DNA from: Candidatus Marinacidobacterales bacterium
GTDB taxonomy: Bacteria > Acidobacteriota > Vicinamibacteria > Marinacidobacterales > DATDRI01
Length of the DNA: 64,000 bases
NCBI GenBank assembly: GCA_965219415.1
Contig: OZ244742.1
Span: 1,856,001 to 1,920,000, forward strand
Reading direction: 5' to 3'
Under the pieces are notes generated by a model. It worked only from the letters and a program-made list of their open reading frames with translations, did no database searches and was not told where the DNA came from. Shown here one piece after another: positions 1 to 64,000 of this stretch. Both the position numbers and the translations under genes were made by a program. Within the stretch, counting starts at the first letter, position 1, and every line of letters starts with the position of its first letter.

Positions 1-143
1 GGCGGAGCCATCGTTTTTTCCGGCTCCTTGCTCCATGAGGCCCTCGAAGTCACAAAAGGGCAACGCTTCGTCCTACTTTCGTTTCTGTTTGGGGAAGAAG
101 ACGCGAAGAGGTTGGAGAACAGCAGGAGCGCTGAAGGTCCTTC

Positions 144-1199
144 GTGACACCGCCACCCCTTCCTGAACCCAGCGAACCACGTGCCTCTTCGAAGGAGGCC
201 CGACTCCTCATCGTAGCAGCGGCACTTTTCTGCTTGAGCGGTATCGCGGCGCTCATCTACCAAGTCACCTGGCAACGCATCCTAGCGCTCCATAGCGGCA
301 TGGGCATCTATTCGGTGGCGATGATTGTCGCTTCGTTCATGGCTGGCCTGGGTATCGGGAGCCATCTGGGAGGAATCGCAAGCACGCGAAAGAGCCCCCG
401 GACCGCCCTGCGAATTTTCGCGACCTTGGAAATCGCCGTCGCTGGCTTCGGTGCTATCAGCTGTCCCCTCTTCTACGACGTGCTATATCTCGAGGCTTCC
501 TGGCTCTACACGACCTCCTGGCGGGCGGGCCTCTTTCATTTCTTGGCGCTGCTGCCTCCGACGTGTCTCATGGGCATGTCTCTACCGTTCCTCGTGCAGG
601 CCATGGTGCGGGACGTACGCACGGCGGGGCGAACCATCGGCTACCTTTACGGATTCAACGTGGTCGGTGCGAGTATCGGTGCTTTTATCACGCCTTGGGT
701 CTTGATCCGCTTTCTCGGAGTCCGGGAAGCGGTGTTGGTGGCGGTGGGATTGAACCTTCTTGCGGGGATAGGAGCGCTCGGCATCTCAATGGTACCGACT
801 CGAGACGCCCGCGAAGAAGCTGCCCCGGCTCTACCGGATGAACCGGAAACGACTCTCGGGCCGGCATTTCCAACTTGGTTGCTTTTGTACGCGCTCAGCG
901 GCTTTTGTGCGCTCTCGCTCGAGATCCTTTGGTTTCGCTTGGTCGACGTCGGTGTCCGCGGGACGGCGTTCGCTTTCGGAACCGTGCTTTCCATCTATCT
1001 GTTCGGACTGGCCGCCGGGAGCCTGCTCGGTGCCCAATTCATCGACCGACTGAAACACCCTCTGCGCACGTTCTTGATGTGCCAGTGCGGCATCCTTCTC
1101 TGCTCGGGCGTCGTCTTGCTCCTGTTCGCGGCCTTACCCACCGATCTGCCCGGTTACGCGTGGTTTTTCGCAGGAAGCGGTGAAGAAAAGAGTCGTTGA
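144..1199 (+). pseudogene. Membrane N-terminal part of a fused MFS-like/spermidine synthase-type protein, 3'-truncated
   Basis: Repeated 'SGIAALIYQVTWQR' / 'SGFCALSLEILWFR' transmembrane modules typical of this family. No methyltransferase-like domain follows, and the sequence switches to another gene near 1170. Confidence 0.7.
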
Positions 1200-2163
1200 G
1201 TTTCTCGCCGAGCGAACCCCAGTTACCATCGATGGAAAGGCCGTGGAGGGCATTCTCGACCGAGTTCACTTCATCTACCGTAACTTGAGGACTAGCGGTG
1301 TCATCGATCCCCCCCGTGACCTCGACTTGATATCGGCGACCCTGGGAGTGATCTTCTACTACCCGACGAGCGGTCTCCCACAGGAAGTCACTCTAGAGTG
1401 GGAGCTCTTCGACGATCGAATCGTGAGGGTTCCTGCGTCGGCGACCGACGAAGCCGGTGCGCTGCCGTACTTTCTCTTCCCCGACGACCCTGTCCTGAAG
1501 TGGCAGAACTTCCTCAAGAACCCGACGATCCCCGGTTTGGTGGAAGTCCAAGCGCCACCGACGCTCGGTAGGCTCTGGTTCGTTCTATTGACGCTTCTGA
1601 GTGTCGGCGGTTTGCTTTTTCTTGCCGTGCGGTATCGTAAGACCACGCCTCGCGGAAAGCTGCTTTCGTGGAAGCCCCTGACCGCGATGACCGGGGCGGT
1701 CGGATTGGTAGGACTCGGCATCTTCGCGATCCCCCAGGCGGTGAGCCCGTCTTATGTATCGGATGGTGATGCGGCCACGATCGTCACCGGCCTCCTCGAG
1801 AACATTTACCGCTCGTTCGACTACCGGGACGAGAGCGTGATCTACGACAGCTTGGAACGGAGCGCCACCGGCGAGCTGCTGACCGACATCTATTTGGAGA
1901 CTCGTCGCAGCCTGGAGCTCGAGAACCAAGGCGGTGCGCGTGCCAAAGTCAAGGAAATCGAGATGCTCGCGTCCAGCCAAGAACCGTTGCCAGGGGAAGT
2001 AGGTTTCATCGCTCTCTGCACGTGGAACGTCTCAGGCTCGGTGGGGCATTGGGGGCATATTCACCAGCGACGGAATCAGTATGAAGCTCGTGTCGTGGTG
2101 AAGGCGGTGGACGGAGCCTGGAAGATCACCGACCTAGAGTTCCTGCAAGAAGAGAGATTGTAG
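1180..2163 (+). CDS. Conserved hypothetical membrane protein of the ABC cluster, probably 5'-truncated
   Basis: 327-aa ORF with two TM helices and a C-terminal 'GSVGHWGHIHQRRNQY' motif. It starts abruptly at the junction with the upstream fragment. Confidence 0.6.
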   Translation: MKKRVVEFLAERTPVTIDGKAVEGILDRVHFIYRNLRTSGVIDPPRDLDLISATLGVIFYYPTSGLPQEVTLEWELFDDRIVRVPASATDEAGALPYFLFPDDPVLKWQNFLKNPTIPGLVEVQAPPTLGRLWFVLLTLLSVGGLLFLAVRYRKTTPRGKLLSWKPLTAMTGAVGLVGLGIFAIPQAVSPSYVSDGDAATIVTGLLENIYRSFDYRDESVIYDSLERSATGELLTDIYLETRRSLELENQGGARAKVKEIEMLASSQEPLPGEVGFIALCTWNVSGSVGHWGHIHQRRNQYEARVVVKAVDGAWKITDLEFLQEERL

Positions 2164-2175
2164 TCGCCTTCGGAT

Positions 2176-2880
2176 ATGACTGAGCATGGTGCACCGGTCA
2201 TCCGGGTTACCGACCTCCAGTTCCGTTACGGCGAGGGGGATTTCCGACTCCAGGTCCCGAGTCTAGAGATCGCGAAAAATTCGAGCGCCGCCTTCATCGG
2301 TCCGAGCGGCTCCGGCAAGACGACGTTACTGCACCTGTTGACAGGCATCGTGCTGCCGGGGGCCGGCCGCATCGAATCGAGCGGTGTCGAGGTCACAGCC
2401 CTCTCGGACGCCGAACGACGCGATTTCTGTATTCGCCATGTCGGCTTGGTCTTCCAGGAGTTCGAGCTTCTCGAGTATTTGAGCGTACTGGACAACATTC
2501 TCCTTCCATACCGCATCAACCCCTCGCTTCGGTTAGAGCCTTCGGTTCGGGAGAGGGTGGAAAAGCTGGCGGAAGACGTCGGCATTCGTGACAAGCTGCA
2601 TCGCTACCCTCGGCAATTGAGCCAGGGGAAGCGCCAGCGGGTTGCGGTTTGTCGTGCGGTACTGCCCGAGCCGGTGCTGCTCTTCGCGGATGAGCCGACC
2701 GGGAATCTAGATCCCGCCAATACGACGCGGGTGTTGGACATTCTTTTCGGCTTCGCGGAGAGGAGTGGATCTACCCTCGTCACCGTAACTCACGATCACG
2801 AGCTACTCCCGCGATTCGAGCGCGTCGTGGATTTCAAGGAATTCCACGTCGCGGCGGCGCCCCAAAACCCACCGTCATGA
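2176..2880 (+). CDS. ABC transporter ATP-binding protein (LolD/MacB-like)
   Basis: Walker A GPSGSGKT, signature LSQGKRQR, Walker B FADEPTGNLD, H-loop VTHD. Confidence 0.92.
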   Translation: MTEHGAPVIRVTDLQFRYGEGDFRLQVPSLEIAKNSSAAFIGPSGSGKTTLLHLLTGIVLPGAGRIESSGVEVTALSDAERRDFCIRHVGLVFQEFELLEYLSVLDNILLPYRINPSLRLEPSVRERVEKLAEDVGIRDKLHRYPRQLSQGKRQRVAVCRAVLPEPVLLFADEPTGNLDPANTTRVLDILFGFAERSGSTLVTVTHDHELLPRFERVVDFKEFHVAAAPQNPPS

Positions 2881-4058
2881 TCCAAACTCTTTACCTGGCG
2901 TGGCGATACCTCGCTTTCCATCGGCTCAAGACGGCGATCCTGGTCACCTCCATCACTCTGATCCTGTACGTACCGGTCGGGCTGCGAGTGCTGGTCGAGC
3001 AAAGCTCCCAGGAATTGACGGCGCGAGCCGTGGCTACCCCACTGGTGGTAGGCGCGAAAGGCAGTCCGCTGGAGCTGGTGCTCAACACGCTCTACTTCCG
3101 TGCCGAGATCCCAGAACCGATGCGTTACGGGGAGGCGGCACGGGTGGAGAGTTCCGGCCTTGCGCAAAGCATTCCGGTGTACGCCCGATTCCAATCGCGA
3201 GGCCATCCCATCGTGGGGACGACGCTGGACTATTTTTCGGCTCGCGGACTTGGTGTCACAGCGGGCCGCCCGCTCGCGATCTTGGGAGAGTGCGTCGTCG
3301 GCTCGCGAGCCGCGCGGGCTCTCGGCGTCCGGCCCGGAGATCATGTGATCTCTTCCCCGAAGAGCGTCTTCGATCTCGCGGGAATCTATCCACTCAAGAT
3401 GCCGGTCGTCGGGGTGCTGGCCTATTCGGATACTCCGGACGACGATGCCATCTTCGTCGACATCAAAACGACCTGGATAATCGAAGGCATCGGCCACGGG
3501 CACCAGGACTTGGCCAAACGCGAGGCAGCGCGAGCGGTCCTTTCCCGCGAGGGGAACCGGATCGTCGCCAATGCATCGGTCGTGCAATACAATGAGATAA
3601 CCGCCGACAATATCGACTCCTTCCACTTCCACGGCGATCTTTCCGGCTATCCGCTGACCGCGGTCATCGTGGTGCCAACCGATCAGAAATCATCGGCCTT
3701 ACTTCAGGGACGCTATCAAGGGGATGATGAGCCGGTCCAGGTCGTTCGCCCGGCAACCGTTATGGATGAGCTCTTGGGCACGATTCTCACGGTGCAAAAC
3801 TTCGTCGTCGCGGGTGCGGTGATCGTTGGGTTGGCAACGCTTGCTTCTGCGGCTCTCGTTTTCATGCTGTCTCTGCGATTACGGCGACGCGAGATCGAGA
3901 CCCTCTTCAAGATCGGGGGCTCCCGTCTAAGCGTCGGCGCCGTAATGGCTTCCGAGATTGTCGTCGTTCTTGTCACTGGAATCATTCTCGCCGGCGGGCT
4001 GACGGTGCTGACGAGTCAGTTCGGCTCGGCCGCGATCAGAGCTTTCATCCGAATGTAA
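2877..4058 (+). CDS. ABC transporter permease, MacB/FtsX-like
   Basis: N-terminal TM helix, large periplasmic domain, C-terminal 'RRREIETLFKIG' FtsX-type motif. ATGA overlap with the ATPase gene. Confidence 0.85.
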   Translation: MIQTLYLAWRYLAFHRLKTAILVTSITLILYVPVGLRVLVEQSSQELTARAVATPLVVGAKGSPLELVLNTLYFRAEIPEPMRYGEAARVESSGLAQSIPVYARFQSRGHPIVGTTLDYFSARGLGVTAGRPLAILGECVVGSRAARALGVRPGDHVISSPKSVFDLAGIYPLKMPVVGVLAYSDTPDDDAIFVDIKTTWIIEGIGHGHQDLAKREAARAVLSREGNRIVANASVVQYNEITADNIDSFHFHGDLSGYPLTAVIVVPTDQKSSALLQGRYQGDDEPVQVVRPATVMDELLGTILTVQNFVVAGAVIVGLATLASAALVFMLSLRLRRREIETLFKIGGSRLSVGAVMASEIVVVLVTGIILAGGLTVLTSQFGSAAIRAFIRM

Positions 4059-4071
4059 ACGGAAGGCAATC

Positions 4072-5028
4072 ATGCGATCTTGTTTAAGAAGTGTTGGGCC
4101 GGTGGTCCTCGGAGTCGCGTTACTTGGCTTGGCCTGTTCGGGCTCGAAGCCCGCCGACGAAACGACCGATGCGGAGACGTCGAGCCTAAACGACACGAAG
4201 CTCTTGGTCTACACGGTCAACTATCCGCTTCAATATTTCGCGGAGCGCATCGGAGGCGACCGAGTTCGCGTGGAGTTCCCGGCTCCCGCCGACGGAGATC
4301 CCGCGTCTTGGTCTCCCGACGCGGCGAACGTCGCCGCCTATCAAAAAGCAGACGTCATCCTTCTCAATGGAGCGGCCTACGCGAAGTGGACGGATCGGGT
4401 GACCTTGCCGTCGACGGCCCTGGTGAACACCTCGCGGTCCTTCGAGGAAGAGTACATCTTCATCGAGAACGCCGTCACGCACAGCCATGGTCCGGAGGGC
4501 GACCATAGCCACGGCGAAGCGGCTTTTACCACATGGCTCGATCCGACGCTGGCCATCCGCCAAGCCGATGCTATCCGCTCGGCTTTCGTCTCGGCAAGGC
4601 CGGAGCACGAGGCGACATTTCAGAAGGGTTTCACTTCCCTCGAGCGCGATCTCGTCGAGCTCGACGAGTCGCTCGAAGAGGTCTTCTCAGAAAATCAAAA
4701 ACCGCTTCTTGCTTCTCACCCCGTCTACCAATACTTCGCGCGGCGTTACGCGATCGATTTGCGAAGCGTCCACTTCGAGCCCGACGCTTATCCGGACGAG
4801 AAGAGCTGGCGTGGCTTGCGGGAGCTCATGGCCGAGCGTTCGGCGAGTCGGATGCTTTGGGAGGCGGAACCACTCGACAAAACTCGCAAAAGGCTCCAAG
4901 AGCTCGGCGTCGAGGTGGTGGTCTACGATCCGTGCGGCAACAAACCCGGGGCAGGCGATTTCCTAGCAGTGATGCAGAGAAACACCAATCAGCTTCGTGA
5001 GGCCTTCACCCTTTTGACCTCCGATTAG
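4072..5028 (+). CDS. Metal ABC substrate-binding lipoprotein (ZnuA/TroA-like)
   Basis: Lipobox GLAC, His-rich loop THSHGPEGDHSH, 'WLDP' and 'SHPVYQYF' motifs. Confidence 0.88.
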   Translation: MRSCLRSVGPVVLGVALLGLACSGSKPADETTDAETSSLNDTKLLVYTVNYPLQYFAERIGGDRVRVEFPAPADGDPASWSPDAANVAAYQKADVILLNGAAYAKWTDRVTLPSTALVNTSRSFEEEYIFIENAVTHSHGPEGDHSHGEAAFTTWLDPTLAIRQADAIRSAFVSARPEHEATFQKGFTSLERDLVELDESLEEVFSENQKPLLASHPVYQYFARRYAIDLRSVHFEPDAYPDEKSWRGLRELMAERSASRMLWEAEPLDKTRKRLQELGVEVVVYDPCGNKPGAGDFLAVMQRNTNQLREAFTLLTSD

Positions 5029-5781
5029 CGGGGACGCATCGATGGGACCGGTGGGCTGCGGGACGCCGCCCGCCGGTTCCTGGGTCACGGCGACCGTTAC
5101 CGCGCCTTCAAAGGCAGGCAAAGGCTCCGAGTCGAGGCGAGCGTTGCCAGTCGAGTCGACGCCGAAAGTCCCGACGCTCACCGGTGTGCCGTCTACGATG
5201 AGCCACAGCTGGTAGGTCCGGCCCGCCGGGGGAGCCGGAAGGTCGTACACGTAGAGGAAGAGTCGGCGATTCTCCGGATCGACGAACGCCCTCGCCTTGG
5301 CTCCAGGGGTCAGCCCTTGGCCCGCGAGGGACACGGTTTGGATATCGGGCGAGGTGAAGGCGCGGACCGAATCTTGGGCATGCGCGAGCTTCTCTTCCAG
5401 TTCGAAACGTGCACCCCTTTCCTGCTCGATGACTTGACGCATGGAGAGAACGTGGAGCGCCAACCCGGTTGTAAGGGCCACGCTCGCCGCGGTCGCCAGG
5501 GGAAGCCAAATTCCTCGCTGTGATCGTTGGGCGCTGCCACTCTCCGGCTGTTGGTCCTTCCGCACACGCGCAAGCAGTCGTTCCCGCACTCTAGCCGAGG
5601 GCGTGACCGGAGCGATCGCATGGACGAGATCGTCGGCTACGAGGCGCGCTTCGCGCAAGGCGGACTCACAAGCATCACAGCCGGAAGCAAGGTGAGACTC
5701 TAGCTTCTGGCGCTCCTGGTCATCGAGATTGCCAAGAGCGTAAACGGCAACTAACTCTTGGTATTCCTCGTGCCCCTTCAT
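4963..5781 (-). CDS. Anti-sigma factor, RskA-like; native C-terminus probably lost
   Basis: Zinc-finger-like 'YALG..ESHLASGCDAC', one TM helix, 'TYQLW' and 'AVTQEPAGGVPQPTGP' motifs. The last ~25 codons overlap the convergent ZnuA-like gene. Confidence 0.82.
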   Translation of the reverse strand: MKGHEEYQELVAVYALGNLDDQERQKLESHLASGCDACESALREARLVADDLVHAIAPVTPSARVRERLLARVRKDQQPESGSAQRSQRGIWLPLATAASVALTTGLALHVLSMRQVIEQERGARFELEEKLAHAQDSVRAFTSPDIQTVSLAGQGLTPGAKARAFVDPENRRLFLYVYDLPAPPAGRTYQLWLIVDGTPVSVGTFGVDSTGNARLDSEPLPAFEGAVTVAVTQEPAGGVPQPTGPIDASPLIGGQKGEGLTKLIGVSLHHC

Positions 5782-6363
5782 GACGTACTCTCCACCCCGC
5801 GCAAACTCAGTTTGAGCTTGTCCATGGCCATCTTGATGCGGCTCTTGACCGTACCCAGCGGTTCGTCCAAGCGCTCGGCGATCTCTCGATGAGTCATCCC
5901 CTGATAGAAGGAGAGCTCTAGAGCCTGTCGCTGTGCGGACGGTAGTTGCCCTAGAGCCGTCAAGACATGACCACGACGCTCGGCAATGAATGCGCTTTCC
6001 TCCGGATTATCGGACGCCAGCGGCCCGGAGGAGTCAACCGGCAAGGGCTCGGTACGTGGTCTCCGCCGCTTGCTGCGTAGCCGATCCAAAGGATCGGCTA
6101 CGAGTAATGACGAAGAGCCACGTGCTGAAACGCCCCTGGGCGGGATCGTAGCGGAGCTTGGTCTTCCAGAGCTGCCAGAAAACGTCCTGCACGACTTCCT
6201 CCGCTTCCTCGACACTCCCCAATACGCGAAGCGCCAAGGCGTGGACATACCCACCGTAGCGATCGTAGAGAGTCTCCAAGGAAGAGATCTCCCCAGAATG
6301 AAGCCGAGACAGTAGTTCTCCGTCCGACAAATTGCTAATACGCCCTGCGAGATCTTCACTCAA
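5778..6363 (-). pseudogene. ECF sigma-70 factor (SigK-like) with +1 frameshift near 6089
   Basis: Region 2 (AEEVVQDVF..W..RFSTWL) is in ORF 6034..6363 and region 4 (EIAERLDEPLGTVKSRI) is in ORF 5778..6359. Removing one base restores ITRSRSLDRLR. Confidence 0.8.
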
Positions 6364-6446
6364 CGGGCGCCCTCAGAAGAAGATACGTCATCCTGTCCAT
6401 GTTGGATGGGTCCCGGCGCAGCGAATACAGCAACGTCTTCCGCCGA

Positions 6447-7103
6447 TCAAACTCGGCCAACCGCCAGCCCCTTATAAAGGTAGGATCCGACCCGCGGCCC
6501 ATCCATATAGACGTTCTCGATCCGCTCGAGCTCGAATCCAGCCTCTTGAACGATAGCGTCTATCTTGCGGTTGAGATGGCATCCGCCGCTATACAACCGG
6601 TGAAACGGCGTGAGACGGTCCTGCCAACGCGCCACATCCAGATCGCTAGAGCGGCCATGCTCCACGAAGTGGAAACGGCCTCCGGGTTTCAACACCCGCC
6701 CAATCTCCCGAAGTGCCTGCCCCGGCTCCGCGATCGTGCAGAGGGTCCAGGTGCAGACCGCGGCATCCACCGAATCCTCGGCGAGGGGAATTCTCTCTCC
6801 TTCGCGGTCCACGAACTCGACGAACTCGACAAACTCAACCGGGAATGGGCAATCCGCCAACCTCCCCGCCGCCAGCTTCCGTCCGAGCTTCGCCGGATCC
6901 AGCGCGTAGAGTTTTTTCACTTCCGAAGGGTAGTACGGCAGGTTGAGCCCGGATCCGAATCCGATTTCGAGCACGTCGCCGCTGACGCCTGTAAGGCAGT
7001 CTCGTCGATGCGGCCCGAACTCATCTCCAGCCATGAACCGGTTGATGATGCGGGGAAGAATCCGATCGGCGTAAAAGCCCACCCTACTCCTTCCGGTGCT
7101 CAT
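6447..7103 (-). CDS. Class I SAM-dependent methyltransferase
   Basis: VLEIGFGSG motif I, 'WTLCTI', 'RVLKPGGRF'. Confidence 0.9.
   Translation of the reverse strand: MSTGRSRVGFYADRILPRIINRFMAGDEFGPHRRDCLTGVSGDVLEIGFGSGLNLPYYPSEVKKLYALDPAKLGRKLAAGRLADCPFPVEFVEFVEFVDREGERIPLAEDSVDAAVCTWTLCTIAEPGQALREIGRVLKPGGRFHFVEHGRSSDLDVARWQDRLTPFHRLYSGGCHLNRKIDAIVQEAGFELERIENVYMDGPRVGSYLYKGLAVGRV
6811..6837. repeat. 9-bp tandem repeat x3 (acgaactcg-like), encoding VEF-VEF-VEF
   Basis: acgaactcg acgaactcg acaaactca read directly from the sequence. Confidence 0.8.
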
Positions 7104-7869
7104 ACCCCGGGACCGACCACTGCCCGGCCATCCGATCTCTCATCGGGTGGTCCGTAAGATCGAGGTGCAGAGGAGTCACCGAGACCACACGATCCCGAAG
7201 CACAGCATTGCAGTCGCTCCCTGGGATGTCGTCGTGCTCATACTCACTGCCCCCAATCCAGTAGTACTTTCGCCCACGCGGATCTACTTTCTCGACGACA
7301 TCGAATCCGTACGTGTGTTTTCCCAGCTTGGTCACCACGTAGCCTTCTGGATCCACACCGGACGGAACATTCACGTTCAGCAACATGTTGGGTGGAAGAG
7401 GCCGACCCAGGGCGGCGGTCGCCAAGGAACGGGCAAAACGCGCCGATGGTTCGAAGTCGAAATCGTCGCGGCTGACCAAACTGAAGGCGATCGCCGGAAC
7501 CCCGAAGAGAGAAGCCTCCATAGCCGCCGCCACGGTGCCCGAATAGGTCACGTCATCCGCCATGTTCGGTCCGTGGTTGATGCCGGACACCATGAGCTGG
7601 GGACGGCGGTCTTTGAGGATGTGATTGATTGCCAGATACGAACAATCGGCGGGCGTACCGTCGACCGCGAGCCACCGCGGTCGGACCTCGCGAATGCGAA
7701 GCGGCCGATGTAGAGAGATCGCGTGCGAGGCCGCACTCTGCTGCGATTCCGGAGCGACGACCCACACCTCGCCGAGCGGTTCCATGGCACGGGCCAGCGC
7801 CTCCAAGCCCTCGGCCAGATATCCATCGTCGTTCGCGACAAGAATACGAGGTCGTTCCGAGGATTCCAT
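7084..7869 (-). CDS. surE: 5'/3'-nucleotidase SurE
   Basis: ILVANDDG, GTPADC, SGINHGPN, YSGTVAAAME motifs. Confidence 0.96.
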   Translation of the reverse strand: MESSERPRILVANDDGYLAEGLEALARAMEPLGEVWVVAPESQQSAASHAISLHRPLRIREVRPRWLAVDGTPADCSYLAINHILKDRRPQLMVSGINHGPNMADDVTYSGTVAAAMEASLFGVPAIAFSLVSRDDFDFEPSARFARSLATAALGRPLPPNMLLNVNVPSGVDPEGYVVTKLGKHTYGFDVVEKVDPRGRKYYWIGGSEYEHDDIPGSDCNAVLRDRVVSVTPLHLDLTDHPMRDRMAGQWSVPGYEHRKE

Positions 7870-7911
7870 CAGGCGTTCATTGTACTCCGGACCGTGGTAT
7901 CTTCGGCGAGC

Positions 7912-9732
7912 ATGATCGTTTTGATAGTTATCGCGCTGCTCCAGGGTTCTATCGAACGCTCCATCCTCGAGACCGAGGATCGCCGTGCCGAAGACGTATC
8001 GGTAGTCTTGAGAGCTCTCGCGAGCTCCGACGCCGCTGTTCAGCGACTGGCGGTACGGACTCTCGGTCGATTGGAGCGGCCCCGATACGCCGATTCGGTG
8101 ACGCCACTCCTGCGTTCACCCGACCAGGCAGTTCGTCAGGAGGCGATCAACGCCCTCGGTCAAATGGGAACCCATTTCGATTTGAGTTTGCCGCTCGCCG
8201 ATGAGCCTGACGAGGAAGTTCGGGGCGTCTACTACGAAACCATTGGGAGACTCCCCAATGCCGACGAGCGGTTGCTCGTGAAAGGCCTTCAAGATCGTGG
8301 ATCGCATGCCCGCACCGGCGCGGCCAAAGGCTTGGAATCTTACTTCCGTCTGACCGGAAGTAAACCCCGGCTCGAAACGCTCCACGCGCTGCGCACCGCC
8401 CTCCGAACAAATGAGTCGCCCACGCTGCGCCAACTCGTCCTTTTGACGTTGAACCGTGCAGAAGATCGGGACATCGCGACACTGACCGCCGCCTTGGCCG
8501 ACAGCGATCCTTTGGTGCGGCGCCTGGCCGTCATCGGCCTCGCAGAACCGAAAGACGACCCCTCTCCCATGGTCCGTTACGAAAGCCTGAAGTTATCGAA
8601 AAGCTGCGCGCGGGCCGAGGAGGGCCTCCAAGATCCGAGCGAGCACATCGTTTTGTTGGCGATCGAGCACCTGGGAAACAACTGCTCCGCCGAGCTGCTC
8701 ACAAAGCTAACCGACGAAGGCAAAGACTGGCGACGACAAACGAGAGCACTCGTTGCCCTCGCCCGAGTGAACCCCGAACTGGCGCAAGCCCGTCTGCCGA
8801 AATTCCGCACCCATCCGTCCTGGCAAGCCCGCACCTATGCCGTGGCGGCCGCCAAGTTATTGAAAGACGCACAGACACTCGAGACCCTTCGGCGCGATGC
8901 ACATCCCAACGTCGTGACGGCAGCGCTGGTTGGCCGCGGAGACGCGTTGGCCGCCTTGGAGAGTCCCGACTATGGTTTGCTGATGGTCGCCCTGGAACGA
9001 CTGAAGGGCTGGTCTCAGGGTGGCACGGCCGTTCCTATTCTGCTCGAATCGCTAAAACGCGTGAGCGACCAGAAGCGCGCAACTTCGCGAGACCCGCGAC
9101 GACGAATGATGGAGCGACTGCGCGAGCACGGCGGCGAGAGCATCGGCGACAAGCTTCACTACCTCCTCTCGGATTTCGATCCGATCGTTGCAGCGCTCGC
9201 CGCGGAGATCATTTCCGAGAAGAGTGGACGCAACGTCTCACCGATCACGCTGCGCTTCGAAACAGAACCCTTGCCCTCGGCGAGCGTCCTCGAAGCTCTC
9301 GACGGCGCGCGGGCTCGAATTCGCATGAGGGACGCCGGAAGCTTCACCCTCGAGCTCATTCCCGAGGAGGCGCCGATCACGGTTGCAGCTTTCGCGCGCT
9401 TGGCCGAGCAGGGTTATTACGACGGGCTCACGTTTCACCGCATCGTCCCCAACTTCGTCATCCAAGGAGGCAGCCCGGGAGCCAACGAATACGTGGGAAC
9501 CGCCGGATACATTCGTGATGAGGTAGGTCTGGTGTCGCACGCTAGAGGAACGGTCGGAATATCGACACGCGGCCGTGATACGGGCGACAGTCAGATTTTC
9601 ATCAACTTGGTCGACAATTACCGTCTGGACCACAACTACACAGTCTTCGCGAGAGTCATAGACGGAATGCGCGCCGTAGACCGAATCCAGGAAGACGACA
9701 TCATCGAATCGATCGAGATCGCGAGAAAGTAG
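7912..9732 (+). CDS. HEAT-repeat protein with C-terminal cyclophilin-type peptidyl-prolyl isomerase domain
   Basis: HEAT-like repeats followed by 'YYDGLTFHRIVPNFVIQGG' and 'DTGDSQIFINL'. Start moved to ATG 7912, which has a signal-like N-terminus and avoids overlap with surE. Confidence 0.85.
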   Translation: MIVLIVIALLQGSIERSILETEDRRAEDVSVVLRALASSDAAVQRLAVRTLGRLERPRYADSVTPLLRSPDQAVRQEAINALGQMGTHFDLSLPLADEPDEEVRGVYYETIGRLPNADERLLVKGLQDRGSHARTGAAKGLESYFRLTGSKPRLETLHALRTALRTNESPTLRQLVLLTLNRAEDRDIATLTAALADSDPLVRRLAVIGLAEPKDDPSPMVRYESLKLSKSCARAEEGLQDPSEHIVLLAIEHLGNNCSAELLTKLTDEGKDWRRQTRALVALARVNPELAQARLPKFRTHPSWQARTYAVAAAKLLKDAQTLETLRRDAHPNVVTAALVGRGDALAALESPDYGLLMVALERLKGWSQGGTAVPILLESLKRVSDQKRATSRDPRRRMMERLREHGGESIGDKLHYLLSDFDPIVAALAAEIISEKSGRNVSPITLRFETEPLPSASVLEALDGARARIRMRDAGSFTLELIPEEAPITVAAFARLAEQGYYDGLTFHRIVPNFVIQGGSPGANEYVGTAGYIRDEVGLVSHARGTVGISTRGRDTGDSQIFINLVDNYRLDHNYTVFARVIDGMRAVDRIQEDDIIESIEIARK

Positions 9733-9734
9733 GA

Positions 9735-11567
9735 ATGGGGTACCGCAGTCTTCGCGAGTGCATCCTCGACCTCGAGCAGAACCGCCACTTGGTCCGGGTG
9801 ACCGAGGAAGTCGATCCGCATCTCGAGATGGCGGAAATCCAGAGACGGGTTTACCAGGCGAAGGGGCCCGCGATTTTTTTCGAGAATGTAAAGAACTGCC
9901 GTTTTGCTGCCGTCTCGAACCTCTTCGGAACACTCGAGCGCAGCCGCTTCTTGTTCCGAGATGCGCTGGACCGCGTGACGCGGATCGTCCAACTGAAGGC
10001 AGATCCCTCCCGCGCGGTACGATCGCCACTTACCTTCCTGGCGTCGCCGTATACGGCGCTGACCTCCTTGCCGATGGAGGTGTCGGGCGGACCGGTGCTC
10101 GAGGAGACGACCACGGTCGACCAGCTACCCCAGATCACAAACTGGCCGGACGATGGTGGTCCGTTCATCACATTGGGCCAGGTCTATACCGAGAACCCCG
10201 ACCGCGGCGGTGTCATGAGCTCGAATCTCGGGATGTACCGAATACAGCTCGCGGGAAATCGGTACCGCGCCGGTAAGGAAGTCGGCCTTCACTACCAAAT
10301 CCACCGAGGAATCGGAGTGCACCACGCTATCGCCGTCCGGCGCGGAGAATCGCTCAACGTGAGCGTTTTCATCGGTGGCCCCCCGGCTCACACACTGGGA
10401 GCGGTGATGCCACTACCGGAGGGGCTTTCCGAGCTCTTGTTCGCCGGAATGCTCGGCGGAAGACGTTTTCGATACACGATGAGGGATGGCTTCGTCATCT
10501 CATCCGACGCAGACTTTTGTATCACCGGGACCATCGACCCGCAGCAAACTCTGCCCGAGGGACCTTTCGGAGATCACCTCGGTTACTACAGCCTCGCGCA
10601 CGACTTCCCGGTCCTCACGGTCGACAAGGTCTATCACCGCAGGAATCCCATCTGGCCATTCACCGTCGTTGGCCGCCCTCCGCAGGAGGACACGTCTTTC
10701 GGAGCACTGATCCATGAGATCACGCAACCGATGGTGCCGGTCGAGCTTCCCGGTGTGAAAGCCATTCACGCGGTGGACGCTGCGGGCGTCCATCCGTTGC
10801 TCCTCGCGATCGGAAGTGAGCGCTACGTCCCCTACGGTGAACGGAGGCCGCAAGAGCTCCTCACCATCGCCAATGCCCTACTCGGCTTCGGGCAATGCTC
10901 GCTGGCTAAGTACTTGTTCATCATTGCCGGTGAAGACGACCCGCAGATGGATATTCACGACATCGAGGCATTTCTTCGCCACATGTTGGAGCGGGTCGAC
11001 TGGACACGAGATCTCCACTTCCAAACCCGCACCACCATCGACACGCTAGATTATTCGGGCAGCGGGCTGAACGCCGGCTCTAAGCTCGTCGTCGCGGCGG
11101 CTGGACGTAAGAAGCGCGAGCTCGCGCACGAACTGCCGTCGCGCCTGGAGCTGCCGGATGGCTATACCGACAACAAGCTAGTGATGCCAGGAGTCCTCGT
11201 CGTGCAGGGACCCCGTTTCTCGGAATACGATCAGGCTACCAAGGAGCTGGAGGCCTTGACCAAGCGTCTCGACAAAGGCAGCGACCTAGAAAGTATCGCG
11301 CTTATCGTTTTGGCCGACGACGCCGAATTCGCCGCGGCGAGCCTACGCAACTTCCTTTGGCTGACGTTTACCCGCTCCAACCCTTCCCATGATATCCATG
11401 GAGTCGGAAGCTTCGTCGAGCACAAACACTGGGGCTGCCGCAAATCCTTGGTCATCGACGCGCGACTCAAGCCGCACCACGCTCCGCCACTCATGGAGGA
11501 GCCCGGTGTCGCGAAGACAGTCGATTCCCTAGCCGCCAAAGGCAAGAGTTTGCACGGGATCTGGTGA
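9735..11567 (+). CDS. UbiD family decarboxylase (long type; possible quinone biosynthesis)
   Basis: DGGPFIT, NLGMYRIQ, PEGPFGDHLGYY, GRPPQED motifs. Confidence 0.9.
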   Translation: MGYRSLRECILDLEQNRHLVRVTEEVDPHLEMAEIQRRVYQAKGPAIFFENVKNCRFAAVSNLFGTLERSRFLFRDALDRVTRIVQLKADPSRAVRSPLTFLASPYTALTSLPMEVSGGPVLEETTTVDQLPQITNWPDDGGPFITLGQVYTENPDRGGVMSSNLGMYRIQLAGNRYRAGKEVGLHYQIHRGIGVHHAIAVRRGESLNVSVFIGGPPAHTLGAVMPLPEGLSELLFAGMLGGRRFRYTMRDGFVISSDADFCITGTIDPQQTLPEGPFGDHLGYYSLAHDFPVLTVDKVYHRRNPIWPFTVVGRPPQEDTSFGALIHEITQPMVPVELPGVKAIHAVDAAGVHPLLLAIGSERYVPYGERRPQELLTIANALLGFGQCSLAKYLFIIAGEDDPQMDIHDIEAFLRHMLERVDWTRDLHFQTRTTIDTLDYSGSGLNAGSKLVVAAAGRKKRELAHELPSRLELPDGYTDNKLVMPGVLVVQGPRFSEYDQATKELEALTKRLDKGSDLESIALIVLADDAEFAAASLRNFLWLTFTRSNPSHDIHGVGSFVEHKHWGCRKSLVIDARLKPHHAPPLMEEPGVAKTVDSLAAKGKSLHGIW

Positions 11568-11577
11568 ATCGCCATAA

Positions 11578-12513
11578 TTGGCGGAAACGCAGGCTGCAAA
11601 CCACGCCCTAGGAGTAAAGTTTTTGACGAAGCCGGGATCGCCCGCGGGTTATGATCGTGACAAGCTCGATCTCTCTTTCGAGTTCTATCCACCCAAGACC
11701 GAGAAGGGCGAGAAGGTCCTCGCCGGGACCGTCGACCGGCTCGCCCAGCTGAATCCGGATTTCGTCTCCGTCACGTTTGGCGCCGGCGGCAGTGTGCGGG
11801 AAGGGACGCTTCAAACCTGTCTCGGTATCGTCAAGCAATCGGGACTCACCACCGCGCCTCATATCTCTTGCGTGGGCTCGACCAGGAAGATTCTGAAGAA
11901 CTACCTCGAGCGCTATCGCGGCGCCGGCTTCAAAAGCCTCTTCGTCTTGCGGGGAGACGTTCCGACTGACAAATCGGCGTCACGAATCGGTGATTTCTCC
12001 CACGCCAACGAGCTGGTGGCCTTCGTCAAGGAGTTCGGAGGGTTCAAGATCAACGTCGGGTGCTATCCGGAGTTTCATCCCGAGTCTCCGGATCCACAGA
12101 GGGACATGGAACACTTCGTTCGCAAGGTGGACGCCGGAGCGGATGTGGCGGTCACCCAGTATTTCTTCAACAACGCTTCCTACTACCGCTTCGTCGAGGA
12201 TGTGCGTCGCATGGGCGTCACGATTCCCATCGTCGTCGGCCTGATGCCCATCGCGAACTATGCTCAGATAGCGAGCTTTTCGGAAAAGTGCGGCGCCGAT
12301 TTGCCTCTTTGGATACGCAAACGCATGGAGGTCTACCAGGACGACCCCCGGTCACAGCTCGAGCTAGGCGTCGAGATCGCGACGGTGCAAGCGGAAGACC
12401 TGCTTCGAAATGGAGCCCCGGGAATCCACTTCTACACGCTCAATAAAGCCGAGGCCTCGGTTCGCGTCTGGGAGCATCTTGGCTTACCCAAGTCTCGAAC
12501 ACCTCGAGGATAA
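11578..12513 (+). CDS. metF: Methylenetetrahydrofolate reductase
   Basis: SFEFYPPK, FVSVTFGAGG, LRGD, YPEFHP, TQYFF, HFYTLN motifs. Start codon uncertain. Confidence 0.95.
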   Translation: MAETQAANHALGVKFLTKPGSPAGYDRDKLDLSFEFYPPKTEKGEKVLAGTVDRLAQLNPDFVSVTFGAGGSVREGTLQTCLGIVKQSGLTTAPHISCVGSTRKILKNYLERYRGAGFKSLFVLRGDVPTDKSASRIGDFSHANELVAFVKEFGGFKINVGCYPEFHPESPDPQRDMEHFVRKVDAGADVAVTQYFFNNASYYRFVEDVRRMGVTIPIVVGLMPIANYAQIASFSEKCGADLPLWIRKRMEVYQDDPRSQLELGVEIATVQAEDLLRNGAPGIHFYTLNKAEASVRVWEHLGLPKSRTPRG

Positions 12514-12592
12514 GGCTGCGCCCATGATAGACTGAGCGCCGAACGGAAATAGCACGTTCGAGAGCCCTCAGCCCACTGATGAAGGAGATCCA

Positions 12593-13024
12593 ATGAAGGT
12601 CGCCACCATCGTTACCAAGCGCGGAACCATTCGCCTACAACTTCACGACGACAAGGCCCCTCGTACGGTCGCCAACTTCGAAAAGCTCGTCGGCGACGGC
12701 TTCTACAACAAGCTCACGTTTCATCGGGTCATTCCCGATTTCATGGTCCAGGCGGGTTGCCCGCAGGGTACCGGAACCGGCGGGCCAGGCTATACCTTCG
12801 AGGACGAGTTTCACTCTGATCTCAAGCACACCGGCCCAGGTGTGCTCTCGATGGCCAATTCCGGCCCCAACACCAACGGCTCTCAGTTCTTCATCACCCA
12901 CGTACCCACGCCTTGGCTGGACGGCAAGCATTCCGTTTTCGGTCAGGTGCTCTCGGGGCAAGAAGTCGTCGATGCGGTCCAACAGGGGGACGTGATGGAG
13001 AGCGTTGCCGTCGCGGAAGAGTAA
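12593..13024 (+). CDS. Cyclophilin-type peptidyl-prolyl cis-trans isomerase
   Basis: [45 protein letters not shown] aaggag. Confidence 0.96.
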
Positions 13025-13086
13025 CTCCGAACCAATTCGCTCCTGTTTACCCGGCCGGCCCTTTTCCAATCCTTGAGAAGCCTTCC

Positions 13087-14511
13087 GTGGAAACCGAGAA
13101 CCAGAGCTTGAACACACACCAGAAGGCACTCCGCGTCAACCTCGACAGCAACAAGTACGGAACCTTCGCCGAGATCGGCGCGGGACAAGAAGTCGCACGC
13201 TGGTTCTTCAAAGTCGGGGGAGCCTCGGGGACGATTGCCAAGACCATCAGCGCTTATGATATGGCGTTTAGCGATGCGATTTACGGGACCGCCGATCGTT
13301 ACGTCAGTCGGAGTCGGTTGGTAGCGATGCTGGATCACGAGTACCGGTTGGTCGAAGAGCGATTGCGAGACAAGCGTGGAGAGAGCACCCAGTTCTTCGT
13401 CTTTGCCGACACCGTTACCGCCAGCAGCTATTCGAGGCGAGGTCCCGGTAATGGCTGGCTCGGGGTGCGGTGCTTGATGCAGCCCGGAGCCACTCCCTCT
13501 GAAATCATCATCCACGTACGGTTGCTGGACAAAGACAACCTGCGGCAACAGGAGGCGCTCGGCATCCTGGGCGTCAACCTCGTCTACGGTGCCTTTTATC
13601 TCCATCACGATCCGGGGCTACTACTCGGCTGCTTGCTCGATGGCCTCACGGAAGAGCGGCTGGAAGTGGATATGGTCTCGTTTGGTGGTCCTGCCTTCGA
13701 AGGCGTCGACAACCGGCTCATGAGCTTGCAGTTGGTTCACCGGGGACTCACGGGAGCCGCGATGTTCAACGCCCAGGGTGAGGCGGTGCGGCCGGCGGAC
13801 GTTTGCTATAAAAAGAATGTCCTGGTCGAAAGAGGAAGTTTTCGACCCGTCACCAAGGCCACGCTAGACATGTTTGAACGTGCGCAAAACACGTTCTTCG
13901 CGGAGCCGGGGGTGCGTGAGGACGGGACCGTCGCCATCGCCGAGCTAACGTTGAGAGATCTCGTTCGCAAAGGAGAGATCGACGACGAGGATTTTCTGGA
14001 CCGGGCCGATACGCTCGGCGCCTTGGGGGCAACCGTGCTGATATCCCGCTACGGCCGATACTTTCGCCTCGCGGAGTACCTATTCGCCTTGACCAAGAAG
14101 AAAATCTCCATGGTCATGGGAATTCCAAGCCTGCAGGAGGTCTTCCTAGAAAAATATTACGAGGACCTGGGAGGCGGGATCTTGGAGTCGCTTGGACGCT
14201 TGTTCAAGAACGAACTCAAGCTTTATATCTACCCGGCTATCGACGATACGACTGGGGACGTCATCACGGCGGAGACACTTCAGGTCGAACCCCATTTGCG
14301 GCACCTATATGCCCACCTGTACGAAGATCACGGCATCGAAGACCTAAAGGGGTGCAACCTGAAGTATCTACCGATCTTCCCGGCCGATGTCATGGAAAAG
14401 ATCCAAGACGGCGATCCTTCGTGGGAGGATATGGTCCCTGGCAAGGTCGCCGAGTTAATCAAAGAACGCGGAATGTTCTCTTATTCTGCTTCCCCGGATA
14501 AGAAAAATTAG
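13087..14511 (+). CDS. Conserved cytoplasmic protein with a nucleotidyltransferase-like C-terminal region (function uncertain)
   Basis: 'YGTFAEIGAGQEVARWFF' N-terminal motif, 'RGSFRPVT' and a terminal 'WEDMVP.KVAELIKERGMF' resembling the ends of cytidylyltransferase-fold proteins. Start GTG 13087 inferred. Confidence 0.65.
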   Translation: METENQSLNTHQKALRVNLDSNKYGTFAEIGAGQEVARWFFKVGGASGTIAKTISAYDMAFSDAIYGTADRYVSRSRLVAMLDHEYRLVEERLRDKRGESTQFFVFADTVTASSYSRRGPGNGWLGVRCLMQPGATPSEIIIHVRLLDKDNLRQQEALGILGVNLVYGAFYLHHDPGLLLGCLLDGLTEERLEVDMVSFGGPAFEGVDNRLMSLQLVHRGLTGAAMFNAQGEAVRPADVCYKKNVLVERGSFRPVTKATLDMFERAQNTFFAEPGVREDGTVAIAELTLRDLVRKGEIDDEDFLDRADTLGALGATVLISRYGRYFRLAEYLFALTKKKISMVMGIPSLQEVFLEKYYEDLGGGILESLGRLFKNELKLYIYPAIDDTTGDVITAETLQVEPHLRHLYAHLYEDHGIEDLKGCNLKYLPIFPADVMEKIQDGDPSWEDMVPGKVAELIKERGMFSYSASPDKKN

Positions 14512-14539
14512 AACGGATCGCGAGGGAGTCGTTTCTTCG

Positions 14540-15319
14540 GTGGACGGTGTGCCCATCCGCTATCACGCCGAGGGCGAAGGCGCACCGGCTTTGGTGTTCG
14601 TTCACTGTTGGACGTGTGACTGTCACTTTTGGGACCACCAGGTGGCACACTTCGCGAAACGGTATCGCGTCGTCACCCTGGACCTAGCCGGTCATGGTCA
14701 CTCCGGTCGCAACCGGGAAGACTGGACCATGTCCGCCTTTGGCAACGATGTCCGCGCGGTGATCGACTTCCTGAAATTAGAACGCTTGGTTCTGATCGGA
14801 CACTCGATGGGCGGACCGGTGGTCCTGGAGGCGGCGCGTGGGGTTCCGGAGGAGCGGCTGGCCGGGGTGATCCCCGTCGACTCACTTCACGATCTCAGCG
14901 AGACCTTAGACGCGTCGACCATCGACGAACAGCTTCAGAAATTCAACCGCGACTACAAGCTGGCCACCGCGCGGTTGGTCCGGGAAGTCCTCCTTCTCCC
15001 CTCTTCGGATCCTATGCTCGTCGAGCGGGTCGTCCGGAACGCAACATCGGCGCCGGAGAGGATCGCGATCTCGGCGTTACGAAACGCCTGGGCCTACGAC
15101 GCACGGCAAGCGTTGGGAGGGCTCCGCGCCCCCATGCGAGCCATCAACACCGACCGCTTCCCCACCAACCTGGAGGCGAATCGGCAACTATGCCGCGACT
15201 ACGACGTTGTGATCATGGAGGGCCTGGGTCACTATCCGATGCTGGAAGACCCACAACGCTTCAACCAAGCTCTCGAAAGCGCATTGACGGGGCTCGAGCT
15301 CCGAGCCAACGGAGGTTAA
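14540..15319 (+). CDS. Alpha/beta hydrolase
   Basis: DLAGHG, GHSMGG nucleophile elbow, GHYPMLE. Confidence 0.9.
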   Translation: MDGVPIRYHAEGEGAPALVFVHCWTCDCHFWDHQVAHFAKRYRVVTLDLAGHGHSGRNREDWTMSAFGNDVRAVIDFLKLERLVLIGHSMGGPVVLEAARGVPEERLAGVIPVDSLHDLSETLDASTIDEQLQKFNRDYKLATARLVREVLLLPSSDPMLVERVVRNATSAPERIAISALRNAWAYDARQALGGLRAPMRAINTDRFPTNLEANRQLCRDYDVVIMEGLGHYPMLEDPQRFNQALESALTGLELRANGG

Positions 15320-15322
15320 ACG

Positions 15323-15697
15323 ATGAGATACAGCCTGGCGGCAGTTCTCCTCCTTCTCACATTGGCTTGCGATGAAACGCTGGATCGAAGCTCTACGAAG
15401 CAACCGGCCCCGCGGAAGCAAGAAAGCGAGGAGACCGGCCGGGTCTCGATTAGCGGCAACTCGACCGCCACCGAGGGGGAACCGATCAAACTGACCGCCA
15501 AGGTCACCAACGCAACCGGCAGCCTGGACTACGATTGGAGGCTAGAAGGTCGCGGCTCCTTGGTGAGCCGGCAATCGGATTCGAAGCACGCGACCGTGAT
15601 CGCGTCAAGCTCGGGAACTCTCTTCGTCACCCTGACCGTGTCCGAGAACGGCGTCGAAATCGGCAGTGCCCGCTTAACTCTCAGGAGCACCGACTGA
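15323..15697 (+). CDS. Small lipoprotein with Ig/PKD-like domain
   Basis: Lipobox LTLAC, RBS ggagg, beta-rich 'YDW..TLFVTLTV'. Confidence 0.65.
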   Translation: MRYSLAAVLLLLTLACDETLDRSSTKQPAPRKQESEETGRVSISGNSTATEGEPIKLTAKVTNATGSLDYDWRLEGRGSLVSRQSDSKHATVIASSSGTLFVTLTVSENGVEIGSARLTLRSTD

Positions 15698-17243
15698 GCC
15701 TTCGGCGAGCGAGAGCTCTTGCTCGATTCCCACGACCGATCGTCCATTGCTGTTTCGCAGATAAACTTCGACCGCTTTGTTCCAGTTAGGCTCCTTTTCG
15801 CTCCGGGTACGGATGCGAACCATAAGGTAGTCCGCGCGGGTCTTCCCCACGGGGGGAATCGGGAGGCTCGGCTCGACCGACTCCCCTGACTCCCCTTTCA
15901 GGCCCAGCGGCGTGGCCTTCGAAGCCGCGTTATCGAACACGAACCACTCGTATTCGTAGGCTTGGACGTCCGCCAGGCCCTCACCTAGATTCCGAAATTC
16001 GAGCCTCGAACCGTTCACGCGGAAGCCATCCAAGGGGTTCAGCTGCCGAAAGTAGTGGGCGACTATCTTGTCACGACGCTGAATGATGATATCGGCGAGA
16101 AAACGCTCCGACTCGGGGTTCAGGTAGATCCCCCGGTGAACGATGGCACGGCGAACTGGGGGTAGGAATATTTCACGCTCATCCAAGGCCGTTCCCAGAC
16201 GCCGAATGTGTAGGCCGTCTTCAGCATCGGCGGGATCTCCAGCAAGTATTCGTTACCCGCCCGAGGATCTTGAGGCGAGATGTTTCGCTTGACGTCGGAG
16301 CCGCTACCCAGAATCGAACCGAAGTCGATTGAGATAATGTTTCACGAAACCGGAGCCTTCCTCCTGGACAAAACTATCCATCGTGTTGATGCTTCGGGAA
16401 TCGTCGTGATTGAGCCAGGCACAGAAGACCCGGTAGCCGCGAAGCTCTCGGCGGTGCTGGTGCGGGAAGATGTCGTTGCCATCGTCGCTTCGCGTCCCGT
16501 AAAACTAGAACGGCCCGAGAAGTTTACCCGGAAGCATGAGACTCGCGACGGCACGGATGCTGCCATCCGGATGGTGAGCCACCTGCTCGAGCATGAACTC
16601 GACGTACTCCTCGTCGAGGGGTGCCTTCTTACCGCCGGACAGCGATACCTCGGCACCCGCTTCGATCGAAAAGTCTTCGGGCCGAAAATAGACGATGTAG
16701 TTCTCCGGCACGTTGTAGCCAAAGGCGTGGAAAAACAATTTGCCGATGACGTCCACCGAGGTGGACAAGTTGGGATCAGCTCTCGGATCGAACTTGATGA
16801 AGTAGACGTTGCCGCGGCGATCTCGGGCGATGCCCCCGGGAGTGATCCCACCTTGCTTTCCGGACGTGATCGTCATTGGCTCCGAAAGATCGGGACGGCC
16901 GACTCGGTTGGGTCCGCGAAGCAACTCTTCAATGGCCAGGGTGCGGACCCCCATGCGGTTGGTGAACCAGCTGGAGTCGGGGACTTGGGCGATCGTGTTG
17001 ACGTTCATCGCCCTCGGAACAGGTCCCTCGAGTTTGTTCACGAAGGAATTTTCCAAAATGTCGTAAGTAGGGCTGAGCTCTAGCTCTGCTGGCTCAGGGA
17101 TGGGTAGATTGTCCCGGTCCCGGTTTTCCTTGATCGGGTCATCGGGATAAAACTTCTGAGCGTGAACGACGGCCGCCGGTGAGAACAATCGCGAGCCCCG
17201 CCACTGCTACAGGCTCGATAAGGCGAATCGATCTCATTACCAT
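15674..17243 (-). pseudogene. Secreted protein with atypical kinase-like motifs; multiple lesions
   Basis: Reconstructed: signal peptide, frameshift ~17180, QKFYPDDP...YFIKFDP, in-frame TAG at 16505-16507, WLNHDDSRSIN, frameshift ~16330, IDFGS, apparent internal deletion ~16150, then the C-terminal ORF ending at 15674. Confidence 0.7.
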
Positions 17244-17247
17244 CTCC

Positions 17248-17535
17248 TCAAAAGGAAGCCGACGAACGAAAGAGAAAACGCCAGGTCTCATCACTCCAGG
17301 CCACATCCATCCTGATAAGCACAGACTGAAAGTTCTTGAAACGAAGGCCAAAGCCGTAATCCCACTTGAGAGTGGAGAAGTCCAAGTCTCCCCGGGGTGC
17401 GCTCACCGTACCGGTATCGGCAAATAGGGCGAGCTCCCATATCTGATTGGCCTCCCATCGGTACTCCAACTGGTAGAGCATCGCCTTCGGCCCTTGGAAG
17501 CGAAAGCTATTGAAACCCCGCAGCGTGTGGCTTCC
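17248..17535 (-). pseudogene. C-terminal fragment of an Omp85 (BamA/TamA-like) outer-membrane protein
   Basis: SHTLRGF..FRF motif, 'LEYRW', 'YGFGLR' and terminal Phe. The 5' part is replaced by a histidine kinase fragment. Confidence 0.75.
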
Positions 17536-17881
17536 CCTGTCTTACTCTTCTCGAGGATCTCATCAATCCTCCTACTACATCGGTCCATGTTGTCCATGGT
17601 ACTTTTGAACGCACCAACTGGAGTATTGATTTCATGACCAACGCCGGCGGTAAGTTTTCCAAGTGCCGCCATCTTTTCAGATTGAACCAATTGGGCCTGC
17701 GTTTCGCGAATTTCTTTTGTTTTTTCGGCTACCTGAATCTCAAGTTTTTTCCTTTTGGGCTTCAATATTTCTTATCCTCATTCTATACGAGCCAATACGA
17801 GCCAAACGCAATTCCCAGTACGGAAGCTGGACTTGACCCGCTTTCGTGGACACCTAATCCTTTGGGAGACAGGAGTCCACG

Positions 17882-18196
17882 ATGTCAAAGCAGGGAAACA
17901 GATACGCGGCCGAATTCCGGCGCCAAATGGTAGAGCTGGTGCGAGCTGGCCGCGGCTCCGAAGAGCTGGCGCGAGAGTTTGAGCCCTCGGGCCAGACGAT
18001 CCGTAACTGGGTGAACCAGGCGGATCTCGACGAGGGTCGCAGGCAGGACGGTCTGACGAGTGAGGAGCGTGCGGAACTCCGCCGCCTGCGACGGGAGAAC
18101 CGTCAACTACGGTTGGAGCGGGAGATCCTCTCAAAAGCCGCGGCCTGGTTCGCTCGGGAGACCGAGTCGGTACCACCGAAGCCTTCCGATTCGTGA
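17882..18196 (+). CDS. IS3 transposase OrfA
   Basis: HTH 'ELAREF..TIRNWV', leucine zipper, 'EREILSKAAAWFA'. Confidence 0.9.
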   Translation: MSKQGNRYAAEFRRQMVELVRAGRGSEELAREFEPSGQTIRNWVNQADLDEGRRQDGLTSEERAELRRLRRENRQLRLEREILSKAAAWFARETESVPPKPSDS

Positions 18197-19044
18197 GGGC
18201 GAACCAGGATTCACTACCGGTTGCCACGATGTGCCGACTGCTGGACGTCTCCGCCAGCGGCTACTATGCGTGGCTTGAGCGTGCCCCGTCGGCCCGCGCG
18301 GTGTCGGATGCGGAGTTGCTTGAGAAGATCCGGGCGATTCACACCGCGTCGCGGAGCACGTACGGCGCGCCGAGGATCCTCCACGAGCTACGAGAGACAC
18401 ACGAGCTCCACGTCTCACGCAAGCGTGTAGCGCGGCTAATGCGCGAGGCTGGCATTCAAGGTGTTCACCGGCGCAAGAGGGCGCACACTACGATTCGCTG
18501 TGACGACGCCCGTCCCGCCCCCGATCTCGTCGACAGGAATTTCGAGGTGGACCGGCCCGACCGCCTGTGGGTCGCCGATATCACCTACGTGCCCACGTGG
18601 TCGGGCTTCTTGTTCCTCGCCGTCGTGCTGGACGCCTTCAGCCGACGCATCGTCGGATGGGCAATGGCTACCCACCTGCGGACGTCGCTCGTCTTGAGCG
18701 CCCTCGACATGGCGCTGTTCCAACGCAAGCCCGGCGACGTCATCCATCACTCGGACCAGGGCACGCAGTACACGTCACTAGCGTTCGGCCAGCGATGCCG
18801 GGAGGCCGGGGTGCGACCGTCGATGGGTTCGGTCGGGGACTGTTACGACAATGCGATGTGCGAGAGCTTCTTCGCGACGCTCGAGTGCGAGCTGATCGAG
18901 CGCCGGTCGTTTCGCTACCACGCTGAGGCGCGCATGGCGACCTTCGATTTCATCGAAGGCTGGTACAACCCGCGACGACGACACTCCGCCATCGACTATT
19001 GCTCGCCTATCCAATTCGAAAGGAGGTACTATCGCGACGCTTGA
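18193..19044 (+). CDS. IS3 transposase OrfB (DDE)
   Basis: WVADITY, HHSDQGTQY, DNAMCESFF, YNPRRRHS. Confidence 0.92.
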   Translation: MRANQDSLPVATMCRLLDVSASGYYAWLERAPSARAVSDAELLEKIRAIHTASRSTYGAPRILHELRETHELHVSRKRVARLMREAGIQGVHRRKRAHTTIRCDDARPAPDLVDRNFEVDRPDRLWVADITYVPTWSGFLFLAVVLDAFSRRIVGWAMATHLRTSLVLSALDMALFQRKPGDVIHHSDQGTQYTSLAFGQRCREAGVRPSMGSVGDCYDNAMCESFFATLECELIERRSFRYHAEARMATFDFIEGWYNPRRRHSAIDYCSPIQFERRYYRDA

Positions 19045-19570
19045 TCCCTAACTCTTAACCTGTCCACGAAAGCGGGGTCACTTCAAAGCAGCTGCGACAA
19101 TTCTAAACCACCAGGTCTGTCAAAATGGGGGGGTAATGGTTATCTCTAAGGACGTTCCTTCCTCATTCCACACCCCATCACTGTTCGAGCCCCTAACCCG
19201 AAAAACGTACTGTCCAGGATCTAAATTCGTGTAGGTGCTGAATCGCCGGGCCCCTGATTGGATCCAATCATCGTCGAAACCTTCCATCGTATACGCGTAT
19301 TGATTCTTGGCTGGATTCGTATAGTGCAAGGCAGCAAACTCGAACGAAAAGACGTTCTCTTCATGGGAGAGAACAATCTCCTCGGTTTCGGTAATATGCT
19401 TTTCTAGGAGTGAATCGGGATCGGTCCCTAAGGCTACCGATTGATTGAATATCAGAAAATCAGTAATAACGATCGGTGGAGCATGGGGGTTACCTTCGAC
19501 GCTGTCAGGATAAAAAGCATTGAAGCCATTGACGCCCCCGAAAAACACTTCGCCACTTATTCGACTCTTG

Positions 19571-20430
19571 TGAACCGCCCCGGGTTTTCCGGAGACTGTT
19601 TTAGTTGAGTCTCGCCATCTCCAGCGAGCCTTCCTGCGACCGATAGTAGTTCATCTCGTACTCGACGGGGGCGACATTTCCGATCGGCTCCAAGAGTCGT
19701 TGCGTGTTGTACCAATGCACCCACTCGAGGGTGGCGAACTCAACGTCTTCGAGACCACGCCAGGGCCCACGTCGACGGATCACCTCGGTCTTGTAGAGGC
19801 CGATGATGGATTCAGCCAAAGCGTTATCGTAAGAGTCGCCTCGGCTGCCGACGGACGGCTCAATGCCCGCCTCGGCGAGCCGCTCGGTGTAACGGGTCGA
19901 GACGTACTGCACGCCGCGATCGCTGTGATGCACCAATGGATCTTCTGGGTTTAGTCGGCGCTCGTGCAGCGCCTGCTCCAACGCATCGAGAGCGATGCCG
20001 GCAGTCAACGATGTCGTCGCTCGCCAACCGACGATGAGTCGAGCGAAGACGTCGATGACGAAGGCGACATACACGAAGCCGCGCCACGTGGCGATGTAGG
20101 TCAGGTCCGAAACCCAGAGCTCGTTCGGGCGTGTGGCGTTGAAGTCGCGCTCCACGAGGTCCATCGGGCGAGCGCCGCTCGAATCCGGCTTCGTCGTCTT
20201 GAATCGACGTCCACGGACCGCCCCCTGGAGACCCATTTCACGCATCAGACGGGCCACCGTGCATCGAGCCACGTCGCGGCCCTCACGGCACAGCTGACGC
20301 CAGACCTTGCGCACGCCATACACGTCAAAGTTATCTTGCCGTACACCACGAATCTCGCCGCGGAGTTGGACGTCGCGCTTCGCTCTCGCTGGCTGGCGGC
20401 TTGGGTCCTTCTCTCTCGCTTTCTGCTCGT
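19571..20430 (-). mobile_element. Truncated copy of a second IS3-family element (OrfB and right IR only)
   Basis: Near-identical to the right part of 27352-28668. IR TGAACCGCCCCGGGTTTTCCGGAGACT at 19571; identity ends at ~20430. Confidence 0.9.
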
Positions 20431-20460
20431 CACCGGAGAAGCATGACTTGGCGCGGGCTA

Positions 20461-21462
20461 TTATAGATCGAGAGCGTAGTAGGCGGCGCCGATGAGCGGA
20501 GCTCGAGGATTGAGTGCCACACAAACGCGCATGCTGTGGACCAACTCCGTGAAGCGCCCCTTGTCTCGATAGCCATCCATGAAATACCCCGTCTGCAACG
20601 CCGGAAGGATCTTAGGGGCGATTCCCCCACCGATGAAAACGCCGCCCATGGCTATGCACTTGAGGGCCAAGTTGGAGGCTTCCGCCCCGTAGATGTTAGA
20701 GAACAACTCGAGGGTCCGAACGCTCAAGGGATCCTTGTCCTCGAGGCCAGCCTTGGTGACGACGGCGCTGGGGTCATCCACTTTGAGTCGGTCCGCCATC
20801 CACTCCGGCTCGGGAGCGTAACCCGTATCCCGGAGAAAGCAATAAACGTTGAAGAATCCAGGACCGGAGAGCACGCGCTCGTAGCTGACATGGCCGCCAT
20901 GTTTCTCGCGCAGATACTTCAGCAGCTCGACCTCTCCGTCGGTTCGCGGGGCAAAATCGGCGTGCCCCCCCTCTGAGGCGATGACATGGTGGCGCTTACC
21001 ATCCCAAAACAGCATCGCTTCACCGAGGCCGGTGCCCGCCGCGACCACCGCGACGTTGCCCTTCCGTCCAGGGTCTCTGCCCCGGTTCAGTTCGTAGAGC
21101 TCATCATCCCGCAAATGCAGCATGCCATAGGCGGCTGCTTCCAGATCGTTGATGAGCCTGGTTTGAGGAACTGCCAACGTCTCCGCTATGTCTTGCTCGT
21201 CGACGTGCCATGGCAGGTTGGTGGGGTCGCTCTTTCCATCGATGACTGCACCCGCGATTCCAAAACACGCGGCCTGGATGGGTGGCGTCTCGTCTTCTCG
21301 AAGAAATTTTGCGAGGATCTCTTCGAGTGCGCCGTGCTCTTGGCTCGCGAATACCGACTCGCGAATCTCCACCAAACCCTCTACGGTGTCTTTTAAGAGG
21401 GTGACGACCGTCTTCGTCCCACCGATGTCGCCCGCAAGAATATGGCGGCGCCCCTTGGTCAT
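20461..21462 (-). CDS. glk: Glucokinase
   Basis: [44 protein letters not shown]. Confidence 0.95.
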
Positions 21463-22142
21463 CCCAGGCGCGAATCCCGGACGCTATCGCGCAAACGATC
21501 CATAGCGGCACCAACGCCGTCTTTGGCGCCGAAAACGGCGGAGCCGGCAACGAGGACGCGGGCACCGGCCGCGACCACTTTGGGCGCGCTGGTGGCGTCG
21601 ATCCCCCCATCGACTTCGAGCTGACACTCCGGATTCGCTTGATCAATCATCTGACGAATTCTTTGAATCTTCGGTAGCGTGCTGGCAATGAATTTCTGCC
21701 CACCGAATCCTGGGTTCACCGTCATCACCAGCACCTGGTCGACATCGGGAAGGATCTCCTCGATCAACGCCACCGGCGTCGCCGGGTTCAGAACCACTCC
21801 CGCACCAATGCCCAACGATTTGATATGACCAATGGTTCGATGGAGGTGTGTTGCGCCCTCTACGTGAACCAAGAGGGACGTCGAGCCGGCCCCCGCGAAG
21901 GCCTCCACATATCTCTCGGGGTGCTCAATCATTAAATGCGTTTCTAGGGGAAGTTTTGTAACTCGTCGGAGGGCCCGAACGACCACGGGGCCGATTGTAA
22001 TATTCGGAACGAAATGACCGTCCATGACATCGACATGGATCCGATCGGCGCCCACCGACTCCGCCTCCTCGACCTGCTCACCGAGACGCGTAAAATCGGC
22101 CGAGAGGATAGAAGGAGCTAGCTCAACCGTCGGATCACCCAC
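21459..22142 (-). CDS. rpe: Ribulose-phosphate 3-epimerase
   Basis: [39 protein letters not shown] start overlapping the rpiA end is inferred. Confidence 0.96.
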
Positions 22143-22794
22143 GTTGTCGCTCTTCGACATCGGCACCTCTCTGGATCAGAACCGTATCGACCATCCCTAG
22201 AAAAAGTCCACTCCCCACGACACCGGGGATGGAAAGGATCTCCCCCTCGAGTCCGGCAGGGTTCGCTATCGGACCGACCCCGCAATCGAGGATGCAGTTC
22301 CCGTTGTCGGTTTCGAGCGCCTTTCCGTTTTTCATCCGTAGCTCGGGTCGCAAACCCAATGCTTCGAGTCGCCGACGTCCTAGGCTCGCCCCGAACGACA
22401 CGACCTCGACCGGCAGCCGGCCGCGATCCCCGAGCACCTTGACCTCTTTCTCGGCGCCGACCAAGATCACGAGGCGCTTACTGGAGGCGGCCACGATCTT
22501 CTCACGCACCAGGGCACCCCCGTAACCCTTGATGAGGTCGAGTTGCGGATCGACCTCATCGGCGCCATCTATCGTGAGATCGAGCTCGCCTGCTTCTTCG
22601 AGAGTCACGAGCGGGATCCCGAGCTCGGTCGCCAAATCCGCCGTCGCCTGCGAAGTCGGAACGCCGGTGACTCTCAGACCGCTTTGGACACGCTCACCGA
22701 GACCACGCACGAACGCGGTTGCGGCCTTTCCGGTACCGAGCCCTACGACATTACCGTCTTCTACCGCTTCCAGCGCGCGTTCGGCGTTGGTCAT
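22135..22794 (-). CDS. rpiA: Ribose-5-phosphate isomerase A
   Basis: [32 protein letters not shown]. Confidence 0.96.
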
Positions 22795-22814
22795 TTAATC
22801 CTTTCGGCGCGGAA

Positions 22815-25700
22815 CTACAACACGTCCTGAATGATTCCACGCAGTCTGGCCAAGTTGCGTTTCACCTCCGGGCCCAGATGCACGCGGAGAACACGGCGCC
22901 CCCGCTCCACCAGAACTTCGAAATCCCCCTGCGCTTGAAAGCGCTTCAGGATCCCGAAGGAGTATTTCTGGCCGGGGATCGCGAGGTCATCGGCGTCCTC
23001 GGAGGTAATCTGGAGAAACACCCCACTATTGGGACCGCCCTTGTGCAATTGCCCGGTGGAATGGAGAAAACGCGGCCCGTAACCGAGAGTCGTCGCAACG
23101 TTCTTCGTGGACCGTACCGAACGTCGAATGGCGTTCAACTCCTTCTGGTTCTCCTCGTTCATCTCCACGTAGGCGTTGATGGCGAAATAGTCGCCCGCCT
23201 CCAGACGGCCGAGGTGAGCCTTCAGGTATTCCCGGAGATCCTTGGACTTGGCCGATGCTGCCATGGCCTCCGTATTGCGGGAGTCGGCAAACAGGCTCAG
23301 ATCGCCATCGGCGAGAAGCGGCCTTTCCGAAAGTAGCTCGCGGGTCTCCTCGTAGGCAGTAGTCAGCCTCCGCGTCGCGACCTTGCTCACTTCCACGTCT
23401 GGTTGGTTGAAGGGGTTGATGCCCAGAACCGACCCCGCCGCGGCAGTAGCGACCTCCCAGCGGAAAAACTCCTGCCCCAAGTCCATGCTCTCCACCAGTG
23501 TAATCTTCACCACTGGGTGCCCCGCTCTCTGGAGGGCCTCGGCTGCGACGTCCTGCTCTTTCGAAGGAGCGGGAGCGAGTCGGAGATGCACGAACACTCT
23601 GTCATCTCCGTACGCTTCGGAAGGTCCTAGCGGTTCGTCGTCGATGGGAACCAACCCCTTCCCTTCCTTGCCGGTCGACTCTGCGAGCAGCTGCTCCAGC
23701 CATGCACCGAACGACTTGATTCCGGGGGACGCGATGATCGTCACCTTGTCACGCCCTCGCTTGGCGAGGGTGCCGAGGATGATGCCCAGCTCGACGCCGG
23801 GGTTGACCTCGGGCGGCACAACCGATGCACAGGACTGCACCATAATCTCTGCGTTGTCCAAAAACCTCGGAACGTCCACACCCATCACCGCAGCGGGCAC
23901 CATTCCAAAATGGGACATCACCGAGTACCGGCCGCCGATGGTGGGCACACCGTGAGCGATGTGCCGAAAGTGATTCGCTTTGGCCAGACGGTGAAGCTTG
24001 GTCCCCGGGTCGGTGACGGCGATGAAGTGCGAGCCAGCTTTTTCCGGCCCAACCTCCTGCTCGACCTTGTCGAAGAAATACTGCTTGAAAACGTTGGGCT
24101 CGGTCGTGCTTCCGGATTTCGACGACACGATGAAAAGCGTTTTCGCTAGATTCACCCTCTTCTCGAACGCCCTGACCTGTGCCGGTACCGTCGAATCGAG
24201 AACGAGCAGTTCAGGAAAACCATCCACAACGCCAAAGCTCCGCCGCATCACCTCGGGCCCCAGACTGGATCCGCCCATTCCCAACAGGAGGATGTGCTCG
24301 AACCCTCCCGCCTTAACATCCTCCGCGATGGCCTGAATGTGCTCGGGATGATCGAGTTGGCCACTCACGATGTGCAACCAGCCGAGCCATTGATCTTCAT
24401 CCGCGCCGGACCAAAGCGATGTGTCCCCCCGCCAGAGCCGTCTGACCTTGCCATTGGTTCGCCAGTCGTCGAGAGCTTTCTGAACATCGCTCTCTGCTTC
24501 CCCGAGAAAGTAGGACTGCTTGGCCAGCTCGCCTGCCAATAGGGATCGTCGTTTCCGTTCCACGGCGGCGAGAAGCTTGTCGAAAGCGTTCGAGAATTTT
24601 TTCACCCCGTCGGCAAGCAGATGGTCGGTTACATCCTCCATCGAGATTCCGACCTCACCGAGGGTGGCCATCGTTTCCTCCGCTTGCTCGATGTTCTCCG
24701 CCCAGTTCTCAGTTAGGCTCGGCCGTGCGCGGCCCTTGGATCGAAAGGACAAATAGGTCTCGGTGGGAACTGTGTTCACGGTATCTTCACCGATCAGTTC
24801 ATCGACGTAAAGAGTCTTGGGATACTTCGGGTTCTTGGTGCTGGTGCTTGCCCACAAGAGCCTCTGTGTCTTGGCCCCTTGATCGGCCAGCGACTTCCAT
24901 TTCTTTGCGGAGTGGAGCTCCCGGTAGAGCGCATAGGCGACCCTAGCGTTGGCGATGGCCACTTTCCCAACCAAGCTCTTCAACTTCTGACGCCTCTCCG
25001 CTTCCCTCGTGGCGTCGAGAGCCTCACAAACCTTCTGGTCGACGAGCGAATCGATACGACTCACAAAGAAGCTAGCAACGCTCGACACACGAGAGAGGTC
25101 GCCTCCCGCCGAAGCGAAAATCTCGAGACCATCCATATACGCGTTGGCCACCGCCTCATAGGACTCGACCGCGAAAAGCAGTGTGACGTTGATATTGATG
25201 CCCTCTCCGATGAGCTGCTTGATCGCGGGCACGCCCTCGGGGGTCGCGGGAACCTTGATCATTACGTTCGGCCGGCCGATGGACTTGTGCAGACGGCGGG
25301 CTTCCTCGAGCGTACCTCCGGTGTCGTTGGCGAGGTAGGGCGACACCTCCATGCTCACGAAACCGTCGCGGCCTGAGGTCTGCTCGTAAACGCCGGCCAG
25401 AACGTCGGCGGCTAGTTGAATGTCCTCGATGGCCAAACCTTCGTAAATGTTCTTGGCGTCCCCGGTATCTTGCGAGACCAGCTTCTTAGTCGCGGCGTCG
25501 TAGTCGGTGCTGCCGGCCAGGGCCTTTTCGAAGATGGAGGGATTCGATGTCACGCCCAGCAGACCGTCTCCCTCTACCATCTCCTTGAGCTCGCCGGATG
25601 TAATGAGGCCGCGGCGAATATTGTCGTACCAGATGCTCTGGCCGAATTTCTGGACGTCTTGGATTGGGTTGGACACGGCGCTAGCCTCGAATCTTTCCAT
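22815..25700 (-). CDS. Bifunctional transaldolase / phosphoglucose isomerase
   Basis: Transaldolase motifs GVTSNPSIF, MIKVPAT, LWASTSTK, followed by PGI-like GMGGSSLG, SSKSGST, GGRYS, EQLLAESTGK, FNQPDVE. Start approximate. Confidence 0.93.
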   Translation of the reverse strand: MERFEASAVSNPIQDVQKFGQSIWYDNIRRGLITSGELKEMVEGDGLLGVTSNPSIFEKALAGSTDYDAATKKLVSQDTGDAKNIYEGLAIEDIQLAADVLAGVYEQTSGRDGFVSMEVSPYLANDTGGTLEEARRLHKSIGRPNVMIKVPATPEGVPAIKQLIGEGININVTLLFAVESYEAVANAYMDGLEIFASAGGDLSRVSSVASFFVSRIDSLVDQKVCEALDATREAERRQKLKSLVGKVAIANARVAYALYRELHSAKKWKSLADQGAKTQRLLWASTSTKNPKYPKTLYVDELIGEDTVNTVPTETYLSFRSKGRARPSLTENWAENIEQAEETMATLGEVGISMEDVTDHLLADGVKKFSNAFDKLLAAVERKRRSLLAGELAKQSYFLGEAESDVQKALDDWRTNGKVRRLWRGDTSLWSGADEDQWLGWLHIVSGQLDHPEHIQAIAEDVKAGGFEHILLLGMGGSSLGPEVMRRSFGVVDGFPELLVLDSTVPAQVRAFEKRVNLAKTLFIVSSKSGSTTEPNVFKQYFFDKVEQEVGPEKAGSHFIAVTDPGTKLHRLAKANHFRHIAHGVPTIGGRYSVMSHFGMVPAAVMGVDVPRFLDNAEIMVQSCASVVPPEVNPGVELGIILGTLAKRGRDKVTIIASPGIKSFGAWLEQLLAESTGKEGKGLVPIDDEPLGPSEAYGDDRVFVHLRLAPAPSKEQDVAAEALQRAGHPVVKITLVESMDLGQEFFRWEVATAAAGSVLGINPFNQPDVEVSKVATRRLTTAYEETRELLSERPLLADGDLSLFADSRNTEAMAASAKSKDLREYLKAHLGRLEAGDYFAINAYVEMNEENQKELNAIRRSVRSTKNVATTLGYGPRFLHSTGQLHKGGPNSGVFLQITSEDADDLAIPGQKYSFGILKRFQAQGDFEVLVERGRRVLRVHLGPEVKRNLARLRGIIQDVL

Positions 25701-25819
25701 TGAGAAGTGTAAACCGCTAGGTTCCCTGTAGATGTAACCCATTCGGAGAAACCAAGCAAGAGCTTACTTAAGCGGGCGGGCGCCCGCTTGGCGCCCGCGG
25801 CTCAAGCTGGGCACTCGCG

Positions 25820-26315
25820 TCTTACGCAGCTCATCGGACGCAGGACATCAGGCTCTGGCAGCGCAGGTCCTCGGCTACGTCGACGTCAAGCAGGCCGTCG
25901 TCGACGATCTCGTGTACGCGATGAGCGATCCGTCCGTGGACGTCCGGAACAACGCGATGCGGACGTTATGGGTGTTCACCGCGGCAACGCCAAGTGCGGC
26001 GCGCCCTGTCCCACGTGTTCCTTATCAACCGTTCATCATGTTGCTCCACTCTCCGGATTTTACGGATCGGAACAAAGCGTCACTAGCACTTCGAAGGGTC
26101 GGGACCCGCAGCTTCTCAGGAGGCTGCGTAACGAGGCCATGGCGCCGCTCGTTGAGATGGCCCGCTGGAAGAGCGAGGGGCATGCAATGGCTGCCTTCAT
26201 CATCCTCGGGCGGATCGCTGGCTACTCAGACGAGGCCGCAGAGGCCGCCTGGCATCGGGGTGAAAGGGAAGAGGTCATCGGCGCAGCGCTCAGTCGACAT
26301 GGGCCGGCCGTCTGA
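25820..26315 (+). pseudogene. HEAT-repeat protein fragment, frameshifted; probable former integron cassette
   Basis: 'LVYAMSDPSVDVRNNAMR' in ORF 25912 continues as 'RDPQLLRRLRNEAMAPLVEMARWK' in another frame. No clear 5' end. Confidence 0.6.
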
Positions 26316-26330
26316 CTGCGCTGTTATACC

Positions 26331-28730
<2,400 letters not shown>

Positions 28731-29200
28731 CGTGTCAAATCTGGGTGCTATTGATATGCGCTTTATTGCTTTCATTGTTCCGGGGAGTACCGACTACCCA
28801 TGACGATGCCCTGGAGAGTCTGAAGTCAACGGAAGCGAGGCGCCTCGCGGCGTTGAATGCCCGAGATGTGGATACGATTGTGGAAATTGAAGGTGGTGCG
28901 GTCGGGTTCGGTCGGGCATCCACAGTTCCGCGAAGAAATGAACCCGCGTCCTTCAAAGCAAGAATCGAAAGCTGGTTCAGCACCATGGAGAACCTTGAGA
29001 TCGAACTACTCGACGAAGACTATCGGGTCGTTGGCAACACCGGTTTGGTGGTCGGAACGCTTGTGCGGAGGGAGAGGCCCATCGGAGGTAAGCCCTTAAC
29101 TCGACGACTACGGTATTCAGCGACTTATGTCCTGCAAGGGAAACAGTGGCACATGGTTCAGTACCATCGTTCACCGATTCCGGCAGAAGCAACCTCTTGA
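28731..29200 (+). CDS. NTF2-like (DUF4440-type) secreted protein; integron-cassette gene, start uncertain
   Basis: Hydrophobic N-terminus, 'ALNARDVD', 'GNTGLVVG', 'RYSATYV..QWHMVQYHRS'. Followed by an attC site. Confidence 0.72.
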
Positions 29201-29244
29201 GATGGATCTCCGCGAGTATGATTTGCATGGAGAGTGACGAACCA

Positions 29245-29343
29245 GCATAACAATTCGCTGCGGCTGACGAGTGGCTCGAGTTGCTTGGAAGAATAAGACG
29301 TTCTTATTGGTGCGCCACTCGCAGCTGAGCTCGACTGTTAGGC
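29245..29343 (+). other. Integron attC recombination site (99 bp)
   Basis: GCATAAC (29245) ... GTTAGGC (29337). Arms gctg(a)cgagtggc / gccactcgcagc with an unpaired base, and central hairpin aataaga-cgt-tcttatt. Confidence 0.85.
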
Positions 29344-29356
29344 GACTCTCGGGACG

Positions 29357-29490
29357 GTCCGGAGACATAGGTAACAAAACAGTCCGGGGACATGGGTGAC
29401 AGTAGAGAGGTACCGGGAGGTGCCTCGTGGGATGGAGGTCAACGTCACCTATGGGCGAGCGAGTGCGTTTCATAGTGGATGCTCCAGAGC
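29357..29490 (+). mobile_element. IS481-like left-end stub
   Basis: Direct repeats gtccggagacataggtaaca / gtccggggacatgggtgaca, then GTG 29427 'GWRSTSPMGERVRFIVD', resembling IS481-family transposase N-termini. Confidence 0.65.
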
Positions 29491-29507
29491 AGGGCGGCAG
29501 CCTTAAG

Positions 29508-29681
29508 AGCCTTACGGACCAAGGAGGCATCAACCGAAATCGTCGAATAGGATATGGTGCGCAGGGCGAACGAGCCAACAGGGGCAGGCACTAAGAGGCA
29601 CGAAATCCTACCCATCCGAGAAATTGGATGGCTCTCGATAGCGCCCATTTGGGGTCTGTTGGTAGCAGGGCGGTAGCAGCC
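29508..29681. repeat. att-like repeat copy 3: nqrF 3'-end duplicate plus 126-bp arm
   Basis: tcaaccgaaatcgtcgaaTaggatat at 29530-29555. 29556-29681 matches 31882-32007 with about 3 differences. Confidence 0.9.
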
Positions 29682-29756
29682 CCCAGGCTCTACATTACGA
29701 TATACCTCCGCTGCGACCTGTGTGCCACCGCAGGGAACGCGCATCCTCCCGCCTCT

Positions 29757-30007
29757 GATCGATCTCGGTCGCGCTAGGCTGACTCGAAGCCGTAAGTGAC
29801 GGCGAAAACCCGCATCTCCACTGTAGATTCTCTCACTCCGACACTGAGGTACGGTACCGTAGAAGACGGCATCTTGCGGGCTTTATCGGGACCGTAGATC
29901 GATCCACATTTCGCCGAGCCGATAGGAACGACGGACCATTTGCCGGATTCTCCATCAGGTGCACGGACCTAGCGCGACCCAAATCAGTGCGTCGTGACTA
30001 GATGCCC
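29757..30007 (+). ncRNA. Candidate structured non-coding element, copy A (most complete)
   Basis: Perfect 12-bp closing stem 29767-29778 / 29968-29979 plus internal stems. Homologous to 32009-32198 and 33695-33924. Confidence 0.55.
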
Positions 30008-30107
30008 GCGTTGCCGCACAGTAAGCCACTAGCCCTTTTGACTTTTCAGCCTGTGCGGGACTATTCTCAGATTGATCGGCCAGCCCAAAGCAGTTGGAGG
30101 CTTTCCC

Positions 30108-30270
30108 ATGGCCAACGAACATCGTCAGCAGGTGGAAAGGCTGGTCCGGGCTGCGCTTGAACACCCTCCCTCCGAGAGAAGCCTTTTTCTGGAAGGCGCG
30201 TGCTTGGAGGACGCGTCCCTACGAAAGGAAGTCGAAGCCATCCTCGCTTCTCGGGAGCCTCCTGCGAGTT
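30108..30270 (+). pseudogene. N-terminal stub of a Ser/Thr protein kinase
   Basis: RBS ggagg, then MANEHRQQVERLVRAALEHPPSERSLFLEGAC..DASLRKEVEAILA, a typical pre-kinase leader. No kinase domain follows. Confidence 0.65.
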
Positions 30271-30364
30271 CTCCCCAGGAGCCCCACAGCACCCGCCGGA
30301 TTTCATCGACGATAATGTGCCCGCACGAAGTGCGGAGTTTGTCTGTTTCCGAAAGGAGGATCAG

Positions 30365-31519
30365 ATGACGAAACTCAAGAAATGGATCGCGAGTGCGACC
30401 CTTGCGTGCCTCTGGGCCTGCGGCAGTCCGGAGCAATCGACCATAGACCAATTCTTCCGTGCCGCCCGGACCAACGACCCTACAACGCTTGCTTCCATGT
30501 CGGCCGTCGGCCCTCCCGTGGAGGTAGAGTCGTGGAAGGTGGTCGAGGTTAGCTCCCGATCAACGGAGCCTTTCGCGTTGCCGGAGCTCCTCGACCGGTT
30601 TGAGGCCGCCACGAAGGAACGAGACGCCGCGGTGGAGGCAGGCCAAAAGTATGCCAGCGACCAGCCGGATGCTCTCGAACGGATCATCCCAAAGCTGCGA
30701 GAGGGTTCAGATTACAAGTTCCGTGGAAAGATGGGTGAGATTCAAGAGGAGTGGTTGAGGCTGGTTGAGGAGCGCAGAGAGAAGGAAGGCACATTTCAAG
30801 AGCTCAAACGGGCCGTACGTAGTGAAACCGGACTCGCCACCAAGTCGGTGATGCGCCAGGTGAACGTCGAGAACCTAGACGGAGACGTCGCGGTGACGGA
30901 AATGCTGCTCCGCCTCAAACCCCGGGATGGCGACGAGCTGCCCTATAGGGTTGTGCTTCGAAAGTACAAACTCTCTGAGCCGGAGAGCGATCGCATCGAG
31001 CCCGCGCGTTGGGTCATCCTCGACATCGAGGGGACAACCCCGGAGGCTCGGGCCGCGGCATCCGCGCCTGCCAAGGCGAGTGAACCATCCTCAGAATCGG
31101 CAGACGCCACCGAGCCCTCGAAGGTTGCCGACAACCAAGGCGCCGCCGAGAGCAAGCAGCCTGCCCGGAACGAGCCAACGTACCGGCCTCGAGAGTTACG
31201 CGGCCTCGCTAGAGTTCAGATTCTCACCCCCGAGACAAAGGTCGAAGGCGACGAGGTGATCACCACCATCCGGGTGCGCAATGTGTCGAAGGACTGGATA
31301 ACGCGGTTTATGGTGACGGAGCACTGGTACGACGAGCAGGGCAACGCGGTGAGAAGTGGTTCGCGAACGCACCAAAAGCAGTTCATGCCGGGCGAGGTCA
31401 TAGAGATGGAGCTGCGGACGCGCAAGAACCCGAAGTTCTACCAGAACCAGTTCGAGTTCTCGCACGCCAACGGTGACGTCAAGGCCTTTCCCGTCGGGAG
31501 CTTCCCGAAGGACACTTAA
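30365..31519 (+). CDS. Hypothetical lipoprotein (coiled-coil region, linker, C-terminal beta domain)
   Basis: RBS aggagga, lipobox LWAC, long ORF with host-like codon usage. Confidence 0.78.
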   Translation: MTKLKKWIASATLACLWACGSPEQSTIDQFFRAARTNDPTTLASMSAVGPPVEVESWKVVEVSSRSTEPFALPELLDRFEAATKERDAAVEAGQKYASDQPDALERIIPKLREGSDYKFRGKMGEIQEEWLRLVEERREKEGTFQELKRAVRSETGLATKSVMRQVNVENLDGDVAVTEMLLRLKPRDGDELPYRVVLRKYKLSEPESDRIEPARWVILDIEGTTPEARAAASAPAKASEPSSESADATEPSKVADNQGAAESKQPARNEPTYRPRELRGLARVQILTPETKVEGDEVITTIRVRNVSKDWITRFMVTEHWYDEQGNAVRSGSRTHQKQFMPGEVIEMELRTRKNPKFYQNQFEFSHANGDVKAFPVGSFPKDT

Positions 31520-31826
31520 GAGTAACGCGACTACCCGGTCGAGCGCGGCTGGGGCGCATAACTCTTTGCGTGCAGGACAACTGATCCGCATTGGGTCGGT
31601 TGACACCCGCATCCACGCCCCGAGTACAGATTCGCCTCGCGCTAGGCACGCCGCTTTCGCCGTAGTGGGACGCGGCCATGTCGCCGCGATAGATTGATCC
31701 TCCGCCTGCTAGGTCGAGCCAAGTGATGAGGAATCAACGAAAGGCCCCTTGGGTCCCATGTGATTGGCGAAAAGCGACGCTGCGATTGTTTCACGATCGC
31801 GAGCGCCGCTCGCACGTCAACGTAGA

Positions 31827-32007
31827 AGCAGAAAGCCTTACGGACCGAGAAGTTATCAACCGAAATCGTCGAAGAGGATATAGTGCGCAGGGCGAACTAG
31901 CCGACAGGGGCAGGCACTAAGAGGCACGAAATCCTACCCATCCGAGAAATTGGATGGCTCTCGATAGCGCCCATTTGGGGTCTGTTGGTAGCAGGGCGGT
32001 AGCAGCC
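31827..32007. repeat. att-like repeat copy 2: nqrF 3'-end duplicate plus 126-bp arm
   Basis: 31827-31881 aligns without gaps to 34321-34375. The arm ends in GGTAGCAgggcGGTAGCA. Confidence 0.9.
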
Positions 32008-32008
32008 T

Positions 32009-32198
32009 CTGTGGATTCCCTCTCACAGACACCGAGGATCCGGCACTGTAGAAGTCGGCATTTTGCGGGCTTTGTCCGGGCCCGTCAGAATCGATTAGCA
32101 TTGGCTGATCTGATAGGAACAACGGGGCGTTTCCCGTATTCACCATCGGGTGGACGGACCTAGCGGGAGCCAAATGAGTGCGTGGCGTCTAGATGCCC
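32009..32198 (+). ncRNA. Candidate structured non-coding element, copy B (5'-truncated)
   Basis: Aligns to ~29821-30007; shares cggcat.ttgcgggc, gataggaac and acggacctagcg blocks. Confidence 0.5.
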
Positions 32199-32245
32199 TA
32201 GATGGGGGTTTGTCGTGGACAGATGGCCTCGTATTTATCAACCCG

Positions 32246-33625
32246 TCAGACGCCGCTGCGATAGGCGAAATCGCTCCGTGAATGCACCTGACCGTCTCTG
32301 ATGATCAAATCGATCTCTCGAATGTCGCGGATGTCCTTCAACGGATCGGCGTTCAGAATGAGCAGATCGGCCCACTTCCCCGCCTCCACGGTTCCGAGCT
32401 TGTCCTCCACGCCGATGGCCTTGGCTCCGATACGGGTTGCGGCGACCAGAGCCTCCATGGGGCTCAATCCACATTCGACGAATAACTGCACCTCCCAGGG
32501 AGTGTTGTAACCTTGAAAGTTGTAACCCACCCGCCCACCGCCGTCGGTTCCGACCGCGAGCTTCACACCGGCCTGGTGCATCTTGGTGACGTTCTCTTTA
32601 AAAACCGGGATCTTCTCAGCCACCCACTGGTAGATGTCCTCGCCCGCGATTTGCCGAAAACGCGCGTTCTCTTCCGCCATGAAGTCGGCACGGCGCATCC
32701 GCTCGAGTAGAAAAGTGGGCACGCTGCCCACGAGGATGGGGTCGTCGAATCCGTCCGGCCGTTCATCGTAACGAAGGAAGGCCTCGAACAGGCTGACGGT
32801 GGGAATGATGATAATGTCATTATCGACCATCTCTTGCAGGATGGGATCCCCTTCCGGGATAGGGTCTTCCAATCCGTGCACGATGCCCCGCGGTCGGATA
32901 GAAACCGCCTTCCTGTACTCCTCGAGATTGATGGCGTGCACATAGATTGGAACGTCTTCCGCTTCGGCCACTTCCACGATCGCCTCGAGCATATCGTCGG
33001 GCATCACCGGGACGGTACCGGAACGGTCTGCCATTCCGTCTTCGATGACGACCTTGAAGCCGTCCGTCCCCTTAGCGACGTAATCGAGGGCCCGCTGCCG
33101 GGCCGCCTCGGCATCTTTAAGGGTCCTTCCGAGGTGGTTTCCCCAGCCTCCTTCTGGAATGAAAGCGCGTCCCATGGCGTAGATCCTCGGCGAGATCAGC
33201 CGACCTTCCCTTTGCGCCGCACGCCTCGCCCAAATCCATTCCTCGTCGGAAGAAACGTTCAGTACGGTGGTGACACCGTTATAGAGCAGGGCGTTGCCGT
33301 TGTGTTCGATGATCTGTTCTCTCTCTTCGGGCGAGATCTGGTAGGCGATCGGGGCATCCAAGTGGATGTGAGCGTCGATGAGGCCGGGGACCACGAACTT
33401 GCCGGTAGCGTCGATGACCGTCGCTCCTCGCGGCGGCTCGAGATCGGTCCCTATCGCCTCGATCTGATTTTTGCGAATCCAGATGTTCGCACCCGTTTGC
33501 GGAGCGGCGCCGGTCCCGTCGATGAGCGTTGCATTCTGTATGAAGACGCCCTCTTGAGGCGGCTCGGCACTGCATCCCGCGATTACTAGCAATCCGCCCA
33601 GAAGAATCGTGCTGACACTTTTCAT
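32246..33625 (-). CDS. Metal-dependent amidohydrolase lipoprotein
   Basis: Lipobox IAGC, PGLIDAHIH, VGTD, GTVEAGKWADLLIL. Confidence 0.92.
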   Translation of the reverse strand: MKSVSTILLGGLLVIAGCSAEPPQEGVFIQNATLIDGTGAAPQTGANIWIRKNQIEAIGTDLEPPRGATVIDATGKFVVPGLIDAHIHLDAPIAYQISPEEREQIIEHNGNALLYNGVTTVLNVSSDEEWIWARRAAQREGRLISPRIYAMGRAFIPEGGWGNHLGRTLKDAEAARQRALDYVAKGTDGFKVVIEDGMADRSGTVPVMPDDMLEAIVEVAEAEDVPIYVHAINLEEYRKAVSIRPRGIVHGLEDPIPEGDPILQEMVDNDIIIIPTVSLFEAFLRYDERPDGFDDPILVGSVPTFLLERMRRADFMAEENARFRQIAGEDIYQWVAEKIPVFKENVTKMHQAGVKLAVGTDGGGRVGYNFQGYNTPWEVQLFVECGLSPMEALVAATRIGAKAIGVEDKLGTVEAGKWADLLILNADPLKDIRDIREIDLIIRDGQVHSRSDFAYRSGV

Positions 33626-33694
33626 CGCTGACTCCTTTCTCGCGGTCAGATTCTAACCCGCTTGTCCACCGGACACGCTCATCTCACCGCCAAG

Positions 33695-33924
33695 GATCGA
33701 TCTAGGCCCTGCTGGGCTGATCCGAAGCCGTAGCAAACGGGGAAATCCCTCATCCTCGCTATCCATTCTCTCACGCGGACAGTCGGAGTGCGGCACGGTG
33801 GGAGTCGGCATCTTGCGGGCCTTATCGGGACCGTAGAATCGGTCAACATTTCACCGATCTAGTGGAACGACGGTCCATTTCCTCCCGTCGCTAACCGTAG
33901 CCTTCTCCTAGGACAGGCGGAATC
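33695..33924 (+). ncRNA. Candidate structured non-coding element, copy C
   Basis: Aligns to 29757-29985. Stems atcggt/accgat and cgacgg/ccgtcg are perfect in this copy. Confidence 0.5.
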
Positions 33925-33927
33925 GGT

Positions 33928-34449
33928 TTGTCGCGGCGAGATGAGCGCGTTCGCTCAGCAAAATCAAGCTGGCTCTTCTTTCCCGAACTCGGGGTGAGCC
34001 CCGACCAAAGGGCGGTGGATCGGGTCACAGCAAGGATACAAAAAGCCTTTCGCCGAACGGCTAGACGGGCACAACTGCCGGGCCATTTCAGCGTTCATAG
34101 TCTGAGACACACCTACGCAAGCCTGTTACTCCAACAGGGGGAATCTACCGTCTACGTCCAGCGGCAACTGGGCCACTCCAGCATTCGGATAACGGTAGAC
34201 GTTTATGGCCGCTGGCTACCAATGGGCAACCGCGATGCTGTGGATCGTCTCGCAGGGATTAACGAATTTGTAGCGCGAGCGGCAAGTGGTAGCAAAATGG
34301 TAGCAAACGCGGCGAGAAAGAGCAGAAAGCCTTACGGACCAAGAAGAAATCAACCGAAATCGTCGAAAAGGATATTCTCCGGTTCCACTCCCAGGCCGTC
34401 GAGCATTTGCATGCAAGCCTTGAGCATGAGCGGTGGACCACAGAGGTAG
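33928..34449 (+). pseudogene. Tyrosine recombinase/integrase, C-terminal fragment
   Basis: HSLRHTYAS (H-x-x-R), LGH and the catalytic Tyr region 'ITVDVY'. The N-terminal and first-Arg regions are absent. The frame runs across the att site antisense into nqrF. Confidence 0.88.
34288..34375. repeat. att-like repeat copy 1 (functional nqrF end) with paired GGTAGCA arm-type repeats
   Basis: GGTAGCAaaatGGTAGCA at 34288-34305; core at 34321-34375. Confidence 0.85.
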
Positions 34450-35576
34450 TACTCGATGTCCTCGGGCGCGGGATGATCCTTCAGGTAGTTGTCGTAAACA
34501 ACCTGGTGGATGAAGCCGGTGTAGCCGGTCCAGTTGTCTTGGGGTAGCGGCTCGGAAAGGGCGAGATACCACTTGAAGTTGTCGAACTCTTTTTGAATCT
34601 TGTCGAAGTCCTCGATGTAGAACGCCTCGCGCAGACTCCGCGCCCCATACCAAAAGGTGATTTTACGCTCAGCGTCGATTCGGTAGAACTGATCGAAAAT
34701 GTGTGAGCGCATCGGCGCCATTCCGGCACCGCCGCCGATGAAGAGCATCTCCGCTTCGGTCTCCTTGGCGTAGAATTCGCCGAAGGGGCCGGAAATGGTC
34801 ACCTCGTCTCCTGGCTTCAAACCGAAGATGTAGGACGACATCTTGCCCGGCGGCGTACCTTCGGGAGCTCGCGGTGGCGGAGAGGCGACACGCACGTTGA
34901 GCAAAATGATCCCCTTCTCCTCCGGGTAGTTGGCCATCGAGAACGCACGAGTGACCGGCTCGTCCACGGTGGAGACGTAGCGCCACATGTTGAACTTGTC
35001 CCAATCCTCTCGGTATTCCTCTTCGACGTCGAAGTCCTTGTAGTTGACGACATGCGGCGGGGCCTCGATCTGTATGTATCCGCCGGCGCGGAACGGAACC
35101 GATTCCCCCGGGGGAAGCTCCAAGACCAGCTCCTTGATGAACGTAGCCACGTTGTGGTTCGAGCGAACCTTGCACGTCCACCTGCGAACATCGAAGACCT
35201 CGGCCAACACTTCGATCTTCATGTCCTGCTTGACCTTCACCTGGCACGACAGGCGGACGCCGTCGCGAGCTTCCCCCCGGCTGATATGGTTCTCCTCCAC
35301 CGGGACCATAGCGCCGCCGCCTTCTTTGACGGTGACCGTGCAAACACCGCACGTTCCCTTTCCTCCGCAGGCCGAGGGGATAAAGATCTTGTTCGCGGCT
35401 AACGTGCCCAACAATGTTCCCCCCGCCGGCGTGGTCAGCACCTTGTCCGGATCGTCGTTGACGGTGATGGCCACGTCCCCGGTGGCGACAAGCTCTCGCC
35501 GGGCGACCATCAACAAGCCCACCAGCGTCACGATGACGAAGGTGAACATGAAGACCCCGAGTGCGATAGTGACCAT
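34350..35576 (-). CDS. nqrF: Na+-translocating NADH:quinone reductase subunit F
   Basis: [10 protein letters not shown] 2Fe-2S motif, [23 protein letters not shown], terminal DDFG. Confidence 0.97.
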
Positions 35577-35589
35577 AGTGCGTCGTTTC

Positions 35590-36207
35590 CTAGAGCTGGA
35601 TGCCTCCGAAAGCCATGAATCCGATGGCCATCAGACCGGTGATGATGAACGTGATCCCCAAGCCGCGGAGGCCGGCGGGGATATTGCTGTAGCGAAGTCG
35701 CTCTCGAATGCCGGCCAGGGCGATGATGGCGAGCGCCCAGCCCACACCCGAGCCAAACCCGAAGACCACGCTCTCTCCGAACGCGTAGTTGCGCTCGACC
35801 ATAAAGAGTGACGCCCCCAAAATCGCGCAGTTTACGGCGATCAAGGGCAGAAACACGCCCAACGCCGCGTGCAGCGTGGGTAGGAAGCGATCGAGCGTCA
35901 TCTCCACGATCTGCACCATCGCCGCGATCGTGCCGATGTAGGTGAGAAAACCGAGAAAAGACAAATCGTAGGACGCCAGCTCCGGGCTGACCCAAGCCAG
36001 CGCGCCTTCCTTCAGTAGGTACGTGTAGATCAGAAAGTTCATGGGAACGGTGATGGTCAGAACGAAGACGACGGCGCTACCAAGACCGATCGCGGTGTCC
36101 ACCTTTCTCGACACCGCGAGAAAAGAGCACATACCCAAGAAAAAGGCGAGGGCCATGTTCTCGACGAAGATGCTCTTGATGGCTAGATTCAAATAGTGTT
36201 CGAACAT
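35590..36207 (-). CDS. nqrE: Na+-NQR subunit E
   Basis: [22 protein letters not shown]; operon position. Confidence 0.96.
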
Positions 36208-36208
36208 G

Positions 36209-36835
36209 TCAATCCGCCTCCACTTGGTCCGGCTTCCAGGTTCTCAAGATCCAGATGAAGAGTCCAATTATGAAGAACGCGGCAGGTGACAACAGCATGA
36301 GAGCGTTGGGATTGTACCAACCGCCCTCGGTCACCAAAGGCATCAAGGTGATCCCGAACAGGGAGCCGGATCCAAACAACTCCCTCAAGAACGCAGTTAG
36401 CATGAGAATGAGCGAATACCCTAGGGCATTGCCGATCCCGTCCAACACGCTCTGCATCGGCGGGTTCTGCATCGCATAAGCCTCGGCGCGGCCCATGATG
36501 ATGCAGTTGGTGATGATGAGACCGACAAACACCGATAGCTGCTTCGAGATTTCGTAGACGTAGGCCTTGAGAATCTGATCGGTGACGATCACCAAGGACG
36601 CGATGATGGTCAGCTGCACGATGATCCGAATATTTGTTGGAATCTGATTTCGGAGCAGGCTGACGAATAGGTTGGACAGCGCCAGTACCGCGAGGACCGC
36701 CACGCTCATGACCAGAGCGGTGTCCATTTTCGTAGTCACCGCGAGTGCCGAGCAGATTCCCAACACTTGATAAGCGATTGGGTTGTTGTTGAAAAGCGGA
36801 TCGGCGAGCGCGTCTCGCGCCTTGCTAGTCATCAA
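36209..36835 (-). CDS. nqrD: Na+-NQR subunit D
   Basis: [25 protein letters not shown]. Confidence 0.96.
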
Positions 36836-37617
36836 CTGACTCCTTCAGTTTTCCTCAATCGGTCGAGGTAAGGGCCGAAGCCATTTTCCGCAAGCCAGAA
36901 CTGAATCATGTTGGTCACGCCGCGGCTGGTGATGGTGGCACCCGAGAGACCGTCTACCCGATAGGGATCCTCGGCGGGCGGTCCGGCACGCCCCTTGACA
37001 ACGGTAACGACGGGTTTGTCTTCGTCGTCGAAGGCCAAGCGTCCGTCCCAACGAGCCTTCCAAATCGGATTATCGACCTCGCCGCCCAGACCCGGGGTCT
37101 CTTTGTGCTCGTAATAAGTGATGCCGCGGATGGTGTTGAGATCGGCACCATCCAGCGCCAGAAAACCGTAAAGGGTTCCCCAAAGGCCGTAGCCCTCGAT
37201 GGGCAGAATCAGAGTCTGAATCCCCCCGCTGTCATCTTGGAGCTGGTACACCAAGGCGTTGTCGGCGAGGCGCTGAACCCGCGAGCGATTGTCGGGGGCG
37301 GCTCGACTGGTACTGGGATCCATCGCTGCCTTCCAGTAATCGAAAGTCGCCGGATCGATTCCTTCTGTCTCTTCTCCCGTCTCGAGATCGATGACCACCT
37401 GCCGGACAGGCGTGAAGCGCTCCTCGATCTCTTGGCGGCTCAACTTTTCCTCGTCCTTCGCCAGCCCGGCGGCGATCAGCACATTCCGCTGCTTGTCCAG
37501 CGCCGCGTTGACATCTTGCCGGTCTTTCAGAGAGACCGCGGCCCATGAAACGAAAACCGCGCAGACAACCGACACCACGGCCGCGAACCACAGGTTGTAT
37601 TGGACGCTATGCTGCAT
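36832..37617 (-). CDS. nqrC: Na+-NQR subunit C
   Basis: [19 protein letters not shown]-attachment [10 protein letters not shown]. Confidence 0.96.
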
Positions 37618-38827
37618 AGCGAGCCTTCCTACGTTTTATATTAGCCTGCACAACGAAATGGTCAATCACCGGAGCAAAGACGTTCATTAGCAGGATCGCC
37701 AGCATCATCCCTTCCGGATAGGCCGGATTGACAACCCGGATCAGCACCGCTAACACCCCGATTAAGAAACCGTAGATGTAGGCGCCACGGTTGGAAGTGG
37801 GAGCAGACACCGGGTCGGTCGCCATGTAAACCATGCCGAAGGCCCAGCCGCCCAGCACGAAGTGCCACCAGAAAGGCACGTCGAAGAAGGGATTTGTCGA
37901 AGAACCAACGCCGTTGAGGACGAGCGTCATGGCGATCGTTCCGAGGGCGACGCTCAGCATAATGCGCCACGAACCGATTCCGGTGATTACGAGAAGGAGC
38001 GCGCCAGCCAAACATGCAAGAGCGGACGTCTCTCCCATCGACCCCGGGACGAACCCTATAAAGGCATCCCACCAACCAACCCCCCCGGCAATGGCAGCTT
38101 GTCCACCTTCCACGGCGTTCGCCAGCCAGGTCGCGCCGCTTACCCCGTCGGCGGCCGTCACCGCGGCAATCCATACCTGATTTCCCGTGATCTCGGCAGG
38201 GTAGGCAAAGAACAGAAACGCGCGGGCAGTGAGGGCCGGGTTCAAGATGTTGAAACCCGTCCCCCCGAAGACCTCTTTACCAATAACCACACCAAAGGTG
38301 ATGCCGAGGGCGACCTGCCAGAGAGGGATATTGGGCGGAAGAATGAGTGGGAACAAGAACCCGGTGACCAAGAAACCCTCGTTCACCTCATGCTTCCGGA
38401 CCACAGCAAAGACGACCTCCCAGATGCCGCCAACCGCGAACGTGACGATGAACACCGGAAGGAAATAAAGCGCGCCGTGAACGATGCATGCCCAGACGTT
38501 TCCGGGATCGAGGCCTAACCCCAGCGCTCCCATCGCCTCGGTCTGCCACGTGGTTAGCGGAGCGGCCCCTTTCGAGATCGCGAGGTTCGCCTGGTAACCG
38601 GTGTTGTACAACGCCATGTACAGGCAGCCGGCCAGCGAGATCACGACCGTCATCATCATGCGCTTGAGATCGAGGCCGTCGCGCGCATGCGCGGCTCCCT
38701 TTGTGACCTCGCCCGGCGTGAACAAGAAGGTATCGTTCGCCTCCCAGAGCGGATAGAGCTTTTCGAGCTTTCCGCCTTTTTCGAAAAGCTTGGCCTGCTT
38801 GTCGAGTAGGTTGCGTAGGAGTTTCAT
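37607..38827 (-). CDS. nqrB: Na+-NQR subunit B
   Basis: [17 protein letters not shown]-attachment DGVSGAT, MATDPVS. Confidence 0.96.
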
Positions 38828-38839
38828 GAGCAGGTTTGG

Positions 38840-40219
38840 CTAGCCTTCTTTCTCGACCGTGGTGAGGACGTCACGGAGAAACGGTCCGTAGTCGTTTTTC
38901 CCCGGGTCCACGAAAGTGCACAGTCCGAGATCCTCCTCGGCCAGCTCCAGGCACCCAAGTTCCTCGGCACGCACGACGTCGCGCATCAGGAGCGAACGCA
39001 GCATCGCCGTCGGCATGATGTCCATCGGCATCACCTTCTCATACATACCTATCGGAACGATGGCGCGGACCGATCCGTTGGTGGAGGTGGTGAACGCGAA
39101 CTTCTTCCCCGGGATGAGCTTGGACACAAAGGTATTAATGATAGAGAACTTGTCGAACCCAGGCCCCAACCAACCGAGAAACTCGCGCTCCCGCCCCTCG
39201 CGAAGAACGGTCACTTGTCGATCATACCGTCCGAGATAACCCAATATCTCTCCGGAAGCCTCGCGTCCCGAAAAGACAGAGCCTGAGATGACACGGTTCT
39301 CTCCTTCCCTTAGCTCGCCGTCAAGGAGATCCTCCGTCGACGCGCCCACCCTCGTCCGCACCAACCTAGGCTGCCGCACCGCCGGACCAGCGATTGCGAT
39401 CACACGCTCCACATCGAGCTTGCCGGTCTGAAAGAGCTTTCCGATCGCCACCACATCCTGATAGCCAGCGTGCCAGACCGTCTTGTTCCGATCGACGGGA
39501 TCCAAACGGTGGATGTGAAGGCCCACCGTGCCGGCGGGATGAGGGCCCTGGAACTCCTCGTGACGAAACGGATCATCTCGAGGTATTGGGACCCGGCTTC
39601 CTGGCGATGTGCAAACGAAGACCGGTCCGTCAGTCAACTTGGAGAGTGCGTTGAGACCCTGCTCGAAATCGGAATGTCGTCCTTCGAGCACAACGTCTAC
39701 CGAAGGCGCCAGGGGATGCGTGTCTATCGCGGCGACGAAAACCGAGTGCGGCTTGTCGTTGGGATGGGCGATGTGGCCGAAGGGGCGCCCGCGCAACGCA
39801 GTCCACATCCCGGACTCGATGAGGAGCCCAGCGACATCGTCCCGCGAAAGACCGTCCGGGTGCTTCCCGGTGAAGGACGAGAACGAGGCTTCTTCGGGCC
39901 CTCCACCCCGGCCCCCCCTTTCGTTCTGGCTCAGCTCGATGACGACAGATTGAAGAGCTCGGCGCTCGCCCCGATGAATGGCCGCCACCTTGCCCGCACC
40001 CGGCGACGTGTAGCCCACCCCGGGCGTCTTTTTGTCCTCGAAAAGGAGCTGGCCGTGGCGAACGTCGTCCCCTTCCGCGACGAGCATTGTGGGGCGCAAG
40101 CCCACGTTGTCACTGGCCAGGAGCGCGACCTTCCCTGGGGTGCCACCATCCTGAACGGCTTGCTCCGGCTCCCCCGAAATAGGCAGCCGAAGGCCCTTTC
40201 TGATCTTGTGTAGTCCCAT
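38840..40219 (-). CDS. nqrA: Na+-NQR subunit A
   Basis: [41 protein letters not shown]. Confidence 0.96.
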
Positions 40220-40470
40220 TTATCCGCTTAGCAACGCGCTGGCTACCAACAAAACCCTATATTTTAGCGCAACCGCACGCCTCCCGAACACTATTATTGC
40301 TTCCAATCTAGATCGGTGCTCACGCCGGACCAGAAATGACCAAACCCGTGTCCAAATTAGCGACCAGGATTGCAGGTTTGCCCGTAGGGGCGGTCGCGTG
40401 CTAAAGACCAAACGTCTCGCTGGGGGACGCACGCACCCCGCACCCTGTCCCCGAGCTACAATAATAGGTA

Positions 40471-41430
40471 ATGCCTTTCGCAAGCCGTCGAAGACTCCGC
40501 CCCATGGGGCTCGGGGCCTTGTGGTTGCTCCTTTGCGGCCCTGCCATCGAAGGCGGCGAATCGAGCCCAAGGGCGAGGGTTCCTGCTTTAAGGCAGGAGA
40601 CGACGCGCTTCTCGGTAGACGTCAACGCCGTCGCCCTGGACGTCGTGGTGACCGACCGGAAGGGTCGATTCGTGAAGGGTTTGAAGGAAGAGGATTTCGT
40701 CGTTCTAGAAGACGGCGTTCCGCAAGAGTTGACATTCTTCACCTCCGGCAACACCCCAATCACCGTGCTTCTCCTCTTGGATAGCTCTGCCAGCGTCCGC
40801 TCGCACCAAGAAGAGGTTCAGAAGGACGCCAACCGGTTCATCAGCAAGCTGCAAAAGGGAGATCAGGCTCGAATCGGGTTGTTCCACAACGAGGTGATCT
40901 TCGGTCCCAGATTCACGGACGACATGGACGAACACATCGCAATGATCAACCGCATGCGCCCGCAACGCAGCACCCACCTCTACGACGCGCTCCTGAGTGG
41001 CCTCCACGAACTGTCTGTGATTCCCGATCGCAGGGCCCTGCTCGTATTCACCGATGGCGCCGACGGAGGCAGCACCGCGACCCGAGAGGATGTGCTGGAA
41101 GCGTCACGTCGATCCCAAGCCTCGGTATACACAGTCGGTCTCGTGGGGTGGAGCTTCGAGGAAGGGATGAACACCAACCAGCAGCTGCTCACGCAGATAG
41201 CCGAGTACACCGGGGGCCGTGCCTTCTTTCCGCAAAAGGAAAAGGAGATGCGGAAAGCCTTCGACCGCATCCGAGACGAGTTGCATCGCACTTATCGCTT
41301 GGCGTACTTCCCCCCAAGAAAGGTGGACCACGCCACCTGGCACTCGGTCGAAGTACAACTCGCTAAGCGCAAGAATCTCGTCGTGCGGACCCGCTTGGGA
41401 TACTACAGCTATCCCGGCCAGACACAGTAA
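40471..41430 (+). CDS. Secreted VWA-domain protein (acidobacterial VWFA-related type)
   Basis: 'VVVTDRKGRFVKGL..EDF', MIDAS DSSAS, THLYDAL, FTDG, TGGRAF. Start may be 40504. Confidence 0.9.
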   Translation: MPFASRRRLRPMGLGALWLLLCGPAIEGGESSPRARVPALRQETTRFSVDVNAVALDVVVTDRKGRFVKGLKEEDFVVLEDGVPQELTFFTSGNTPITVLLLLDSSASVRSHQEEVQKDANRFISKLQKGDQARIGLFHNEVIFGPRFTDDMDEHIAMINRMRPQRSTHLYDALLSGLHELSVIPDRRALLVFTDGADGGSTATREDVLEASRRSQASVYTVGLVGWSFEEGMNTNQQLLTQIAEYTGGRAFFPQKEKEMRKAFDRIRDELHRTYRLAYFPPRKVDHATWHSVEVQLAKRKNLVVRTRLGYYSYPGQTQ

Positions 41431-42195
41431 ATGATGACGTCGATTCGCCTCGCGCTGCTGTTCATCGCACTCTCATCCTCCTCTCAGGATCCCGATCGGC
41501 AGCTCCGCGACTGGTCGGCCTCGGGACGAACAGACGCGGTTCGCAAACTCCTGGCAGAGAGCGAAACCGTGGACGTCGGCACCCGCGATGGCATGGGTTG
41601 GACCCCTTTGATGTACGCGGCCGAATCCGGACACGCTGAGATCGTGGCTTTGCTCATCGAAGCCGGCGCCAACGTTTACTCCGAGAACAACGACGGCGCA
41701 ACGGCGCTTCATCTGGCGGCCGAGAAGGGCCGTACGAAAGTGGCGCGGATTCTTTTGAAGGCGGGAGCCGACTTCGACGCCCGGGATGGCGAGGATCGAA
41801 CGCCGCTGTACCGAGCGTTCGACAAGCGTCACGGAGAAATCATCGAGCTCCTGCAGCAAGCGGCCCTGAAGGAAGCCGATCGCAAGGCTTCGGTCGAGAC
41901 GGGGCGAGTGCAACAGGACACGCACCCCCCGAAGCTCATCGAGTCGTCTCCGGCCGAGTACACGAACATCGGTTTGAACCGCGGTATCGAAGGAACCGTC
42001 GTCCTCATGATCCTCGTCCGCAGGGATGGATCGGTCGAGCCGGTGAGCGTCTCGGAGGGGCTCGAGGAGACCCTCGACGAGAGCGCGCGGAGAACCGTCC
42101 GGAAATGGAAGTTCGAGCCCGCCACGCGAGCCGGGAGTCCGGTAGAAATCATCATGGAAGTAAGAATCGACTTCGAACTTCCGACGGAGCCGTGA
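41431..42195 (+). CDS. Ankyrin-repeat protein with C-terminal TonB-like domain
   Basis: GWTPLMYAA, GATALHLAA, RTPLY repeats, then 'GIEGTVVL..DGSV..WKFEPA'. Confidence 0.88.
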   Translation: MMTSIRLALLFIALSSSSQDPDRQLRDWSASGRTDAVRKLLAESETVDVGTRDGMGWTPLMYAAESGHAEIVALLIEAGANVYSENNDGATALHLAAEKGRTKVARILLKAGADFDARDGEDRTPLYRAFDKRHGEIIELLQQAALKEADRKASVETGRVQQDTHPPKLIESSPAEYTNIGLNRGIEGTVVLMILVRRDGSVEPVSVSEGLEETLDESARRTVRKWKFEPATRAGSPVEIIMEVRIDFELPTEP

Positions 42196-42223
42196 ATTCT
42201 GTTAAAGGGAGGGCGAAGCCTAT

Positions 42224-43399
42224 CTAGTTCTTGACCGCGGTAGTAAGCGTGTCCAGCTGCGCGCGCGCCGACAGGTAGTTGGGATCAACTTCGAGGGTTG
42301 CGCGGAACTCTTTGATCGCCTTCTCCGTATTGCCTTGCTTCAAATAGCACCAGCCCAGATAGTATCGAGCGTCGGCAAGGTCCGGCTCTTTGGAGATGGC
42401 TTTCTTGAACTGCCGGATCGCTTGGTCGTACTGCTCGAGCCGGAAATGAACCACGCCCAGGTGGTGAAAGAAATATCCGTTCGACCCGGAATTCTTGGTG
42501 GCGAGCTGGAACTCTTTGATCGCGTCCTCCTCCCGTCCCTGATAGAGGTAGGCCGCGCCGAGATTGGAATGCACGTCCCCGAAATTCGGCTCGTCCGCGA
42601 TCGCCTGCTTGTATTGCTCGATCGCTTCTTCGACATGACCGCGACGCCTTAGGGCCACTCCCAAGTTGTTCCGGGCGCGCACGAACTTGGGCATGATCTC
42701 TAGCGCGAGCTCATACATCTCCAGCTCTTTTTCCAGAGGATCGAAACCGAGGTCCTTCCCTTCCGTCTCGGTGAAGTAACCGTAGAGGAAGCCCTGGTTG
42801 TTGTAGAAGTTCGCGATCGCCTCCAGGTCATCGATGACGTCGTACCCAATGTATTCTCGCTCCGGCGTGCGCGTGAAATCGATAATGGCGATCTTGGTTC
42901 CCTTTCGGTACCCGGCGGTGATGTGCCCATTGTTGACAATGACTTCCGCCTCTCTCGACACGCGCTCGATCATCGTCACGTCGACGTAGACCGCTTCGAT
43001 TCCTACTTCTCGGGCCATCCCCACGAATAGATTCGAATAGGCCAGGCAATTTCCGCGGCCCTCCCGGAAGACTTCCTTTGCGGTCTTGTTGGAAAGCCAG
43101 TCGTAGGAGATGGAAAGACCGGTCAGATCGATAATCTTGTTGACGATCGCGCGCACTTTGGTGCTGTCATCACTGGCGCTATTGGTGATGTCATGGGCGA
43201 CCTGGCGGATCTCGTCATCGATCTCGAAAGGGATAACGACCTGGTCTCGCATTTGAGTGGAGACGCGATCGTCATAGGCCGCGGCCACCTCGTCGGTCGT
43301 GTAGATCTTCTTCTCCGCCGAGAGGCAGGCGTTCAGCAGAAAAACTGGAAGGGTGGCCAACAAGAGTAGCCGAGTGTGGGTCCAAAACATCGGTGTCAC
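42224..43399 (-). CDS. Transglutaminase-like domain plus TPR-repeat lipoprotein
   Basis: Lipobox LNAC, GNCLAYS...GH...IDF putative Cys-His-Asp triad, several TPRs. Confidence 0.82.
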   Translation of the reverse strand: MTPMFWTHTRLLLLATLPVFLLNACLSAEKKIYTTDEVAAAYDDRVSTQMRDQVVIPFEIDDEIRQVAHDITNSASDDSTKVRAIVNKIIDLTGLSISYDWLSNKTAKEVFREGRGNCLAYSNLFVGMAREVGIEAVYVDVTMIERVSREAEVIVNNGHITAGYRKGTKIAIIDFTRTPEREYIGYDVIDDLEAIANFYNNQGFLYGYFTETEGKDLGFDPLEKELEMYELALEIMPKFVRARNNLGVALRRRGHVEEAIEQYKQAIADEPNFGDVHSNLGAAYLYQGREEDAIKEFQLATKNSGSNGYFFHHLGVVHFRLEQYDQAIRQFKKAISKEPDLADARYYLGWCYLKQGNTEKAIKEFRATLEVDPNYLSARAQLDTLTTAVKN

Positions 43400-43410
43400 C
43401 GATAGAAACC

Positions 43411-43419
43411 ATTATAGCA
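43411..43419 (-). promoter_or_regulatory. Extended -10 promoter element TGCTATAAT
   Basis: Exact TGnTATAAT just upstream of the TPR gene. An interrupted palindrome atcggtg-t-caccgat lies at 43389-43403. Confidence 0.55.
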
Positions 43420-43505
43420 CGGACCCTTTCGCCACAAGATTAGTCCAACCTACGGCTAGACGGCACGCGGCGCTAGCCCCTAAAGAGTGCTATATTTAGC
43501 GGTTT

Positions 43506-44702
43506 ATGTCTGCTGGGAACAGCCTGTTTAACGCTCGGTTTTTCGTCATCTGCGCTTTCAACTTTACGGTCTTCCTGTCCGGTTTCATGCTGTTCCCTAC
43601 CGGTCCGTTTCACATTCTGGACTTGGGAGGGAATAAGTTCACCGCCGGGCTCTTCTTGGCCTTTCTGACCTACGCCTCCGCGTTTTCGGCTCCCTTCACG
43701 GGTGCTCTGGCCGACCGAATCGGCAAACGCCGCGTCCTGATCGTGGCCAGCCTAACCCTGGTAGTCATCTCCGCCCTATACGCGGTGAGCCCGACGTATA
43801 CGATCTTGTTATCTTTGGTTCCCATTCACGGGTTTTTCTGGTCGGGCCTTCTCGCCGCCTCTGGTGCGTATCTCGTGGACCAAATCCCCTCCTCCCGGCG
43901 CGCCGAGGGTCTAGCTTTCTGGGGGCTCGCAACGGTCGGCGCGATCGCCATCGCGCCGCCACTCGCCTTTTGGCTCTATGATTCCGGCGGATGGCTGTGG
44001 GTTTGCATTGCATCGTCGGTGTTCAACGTCTTCATGGCGGGGATTGCTCTCAACCTCCAGGAGGGACAGCGCCCAAGCCCGGAACACAGTCTCGAACCAA
44101 CGTTTGTCGAATGGCGCGTTCTCGGAATTTCTCTAACCCTCTTCCTCTTTAGCTTCGGGTACGGCGGGGTCACGAGCTTCGTAGCGCTTTACGCTCAAGC
44201 TAGCGGCACCGCCTCCAAAAGCATCTACTTCACGGTGCTCGCGATCGTCATTTTGGTCACCCGCCCACTCCTCGGCTTGTTGGCCGACCGCATCGGTCAT
44301 AAGAAAGTCTTCATTCCCTGTTTGGCGTTCATAGCGGTGGGGTTAGCCCTTCTGGTACCCGGCGGAACGCTTCGCTGGCTAGTGAGCTCTGCCATCTTCT
44401 TTGGCATCGGTTTGGGCTCGGCGCTTCCTGTTTTCACTGCCTACATCATGCAGCGCGTATCCACGGCCCGGCGGGGAGCGGCGTTCGGCAGCATGTTGGC
44501 AGCCTTCGACACCGGCATTGGGACCGGATCGATGGCTATGGGGTATGTCATCGAGGCGACTAGTTACGGCCTCGCGTTCGGCATCGCGGCCTTGCTCGCA
44601 ACGCTGGCGATTCCCTACTTCCTCGTGTCGGAGCGAAGGTTTCTAAGGGAAACCGAAGAGCCCGGCTATACTACAGCCGAGCCGAAAGGAGAGATCCCAT
44701 GA
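43506..44702 (+). CDS. MFS transporter
   Basis: About 12 TM helices; GALADRIGKRR and GLLADRIGHKK motif A copies. Confidence 0.93.
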   Translation: MSAGNSLFNARFFVICAFNFTVFLSGFMLFPTGPFHILDLGGNKFTAGLFLAFLTYASAFSAPFTGALADRIGKRRVLIVASLTLVVISALYAVSPTYTILLSLVPIHGFFWSGLLAASGAYLVDQIPSSRRAEGLAFWGLATVGAIAIAPPLAFWLYDSGGWLWVCIASSVFNVFMAGIALNLQEGQRPSPEHSLEPTFVEWRVLGISLTLFLFSFGYGGVTSFVALYAQASGTASKSIYFTVLAIVILVTRPLLGLLADRIGHKKVFIPCLAFIAVGLALLVPGGTLRWLVSSAIFFGIGLGSALPVFTAYIMQRVSTARRGAAFGSMLAAFDTGIGTGSMAMGYVIEATSYGLAFGIAALLATLAIPYFLVSERRFLRETEEPGYTTAEPKGEIP

Positions 44703-45913
44703 CCTCCCTGGACCGCCGCAGTTTCCTCAAGTCCACCGCCGCCGGATTGGCCTCGGTAGCCGCCGCCCGCGGCGAGACGCACCCGGCGAACGATGACCCC
44801 TTCGGAGTGCGCGCGGAGTTCCCCATCACCGAGACCCAGGCCTATCTCAATACTGCCTCCTCCGGCCCTTTTCCCCGGGCAGTGAGAACAGCGGCACTCG
44901 CGTTCGCGGAAGAAAAGACACTACGCCCGACACCCGGCCGCAGACAGGAGACTCGTGCCAGCGCGCGGGCGAAGTTTGCGAAGCTCTTCGACGCCAAAGA
45001 AGAAGAGGTGGCCTTCCTCTATTCCACGAGTGACGGAGAGAACATCGTCGCCCGCGGCCTCGACCTGCAAGCAGGCGACAACGTCGTGATCGACGAGCTT
45101 CATTTCATCACCAGCTTCGTGCTCTTCCGCCAACTCGAGGAGGAACGAGGCATCGAGCTTCGCGTCGTGCCACAGAAAAACGGGCGAGCCCCGGTCGAGG
45201 AGTTCGAGGCACGCGTCGACCGGCGCACGCGACTCATTTCCGTAGCTTGGGTATCGAACCGTAACGGATACCGGCACGACGTCCGTGCCCTTGCCGACCT
45301 CGCTCACAGTCACGGGGCGTTGCTCTACGCGGATGCTATCCAGGCGTTCGGTACTTTCCCCCTCAAGCTCAAAGAGCAGGGTGTGGATTTCGCGACCGGT
45401 AATTCGTACAAGTGGATTTACGCCGGCTATGGAGTCGCGCCTTTTTTTATTCGCGCAGAGCATCTCGACCGTATCCGCCCCGATCGCTACGGTCATGCCC
45501 AGGTGGCGGAGTCACTCCCCGACTACGAAAACCGCCTACAGAAAACGGCTCGAAAGTTCGAGTATGCGAACCCGGCTTACGGTCCCCTGTATCAACTGGA
45601 CGCCGCCCTTTCGTTTCTCGAGGATGTTGGGCTCGCGCGGATCGAAGCTCATGGCGTAGCGCTCGCCGCAGACCTCCGTGACGGAGTGAACAAACTGGGG
45701 TTTGAGGCCTGGACCCCGCCGAACAACACCTCTCCCATCGTCACGTTTCCTCATCGACAGAAGCCCGTGGACATGGCGCGACTTCTCGAAAAGGAGACGG
45801 TCGTTGTCACGCTCCGCGAGGAGGGGGGATCGCACATACGGGCTGCGATAGGCATGTTCAACAACCGCAGCGACATAAATCGACTCTTGAGGGTACTCAA
45901 GAGAATCGCCTAG
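44699..45913 (+). CDS. Tat-exported class V PLP-dependent enzyme (cysteine desulfurase/lyase-like)
   Basis: DRRSFLK Tat motif, YLNTAS, DAIQ, SYKW PLP lysine. Confidence 0.88.
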   Translation: MTSLDRRSFLKSTAAGLASVAAARGETHPANDDPFGVRAEFPITETQAYLNTASSGPFPRAVRTAALAFAEEKTLRPTPGRRQETRASARAKFAKLFDAKEEEVAFLYSTSDGENIVARGLDLQAGDNVVIDELHFITSFVLFRQLEEERGIELRVVPQKNGRAPVEEFEARVDRRTRLISVAWVSNRNGYRHDVRALADLAHSHGALLYADAIQAFGTFPLKLKEQGVDFATGNSYKWIYAGYGVAPFFIRAEHLDRIRPDRYGHAQVAESLPDYENRLQKTARKFEYANPAYGPLYQLDAALSFLEDVGLARIEAHGVALAADLRDGVNKLGFEAWTPPNNTSPIVTFPHRQKPVDMARLLEKETVVVTLREEGGSHIRAAIGMFNNRSDINRLLRVLKRIA

Positions 45914-45934
45914 CAATCAAAGGAGGGCACTCAA

Positions 45935-46396
45935 ATGAAACGATGGTCTCTAAAACAACTCGCCGTTGGAGTGGCTCTGGGCGGATTGCTTACAGCATCC
46001 GCGGGGTTCCAGAAATCTTCGGCGCCGCGGTACATCACTTTGCCTGAACGCACCGATGATCGGCCTTATAGCAACGCCGTGCTCGTCGGCGACACGCTCT
46101 ATCTCTCGGGCGCGATAGGGATCGACCCGAAGACCGGTAAGCCGCCGGCGGACGTCAAAGAGGAAGTCAAGATCGTCTTGGACAGCATGAAGCGGCGGCT
46201 CGAGATGGTGGGAATGACGATGGACGATCTGGTAACGGTCCAGGTCTTCTGCCCCAACCTCGATCTATACGGCGAGTTCAACGACGTCTACCGCACCTAC
46301 TTCAAAGAGCACTTCCCGGCGCGGGGATTCATCGGCTCGGGTCCCCTCTTGGCCGAAGGCAACTTCGAAATAATGGGGGTCGCAGTCAAGCGTTAA
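45935..46396 (+). CDS. Rid (YjgF/RidA) family protein with signal peptide
   Basis: PYSNAV..GDTLYLSG, FNDVY..YF..FPAR, N-terminal hydrophobic leader, RBS aggagg. Confidence 0.9.
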   Translation: MKRWSLKQLAVGVALGGLLTASAGFQKSSAPRYITLPERTDDRPYSNAVLVGDTLYLSGAIGIDPKTGKPPADVKEEVKIVLDSMKRRLEMVGMTMDDLVTVQVFCPNLDLYGEFNDVYRTYFKEHFPARGFIGSGPLLAEGNFEIMGVAVKR

Positions 46397-46503
46397 GGCG
46401 GCTCGACTATTTGTGGACTGACGAGACTAATTCTTCTTGTCATGTCGTCTCGTCAATCGATCTCCCCTTAGATGAGAGGCCACTCCTCGCCCATGGAAAG
46501 TAA

Positions 46504-49500
46504 ATGTTAGAAGCAGGAAGGCGACTCGGCTCGTACGAAATCGTTGCGAGCCTTGGTGCAGGTGGCATGGGCGAGGTCTACCGAGCGAAAGATCTCAAGC
46601 TCAGGCGTGAGGTGGCGATCAAGGTGCTGCCGGAGGAGTTCGCTTCCGATTCCGAACGCCTAAGGCGATTCGACCAAGAAGCCCGGTCCGCTTCGGCGCT
46701 CAACCATCCCAACATCATTACTATCCACGACATAGGAGAGCAAGACGGCACGCACTACATTGCGATGGAGCTGGTGGAGGGAAAGACGCTACGTGAAGAA
46801 CTTCAGGACGGTCCCGTACCCGCCGCCAAACTGATCGACTTCGCGACCCAAGTCGGGCAGGGCCTTGCGAAGGCTCACGCAGCAGGCATCGTTCATCGTG
46901 ATTTGAAGCCCGATAACCTGATGGTAAGCAACGATGGCTTCGTGAAGATCCTCGACTTCGGGTTAGCCAAGTTGTCACCCCAACTCTCGGACCTCGGTTC
47001 GCAAATGGCGACGTTGAGCAAGATGCAGACCCCAGAGGGTGTCATCCTCGGTACGGTGCAATATATGTCCCCGGAACAGGCCGTGGGCCGGACGGTGGAT
47101 TTCTGCTCTGACCAGTTTTCCTTCGGATCGATTCTCTACGAGATGGCGACCGGCAAGCGTGCCTTCGAGCGCGAGAGTTTCGCGCAGACGTTGACCGCGA
47201 TTATCGAAAGCGACCCAGAACCGGCGACGTCACTGAACCCCAATCTCCCTGGTGGTCTCGGCGTGATCTTGAAACGCTGTTTGGCGAAAGATCCGAGCAA
47301 GCGTTACGAATCCACGAACGAGCTGGCCAAAGAGGTTGGACTGGTGCGCGCGGAAGACGTCGGTTCCCAACGAAAGGGCCGGCGATGGATTGCAGCGGGG
47401 ATCTTGCTCGCCGCGCTTGCTGTCGTCGTGGGGCTCAACTTGGAAGGACTACGCGACCGCCTGCCTGGCACGCCGATGGAGGCGGTGCCGGCGCCACAGA
47501 TGATCGTTGTCCTCCCGTTCGAGAACCTCGGCCCTTCCGAGGACGAGTACTTTGTAGCGGACATGACCGACGAGATCACCAGCCGCCTCGGTGCAGTCAG
47601 CGGGCTCGGGATCATATCGAGGAAGCGTGCGCTTCGTTACGCCCACACCGAAAAGACCACGAGCGAGATCGGCGATGAGCTGGGGGATCGGCTACATCCT
47701 CGTTGGAAGTGTGCGCTGGGCCGGCGGCGGAGACGGTCCTATCCGAGTACGAATCACGCCGGAGCTCATCCGCGCCTCAGACGGCACTCAGCTTTGGTCC
47801 GAGCCCTACGATAGGGTCATAGACGATATTTTCGAGGTGCAATCGGACATCGCCGGCCAGGTCATCCAGCGGCTGGGCGTTACGCTTCTCGACATAGAGC
47901 ATGCCCCTCTCACCTCCCGACCGACTGAGAACCTGGAAGCCTACACTCTCTACCTAAAGGGGCGGCACTTCTGGAACAAGAGAACCGAGAAGGACATCCA
48001 GACCGCCCTCGACTATTTTCAACAAGCCGTTGATCTGGACCCTGGTTACGCGCTAGCTCACGTCGGAATCGCCGACGTTTGGATCTTTCGCGGATGGTAT
48101 AGCGTCCTGGCCCCGAAAGAGACCTTCCCGAAAGCCAAGGCGGGCGGTGCTCAAAGCGTTGCAGTTCGACGAAACCTTGGCAGAAGCGCACACGTCACTC
48201 GCCCATGTACACTTCGAGTTCGATCACGACTGGGAGGCGGCAAGGAAAGAATACGAGCGCGCCATCGAGCTCAATCCGCGCCACCCCACCGCCCACCACT
48301 GGTACGGCGGCTTTTTGTCCGCCATGGGAGAGCATGAGGAGGGGCTAAAGCAAGCCGAGGAAAGCGCGGGAGCTGGATCCGTTATCACTGATTATCAATA
48401 CACGGGTAGGCCTCCGTCACTACTTCGCCGGGCGATACGAGGTAGCCATCGAGGAATATCACAAGGCTCTGGAGTTGGGTCCTAATTTCGGCCCCGGGCA
48501 TTGGCATTTGGGGTGGGCCTACGAGCAAGCGGCCCGCTACCCGGAGGCCATCGGGGAAGCGCAACGAGCGGTGGAATTGTCGACCGGAAACCCACTCTAC
48601 ATCGCCTCACTCGGCCACGCCTATGCCAAGGCAGGCAAGCAGGACGAAGCGCGAACGGTTCTCGACCAGCTGGAGCAGGAGTCTGCAACAAGGCACGTGT
48701 CCGCGTACCACACTGCGGTTATTTTGACGGCACTTGGGTGTGACTTCAAGTTTGAAGCGCACCATTCGTTAGAGCCCATGGAAACGTTCCTCCGGTGTGC
48801 GGTAGCCGAGTCTCTTGCGGGGCCGTGAGTTGAGCTTGTTTGCGATACGATCGCAGTCGCGTTGCGTGAGCGCTGCTTGGCTGGTGCGCTTCGGCAGGTA
48901 TTGTCGTAGCAGGTCATTGAAGTTCTCGTTGCTGCCTCTCTCCCATGAGTGATAGGGAGTCGCGAAGTAGAACTTGACGCCGGTCGCTTCCTCGACGGAT
49001 TCGTAGTCGTGGAACTCCGTACCATTGTCCGCGGTGATCGTCTTGACCTGCTCCGGCACCCGCCGGAGCAACATCTTCGTTCGCTGACTAGTGCTGAACA
49101 TGGTGCGGTCGGACAGCTTGCCGATCAGCGCATAGCCCGTCTTTCGTTCCACGAGCGTGGTTACGCAGTCCGGCGCGCCTTTTCCTACCACGGTGTCGAT
49201 CTCCCAGTGGCCAACGGCACTGCGCTTGTCGACACAAGGCGGCCGCTCGGAGATATGACGCTTCCCGGCCAGGTGGCCTCGGCTGTCATAGCTGTTGTGG
49301 CGCTTGCGTCTAAGTTTGGGCGAGCATCGAAGGTGGCGGTATAGATGTCCTCCGGCCTCCTTGTCCCGCCAGACGTGGGTGTAGATCGTCTCGTGGCTGA
49401 TCGAGAGCTCGCCGTGAAGGCGCAGGTGGCCGGAGATCTGCTCTGGGCTCCAGTCAGCCTTAAGCTTCTTCTCCACCAGGGCAAAGTCGGCCTTTGTGAA

Positions 49501-49969
49501 GTACTGGTTCCGGCGAGACCGCGATCGTCGTCCGTTCGTTTTCTCGATGGCCTTGCTCGGCCGGTAGCATCCATCACTACGTGAGCTGTTCCTCCTGACC
49601 TCTCTCGAGATTGTGCTCCGGTGGTGCCCCAGGCGCCGCGCAATCTCGGCTGAGCAAAATCCCTCCCGTCGCAGCGCCGCGATGGTGTATCGTTCTTCCG
49701 AGGTGATCTGGTAATAAGTCATTAGCGAGTCTCCATTCTTGGTTGTTTGAGGAATCGTGGCACATTCCAGGTCACCTCATCCGGGAGCTGTGTTGCACTT
49801 GCTTTATGAATTCGCGGGGTGATACAGACGAAGCGTTCGAACGGCTAGAAGGTGCTTTCGAGGAACGCCCCCTTGGATCGGCTATATGAAGGTCGACCCG
49901 CGGCTGGACCCACTCAGGTCAAACGCGAGATTTGGCGAATTGCTTCGCAAGGCTCGTCTCGACTTTTGA
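46504..49969 (+). pseudogene. Ser/Thr kinase - TM - TolB-like - TPR protein; frameshifted and IS30-interrupted
   Basis: Kinase motifs GAGGMG, VAIK, HRDLKPDN, DFG intact. Frameshifts at ~47684, ~48142, ~48360 and ~49868. The tail 'KVDPRLDPLRS..RF' resumes after the IS. Confidence 0.88.
48738..49817 (-). mobile_element. IS30-family element, uninterrupted copy (transposase 48769-49722)
   Basis: 317-aa DDE transposase. Imperfect IRs GCGAATTCA..AAGTGCA / GTGACTTCA..AAGCGCA. Ends approximate. Confidence 0.93.
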
Positions 49970-50032
49970 CGAGAAGCGCCGATGGCGTACGCCGCTCGTC
50001 CCATCTGCACGAGTTTTTGCCGACGCTCCTTT

Positions 50033-50353
50033 CTAACTTCCCGGAGGCTTGTAGGAAACGGCCTTCTTGACTGCTTCGTCCATGTCCTGTGGTGTCATCA
50101 GGGCGGTGGTCTTCACCTTCACCGCACCGGAGGCGTTCGTCGCCAGCGACAGCGCGGTGACGGTCGCGTGGTCCGGCGCGTCGAGAACGAGATAGACATC
50201 GTCGTCTCCGAGCGCAAAGTAGAACGACTCGACTTTGCCGCCAAGGGGCCCCAGGGCCTCTTCGACAGCTCGAACCCGCTTCGACCCACCGTCCTTGATT
50301 AGCCTCTTGACGCCCTCCGTCGTGTACGACGCACGAATGAGATACTTAGCCAA
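50033..50353 (-). CDS. GYD-domain protein
   Basis: 'YTTEGVK..GGKVESFYFALGDDD..TTALMT' pattern; RBS ggagga. Confidence 0.85.
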   Translation of the reverse strand: MAKYLIRASYTTEGVKRLIKDGGSKRVRAVEEALGPLGGKVESFYFALGDDDVYLVLDAPDHATVTALSLATNASGAVKVKTTALMTPQDMDEAVKKAVSYKPPGS

Positions 50354-50503
50354 TGACTCCTCCTTCGAGAAACTGGGACCTCCCGATCATCAGGAGTCGG
50401 ACCCACGAGGACGAGGGGTGGTCAGGAGGTCCCGGGTCTTGCCCTTCGGGCGCGCCCCGGAGGAGACTTCCCCTGCGGGACGATTCGCCGAACGGGTAAC
50501 GGA

Positions 50504-50533
50504 AGCATAACGGACCGGACTCCGGGGAGTCAA
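50504..50533 (-). promoter_or_regulatory. Putative sigma-70 promoter for the GYD gene
   Basis: TTGACT-18 nt-TATGCT on the minus strand, followed by a ~145-nt hairpin-rich leader. Confidence 0.5.
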
Positions 50534-50576
50534 GTGATCCGGGTTGACGGCGGGAACCGTTGCTAGCGCGCGAAAC

Positions 50577-51437
50577 CTAAGAACACGCCCCGCAAGAATC
50601 ACCGTGGGCGTAATGCCCGGGCCACGCGGACTTGGAGATGGAGAGCGTTTTCTTCTCCTTGTGACATACGAGGATCTTGTTGGATTTTTCCGGGTCGGCC
50701 GCGATGCATTCCGGAACGTTTCCGTTGCCAACGTCCGTCCGGTCGTCGTCTTCCTCTTCCTGTAGCTTGATTTCGCGAGCGAAGACGACCTGCGTACCAT
50801 CCACCGTCCTCCACTCGCCTTTCACATGCACGCGCTTGCCGTCCACGTCTTCCAAGGGGATCCTGCGATTGCCCTCGCGTATCGCGGTCTCGCCTCCGCT
50901 CGAAACGACCAGCTCGCCGTTCACGCGAAGGGTTCCATCGTTGGGATGGCCGTCCCCTGGCTGTACATCACTCGCCATGCCCTCGAGCTCGACGTCACCG
51001 TGGCCAATTCCGTTGCGCTTCTCGGAAAGCAGGTCTACCGTACCGTCGTCGGCCAAATCCACAAGGATGGTAATTTGTTGGTTGGGCAAGACTTCCCTAA
51101 AACGAATCCGGCCGATCCGATTCCCGTTCTCGTCTCGGAAAACAAGCGTGAAGGCACCTTCCGGTAGTCCTCGGAGTGTGAAGGAACCGCTGGCGCCGAC
51201 CGCCACTCGGATCCCGGTGTCGTTGCCTTCACGATCCAAGACTTCGACGGTAACTCCCTCGAGATCCGTCGCGGACTGCGCACGAAACGCAAGCGGCGAG
51301 CGACCGTCCGATACGAATTGCCCCGTTAGGTTGACTCCGTCTTGTGAGGGAGAGGTTGGGCTAGAACCGCCACAGCCAACAACAAGAAAGCTCAACAGCG
51401 CGACTGCGAGCGATGGCAATATTGTTCGATGAGGCAT
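50577..51437 (-). CDS. Hypothetical lipoprotein (beta-sandwich, DUF5666-like, C-terminal Cys/His module)
   Basis: Lipobox VVGC, 'GSFTLRGLPEG', 'RVHVKGE..VFAREIK', terminal 'VCHK..HYAHGDSCGAC'. Confidence 0.7.
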   Translation of the reverse strand: MPHRTILPSLAVALLSFLVVGCGGSSPTSPSQDGVNLTGQFVSDGRSPLAFRAQSATDLEGVTVEVLDREGNDTGIRVAVGASGSFTLRGLPEGAFTLVFRDENGNRIGRIRFREVLPNQQITILVDLADDGTVDLLSEKRNGIGHGDVELEGMASDVQPGDGHPNDGTLRVNGELVVSSGGETAIREGNRRIPLEDVDGKRVHVKGEWRTVDGTQVVFAREIKLQEEEDDDRTDVGNGNVPECIAADPEKSNKILVCHKEKKTLSISKSAWPGHYAHGDSCGACS

Positions 51438-51589
51438 CGTCGTCTCCCTTGGGCTCTGAACGCACACTTCTCGGGTTGTGGCTGGGGATCAATAGATGAT
51501 GGTAGCAAAGAGGGCCCGGAGACGACATGATCTGGGTCACTCAAGGGACTCCCAAATTCTGTGGGGAAAATCCAACGCTTGCCCTTTGA

Positions 51590-51624
51590 CCCTCACCCCG
51601 GCCCTCTCCAGGAGGGAGAGGGAG
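51590..51624. repeat. REP-like palindrome CCCTCACCCCGGCCCTCTCC..GGGAGAGGG
   Basis: ccctctcc/ggagaggg stem just downstream of the cyclase stop; matches a widespread extragenic palindrome type. Confidence 0.6.
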
Positions 51625-51645
51625 TAAAGGACTAAGAAACCATCA

Positions 51646-52491
51646 TTAAGGCACGATCCCGAAGATGCGGCTGGACGCCCCAGAGCCACCCTGGATCTTC
51701 ATCGGCGCTACCACCAACCATGCGCCGGCGGCGGGCAGAGCCTCCACGTTCGCGATCAGCTCGATCTGGTACTTGCCAGCCCGGTGCATCTCGATATGCA
51801 CTTGATTGAAGGGATCCGTGTTGAGAGAAATGCCTAGGGCGTCGGTGGACAGGGAATCGGTCGCAACCGCGTTGATGTCACGGTTCTCCAAGAGCCATCG
51901 AATGGCGTCCGGGGAAAAACCTGGGAAGTGTAACTCTCCGGCATCGTTCAAACCTAGAAACGCCGTCGGATCGGAGTACTTGTCACTCCACCCGCTGTTC
52001 ATGATGATCACCGCGCCCGAGGGGATCTCTCCATTCGCTTGTTCCCAGGCCGCGAGGTCATCGACCGAAATCATATAGTCGGAATCAGCCGCCGCCTTTG
52101 CCTTCACATTCACCACAACCGCTGGCGCCACCAATCGTTCGAGCGGTATCTCATCTATGGCTTCTTTGTCTTTGCCCGGGAACCAGTGGTTCGGAGCATC
52201 CACGTGCGTACCCGAGTGCTCCGTCACCTGATACCAGTTCCAGTACCAAGTGTTCATGCCCGGTTCGTCCCATTTCGAGATCTCGTTGAGCTTGAAGGGA
52301 ACACCCTGCCCCAAGTGGGGAGGAGCCTGGAACTCCGGCATCCCCTCATAGTAAGGATGGGATAGGTCGACCAGAGAGTAGTTCCCCGCTGCGAGTACTT
52401 CCGCCACCGTTGGCGGAGGTACCGCGGGAGGTGCACAAGCGACGAGCCACGCGATTCCCCCGATCCCCAGGACAAGCGTGATGAGTCTCAT
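51646..52491 (-). CDS. Cyclase family (kynurenine formamidase/isatin hydrolase-like) lipoprotein
   Basis: HSGTHVDAPNH metal motif, HFPGFS, lipobox LVAC. Confidence 0.9.
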   Translation of the reverse strand: MRLITLVLGIGGIAWLVACAPPAVPPPTVAEVLAAGNYSLVDLSHPYYEGMPEFQAPPHLGQGVPFKLNEISKWDEPGMNTWYWNWYQVTEHSGTHVDAPNHWFPGKDKEAIDEIPLERLVAPAVVVNVKAKAAADSDYMISVDDLAAWEQANGEIPSGAVIIMNSGWSDKYSDPTAFLGLNDAGELHFPGFSPDAIRWLLENRDINAVATDSLSTDALGISLNTDPFNQVHIEMHRAGKYQIELIANVEALPAAGAWLVVAPMKIQGGSGASSRIFGIVP

Positions 52492-52624
52492 TCTTTTCCT
52501 CCCCGAGAAATTGTCTTCCAACGCTGGCGACCCCTCTTGCTCCGCCAACAATAATGGAAATCGAACACAAGGATCAAAACTCAGAAATGACACCCTGACC
52601 GTTTGCCACTAGTATGAGGCGGCC

Positions 52625-53914
52625 ATGGTCCCGGAAGGAAGCCCGTCGAGCCCCGAACGCCATTTCCTCAAGGCCCTCGGCCCCGGTTTGCTGCTCGCTG
52701 CGGTGGCGGTGGGGGTATCCCATCTGGTTCAGTCCACTCGTGCCGGGGCGGTGTACGGGTTCGCAATGTTGGTCTTCATCGTGGGCGCCGTCGCAACGAA
52801 ATACCCGACCTACCGATTTGCCCCGCAATACACCCAGGCGACCGGCGTCTCCATGGTCGAAGGATTCCGGCGCCAAGGCCGTTGGGCGCTTACCCTGTTT
52901 GCGCTGGTCTTCCCGGTCCCGGCGCTCGTCGCAGTCGCCGCGGTGACGATTGTGACCGCCGGGGTCGCCAAGGCCGCCTTCCATCTCGGTGCGAGCCCCA
53001 CCAACATTACCATCGCGATACTGGCTATCACTGCCGTGTTATTGATCACCGGTCGGTATCACTGGCTCGACCTTTTGATGAAACCGCTGATGTTGGTACT
53101 CACCGTAACGACAGTGGCCGCGGCGGTACTGGTTATCCCTTACATCGATTGGTCCCACTCCGGAAGCTTGTGGCCGGCCAACTTCGACATGAGGACGATA
53201 CTATTCACCGCCGCACTGATCGGATGGATGCCCGCCCCACTCGAATCGGCGGTCATCCATACCTTGTGGTTGAGAGCCAAAGTCCAGGACACCGCCTACC
53301 GGCCGAGTGAAAGAGAATCGTCGCTCGATTTCCACATCGGTTATGTCGCTACGCTCCTGCTCGCGGTCTGTTTTCTGGTGCTCGGCGCCGGGGTCATGCA
53401 CGGGAAGGGTATCTCGTTCGAGGCAAGCGCCGGAGGGTTCGCCGCGCAGGTGATGTCCCTCTACACCGAAACCCTGGGCAACTGGAGTCGGCCGCTGATT
53501 GCAGCCGCCGCGCTGGCGGTGATGTACTCCACCGTGATCGCAGCGATCGATGGATTCTCCAGGATCACCGCCTCGATAATCTCGTGCTTTCGGGGCCCTG
53601 AGAAACCGGCGCAGGAGCATGGCTTGGATACGTGGAACGTTCTCTATGTCATTTCCATCGTGGTGCTCTGTGTGGGCGCGGCGACGATCATCCTTTTCTT
53701 CTTGAGATCGTTCAAAGCACTGGTCGATATCGCGACGACCCTCTCGTTTATCACTACGCCCGTATTGGCTTTACTGATCCACAGATCCATCATGAGCGCC
53801 GATGTCCCCGCAGAAGCGAAGCCCGGACGGGCTTTCTGGGGCTTTAGCGTGTTTTGTATCGGAGTGTTGACGACCTTTGCCGTCGGGTATTTGTTCTTGC
53901 TGGTTGTGCGGTAA
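52625..53914 (+). CDS. NRAMP/APC-superfamily transporter
   Basis: 'LGPGLLLAAVAVGVSHLVQSTRAGA' and about 11 TM helices. Confidence 0.82.
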   Translation: MVPEGSPSSPERHFLKALGPGLLLAAVAVGVSHLVQSTRAGAVYGFAMLVFIVGAVATKYPTYRFAPQYTQATGVSMVEGFRRQGRWALTLFALVFPVPALVAVAAVTIVTAGVAKAAFHLGASPTNITIAILAITAVLLITGRYHWLDLLMKPLMLVLTVTTVAAAVLVIPYIDWSHSGSLWPANFDMRTILFTAALIGWMPAPLESAVIHTLWLRAKVQDTAYRPSERESSLDFHIGYVATLLLAVCFLVLGAGVMHGKGISFEASAGGFAAQVMSLYTETLGNWSRPLIAAAALAVMYSTVIAAIDGFSRITASIISCFRGPEKPAQEHGLDTWNVLYVISIVVLCVGAATIILFFLRSFKALVDIATTLSFITTPVLALLIHRSIMSADVPAEAKPGRAFWGFSVFCIGVLTTFAVGYLFLLVVR

Positions 53915-53940
53915 ACATCTTTCTTAGAAAGGACGAGTCC

Positions 53941-55308
53941 ATGATCGCCGATCTTCGCGCCGTACTGGATGTCTTCGAATCCAATAACGAGTTGATTCGG
54001 ATCAAAGAAGAGGTCGAGCCGAACTATCAAATTACCGCGTTTTGTCGCTTGGTTTCCGACGCGGACGGCCCCGCCCTTTTGTTCGAGCGTATCAAGGGAC
54101 ACTCCGTGCCTTTGGCGGTCAACCTTTTTGGGACACGAAGGCGCATCGCGCTGGCCCTCGAGACCACCGAACACGAGATGACCGAGCGGAATCTGGAATG
54201 TCTCAAGAAACCCTTACCTCCGAAGATGGTGGAAGCCGATCTCTCTGACTGGGTGGTCATGAAAGGCGGAGACATCGATCTGTATGGCATGCCGCATTCG
54301 ATCTGGAACGTGGGAGACGGGGGTCCCTTCGTGACCGCGGGCGTGGTCATGGCTCCGCAGGCAAGCGGCGAGTACAACGCTGGAATTTATCGCATGCAGA
54401 TACACAGCAAGAATACCTGTGGGGTGTATATGGCCCCCGATCACCACGTGCGACGGCTCCTCGAGACGCCAGGGCGGAGTGAACCGGTAGAGATCTCGGT
54501 CGCGCTCGGACCTCCTCCTGCACTATTTCTCACGGCCAGCTCGGATTTTGCGGTCAACGAGAGTGAAGTTTCGATGGCGGGGGCGCTCCAAGGAGAACCC
54601 TTGGAGTTCGCGCCCGGTCTAACGGTGAACGTGCCGTGGCCGATTCGGTCGGAGATCATCATCGAAGGCACGCTGGATGGGACTCTGGCGGAAGAGGGCC
54701 CTTTTGTCGAGTTCACCGGCTATACCACGGGTTCTGGGCCGGCTCCGGTCATGAATGTAACGGCCATTTATCACCGGCCACGGCCGATCTACCATGCCGC
54801 CTATGTGGGCAAGCCGCCGAACGAAACGGCAACCGTCTGGCGTGAAATAGAAGAAGCGAAAGCACTTCGGGTGCTCCAAGAACGCTTTCCCATCGTGAAG
54901 GGAATGCACCGGCCCCCTCAGATCGGACGAGACTTCTGGTGTGTCATCTCGGTGGACTCCGAACGTGCCAAACCCGGAATGATCGGAAACTTGCTACTCG
55001 GCGCCGCCTACTGCCTCCCGCGTCCGAAGTTCCTGATCGTTGTGGACGATGACGTCGATATCTACCGGCTCGAGGATGTGCTCTGGGCTTTGAGCATGCG
55101 CGTGAACCCTCAGCGCGATAGTTTTTTTGCACCCAATACAATGACATCCGGGCTGGATCCCTGTGGACCCACTCCCCCGCTGACCTCGAAGCTCTTGATC
55201 GACGCCACCAAGAAAAAGGGTTTCCGGGGCCGGCTCGGGGTGCCGACCGACGAAGCCTTCGACTTCGCCCGCAAGACGTTAGCCAAATACCTAAAAAACA
55301 GAGACTAA
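53941..55308 (+). CDS. UbiD family (de)carboxylase, second paralogue
   Basis: DGGPFVT, YNAGIYRMQ, EEGPFVEFTGY, IVVDDDVD. RBS aagga before ATG 53941. Confidence 0.92.
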   Translation: MIADLRAVLDVFESNNELIRIKEEVEPNYQITAFCRLVSDADGPALLFERIKGHSVPLAVNLFGTRRRIALALETTEHEMTERNLECLKKPLPPKMVEADLSDWVVMKGGDIDLYGMPHSIWNVGDGGPFVTAGVVMAPQASGEYNAGIYRMQIHSKNTCGVYMAPDHHVRRLLETPGRSEPVEISVALGPPPALFLTASSDFAVNESEVSMAGALQGEPLEFAPGLTVNVPWPIRSEIIIEGTLDGTLAEEGPFVEFTGYTTGSGPAPVMNVTAIYHRPRPIYHAAYVGKPPNETATVWREIEEAKALRVLQERFPIVKGMHRPPQIGRDFWCVISVDSERAKPGMIGNLLLGAAYCLPRPKFLIVVDDDVDIYRLEDVLWALSMRVNPQRDSFFAPNTMTSGLDPCGPTPPLTSKLLIDATKKKGFRGRLGVPTDEAFDFARKTLAKYLKNRD

Positions 55309-55317
55309 GGAGAGCAG

Positions 55318-56286
55318 TTGATGGAATTCGGAGTCTACTTGCCCCACGCGGGACCACTCTGCGGCGCGGAGGCGGTCCGCGACGTCGCTCAAGCGGCCGA
55401 GGAGCTCGGCTTCGCTTCGGTTTGGGTCAATGACCACATCCCACACACGCTCAAGTGGTCAGAGAAATTTCTGTGTGTCGGCTCGCTCGATGCACCCAAT
55501 AGGCCCGACCACCTCGAAGCCATTACCTCACTGAGTTATGTCGCCGCCTCCACGAGCAAAGTAAGACTCGGCTTTACAGTCCTGGTCTTGCCGTTCCGCC
55601 CGCCTGCACTGCTGGCCAAGCAGTGCGCCACTCTCGATGTGTACTCCGGGGGCCGCCTGATCTTTGGCGTCGGTGCCGGAGGGGTCGAACCGGAGTTTCG
55701 AGCCTTGGACATTCCCTTCAAGGGCCGCGCCGGCGAAACGGTTCGCTCGATACGCTCGATTCGCAAGTATTGGGACACAGGCGCGCTCGACGCGCAAGTG
55801 GACGGTGAGGATCTGACGTTCGAGCTACTTCCGCGTCCGGTGCAGCAACCGGCCCCGCCGATTTGGTTCGGTGGCCACACACCCTGGGCGCTGCGGACCA
55901 CCGCGCGCCATTCGGACGGTTGGCTTCCTTTTGCGCTCACGTTGAAGGAGTTCCAGACGAAACTGCAAGAACTAGACACGGTACTCGCTGAGCTCGAACG
56001 TCCGCGACCGACTCTCGCCACCCAACACTTGATCGCCATCGATGAGGACGGCCGGCGAGCCGAGGAACGAGCCGGCAAGACCCTGACCGCAAGGTTTGGT
56101 GCGTTGGATAAAGGGCTCGAAAAGTCCCTGGTGGGCAGCCCTAATCAAATACTCTTGAAGCTCCGAGCCTACAAAGGCCTCGGCGCGGAACACGTGGTGT
56201 TGGGCTTCATATCCACCACGGTCTCTGAAATGCTGGATGACATGCGGCTCTTCGCCACGACGGTCCTGCCAACCTTCGAGAGCTGA
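55318..56286 (+). CDS. LLM-class (luciferase-like) flavin/F420-dependent oxidoreductase
   Basis: AEELGFASVWVNDH, LAKQCATLDVYSGGR, PVQQPAPPIWFGG, DGWLP. Confidence 0.9.
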   Translation: MMEFGVYLPHAGPLCGAEAVRDVAQAAEELGFASVWVNDHIPHTLKWSEKFLCVGSLDAPNRPDHLEAITSLSYVAASTSKVRLGFTVLVLPFRPPALLAKQCATLDVYSGGRLIFGVGAGGVEPEFRALDIPFKGRAGETVRSIRSIRKYWDTGALDAQVDGEDLTFELLPRPVQQPAPPIWFGGHTPWALRTTARHSDGWLPFALTLKEFQTKLQELDTVLAELERPRPTLATQHLIAIDEDGRRAEERAGKTLTARFGALDKGLEKSLVGSPNQILLKLRAYKGLGAEHVVLGFISTTVSEMLDDMRLFATTVLPTFES

Positions 56287-56303
56287 GAAAAGAGGTCCCC
56301 TCC

Positions 56304-56759
56304 ATGAGCTCGCCGGTAACGACCGAGCTAACCGAAGCGCAGTTCGAGACCCTGCAATCGGGTTGCGCCGGTCTCCTGGTGACGGTCGAAGCGAATCATT
56401 TTCCAACCACCGCCTTCGTATGGACGGTCGCTGCGTCGCACAAGAAAGTGCGGTTCGGGATCGAGGGGGGGACAACTCTCGCCAACCTCGAACGGGAGGG
56501 AATGGCTTCACTCCAGATCATCGGCGCCAGCAATCGTGTTTTTCTGATCAAGGGAACGACCACCATGGTGAAGCCACGCCTGGAGGCGGTGCCCTTCGAG
56601 AGCGCGATGATGAGCTTGAAGGTGGCAGAAGTTAAGGATCAGACCTGGCCCGAGGTCTCGGTGCGCGAGCTCGCCTACGAATGGACTTCCGATCGTCGTG
56701 AAGAGTGGAGCGGCATCGAGCAAGCCGTCTATCGAGAAATGAAGGAGTGGAAGGACTGA
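56304..56759 (+). CDS. Pyridoxamine 5'-phosphate oxidase-like split-barrel flavin-binding protein
   Basis: Size and pattern 'LVTVE..FPTT..W..TLANL..ASLQI..IKG'. Confidence 0.65.
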   Translation: MSSPVTTELTEAQFETLQSGCAGLLVTVEANHFPTTAFVWTVAASHKKVRFGIEGGTTLANLEREGMASLQIIGASNRVFLIKGTTTMVKPRLEAVPFESAMMSLKVAEVKDQTWPEVSVRELAYEWTSDRREEWSGIEQAVYREMKEWKD

Positions 56760-56775
56760 CGCGACCGCGATCGTC

Positions 56776-57375
56776 TCAGTTTTGCGATGGTTCCCCGCTA
56801 GACATGACGCCGTCCCAGCGAGGCGCCTCGTCGAGATGAATCCCCAGCTGATCTAGGACCCGCATCACAGTCTGATCGACGATCTCGGCGACCGTTTCCG
56901 GGCGATTGTAGAAAGCCGGTACCGGCGGAGAAATAACGACACCCATCCGCGAGAGCTTCAACATGTTCTCGAGGTGCACCGCGTTCAGCGGCGCTTCACG
57001 CACGACCAGCACCAGCTTCCGTCGCTCCTTCAGGACAACATCTGCCGCCCGGTGAATAAGATTGTCGCTCACGCCGTTGGCGATGGCGCCGAGCGTCTTC
57101 ACGCTGCAGGGAGCAACGACCATCCCCGAGGTTTGAAATGAACCGCTCGAGATCTTGGCTCCCTGATCGTTCTGGGCGCAGGTATAGCTGGCCATCTGCT
57201 GCACCTGCTCAACCGTGTACGACGTCTCGTGGATGAGGGTCCGCGCACCCCACTTGCTGATGATCAGGTGTGTCTCCACATTAGCTTGGCGGAGCATTTG
57301 CAGCGCCCGAACGCCGTAGATCGTACCGGTCGCACCGGTGATGGCGACAATGATTTGCCGGGCCGGCTCACTCAT
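56776..57375 (-). CDS. ubiX: Flavin prenyltransferase
   Basis: ITGATG, ISSGS, APCSVKTL, RAADVVLKERRKLVL, REAP, PVPAFY. Confidence 0.95.
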   Translation of the reverse strand: MSEPARQIIVAITGATGTIYGVRALQMLRQANVETHLIISKWGARTLIHETSYTVEQVQQMASYTCAQNDQGAKISSGSFQTSGMVVAPCSVKTLGAIANGVSDNLIHRAADVVLKERRKLVLVVREAPLNAVHLENMLKLSRMGVVISPPVPAFYNRPETVAEIVDQTVMRVLDQLGIHLDEAPRWDGVMSSGEPSQN

Positions 57376-57440
57376 GGCAGCACAAGTTACATCAGGTCCA
57401 TGGTTGAACGCGAACCCGGCGCCATTCCCCGCGGCGGCGG

Positions 57441-57730
57441 TTACTTGGTGAGATCGAAGCTCTTGGCGCCTCCGGCCGCGCGAGCGATGGCCTTGATGCC
57501 CTTGTTGCGGGCGGCCTCGGTCGGGTAAATCTGACTGGTCCCGATGACCTGATGGTTCTTGGCCTTCATGACGAAGCGGTGCTTGCCCGAAGCAGCAGGC
57601 TTCGCCTCGAAACATTTCGCGCTTCGACAGTTCTTCTTCACGGAAGCAGCGCCATTGTTTGCGCCGGCTTTTGATCGGTAGCCCTCGCTGGCGAGAACGA
57701 TCTCGCCATTGCTTGCTCTCAGGCGAACCA
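57441..57730 (-). pseudogene. YegP/DUF1508 family protein, 5'-truncated
   Basis: Duplicated 'LRASNGEIVLASEGY' / 'MKAKNHQVIGTSQIY' modules; the first strand and start are missing. Confidence 0.75.
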
Positions 57731-58502
57731 TGACGGCTGGGTGGCTGCCACAAAACACCAGACGCCGTGGGGGGCGGAACCGGATTGTCCGCTCGACCAG
57801 GACACATGGGAGCTGTATCACGTTGCCGAGGATTTCAGTCAGGCGATCGACCTGGCCGCGTCGAATCCGGACAAACTAAATGAACTACAAGACCTCTTCA
57901 TGGAGGAAGCGATTAAGTACGACGTTCTGCTGCTGGATGATCGAACGTTCGAACGTTTCAACGCCAAGATTGCCGGCAGGCCGGACCTGATGGGCGACCG
58001 CACGTCACTCACGGCGTATCCGGGCATGACCCACATGACGGAGAACGCCTTCATCAATGTGAAGAATCGCTCACACACGATCACCGCAGAGGTCGAGATC
58101 CCGCAAGGTGGTGGAGAAGGCGTGATCCTGGCTCAGGGAGGGCGCTTCGCCGGCTGGAGTCTTTATATGAAGGACGGCAAGGTTTCCTACGTACATAACT
58201 GGGTCGGCAAGGAGCGCTACACCATCACCGCACCGGAGCGGCTGGCTCCCGGTAAGGCGACGATACGCTACGAGTTCGCGTACGAGGGCGACCAACCCGG
58301 TTCGGGCGGTACGGGAACGATCTCTGTGAATGGGCAGAAGGTGGCCGAAGGTCGGATCGGCAATACCACGCCGTTCCTCTTTTCTGCTGACAAGACCGCC
58401 GATGTGGGCATGGACGAGGCCACTCCCGTGACCGAAGACTATGCCGAGGGCGACAACGAGTTCACTGGAGAGATCGAGAAGGTGACGGTCGAGCTGAAAT
58501 AG
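57729..58502 (+). pseudogene. Arylsulfatase C-terminal fragment
   Basis: HDGW..WELYHVAEDFSQ..DLA, 'NRSHTITAEV', 'GGRFAGWSLY'. The catalytic N-terminal domain is absent. Confidence 0.82.
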
Positions 58503-58746
58503 GCGGATCAGTGCGTGAGCGCGTCCGCTGTGTCAGCAAACGAGCGGTTACAGCGGACGCCGCTACCGGATAACCACGAAGAGAGCCAGACTACCAGGCG
58601 TCGCGATGACGCTGATTGGCTCGGGAAGGGCACCATTGGTGCCACTGATAACCCTCGCGGCAACGAGCTCCGCCTCGGGTCCATTCTGCGTGAATTCAAT
58701 TCGAAGTCCCCACACCCTACCGTTTGAATCTCCTACGAGTCAAAGT

Positions 58747-60057
58747 TCAATTGCTGGTCTGGTCGATTCTGAGTACGGTGTGGAACAGCACGTCGGCACC
58801 GTTTGCCATATCTTGCGGCGAGGTGTATTCAAAAGGTGAATGGCTGATGCCATTCTTGCTGGGCACGAAAATCATACCCGTGGGGGTAATTGCCGCCATC
58901 TCCTGCGCGTCGTGACCCGCCCCGCTCGGCATAGATTTATAACTCAACCCGAGCTCTTGCGCAGATTTGGCAATCATGTTTTGTATGCGCTGATCCGTGA
59001 TCGCTGGCAATATGTCAAGGTGTTGGGATTGAAAACTAATTGTGGTGCCGGACTCTTTCTCGATGGCCACCGATTGCTGCTTTATCTGGTCCAGAATTGA
59101 GAAGATCTTCTCCCTCGAAAGATCCCGTAGTTCCAGCACGAACACGGCCTTGCCGGGGATCACATTGGGCGCGCCCGGTTCGACCTTGATCTTACCCACG
59201 GTGGCCACTTGCTGGCCAAGTGTCGCACGGGTAATTTCGTTGATCGCGACGATCAGTTTGGAGGCGGCCAGCAGGGCATCCTCGCGTAGGTTCATGGGAG
59301 TGGTACCGGCATGATTCGCCATGCCCTTTACTGTAACTTCCCATTCCTCGATGCTCACGATCCCCGTGACCACACCGATGTTCAGGTTTTCGTTGTCCAG
59401 AACAGCTCCCTGTTCGATATGTAATTCCAGAAATGCCTTGATTTCAGCCGGTTCACGCTTGGCACCTTCCAAGGAGTCCGGATTCCCCCCGATGTCCCGT
59501 ATGCCCTGGGCGATGGTTTTGCTGCTGTTGCTAACGCGGTGCAGATCGTCCGCCTGCAAGGTTCCGCTCATGGCCTGGCTGCCAGTGAGTCCACCTTCTT
59601 CGTCAGAGAACACAATTACTTCCAACGGATGCTCGGTTACAATCCCCGCCTCATTCAGCAGTTCAATGCATTCCAGGGAGCCGATCACCCCAACATCCCC
59701 GTCGTAGTTGCCACCATGAGGCACCGAATCGATGTGCGACCCGAAGAGGATCGAAGGAAGATTCGAGTTGTTACCTTTCCGTTTGCCTATAATATTGCCG
59801 GCGACGTCAACGTTCACTTCCAGACCCGCATCTTTCATTAGGGTCATGGCGTACTCACGGCCCAGGGTGTCGGCCTTGCTGAATCCCAGTCTGCTTACCC
59901 CACCGTCCGGATTGGCGCCATATTTGGATAGCGCCATGATCCGGGATTCCATCCGGGTGGCATCGGCACGTACTTCAACTTGGGCTAAACAAGGACAGGC
60001 AAAAAACAAGTAAACCAGGTAGAAGCAACTTTGGAATTCAGCGCTGTGTAACTTCAT
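58747..60057 (-). CDS. M20-family Zn amidohydrolase (N-carbamoyl-amino-acid/allantoate amidohydrolase-like)
   Basis: GSHIDSV, YDG, DEEG, ELHIEQG, NHAGTTP, SGAGHD, SHSPFE. Confidence 0.93.
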   Translation of the reverse strand: MKLHSAEFQSCFYLVYLFFACPCLAQVEVRADATRMESRIMALSKYGANPDGGVSRLGFSKADTLGREYAMTLMKDAGLEVNVDVAGNIIGKRKGNNSNLPSILFGSHIDSVPHGGNYDGDVGVIGSLECIELLNEAGIVTEHPLEVIVFSDEEGGLTGSQAMSGTLQADDLHRVSNSSKTIAQGIRDIGGNPDSLEGAKREPAEIKAFLELHIEQGAVLDNENLNIGVVTGIVSIEEWEVTVKGMANHAGTTPMNLREDALLAASKLIVAINEITRATLGQQVATVGKIKVEPGAPNVIPGKAVFVLELRDLSREKIFSILDQIKQQSVAIEKESGTTISFQSQHLDILPAITDQRIQNMIAKSAQELGLSYKSMPSGAGHDAQEMAAITPTGMIFVPSKNGISHSPFEYTSPQDMANGADVLFHTVLRIDQTSN

Positions 60058-60333
60058 CGTGGATGCCCCCCATCTCGCCGCGGCTGATCATTCAGGACCC
60101 TATAGTGAGAGAGCCCGTCCAATTGCCGTCGAGGTTTCGCTAGCAGTGAAAATAGTCTCGCGCCACTTGGATTGTCAAAGGTTCCGAAGACGGAGGGCTC
60201 CGCTGGCCTACATCAGCCGCCAGCTGCCGCATAGCTCATCAGAGACTACGGGTTACTGTAGCTCACGCTGGTTTGGAACCAAGTTGGAACCCAACACCAA
60301 CCTTCCTATCGCTGCCATCAATATGCAACACGC

Positions 60334-60362
60334 TTGACATCATGATGTCTACCTACTATCAT
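60334..60362 (+). promoter_or_regulatory. vapBC promoter with overlapping operator palindrome
   Basis: TTGACA-17 nt-TATCAT. Perfect palindrome GACATCATGATGTC at 60336-60349. Confidence 0.8.
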
Positions 60363-60368
60363 CAATGC

Positions 60369-60617
60369 ATGAGAACGACTCTCACTCTGGACGATGACGT
60401 TGCCGCCAAGCTCAAGGCGGAAACTCGACGTAGCGGTAGGACTCTCAAGGACGTCGTGAATGAGTATCTCCGCCTGGGGCTCTACGCGAAAAAAACTCAG
60501 CAGCCCCGAAGGCCCTTTCACGTCGAAGCGCGTGACCTAGGGGCACTTCGTCCCGGCCTCAGCTTGGATAACGTTGGCGATCTGTTGGAGCAACTTGAGG
60601 GCCCAGTCCACCGGTGA
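60369..60617 (+). CDS. vapB: VapB-type antitoxin (RHH)
   Basis: MRTTLTLDDDV..; overlaps the toxin start (GTGA). Confidence 0.88.
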   Translation: MRTTLTLDDDVAAKLKAETRRSGRTLKDVVNEYLRLGLYAKKTQQPRRPFHVEARDLGALRPGLSLDNVGDLLEQLEGPVHR

Positions 60618-61045
60618 TCCTCGTCGACGCCAACATCGTTCTCCACGCCTACCATCCCCATTCGGAGCATCATGAAGCTTGCCGGCTGTGGATCGAGGAA
60701 AACTACTCCGCGCCAGCGCCAATCGGGCTTCCCTGGCTCACCATCTGGGCATTCCTTCGTATTAGTACGAATCCTCGTGCGTTCGAAAAACCGCTCACCA
60801 TGAAAGAGGCGGCAGCGATCGCGTCGTCATGGTTCGATGTGGCCGCCGTTCGAGTGGTGGTGCCGGGTGAACGTTACTGGGAGATCTTGAGGAACCTGCT
60901 ACTCGAGGCCCAGATCTCAGGTCCCCTCGTAACCGATGCCGCTCTAGCGGCCATGGCCATCGAGCAAGGTGCGAGCGTCTGCACAACCGACCGAGATTTT
61001 GCTCGTTTCGCAGAAGTACAGATCGTCGACCCCTCGCGAACGTAG
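60614..61045 (+). CDS. vapC: VapC PIN-domain toxin
   Basis: MILVDAN, FLRISTNP, DAALAA, TTDRDFARF. Confidence 0.92.
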   Translation: MILVDANIVLHAYHPHSEHHEACRLWIEENYSAPAPIGLPWLTIWAFLRISTNPRAFEKPLTMKEAAAIASSWFDVAAVRVVVPGERYWEILRNLLLEAQISGPLVTDAALAAMAIEQGASVCTTDRDFARFAEVQIVDPSRT

Positions 61046-61189
61046 GCTAGGTTCTGCTCCGGAATGTCCCTCTTGTTCAGACAACTGGAAAGAGGGCATA
61101 TGGGCCCGTGTTTTGCGATGGTTCAGTGGTAGCTGACTCTCCTGCCACGCTATGCGGCTTGTCCGCAACTAAGCTTGATCTTTATACAT

Positions 61190-62113
61190 ATGAAGCCTTT
61201 GCACATTGAAACACCGTTCTTCGAGTCCCGCGCGCTGACCATCGGCGCAGGCCGGACTGTCTGGCTAAAGCTCGAAGCAATGCAGCCGCCCGGTTCATTC
61301 AAGATTCGTGGGATTGGATTGGCTTGCCAAGAATACGTTCGCCGCGGCGCCGAGCGGTTCATTTCGTCGTCCGGCGGAAATGCGGGTATCGCAGTGGCCT
61401 ACGCTGGGCGCCATCTATCCGTGCCAGTGGTCGTCGTGGTTCCCGAGACCACCACCGACAGAGCCAAGGCACTGATACAGCAAGAGGGCGCCGAAGTGGT
61501 TGTCCATGGCTCTTCCTGGCACGAAGCGAATGCACTGGCATTGTCGATGGTCAAGGAATCTGATGCATTTCTGCATCCGTTCGATGCCCCTCTTATTTGG
61601 CAAGGACATGCCAGCCTGGTTGACGAAGTAGTGCGATCGGGTGTGAAGCCTGATGTCGTCGTTCTCTCGGTAGGAGGCGGCGGGTTGCTAAGCGGCGTCG
61701 TGGAGGGGCTACATCGAAACGGCTGGACCGATGTCCCGGTGATTGCCGTCGAAACGGAAGGAGCCGACTCATTAGCTCAGTCGGTTCGAGCAGGCTACCC
61801 AGTCGAATTGGCCGCCATCACCAGTATTGCCACTTCACTGGGCGCCACGCGAATTTGCGAACAAGCGTTCAGTTGGTCAAAGAAGCATCCTCTTCGCAGC
61901 ATCGTGGTCTCGGATCGGGCCGCTGTATTCGCATGCCAAAGATTCCTTGCCGATCACCGGGTAGTAGTGGAGCCGGCTTGCGGAGCATCTCTCGCGGTCG
62001 TGTATGACGGCGCACCGGAACTTGAAGAATTCAAATCCGTTCTGGTCGTCGTTTGCGGTGGAGTGACCGTAACCGTCGAACAGTTGCAAGAATGGTCGAA
62101 GGTATATGCATAA
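61190..62113 (+). CDS. PLP-dependent L-serine/threonine dehydratase (fold type II); probable cassette gene
   Basis: QPPGSFKIRG, SSGGNAG, SVGGGGL, VEPACG, VVCGG. Confidence 0.9.
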   Translation: MKPLHIETPFFESRALTIGAGRTVWLKLEAMQPPGSFKIRGIGLACQEYVRRGAERFISSSGGNAGIAVAYAGRHLSVPVVVVVPETTTDRAKALIQQEGAEVVVHGSSWHEANALALSMVKESDAFLHPFDAPLIWQGHASLVDEVVRSGVKPDVVVLSVGGGGLLSGVVEGLHRNGWTDVPVIAVETEGADSLAQSVRAGYPVELAAITSIATSLGATRICEQAFSWSKKHPLRSIVVSDRAAVFACQRFLADHRVVVEPACGASLAVVYDGAPELEEFKSVLVVVCGGVTVTVEQLQEWSKVYA

Positions 62114-62188
62114 CCCGTCGCTTTCTGTCGGCGTTTCGATCGCGCCGAGGTCCGCATCCTCGCCTACCAGGCGCTCACCGAGCAGCAC

Positions 62189-63655
62189 ATGATCCGCTGT
62201 CGTCGCTTCGCAGCCGTCATAACAATCCTGGCGCTCGCCGTCAGTTGCACCAGCCAGGACGACCCGCATGCCGGCGTGGAAACCGGGGACGACAACGCCG
62301 TGGTCGATGCCGTGTTCGCATCCTGGGATTTGCCGGGATCGCCGGGTTGCGCGCTCGCCGTGGCGCAAGATGGCGCCCTGGTATACTCGCGCGGCTACGG
62401 TTACGCCAACCTCGACTACGACATTCCCATCACGCCGCAGACGGTGTTCGACGTCGCCTCGGTGACCAAGCAGTTCAACGCCGCCAGCCTCAACATGCTG
62501 GCGTTGGAAGGGAAGCTGTCGCTCGACGACAACGTCCGCAAGTGGCTTCCGGAGCTACCCGAGTACGAGTGGCCGATTACCCTGCGGCACATGCTCTACC
62601 ACACCAGCGGCTTGCGTGACTATCTGAACCTGTTCCCACTCGCCGGGCGCGACGACTACTACCCGATCTCGCACGGCCAGATTCTGGCGATGATGTCGCG
62701 GCAGCGCGCGCTGATCTATCCGCCAGGTGAACAATACCGTTACAGCAACACAGCCTACATGCTGCTGGCGCAGGTTCTCGAGCGCGCCGGAGGCAAATCG
62801 TTGGGCGAGATAACGCAGGAGCGCATCTTCGAGCCGCTGGGGATGGAAGACAGCTCAATGTACGAAAACCTCGAGGAAATCATTCCTCGGCGCGCCACCG
62901 GCTACGATCGCGACGCCGATGGCCGCCTGCGGATCGTGCACAACTACAACTTTGACGTCGCCGGCGACGGGCAACTGTACTCGACCGTGGAGGATCTGCT
63001 GCGCTGGGACAATTACCTGCACGGCGCCGAGAAGCCGGTGACTTATTCGATGATGCTGACCGAGGGGCACCTCAACAAAGGCGATCCGACCGGCTACGCC
63101 CAAGGCATTCGGCTGGATGAGTACCGCGGCCTGCGCACCGTGGGGCACCACGGCAGTTCCTGGGGGTTCCGCACCCAGCTCGTACGGTTCGTAGAGCCCG
63201 GCCTGTCGATCGCCATCTCCTGCAACGTCGACTCCGCCAAACCTGGAAACCTGGCGCAGCAGGTCGCCGACCACTACCTGGCTGACCAGCTCGGGCCCGA
63301 GAGCGGCGACGAGGCACCCGGCGACGACCAGCCCGCCGCAGGCACGGTATCCGAGCCGCCATCATTGACATCCGACCAGCTGGCCGAGTTTTCTGGTGCG
63401 TTCTATTCTGCCGAGCTGGACGCCACCTACCGTTTCGCGGTGGTCGACGGCGGCCTCGTGGTGCGCATCGAGCAGGAGTCGCTGCTCGACGTCGCGCCGG
63501 TAGCCGATGACCGCTTCGAGTTTGGTTTCCACCCTCAAGGGTGGTCGGGACCACAGCCGGTAAGCCTGGAGTTCGATCGCAACCGTACCGGCGCCATTAC
63601 CGGGTTTGGCCTGAGCTCGGGCTCAGAGCGAGGCATCGTATTCGTGAGACGCTAG
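62189..63655 (+). CDS. Serine hydrolase (beta-lactamase-related) lipoprotein
   Basis: Lipobox AVSC, SVTK (SxxK), HTSG, YSN, HHG. Confidence 0.9.
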   Translation: MIRCRRFAAVITILALAVSCTSQDDPHAGVETGDDNAVVDAVFASWDLPGSPGCALAVAQDGALVYSRGYGYANLDYDIPITPQTVFDVASVTKQFNAASLNMLALEGKLSLDDNVRKWLPELPEYEWPITLRHMLYHTSGLRDYLNLFPLAGRDDYYPISHGQILAMMSRQRALIYPPGEQYRYSNTAYMLLAQVLERAGGKSLGEITQERIFEPLGMEDSSMYENLEEIIPRRATGYDRDADGRLRIVHNYNFDVAGDGQLYSTVEDLLRWDNYLHGAEKPVTYSMMLTEGHLNKGDPTGYAQGIRLDEYRGLRTVGHHGSSWGFRTQLVRFVEPGLSIAISCNVDSAKPGNLAQQVADHYLADQLGPESGDEAPGDDQPAAGTVSEPPSLTSDQLAEFSGAFYSAELDATYRFAVVDGGLVVRIEQESLLDVAPVADDRFEFGFHPQGWSGPQPVSLEFDRNRTGAITGFGLSSGSERGIVFVRR

Positions 63656-63781
63656 CGCTGGTTGCGGGATACTAGCTCGTGCCACGCCGCGAACTGTGTG
63701 ATGAACGGCCGCAACCCAAAGCCGACATTTGCTCTGTCATCTCAGAAATGCAAGTCTGACTCTATTTTCTGGAGACGGTCG

Positions 63782-64000
63782 ATGATCAAGAGATCCCTAG
63801 CGATTCTGCCCAGTGTCGTACTCGTGTTGACGGCCTGCGCCTCCGATGCGCCAGAGCCCACTGGCGTGGTTATCGTCAATGCACGGGTAATCGATGGTAG
63901 CGGTGGCCCCTCCCGGGACGTGAACGTGCGCGTCGTGGGGGACCGCATTGCCAACGTTGGGAATTTTGAGGCGTCGGCAGAGGACACCCTTGTCGATGCA
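63782..64000 (+). CDS. Amidohydrolase (N-acyl-D-amino-acid deacylase-like) lipoprotein, partial at window end
   Basis: Read manually: MIKRSLAILPSVVLVLTAC..VIVNARVIDGSG..VRVVGDRIANVG. Confidence 0.75.
   Translation, partial: MIKRSLAILPSVVLVLTACASDAPEPTGVVIVNARVIDGSGGPSRDVNVRVVGDRIANVGNFEASAEDTLVDA

Follow-up and report, generated by a model that had tools for sequence, protein, structure and literature searches.

Phage 21 and e14 occupy the icd gene of E. coli and bring a replacement 3′ end for this protein gene. The element-borne last codons keep the target functional after integration, and both elements carry full prophage gene sets. The locus described here lies in a window of 64,000 nucleotides (the whole stretch of DNA analysed) from Candidatus Marinacidobacterales bacterium (assembly GCA_965219415.1, contig OZ244742.1, positions 1,856,001 to 1,920,000), and it likewise replaces a gene end, but only remnants are present, which we read as two stacked units.

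Gene-end elements can also decay and accumulate. In the portions of the sources consulted, CIMEs are described as elements that have lost their integration and transfer genes and kept attL and attR (PMC5704250), and ICESt1 and ICESt3, found at the 3′ end of fda in Streptococcus thermophilus, undergo tandem accretion with CIMEs (PMC5704250, PMC3234194). Going by those portions, the likeness to the nqrF stack is threefold: a tyrosine-integrase element in the 3′ end of a housekeeping protein gene, decayed units that retain both att sites, and a tandem array produced when a new element enters the gene-end att. The nqrF stack differs in its target gene, host lineage, and integrase family, and has no functional partner element. 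It matches the tandem accretion of decayed islands (CIMEs), which a related functional element integrated beside them can mobilise.

Integrons, too, consist of small gene-carrying units lined up between recombination sites, with a tyrosine recombinase gene alongside. In contrast, the nqrF stack has no attC hairpins and no attI, its sites directly repeat the end of a gene, and its cargo lies on both strands. The recombinase is not IntI, scoring 44.6 bits against the TIGR02249 cut-off of 265, and an integron was rejected. The initial annotation had likened the locus to cassette accretion, which is a fair comparison, but the described counterpart is CIME or island accretion, as far as the part of PMC5704250 consulted goes, and not the integron.

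The nqrF gene and its 3′-end copies

The gene nqrF is the final member of the nqrABCDEF series, of which nqrA lies at 38840-40219. Despite the DNA inserted at its 3′ end it remains intact, encoding 408 aa that match positions 1-404 of the 405 in TIGR01941 (cut-off 295 bits). A 55-nt repeat occurs here in three direct copies within 4.9 kb (Table 1), with copy C 80% and copy A 93% identical to copy B. In every copy, the rightmost 26 nt (29530-29555, 31856-31881, and 34350-34375) give the nqrF 3′ end in reverse complement, exactly where the initial annotation had placed them. Every pairwise comparison of these 26 coding bases gives a single difference, the third base of a Leu codon, which is A, G, or T on the plus strand and thus reads CTT, CTC, or CTA, all synonymous. 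Among the 29 non-coding bases, the pairwise comparisons give 3, 9, and 10 differences. One synonymous change in the coding core against 3-10 in 29 non-coding bases would be predicted if each element needed to restore NqrF.

Table 1. Features of the stack behind nqrF, in window positions.
Feature	Position	Strand	Evidence and remarks
att copy A (attL-like)	34321-34375	+	Last 26 nt of functional nqrF plus 29 nt downstream; family D2 repeat
att copy B (junction between two units)	31827-31881	+	Family D2 repeat; bridged by contigs 31518-31933
att copy C (attR-like, far end of stack)	29501-29555	+	Family D2 repeat; bridged by contigs 28800-29607
nqrF	34350-35576	minus	ORF; domains Fer2, FAD_binding_6, NAD_binding_1; TIGR01941, 660.9 bits
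Tyrosine-integrase remnant	33955-34320	+	PF00589, E 2e-12, profile 89-165 of 172
GGTAGCA-N4-GGTAGCA pair in integrase 3′ end	34288-34305	+	Encodes GSKMVA; putative P′ arm-type integrase-binding sites
Arm X (P arm) of proximal unit	31882-32007	+	D1 repeat; GGTAGCA-N4-GGTAGCA at 31987-32004, 106 nt from core
Arm X of distal unit	29556-29681	+	D1 repeat; GGTAGCA-N4-GGTAGCA at 29661-29678, 106 nt from core
Amidohydrolase, 459 aa, cargo of nqrF-proximal unit	32246-33625	minus	PF01979, E 8.8e-30
Distal-unit cargo	30033-31547	+	98-aa ORF 30072-30368; 384-aa protein 30365-31519
S_A, full repeat-module copy	33666-33953	+	D3, D5, I2; nhmmer E 1.5e-100; abuts truncated integrase
S_B, module copy without first ~105 positions	32006-32232	+	D4, D6; nhmmer
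S_C, full module copy	29728-30013	+	D3-D5, I7; nhmmer E 1.8e-111
S_inv, partial inverted copy of module 3′ half	31653-31791	minus	nhmmer E 5.4e-07; at expected place of distal-unit integrase

The flank AGCCTTACGGACC is common to all three copies, as had been noted, and the identity of copy C with A and B starts at about 29508. Homology breaks sharply and exactly at the 26th base of nqrF, beyond which copy A runs on into nqrF and copies B and C into a common arm; the inserted DNA is thus bounded by direct repeats. Copies B and C, followed into their arms, differ at four positions in 29521-29528, one at 29548, three in 29556-29577, and none onward to 29681. Since these differences are not cleanly partitioned, the crossover point is undefined, and gene conversion between the arms may have contributed to their uneven spread.

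A search of the 8,046,490-base genome with a profile of the three copies (nhmmer, --max) returned exactly three matches, with the next at E = 0.4 and no fourth att copy. In a search of the 55 genomes of the order that allowed up to three mismatches, the 26-nt pattern matched three times in its own genome, once in each of five others, and not at all in the remaining 49.

The integrase remnant and its arm motifs

The tyrosine-integrase fragment already reported beside the functional gene end is confirmed as a PF00589 match that adjoins att A and converges on nqrF. It corresponds to about residues 275-409 of relatives of ~410 aa, with the last ~135 codons kept and the N-terminal ~270 codons gone. 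Its open frame (33928-34449) reads through att A into antisense nqrF, and in att B the same frame stops at a TAG created where the core meets the arm. This is the only integrase remnant in the stack (n=1). The best other integrase in the genome is 35% identical to it over 102 aa, and no functional related integrase was found in the genome.

[quoted passage not shown] The heptamer occurs nine times in the window against 3.17 expected, a count reached by 0 of 100 shuffles. The pairs are candidate integrase-binding arm sites. Over 125 nt the two arms share 98.4% identity, with no difference in the last 105 nt; on the nqrF-proximal side of the distal unit, the motif search gave no arm motif.

Cargo genes and the ~290-nt module

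The amidohydrolase of the proximal unit has a paralogue on contig C3 (75.6% identical) and was not found behind nqrF in the related genomes G001, G002, G003, and G005. For the distal unit, neither the 98-aa ORF nor the 384-aa protein has a significant Pfam family, and positions 30248-31547 are 99.7% identical over 1300 nt to contig C2:128141-129440. No conjugation or mobilisation genes were seen in the stack.

Both cargo segments are flanked by a module of ~290 nt. Copy S_A has 32-nt inverted ends (33670-33701 / 33922-33953, 75%), and the modules next to the arms are only about 79% identical. Among 401 genomes of the class, the search gave just seven copies, all in three genomes; the module also occurs outside att arrays, and adjoins 5′-truncated tyrosine recombinase genes of two types in two genomes. 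Single-base indels between copies argue against coding. A MITE-like repeat would have inverted ends and no coding function, and also many scattered copies and target-site duplications. No target-site duplication was seen by eye, and the search for a parent element gave none. The units had been described as reduced to att, arm, structured element, and cargo. The decay is borne out, but the word "structured" is not: as an RNA the module has fold z-scores of +0.59, -0.30, and -2.78, with no Rfam match at E <= 1, and compensatory change among six sequences is seen at only 3 of the 37 predicted pairs.

Related genomes and the integrase family

In the sister genome G001 and in G002, nqrF is 92% identical and has no integrase beside it, and unrelated genes fill the interval from nqrF to the conserved transaldolase-PGI gene. 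One att copy each is found in G001, G002, and G003, and in G000, G001, and G002 unrelated DNA follows nqrF; a strictly empty nqrF site was not identified among the relatives. Past the core next to its own nqrF, G001 has ~14 nt of integrase-tail-like sequence. This suggests that part of att A may predate the split between G001 and the studied species, which complicates a simple history of two recent integrations.

G001 also has a stack of three 58-nt copies at tRNA-Asn. In one unit the P arm bears a perfect GGTAGCA pair and the P′ side a degenerate one (GTAGCGA...GGTAGCA); in the other, both arms bear GGCACCA pairs. On the P arms the distance from core to pair is 107 nt. Integrase relatives are ~400-450 aa with domains PF14659, PF22022, and PF00589. 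Among the closest 80 metagenomic relatives, which form the sample for neighbour counts, 46 have a convergent tRNA gene no more than 250 nt from the match end, and 73 carry a tandem pair of GGTAGC type at the 3′ end of the integrase gene. The moeA 5′ end adjoins 5 of the 80, so non-tRNA targets do occur in the family. [quoted passage not shown] Another locus (L148) is a stack with a separate arm type for each unit.

The tRNA islands share with the nqrF stack a ~410-aa integrase that converges on the target with its frame entering the att core, GGTAGC-type pairs both at the 3′ end of the integrase gene and ~106-112 nt inward of the far att copy, and tandem stacking. In contrast, the nqrF core copies a protein-coding 3′ end and not the 3′ half of a tRNA. 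The tandem accumulation initially proposed is supported by this shared architecture and by the single-copy nqrF sites in relatives. The search for integrase homologues at nqrF-end duplicates was formally negative, with nqrF adjoining none of the 80 metagenomic loci and no integrase match near the resident nqrF in nine other genomes of the order. Since these relatives share only 48-65% identity and are found at tRNA genes, this shows that nqrF specificity is rare, but not that it is absent at the nqrF stack. The core pattern had 0 matches in metagenome and viral contigs, and a full-length integrase with an nqrF-type core was found in none of the material searched (these contigs, the 80 relatives, and the nine genomes), so we infer, and do not see, the attP form.

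Proposed origin of the stack

The stretch 29501-34375 is very probably a stack of two decayed integrative islands at the nqrF 3′ end, in the order att C, unit 2, att B, unit 1, att A, nqrF. Insertion by a tyrosine integrase with a replacement gene end, as the initial annotation held, is supported by the break at the 26th base, the remnant frame entering the core, and the matched arm motifs. Its count of "at least two, probably three" elements holds for two units, the number that three att copies enclose; against three units, no fourth att copy was found in the genome, and only one integrase remnant.

A circular element would have carried an attP whose core copied the final 26 nt of nqrF together with about 22-29 nt of the sequence that follows, and its tyrosine integrase would have bound the GGTAGCA-N4-GGTAGCA direct-repeat sites on both arms. 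Strand exchange would have occurred inside the core, most likely in the 19 nt ATCAACCGAAATCGTCGAA identical in all copies, thus keeping nqrF intact and leaving a spare gene end at the island's far side. A second, closely related element (arms 98% identical) would then have entered one of the resulting att sites. Deletions would have removed all of the unit 2 integrase and the first ~270 codons of that of unit 1, and the ~290-nt inverted-end repeat may have spread or recombined within the stack. The present cargo is the amidohydrolase gene plus a segment of two genes duplicated from contig C2, and the stack has probably lost independent mobility. As in CIMEs, unit 29501-31881 retains both att copies and no integrase, and unit 31827-34375 has only a truncated integrase.

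An origin of the three copies as an assembly artefact or a chance repeat, in favour of which nothing was found, can be dismissed almost entirely, and the artefact is already refuted as far as contigs can show. The copies differ from one another (80-93% identity) and are thus not collapsed or duplicated reads, and each is bridged, with unique sequence on either side, by contigs of four public runs from three studies, although one run may be the assembly's own source; for att A these contigs cover 31978-34538 and 31978-35200. Three near-exact copies of the 26-mer in 8 Mb cannot have arisen by chance, and the reversed pattern had no match in any of the 55 genomes. It is unlikely that only one integration took place and that the second att and arm were later duplicated internally or arose through unequal homologous recombination, for instance between copies of the ~290-nt repeat. 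The presence of one integrase remnant would fit such a history, and arms this similar beside modules of about 79% identity suggest recent copying or conversion of the arm. However, the cores on these arms differ at four positions within 8 nt (29521-29528) and in the Leu codon, differences that a simple duplication would have copied too, and the stacks of G001 and L148, with separate arm types per unit, indicate that serial integration is normal for the family.

We give very little weight to the idea of a still-working, integron-like gene-capture platform whose cassettes are mobilised in cis or in trans by a recombinase encoded elsewhere. Each unit does keep both att sites and at least one arm, the 99.7% match to contig C2 marks the distal cargo as recent, and the consulted part of PMC5704250 describes cis-mobilisation of such decayed units. 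However, the best other integrase of the genome shares only the 35% identity given above, the integron comparison already set out speaks against it, and no circle or excision joint (attP, attB) was present in contigs of the four runs, which says little, as contigs drop rare variants. A further possibility, to be regarded as doubtful, is that the stack is a gene-shuffling site at two levels, combining a retargeted integrase with the module as a second site of recombination or insertion. On the first level, an integrase lineage that normally reads tRNA genes would have switched to a protein gene, and the core of its att would encode the NqrF C-terminus on one strand and the integrase C-terminal tail on the other; on the second, the module would import cargo and cut down recombinase genes.

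Implications

Two stacked decayed islands behind nqrF represent a known way of island build-up, and it is the target that is apparently new, not the mechanism. No report of nqrF as an integration target was found in the literature, where it is apparently unreported; with it, a respiratory-chain gene joins the list of protein-coding integration targets. For annotation, the stack explains two orphan "nqrF tails," an integrase fragment, and the differences behind nqrF between sister species, and for island-finding software it offers a test case of a non-tRNA target with stacked integrase-less units. For the integrase family, it places a lineage that mostly uses tRNA genes on the end of a protein gene as well, with the architecture of its arms unchanged.

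Three Copies of the nqrF End

The nqrABCDEF genes lie on the minus strand of the window, and the end of nqrF is present in three direct copies: att A at the functional gene, att B, and att C farthest from it. Each copy joins the final 26 nt of nqrF to 29 nt from beyond its stop codon. The third base of a Leu codon is the sole variable position among the 26 coding bases, so all three copies read ILFDDFG-stop, and the three nqrF ends recorded in the initial annotation proved right in every detail. The 29 non-coding bases carry 3, 9, and 10 differences between copies. A stretch of 19 nt, ATCAACCGAAATCGTCGAA, is identical across att A, att B, att C, and the sister genome G001, and judged from this alignment it would be the likeliest place of strand exchange, with the scatter of differences leaving the exact point undefined.

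Features of the nqrF region (window positions)
Feature	Position	Strand	Description
nqrF	34350-35576	-	TIGR01941, 660.9 bits (cut-off 295)
att A	34321-34375		55-nt direct repeat copy
att B	31827-31881		55-nt direct repeat copy
att C	29501-29555		55-nt direct repeat copy
Tyrosine integrase, C-terminal part	left of att A	+	PF00589, E 2e-12, profile positions 89-165 of 172
Distal unit cargo (att C to att B)			98-aa ORF and 384-aa protein, no significant Pfam family for either
Proximal unit cargo (att B to att A)		opposite to distal cargo	459-aa amidohydrolase

The genome-wide search for the core that had been proposed returned exactly three copies in the 8.05-Mb genome, and the same profile search found no degenerate fourth copy. 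Among 55 genomes of the order, the att pattern with mismatches allowed matches three times in this genome, once in each of five others, and in none of the remaining 49, and a reversed control gave no match in the same genomes. The core pattern TTACGGACC-N8-ATCAACCRAAATCRTCGAANAGGATAT has no matches in metagenome contigs or in viral contigs.

On contig evidence, an assembly artefact as the source of the att copies is ruled out. Contigs from four public runs (three studies) span every copy into unique sequence on either side: 28800-29607 for att C, 31518-31933 for att B, and 31978-34538 and 31978-35200 for att A. Three of the four runs show zero differences there, and one of the four may be the source of the assembly itself. 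Nor are the copies alike enough for a duplication error, their mutual identity being just 80-93%. Runs sharing only small fractions of the sampled words of the stretch were left out. In run X1, which is ~1% diverged, contig cover is absent left of ~29863, a mere gap in cover. Contigs of three runs also contain a joint jumping back from 29403 to 29358 with four to five additional letters, suggesting that a ~45-nt tandem repeat immediately left of att C varies in copy number.

Integrase Remnant and Arms

The integrase remnant corresponds to residues ~275-409 of ~410, as determined by tblastn with four full-length relatives, and the same search revealed no second remnant at 25000-35000. Its reading frame crosses the att core and enters antisense nqrF, with a stop at 34449. 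In the corresponding frame of copy B a TAG is created where the core meets the arm, and copy C has no such end. This arm, X, is 125 nt long and takes, at copies B and C, the place that nqrF occupies at copy A. The two X arms are 98.4% identical, and both terminate in GGTAGCA-N4-GGTAGCA at a distance of 106 nt from the core. The same motif recurs at 34288-34305 within the integrase 3′ end, where it encodes GSKMVA. The window contains nine GGTAGCA where 3.17 would be expected, a count reached by none of 100 shuffles, and these three pairs account for six of the nine. A promoter and terminator scan of the region gave nothing useful.

A Probable Stack of Two Decayed Islands

The interpretation of the region as two stacked decayed integrative islands, arising from site-specific recombination at the nqrF-end core, is largely supported. 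Tandem integration as initially proposed therefore holds for the most part, with the number of units corrected from three to two, since three att copies bound two units and nothing was found in support of a third. The near-identity of the X arms could also have arisen if the arms had been converted between each other, or through an internal duplication. The arms stand beside clearly different left core halves, a combination that fits two integrations of near-identical elements, and we consider conversion or internal duplication improbable. Regarding the present state of the two islands, the best other integrase in this genome is at most 35% identical to the remnant, and no excision joint or circular junction was seen in the contigs of the runs. 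On these grounds we take the stack to be probably immobile now.

A Repeat Module Within the Stack

Behind each X arm, and before the cargo, lies a ~290-nt module (S) with 32-nt inverted ends. A third full copy lies between the amidohydrolase gene and the integrase remnant, and a partial inverted copy just left of att B, such that both cargo segments in the window are flanked by S copies. Seven copies were found in total: four in the nqrF stack, one on contig C3 of the same genome, one in a tRNA-Asn stack of G001, and one in the genome G020. The centre of S is well conserved across six copies (mean column identity 82%, 126 columns), and the single-base indels that separate the copies speak against coding. 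The module had initially been called a structured element, which was not borne out: an Rfam search of 25000-41000 returned no match to S, its sole match being an IS3 frameshift pseudoknot, and neither single-strand folds nor an alignment fold gave a convincing structure. Support for a structured RNA is weak.

S is narrowly distributed. A covariance model of its core (R1) retrieved only its six source copies from 55 genomes, BLAST against 401 genomes of the class recovered it only in this genome, G001, and G020, and there were no matches in plasmids, viral contigs, or 80 metagenomic integrase loci. The C3 copy lies upstream of tRNA-Ser(UGA) and beside what resembles by eye an IS256-type transposase; within 20 kb on either side, neither a repeat of a tRNA fragment nor an integrase of this family occurs. 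In both the copy abutting the integrase remnant and the G020 copy, the right end of S abuts a 5′-truncated tyrosine recombinase gene, of a different type in each case. Matches of the G020 fragment are to XerC (E 5e-7) and the phrog_1 integrase (E 2e-7). At the G020 site (C293, 1-700, minus strand), the recombinase gene is missing its first ~45 codons and aligns to XerC model positions 46-145; the contig ends within the gene, and on the other side of S is what appears by eye to be a truncated cytochrome-like gene. We take S to be a rare island-associated repeat, with about even odds of its being MITE-like.

Cargo and Neighbouring Elements

The segment 30248-31547, carrying the gene for the 384-aa protein, is 99.7% identical over 1300 nt to C2:128141-129440 on another contig of the genome, and 30033-30159 is 85% identical to the sequence adjoining that segment on C2. 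This near-identity indicates that the distal cargo is a recent intragenomic duplicate or conversion. Depth over the distal cargo is approximately doubled in three runs, a figure that represents a contig mean only. The copy on C2 (284 kb) adjoins an IS3-type element. The amidohydrolase of the proximal unit has a 75.6% identical paralogue on C3. Outside the stack, at 27352-28668 and 26426-27475, one IS seems to have inserted into another. An IS3-family element, whose 27-nt inverted ends are 96% complementary, contains two transposase frames and an ALIL frameshift pseudoknot (RF01497, 85.2 bits), and on its left it extends into the 3′ portion of an IS30-like transposase ORF (HTH_38 and rve).

The nqrF Site in Related Genomes

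G001 belongs to the same genus, and its nqrF is 92% identical. In G001 and in a second relative, G002, the block up to ~25761 (transaldolase-PGI fusion gene) and nqrF are both kept at 87-88% DNA identity, and each genome has one att copy. Between the two lie unrelated genes, 6.0 kb in G001 and 4.4 kb in G002, including a DEAD-box helicase, an MFS fragment, and a GNAT gene, with no integrase and no homologues of the cargo at the nqrF site of either genome. Next to nqrF, G001 shares with copy A a further ~14 nt beyond the 55-nt repeat that are integrase-tail-like here (L054 ~15341-15383). Although no integrase is present there, these bases suggest a scar of older occupation of the nqrF site.

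G001 also contains a three-copy stack of a 58-nt tRNA-Asn 3′ repeat enclosing two units (L076, C1:5748000-5766000, 1633-10451). In the first unit, a GGTAGCA pair lies 107 nt inward of the far copy, and a degenerate one, GTAGCGA...GGTAGCA, directly precedes the middle copy. At the corresponding places the second unit has GGCACCA pairs, and its frame-broken integrase runs into the tRNA gene. Arm types alternate in the same way at the metagenome locus L148. Each G001 unit thus carries on either arm a matched motif that is specific to it. This stack is the best evidence here for the pairs being arm-type sites, which would bind the integrase, and for the units between att copies being separate elements. 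Cargo of the G001 stack comprises a DnaK-like gene and a sulfatase, and the stack also includes its copy of S.

The Integrase Family and Its Targets

A database search with the remnant yielded 856 proteins at E <= 1e-10. The best relatives are 47-58% identical, ~400-450 aa long, and contain the domains PF14659, PF22022, and PF00589; their C-terminal tails resemble translated tRNA genes, e.g., GEPWWDRTTDPLLKRQVLY. A search of genome contigs with the fragment gave only three distant relatives (28-34% identity) and was uninformative. Relatives were also collected from 80 metagenome-contig loci (L078-L157, 48-65% identity). A convergent tRNA gene lies within 250 nt of the match end in 46 of these, the targets being tRNA-Lys (28), tRNA-Thr (14), tRNA-Asn (2), tRNA-Ala (1), and tRNA-Met (1). 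Among the 34 loci without such a gene, 23 were inspected, and ~11 tails look tRNA-fragment-like by eye. Five nearly identical loci (L119, L124, L125, L127, and L132) adjoin the 5′ end of moeA instead of a tRNA gene, making moeA another non-tRNA target within the family. In L125 (7800-8300) the integrase stops a few bases before the moeA start codon, as it does in the other four, and the integrases of all five have three GGTAGCA repeats in their 3′ end.

The association of integrase homologues with nqrF that the initial annotation had looked to was not recovered: nqrF occurs in none of the 80 metagenome loci, and in the nine other genomes of the order that match the remnant, including one (G007) that enters this tally alone, the match is never near the genome's own nqrF. 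A full-text search of article texts found no report of nqrF as an integration target. Targets of this kind have precedent, as phage 21 and e14 provide a replacement 3′ end at icd. Like the nqrF stack, ICESt1 and ICESt3 use a protein-coding 3′ end, that of fda (PMC3234194).

The putative arm-type sites extend across the family. A tandem pair of GGTAGC-type 7-mers occurs at the integrase 3′ end in 73 of the 80 loci. In 73 of the 80 relatives, the DNA that encodes the conserved peptide GSK(M/V)VA, close to the C-terminus, is a tandem repeat (GTGGTAGCAAA twice or similar), and the peptide may owe its conservation to that DNA serving as a binding site. L118, a complete island of 5.7 kb, is bounded by a direct repeat (41 nt) of the tRNA-Lys 3′ half and has two GGTAGCA pairs, one of them 112 nt inward of the far repeat and the other in the integrase 3′ end. 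Together, the tRNA targets, the tandem pairs, and the arrangement of L118 indicate that the layout at nqrF is the standard layout of this integrase family, built on another core.

What the first reader, a model, noticed from the sequence alone, without database searches (positions are those of the whole stretch)
29757..33924. Three diverged copies of a ~230-nt multi-stem non-coding element inside the nqrF-integrated islands
Seen: copies A (29757-30007), B (32009-32198) and C (33695-33924) share blocks such as cggcat.ttgcgggc and gaac.acgg but are clearly diverged and contain indels. Pairing is retained while the sequence changes. A has a perfect 12-bp closing stem ggtcgcgctagg/cctagcgcgacc, plus gccgt/acggc, cccgca/tgcggg and tatcgg/ccgata. 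At one equivalent position A has actg/cggt, B ccg/cgg and C gtcg/cggc. At another, B has acggg/cccgt and C cgacgg/ccgtcg. C also has a perfect atcggt/accgat stem where A and B have wobble versions. Several mismatches are G-T on the + strand, which points to a + strand RNA. Inference: a structured ncRNA (or folded ssDNA site) that is a core part of this mobile-element family, for example in immunity, integrase control or mobilisation. I do not recognise it as a known family. Caveat: a minus-strand frame gives GPDKARKMP in all copies with third-position changes, so a decayed ORF is not excluded.
Basis: partly seen in the sequence, partly recalled or inferred. Interest (0 to 1): 0.9.

Follow-up and report, generated by a model that had tools for sequence, protein, structure and literature searches.

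The report
Palindromic non-coding repeat of integrase islands
The repeated 230-nt "RNA-like" element is real, but it looks like a roughly 285-bp palindromic piece of non-coding mobile DNA that travels with integrase genes, left behind in decayed genomic islands, rather than a structured RNA gene.

Summary
The three copies exist. There are in fact five in the window: A 29733-30017, B 32005-32210, C 33670-33953, and an inverted half-copy G at 31670-31802. A sixth copy (D) lies elsewhere in the genome.

They sit in a tandem array of decayed integrative islands at the 3' end of nqrF. A 55-nt att core is repeated three times there, and a same-genus relative has the empty site.

The element is a discrete, non-coding, imperfectly palindromic module of about 285 bp. 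It has terminal inverted repeats of 18-32 nt (longer by eye) and a 47-nt central palindrome.

In two metagenomic relatives the element lies directly upstream of, and co-oriented with, an intact Xer-like tyrosine integrase gene. Copy C abuts a truncated integrase of another type.

The RNA reading is not supported:
- No Rfam hit.
- Pairing in the proposed stems is no better than shuffled controls (122 of 500).
- Fold energies are alike on both strands.
- G-T and A-C mismatches are balanced (32 against 28).

The ORF reading is weak too. Frames are broken, only a 13-codon block shows any periodicity, and no protein homologue was found.

Best reading: a DNA-level cis-acting or foldback module of integrase-borne mobile elements. 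Its function is not shown. Interest is moderate to low.

The parts
29733..30017 (+). Copy A, complete element (about 285 bp)
   Evidence: nhmmer E 4.3e-83 over model 2-275. Inverted arms 29761-29778 / 29968-29985 are 89% complementary. The left half against the reverse complement of the right half gives z 6.5.
29850..29896 (.). Central imperfect palindrome of copy A: 22-nt arms with 3 nt between. This is the most conserved block of the family.
   Evidence: the repeat finder I2, 73% complementary. Alignment columns 113-156 have mean pairwise identity 0.83, against 0.57-0.74 for the other blocks apart from the inner left repeat at 0.81.
32005..32210 (+). Copy B, 5'-truncated at model position 80 and fused directly to the end of the 174-nt D1 repeat
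   Evidence: nhmmer model 80-275, E 1.9e-54; alignment.
33670..33953 (+). Copy C, complete element. It runs into the start of the open frame of the truncated integrase.
   Evidence: nhmmer model 1-275, E 1.2e-74. Terminal inverted arms 33670-33701 / 33922-33953, 32 nt, 75% complementary.
31670..31802 (-). Copy G, inverted partial copy (3' half, model 149-274), 25 nt from att core 2
   Evidence: nhmmer E 5.6e-14. BLAST to the G001 copy: 78.8% over 104 nt.
29501..29555 (.). att core copy 1 (last 26 nt of nqrF plus 29 nt downstream)
   Evidence: the repeat finder D2, 80% to the reference copy; alignment.
31827..31881 (.). att core copy 2
   Evidence: the repeat finder D2, reference copy.
34321..34375 (.). 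att core copy 3, the one joined to the intact nqrF
   Evidence: the repeat finder D2, 93%. It matches the uninterrupted nqrF end of G001.
29556..29681 (.). 126-nt arm next to core 1 (part of repeat D1), ending in GGTAGCAGGGCGGTAGCAGC
   Evidence: D1: 174 nt, 95% identical to 31834-32007. GGTAGCA occurs 9 times in the window against 3.17 expected, and 6 of the 9 are pairs beside the three cores.
31882..32007 (.). 126-nt arm next to core 2 (repeat D1)
33928..34320 (+). 5'-truncated tyrosine integrase gene. Only the C-terminal part of the catalytic domain is left. It is read towards core 3.
   Evidence: Pfam PF00589, E 4.3e-12, profile positions 90-165 of 172 only. 38% identical over 85 aa to the full integrase of the G001 island.
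34350..35576 (-). nqrF, the target gene of the island array
   Evidence: Pfam Fer2, FAD_binding_6 and NAD_binding_1. 74-88% identical at the DNA level in five relatives. I named the ORFs beyond nqrF as nqrE-A from their translations; no family search was run on them.

Best explanation
The copies belong to a discrete, non-coding, imperfectly palindromic DNA module of about 285 bp. It has inverted repeats at its ends and a 47-nt palindrome at its centre.

It is a component of small mobile islands that move with tyrosine integrases. In intact relatives it lies immediately upstream of an integrase gene, on the same strand.

In this window the copies are orphan relics. Several islands integrated one after another into the 3' end of nqrF (tandem accretion), then lost or truncated their integrases, leaving cargo genes separated by copies and fragments of the module.

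I infer that the module acts at the DNA level, as a cis-acting site bound or folded for a recombinase: either a MITE-like foldback unit or an att/cassette-type site. The apparent multi-stem RNA would then be the shadow of its inverted repeats.

Shown: the copies, their ends, their palindromy, their contexts, and the lack of RNA or coding signal.

Inferred: that a recombinase recognises it, and which one.
For: 1. Discrete unit. A, C, D and F share both ends in four unrelated contexts. By contrast, the truncation points of the partial copies all differ: model 80 in B, 149 in G, about 175 in L012, about 184 in L015, and left-end scraps of 61 and 36 nt in G002.

2. Palindromy. Arms in A are 18 nt at 89%, in C 32 nt at 75%, in F 24 nt at 71%; E has 18 of 20. 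The profile's left end hits the reverse strand of right ends in 7 copies with E-values of 0.0017 to 0.26 (A, C, E, F and L022 at 0.058 or better; L016 0.074; L018 0.26). The central palindrome has 22-nt arms. Whole-element dyad symmetry gives z 6.5 for A and 3.3 for D, but only 0.5-2.3 for the other four.

3. Link to integrases.
- E and L018 have a 98% identical Xer-like integrase (119 of 122 aa), starting about 70 nt (L018) to about 90 nt (E) after the module, on the same strand.
- C abuts a truncated integrase.
- F has an integrase 1.4 kb downstream in an island at tRNA-Asn that is bounded by a 47-nt repeat.
- That makes 4 of the 9 distinct contexts (A, B, C, D, E, F, L012, L015, L018).

4. 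Mosaic history. Between E and L018 the integrase and its 35-nt leader are 97-98% alike. The first ~165 nt of the module are less alike (83% by BLAST over 170 nt; roughly 85-90% by my eye), and its 3' part cannot be aligned.

5. Accretion context. Three att cores, an empty site in G001 and a scar in G002. The pattern matches the CIME/accretion scheme in PMC5704250 (passages read).

6. Patchy, narrow spread. 3 of 61 relatives, 4 of 55 genomes of the order, 2 hits among genome contigs and 7 among metagenome contigs.

7. No RNA signal or strand bias and no coding signal.
Against: - No target-site duplication was seen at any complete copy (read by eye from the alignments), and no autonomous partner with the same ends is in this genome. 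It is therefore not a textbook MITE.
- No copy was caught in two states (excised, inverted, or empty site). The only relevant joint in public contigs, 29974/30010 on opposite strands in 2 runs with one contig each, could be an assembly artefact of the palindrome.
- No close homologue of the E/L018 integrase is in this genome (best 33%).
- More distant homologues of that integrase in 15 of 401 Acidobacteriota genomes carry no detectable copy of the module.
- An alternative local fold with the central hairpin does somewhat better than shuffles (82.4% against 80.5%, 20 of 500; covariation 10 of 500). It contains one two-sided change (U-A / A-U / U-G at columns 129-143). An RNA or single-strand role for the centre is therefore not excluded.
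- Only 8 distinct sequences were available, so all these tests have low power.
Confidence: 0.5

Rival explanations
1. A structured RNA made from the + strand: either a 5' leader that controls the integrase gene downstream of it, or a small RNA of the island. The copies without an integrase would be relics.
For: - It is co-oriented with, and directly upstream of, integrase genes in C, E and L018.
- The central hairpin is paired in 95.8% of cells, with one two-sided change and two one-sided G-U-compatible changes.
- In the three local helices, G-T cells (23) far outnumber A-C cells (3). This is biased, because the fold was predicted on the + strand.
- The centre is the most conserved block, at 0.83 identity.
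Against: - No Rfam match at E up to 1.
- RNAalifold gives -18.67 kcal/mol with covariation term +1.42.
- MFE z-scores average about -1.7 on the + strand and -1.9 on the - strand over 6 copies.
- Consensus energies are -23.3 (+) against -20.2 (-) on the core, and -45.0 (+) against -51.3 (-) on the full length.
- No promoter-like or terminator-like site lies inside the copies.
- The one RNA run laid covers only 30359-30699, not the element. That run held contigs only, so this is not evidence of absence.
Confidence: 0.2
2. An origin of transfer or a single-strand initiation site that lets integrase-only islands be mobilised by a conjugative element. It would work as folded single-stranded DNA.
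For: - The module is shared by islands with unrelated integrases and different integration sites: nqrF here, tRNA-Asn in G001.
- It is palindromic and non-coding.
- Islands that carry only an integrase and a borrowed oriT are a known kind (PMC5704250, abstract and passages seen).
Against: - No relaxase or conjugation gene was seen in the loci examined (ORF lists). Most of those ORFs were not run against family libraries.
- No further copy lies next to a conjugation module in this genome.
- No similarity to any of 72,556 plasmid records.
Confidence: 0.1
3. An invertible promoter switch (inverton): inverted repeats flank about 190 bp, and the recombinase next door flips the segment.
For: - Inverted repeats flank the body of the module.
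- A small tyrosine recombinase is adjacent in E and L018. It gives weak matches to tyrosine-type DNA invertase models, 32 bits against a cut-off of 222.
- One inverted partial copy (G) lies in the window.
Against: - The two distinct sequence variants seen next to that integrase (E and L018, in five records: L006, L010, L013, L017, L018) both have the same orientation relative to the gene.
- No promoter-like site was found in the copies.
- Many copies lie far from any recombinase.
- Nothing here needs a phase-variable gene.
Confidence: 0.07
4. A decayed protein-coding gene on the minus strand, the GPDKARKMP frame.
For: - A 13-codon block (PDKARKMPTSTVP) has 7 of 12 variable columns at third positions and pN/pS 0.25.
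- Copies A and D keep one frame from this block to a shared stop.
- D has an 87-aa ORF.
Against: - A 1-nt indel separates the two conserved stretches in 6 of 8 copies. Stops interrupt the frame in B, C, E, F, L012 and L015.
- The next 25 codons show no periodicity (12/15/15 variable columns) and pN/pS 0.74, no better than another frame at 0.64.
- A + strand frame scores as well on the 13-codon block (0.20).
- There is no Pfam family, and no protein in the 5.8-billion collection shares three 5-residue words with the D ORF. Only lengths of 47-153 aa were searched.
Confidence: 0.05

Closest known systems
Miniature inverted-repeat transposable elements (MITEs) and foldback elements of bacteria, such as Correia elements and Tn3-derived TIMEs (named from memory; no call)
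   Same: Small (100-400 bp) and non-coding, with terminal inverted repeats. Several diverged copies per genome, patchy among relatives, clustered with other mobile DNA, and able to fold into a long hairpin.
   Different: No target-site duplication was seen, and no parent IS with the same ends was found. There are only 5 copies or fragments in 8 Mb. The most conserved part is the centre rather than the ends. It is associated with tyrosine integrases, not DDE transposases.
Integron attC sites and chromosomal cassette arrays (recalled knowledge; mentioned in passages of PMC9345347)
   Same: Imperfect palindromes that separate single cargo genes in an array next to a tyrosine recombinase gene. The copies are all in one orientation (A, B, C). 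In A the termini carry AAC...GTT.
   Different: Twice the size of the largest attC (57-141 nt, recalled). The sequence is conserved rather than only the structure. The RYYYAAC/GTTRRRY boxes are not met. The neighbouring recombinase is not an integron integrase (64 bits against a cut-off of 265). It is read in the same direction as the sites.
Tandem accretion of integrative elements and CIMEs at the 3' end of a gene (PMC5704250, passages read)
   Same: This describes the context, not the module. [quoted passage not shown]
   Different: The scheme does not predict a second, palindromic repeat family inside the islands.
Recombinase genes with their site just upstream, such as TnpI with the internal resolution site of Tn4430, or fimS with FimB/FimE (recalled; no call)
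   Same: A cis-acting site of 100-300 bp with inverted repeats immediately upstream of a small tyrosine recombinase gene.
   Different: No Tn3-family transposase or fimbrial operon is present. No sequence similarity was tested. The copies are scattered without the recombinase.

Membership tests
Any Rfam family | Covariance-model match at or near the gathering score | tested here: not met
   cmscan of 24000-40000 on both strands at E up to 1 gives only ALIL (RF01497) at 27680-27796, outside the element.
Structured RNA (generic) | Base pairs kept through compensatory change beyond controls | tested here: not met
Alternative fold: 20 of 500 and 10 of 500, within the range the tool reports for unconstrained alignments. 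Only 8 sequences, so power is low.
Structured RNA (generic) | One strand folds better than the other and better than shuffles | tested here: not met
   z from -0.4 to -3.1 on the + strand and -0.7 to -3.0 on the - strand over 6 copies. Consensus energies are similar on both strands.
Structured RNA (generic) | A discrete transcript | not testable with these tools
   All four runs laid were contigs. The one RNA run covers only 30359-30699.
Protein-coding gene | One open frame kept across copies | tested here: not met
   Frameshift between the two conserved stretches in 6 of 8 copies, plus stops.
Protein-coding gene | Third-position bias and low pN/pS | tested here: inconclusive
   13-codon block: 7 of 12 variable columns at third positions, pN/pS 0.25. 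Next 25 codons: 12/15/15 and 0.74.
Protein-coding gene | Homologous proteins | tested here: not met
   No Pfam hit. No candidate in the search for homologous proteins at lengths of 47-153 aa. Longer and shorter lengths were not searched.
MITE | Terminal inverted repeats, small size, no ORF | tested here: met
MITE | Target-site duplication at the ends | tested here: not met
   No direct repeat flanks A, C, D or F in the alignments (read by eye). The exact ends are uncertain by a few bases.
MITE | An autonomous element with the same ends | tested here: not met
   nhmmer of the whole genome finds only the five copies plus weak scraps. Other genomes were not searched for separated ends.
Integron attC / cassette array | Integron integrase (IntI) nearby | tested here: not met
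   The L018 integrase scores 64.4 bits on TIGR02249 against a cut-off of 265, and is below cut-off for every NCBIfam model. The window's fragment scores 44 bits.
Integron attC / cassette array | Imperfect palindrome of 57-141 nt with RYYYAAC ... GTTRRRY (sizes and boxes recalled) | tested here: not met
   It is a palindrome, but about 285 nt long. The right ends read GTTGCCG (A), GTTCGCT (C) and GTTTTGG (F). These do not fit GTTRRRY.
Accretion array of integrative elements (context) | [quoted passage not shown] | tested here: met
   Three cores. G001 has nqrF with an uninterrupted downstream region that matches 34307-34379. A truncated integrase is read towards core 3.
Inverton | Both orientations present in a population | tested here: inconclusive
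   Both integrase-linked variants (E and L018; five records in all: L006, L010, L013, L017, L018) share one orientation. No raw reads were available.

The most novel reading that the evidence does not exclude
The module is a giant attC-like recombination site, a 285-nt hairpin formed by one DNA strand. It would be used by a Xer-like (non-IntI) tyrosine recombinase to capture and shuffle single-gene cassettes.

That would make it an integron-like gene-capture system of independent origin in sponge-associated Acidobacteriota. The window would hold a recombinase-less array (A - cargo - B - cargo - C) parked in an nqrF island.
Probability: 0.1. Interest if true: 0.8.

Novelty: new variant of a known kind. 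Interest (0 to 1): 0.35.

Why it matters
If the DNA-level reading is right, this is one more family of small palindromic passengers of genomic islands. It is useful for annotating mobile DNA in marine and sponge Acidobacteriota, and for not mistaking inverted repeats for RNA genes.

It would matter more if the adjacent Xer-like integrase turns out to recombine these sites. A tyrosine recombinase working on long palindromic sites between cargo genes would be a second, independent solution to gene-cassette capture.

The window is also a clean example of serial integration and decay at a protein-gene att site (nqrF). I searched no papers on nqrF as an integration target.

Tried and rejected
- **Piece of nqrF or of the att core carried by the island?** No. 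BLASTN and TBLASTX of the element against nqrF give nothing below E 0.01. Local alignment of five att cores against seven copies gives z of 2.1 or less. The 126-nt arm next to cores 1 and 2 has a 14-aa resemblance to NqrF (KW..ALS...GW.G) at E 4-6, which I treat as chance.

- **N-terminal half of the truncated integrase?** No. E and L018 have a complete integrase after a complete element.

- **GGTAGCCTG as a crossover point (L015 against L018)?** Rejected. L018 continues to a canonical right end further on, so L015 is simply truncated there and fused to the C-terminal stretch of a gene. I took that gene for a TIR-like domain gene by eye only; it was not searched.

- **A repeated 13-nt dyad (CCGT...A..CGG) as operator?** Not robust. 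There are 0-2 matches per copy. CCGTRG occurs 2-3 times on the + strand in A, C and F, and twice in D, B... in fact in A, C and F only, against about 0.16 expected per copy. I leave this as a hint.

- **Relatives of the E/L018 integrase elsewhere in the phylum** (15 of 401 genomes; six copies in G233, with a conserved 140-nt block after the cargo). They have no sequence similarity to the element, so they gave no extra homologues.

- **Collections with no match.** Viral contigs, plasmids and phages gave nothing.

- **Empty-site comparison for copy D.** It failed because only the tRNA-Ser gene is shared with G001.

- **Public runs.** Only contigs were served.
  - No cover of the element in the RNA run.
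  - Joints 31879/34501 and 31268/34958 have sides of 21-22 letters, so I do not trust them.
  - The 29974/30010 opposite-strand joint is unexplained.

Full report
**What is there.** The region lies downstream of an nqr operon on the minus strand. I named nqrE-A from the ORF translations. nqrF (35576-34350) is confirmed by Pfam (Fer2, FAD_binding_6, NAD_binding_1).

A 55-nt segment made of the last 26 nt of nqrF plus 29 nt downstream occurs three times: 29501-29555, 31827-31881 and 34321-34375 (family D2). Only the third is joined to nqrF.

In the same-genus genome G001, nqrF is followed by an uninterrupted downstream region that matches window 34307-34379, so the site is empty there. In G002 a 36-nt scrap of the repeated element abuts the core (E 7.6e-4).

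Left of core 3 lies a tyrosine integrase gene fragment (33928-34320, + strand). It keeps only profile positions 90-165 of PF00589. It is 38% identical over 85 residues to a full integrase of an island in G001.

Cores 1 and 2 each carry a 126-nt arm, 95% identical between them, that ends in two GGTAGCA repeats. A third pair of GGTAGCA repeats lies just left of core 3. GGTAGCA occurs 9 times in the window against 3.17 expected.

This is the pattern described for tandem accretion of integrative elements and their decay into integrase-less remnants (PMC5704250; passages read).

**The copies.** A, B and C are real. A profile built from five copies finds five significant places in the 8.05-Mb genome:
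- A (E 4e-83).
- C (E 1e-74).
- B (E 2e-54; model 80-275, so 5'-truncated where it meets the 126-nt arm).
- D on another contig (E 3e-45), between an IS256-like transposase gene (named from its translation only; no family search) and tRNA-Ser.
- G, an inverted partial copy at window 31670-31802 (E 5.6e-14; model 149-274).

Outside this genome the element is rare:
- 3 of 61 relatives, counting G000.
- 4 of 55 genomes of the order, one of them a 43-nt scrap.
- Only G000 and G020 give long matches among 401 genomes of the class, with the L018 copy as query. That query missed G001.
- An exact-pattern scan of the conserved centre finds 2 stretches in 185,579 species genomes and 7 in the metagenome collection.
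- Nothing in viral contigs, plasmids or phages.

After removing duplicates there are eight sequences that could be aligned (A, B, C, D, E, F, L012, L015), plus L018. Copies within the window are 69-75% identical to each other over the core, and B is closest to the copy from another family (E, 87%). They are therefore old or separately acquired lineages, not recent duplications.

**Anatomy.** The complete copies (A, C, D, F) share both ends in four unrelated contexts. The partial copies are cut at points that all differ.

The ends are inverted repeats:
- In C, 32-nt arms at 33670-33701 and 33922-33953, 75% complementary.
- In A, 18-nt arms, 89% complementary.
- In F, 24-nt arms, 71% complementary.
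- In E, 18 of 20.

By eye the repeats run on to the outermost bases, roughly CGCGCTCATC on the left and GATGAGCGCG on the right. The left end of the profile also hits the reverse strand of right ends in seven copies (E 0.0017 to 0.26).

At the centre lies a second palindrome with 22-nt arms and 3 nt between (29850-29896 in A). It is the most conserved block, at 0.83 mean pairwise identity. The inner left repeat is at 0.81 and the other blocks at 0.57-0.74.

In A the whole left half resembles the reverse complement of the right half (z 6.5). In D this is weaker (3.3), and in C, E, F and L018 weaker still (0.5-2.3). The element is thus an imperfect palindrome of about 285 bp. The "multi-stem" picture follows from that.

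**Link to integrases.** In E (four records of one sequence) and in L018, a complete element is followed by a complete or contig-cut gene on the same strand. The gap is about 70 nt in L018 and about 90 nt in E. The gene encodes a 280-aa tyrosine recombinase (PF00589, E 2.7e-26).

The two recombinases are 98% identical over 122 residues. They are generic Xer-like proteins, below the cut-off of every NCBIfam model. They are not integron integrases (64 bits against 265), and they are unrelated by BLAST to the window's fragment.

C abuts the truncated integrase of the other type. F lies 1.4 kb upstream of an integrase, inside a 6-kb island bounded by a 47-nt repeat of tRNA-Asn. So 4 of 9 distinct contexts have an integrase gene downstream on the same strand, and two unrelated integrase types and two integration sites are involved.

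Between E and L018, the integrase with its 35-nt leader is 97-98% alike. The first 165 nt of the element are less alike (83% by BLAST; roughly 85-90% by eye), and its 3' part cannot be aligned. The element and the gene therefore have separate histories. This genome has no close homologue of that integrase (best 33%), so the window's copies are orphans.

**Is it an RNA?**
- Rfam gives nothing in 24000-40000 except the ALIL frameshift element of an IS3 copy.
- RNAalifold on eight sequences gives -18.67 kcal/mol, with the covariation term positive.
- An alternative with the central hairpin and two local helices does better: 82.4% against 80.5%, 20 of 500; covariation 10 of 500. That is within what the tool's own trials give for unconstrained alignments.
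- That alternative contains one real two-sided change at columns 129-143: U-G in four copies, U-A in two, A-U in one, A-G in one.
- MFE z-scores over six complete copies run from -0.4 to -3.1 on the + strand and -0.7 to -3.0 on the - strand.
- Consensus folds of the two strands are similar in energy.
- No promoter-like or terminator-like site lies in the copies.
- The one RNA run that could be laid held contigs only. It covers part of the neighbouring lipoprotein gene (30359-30699), not the element.

The RNA reading is therefore unsupported but not excluded for the central hairpin.

**Is it a dead gene?** The GPDKARKMP frame is present in all copies. Over 13 codons it has 7 of 12 variable columns at third positions and pN/pS 0.25, though a + strand frame scores 0.20 on the same block. 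The following 25 codons have no periodicity (12/15/15) and pN/pS 0.74.

A 1-nt indel puts the two stretches in different frames in 6 of 8 copies, and stops interrupt most copies. The 87-aa ORF of copy D has no Pfam family and no relative in the 5.8-billion protein collection at lengths of 47-153 aa. I rate a decayed ORF as unlikely.

**What it most likely is.** It is a discrete palindromic non-coding module with fixed ends. It is patchy among relatives, embedded in decayed islands, mosaic with respect to the integrase gene beside it, and lacks RNA or coding signal. All this points to a DNA-level cis-acting piece of mobile elements.

It resembles a MITE or foldback element. It lacks the target-site duplication and the parent IS, and its centre is better kept than its ends.

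It also resembles a recombinase site placed upstream of its recombinase gene. In the array A - cargo - B - cargo - C - integrase it recalls integron attC sites, but it fails their size, their boxes and their integrase.

I cannot tell from sequence whether the adjacent Xer-like recombinase acts on it, whether it is an oriT-type site, or whether the centre works as a hairpin in RNA or single-stranded DNA.

**Verdict.** The RNA interpretation is not supported. The safest description is a new palindromic repeat family of integrase islands, with unknown and testable function.

Noticed in passing
window 27680-27796 (and ORFs 27402-27722, 27779-28459; 19601-20524 on the minus strand): An ALIL frameshift pseudoknot (RF01497, 85 bits) marks an IS3-family element just left of the island array. 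Its second ORF is cut short at 226 aa. A longer, nearly identical copy of that ORF lies at 19601-20524.
   Followed up: partly
window 29661-29678, 31987-32004, 34288-34305: Pairs of GGTAGCA direct repeats, 4 nt apart, sit beside all three att cores. Two pairs are 105 nt to the right of their core and one is 16 nt to the left. They look like arm-type integrase binding sites of the nqrF islands.
   Followed up: partly
L002 785-1281 (G000 contig C3, between a HerA-like ATPase gene and tRNA-Ser): A repeat of about 500 nt gives 15, 46 and 50 matches in G001, G002 and G003 at 76-97% identity. These counts include the tRNA match and fragments. It is unrelated to the element studied and looks like an abundant non-autonomous mobile element of this family of bacteria.
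   Followed up: no
L036, L047, L050, L052, L053, L054 (genome G233): Six copies of a small mobile unit: about 200 nt of conserved upstream sequence, a Xer-like integrase 44-46% identical to the L018 one, variable cargo of 0.4-1.3 kb, and a conserved 140-nt non-coding end block.
   Followed up: partly
L026 1442-1477 (G002, next to nqrF) and L022 1486-1546 (G002 contig C23): Isolated scraps of the element's left inverted repeat. One abuts the nqrF att core directly, suggesting that an island was once there and was deleted.
   Followed up: partly
window 30365-31519: A 384-aa predicted lipoprotein with no Pfam or NCBIfam family. A 341-nt contig of a sponge metatranscriptome run matches 30359-30699 with one difference.
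   Followed up: no
L011 7791-7875: An 85-nt stretch next to mglB in G001 matches 8 places on contig C3 of G000 at 89.8%. It is a short dispersed repeat or a multi-copy RNA gene, and was not identified.
   Followed up: no
window 29974/30010: Contigs of two public runs (one contig each) join these places on opposite strands. This is either an assembly artefact of the palindrome or a different arrangement in other strains.
   Followed up: no
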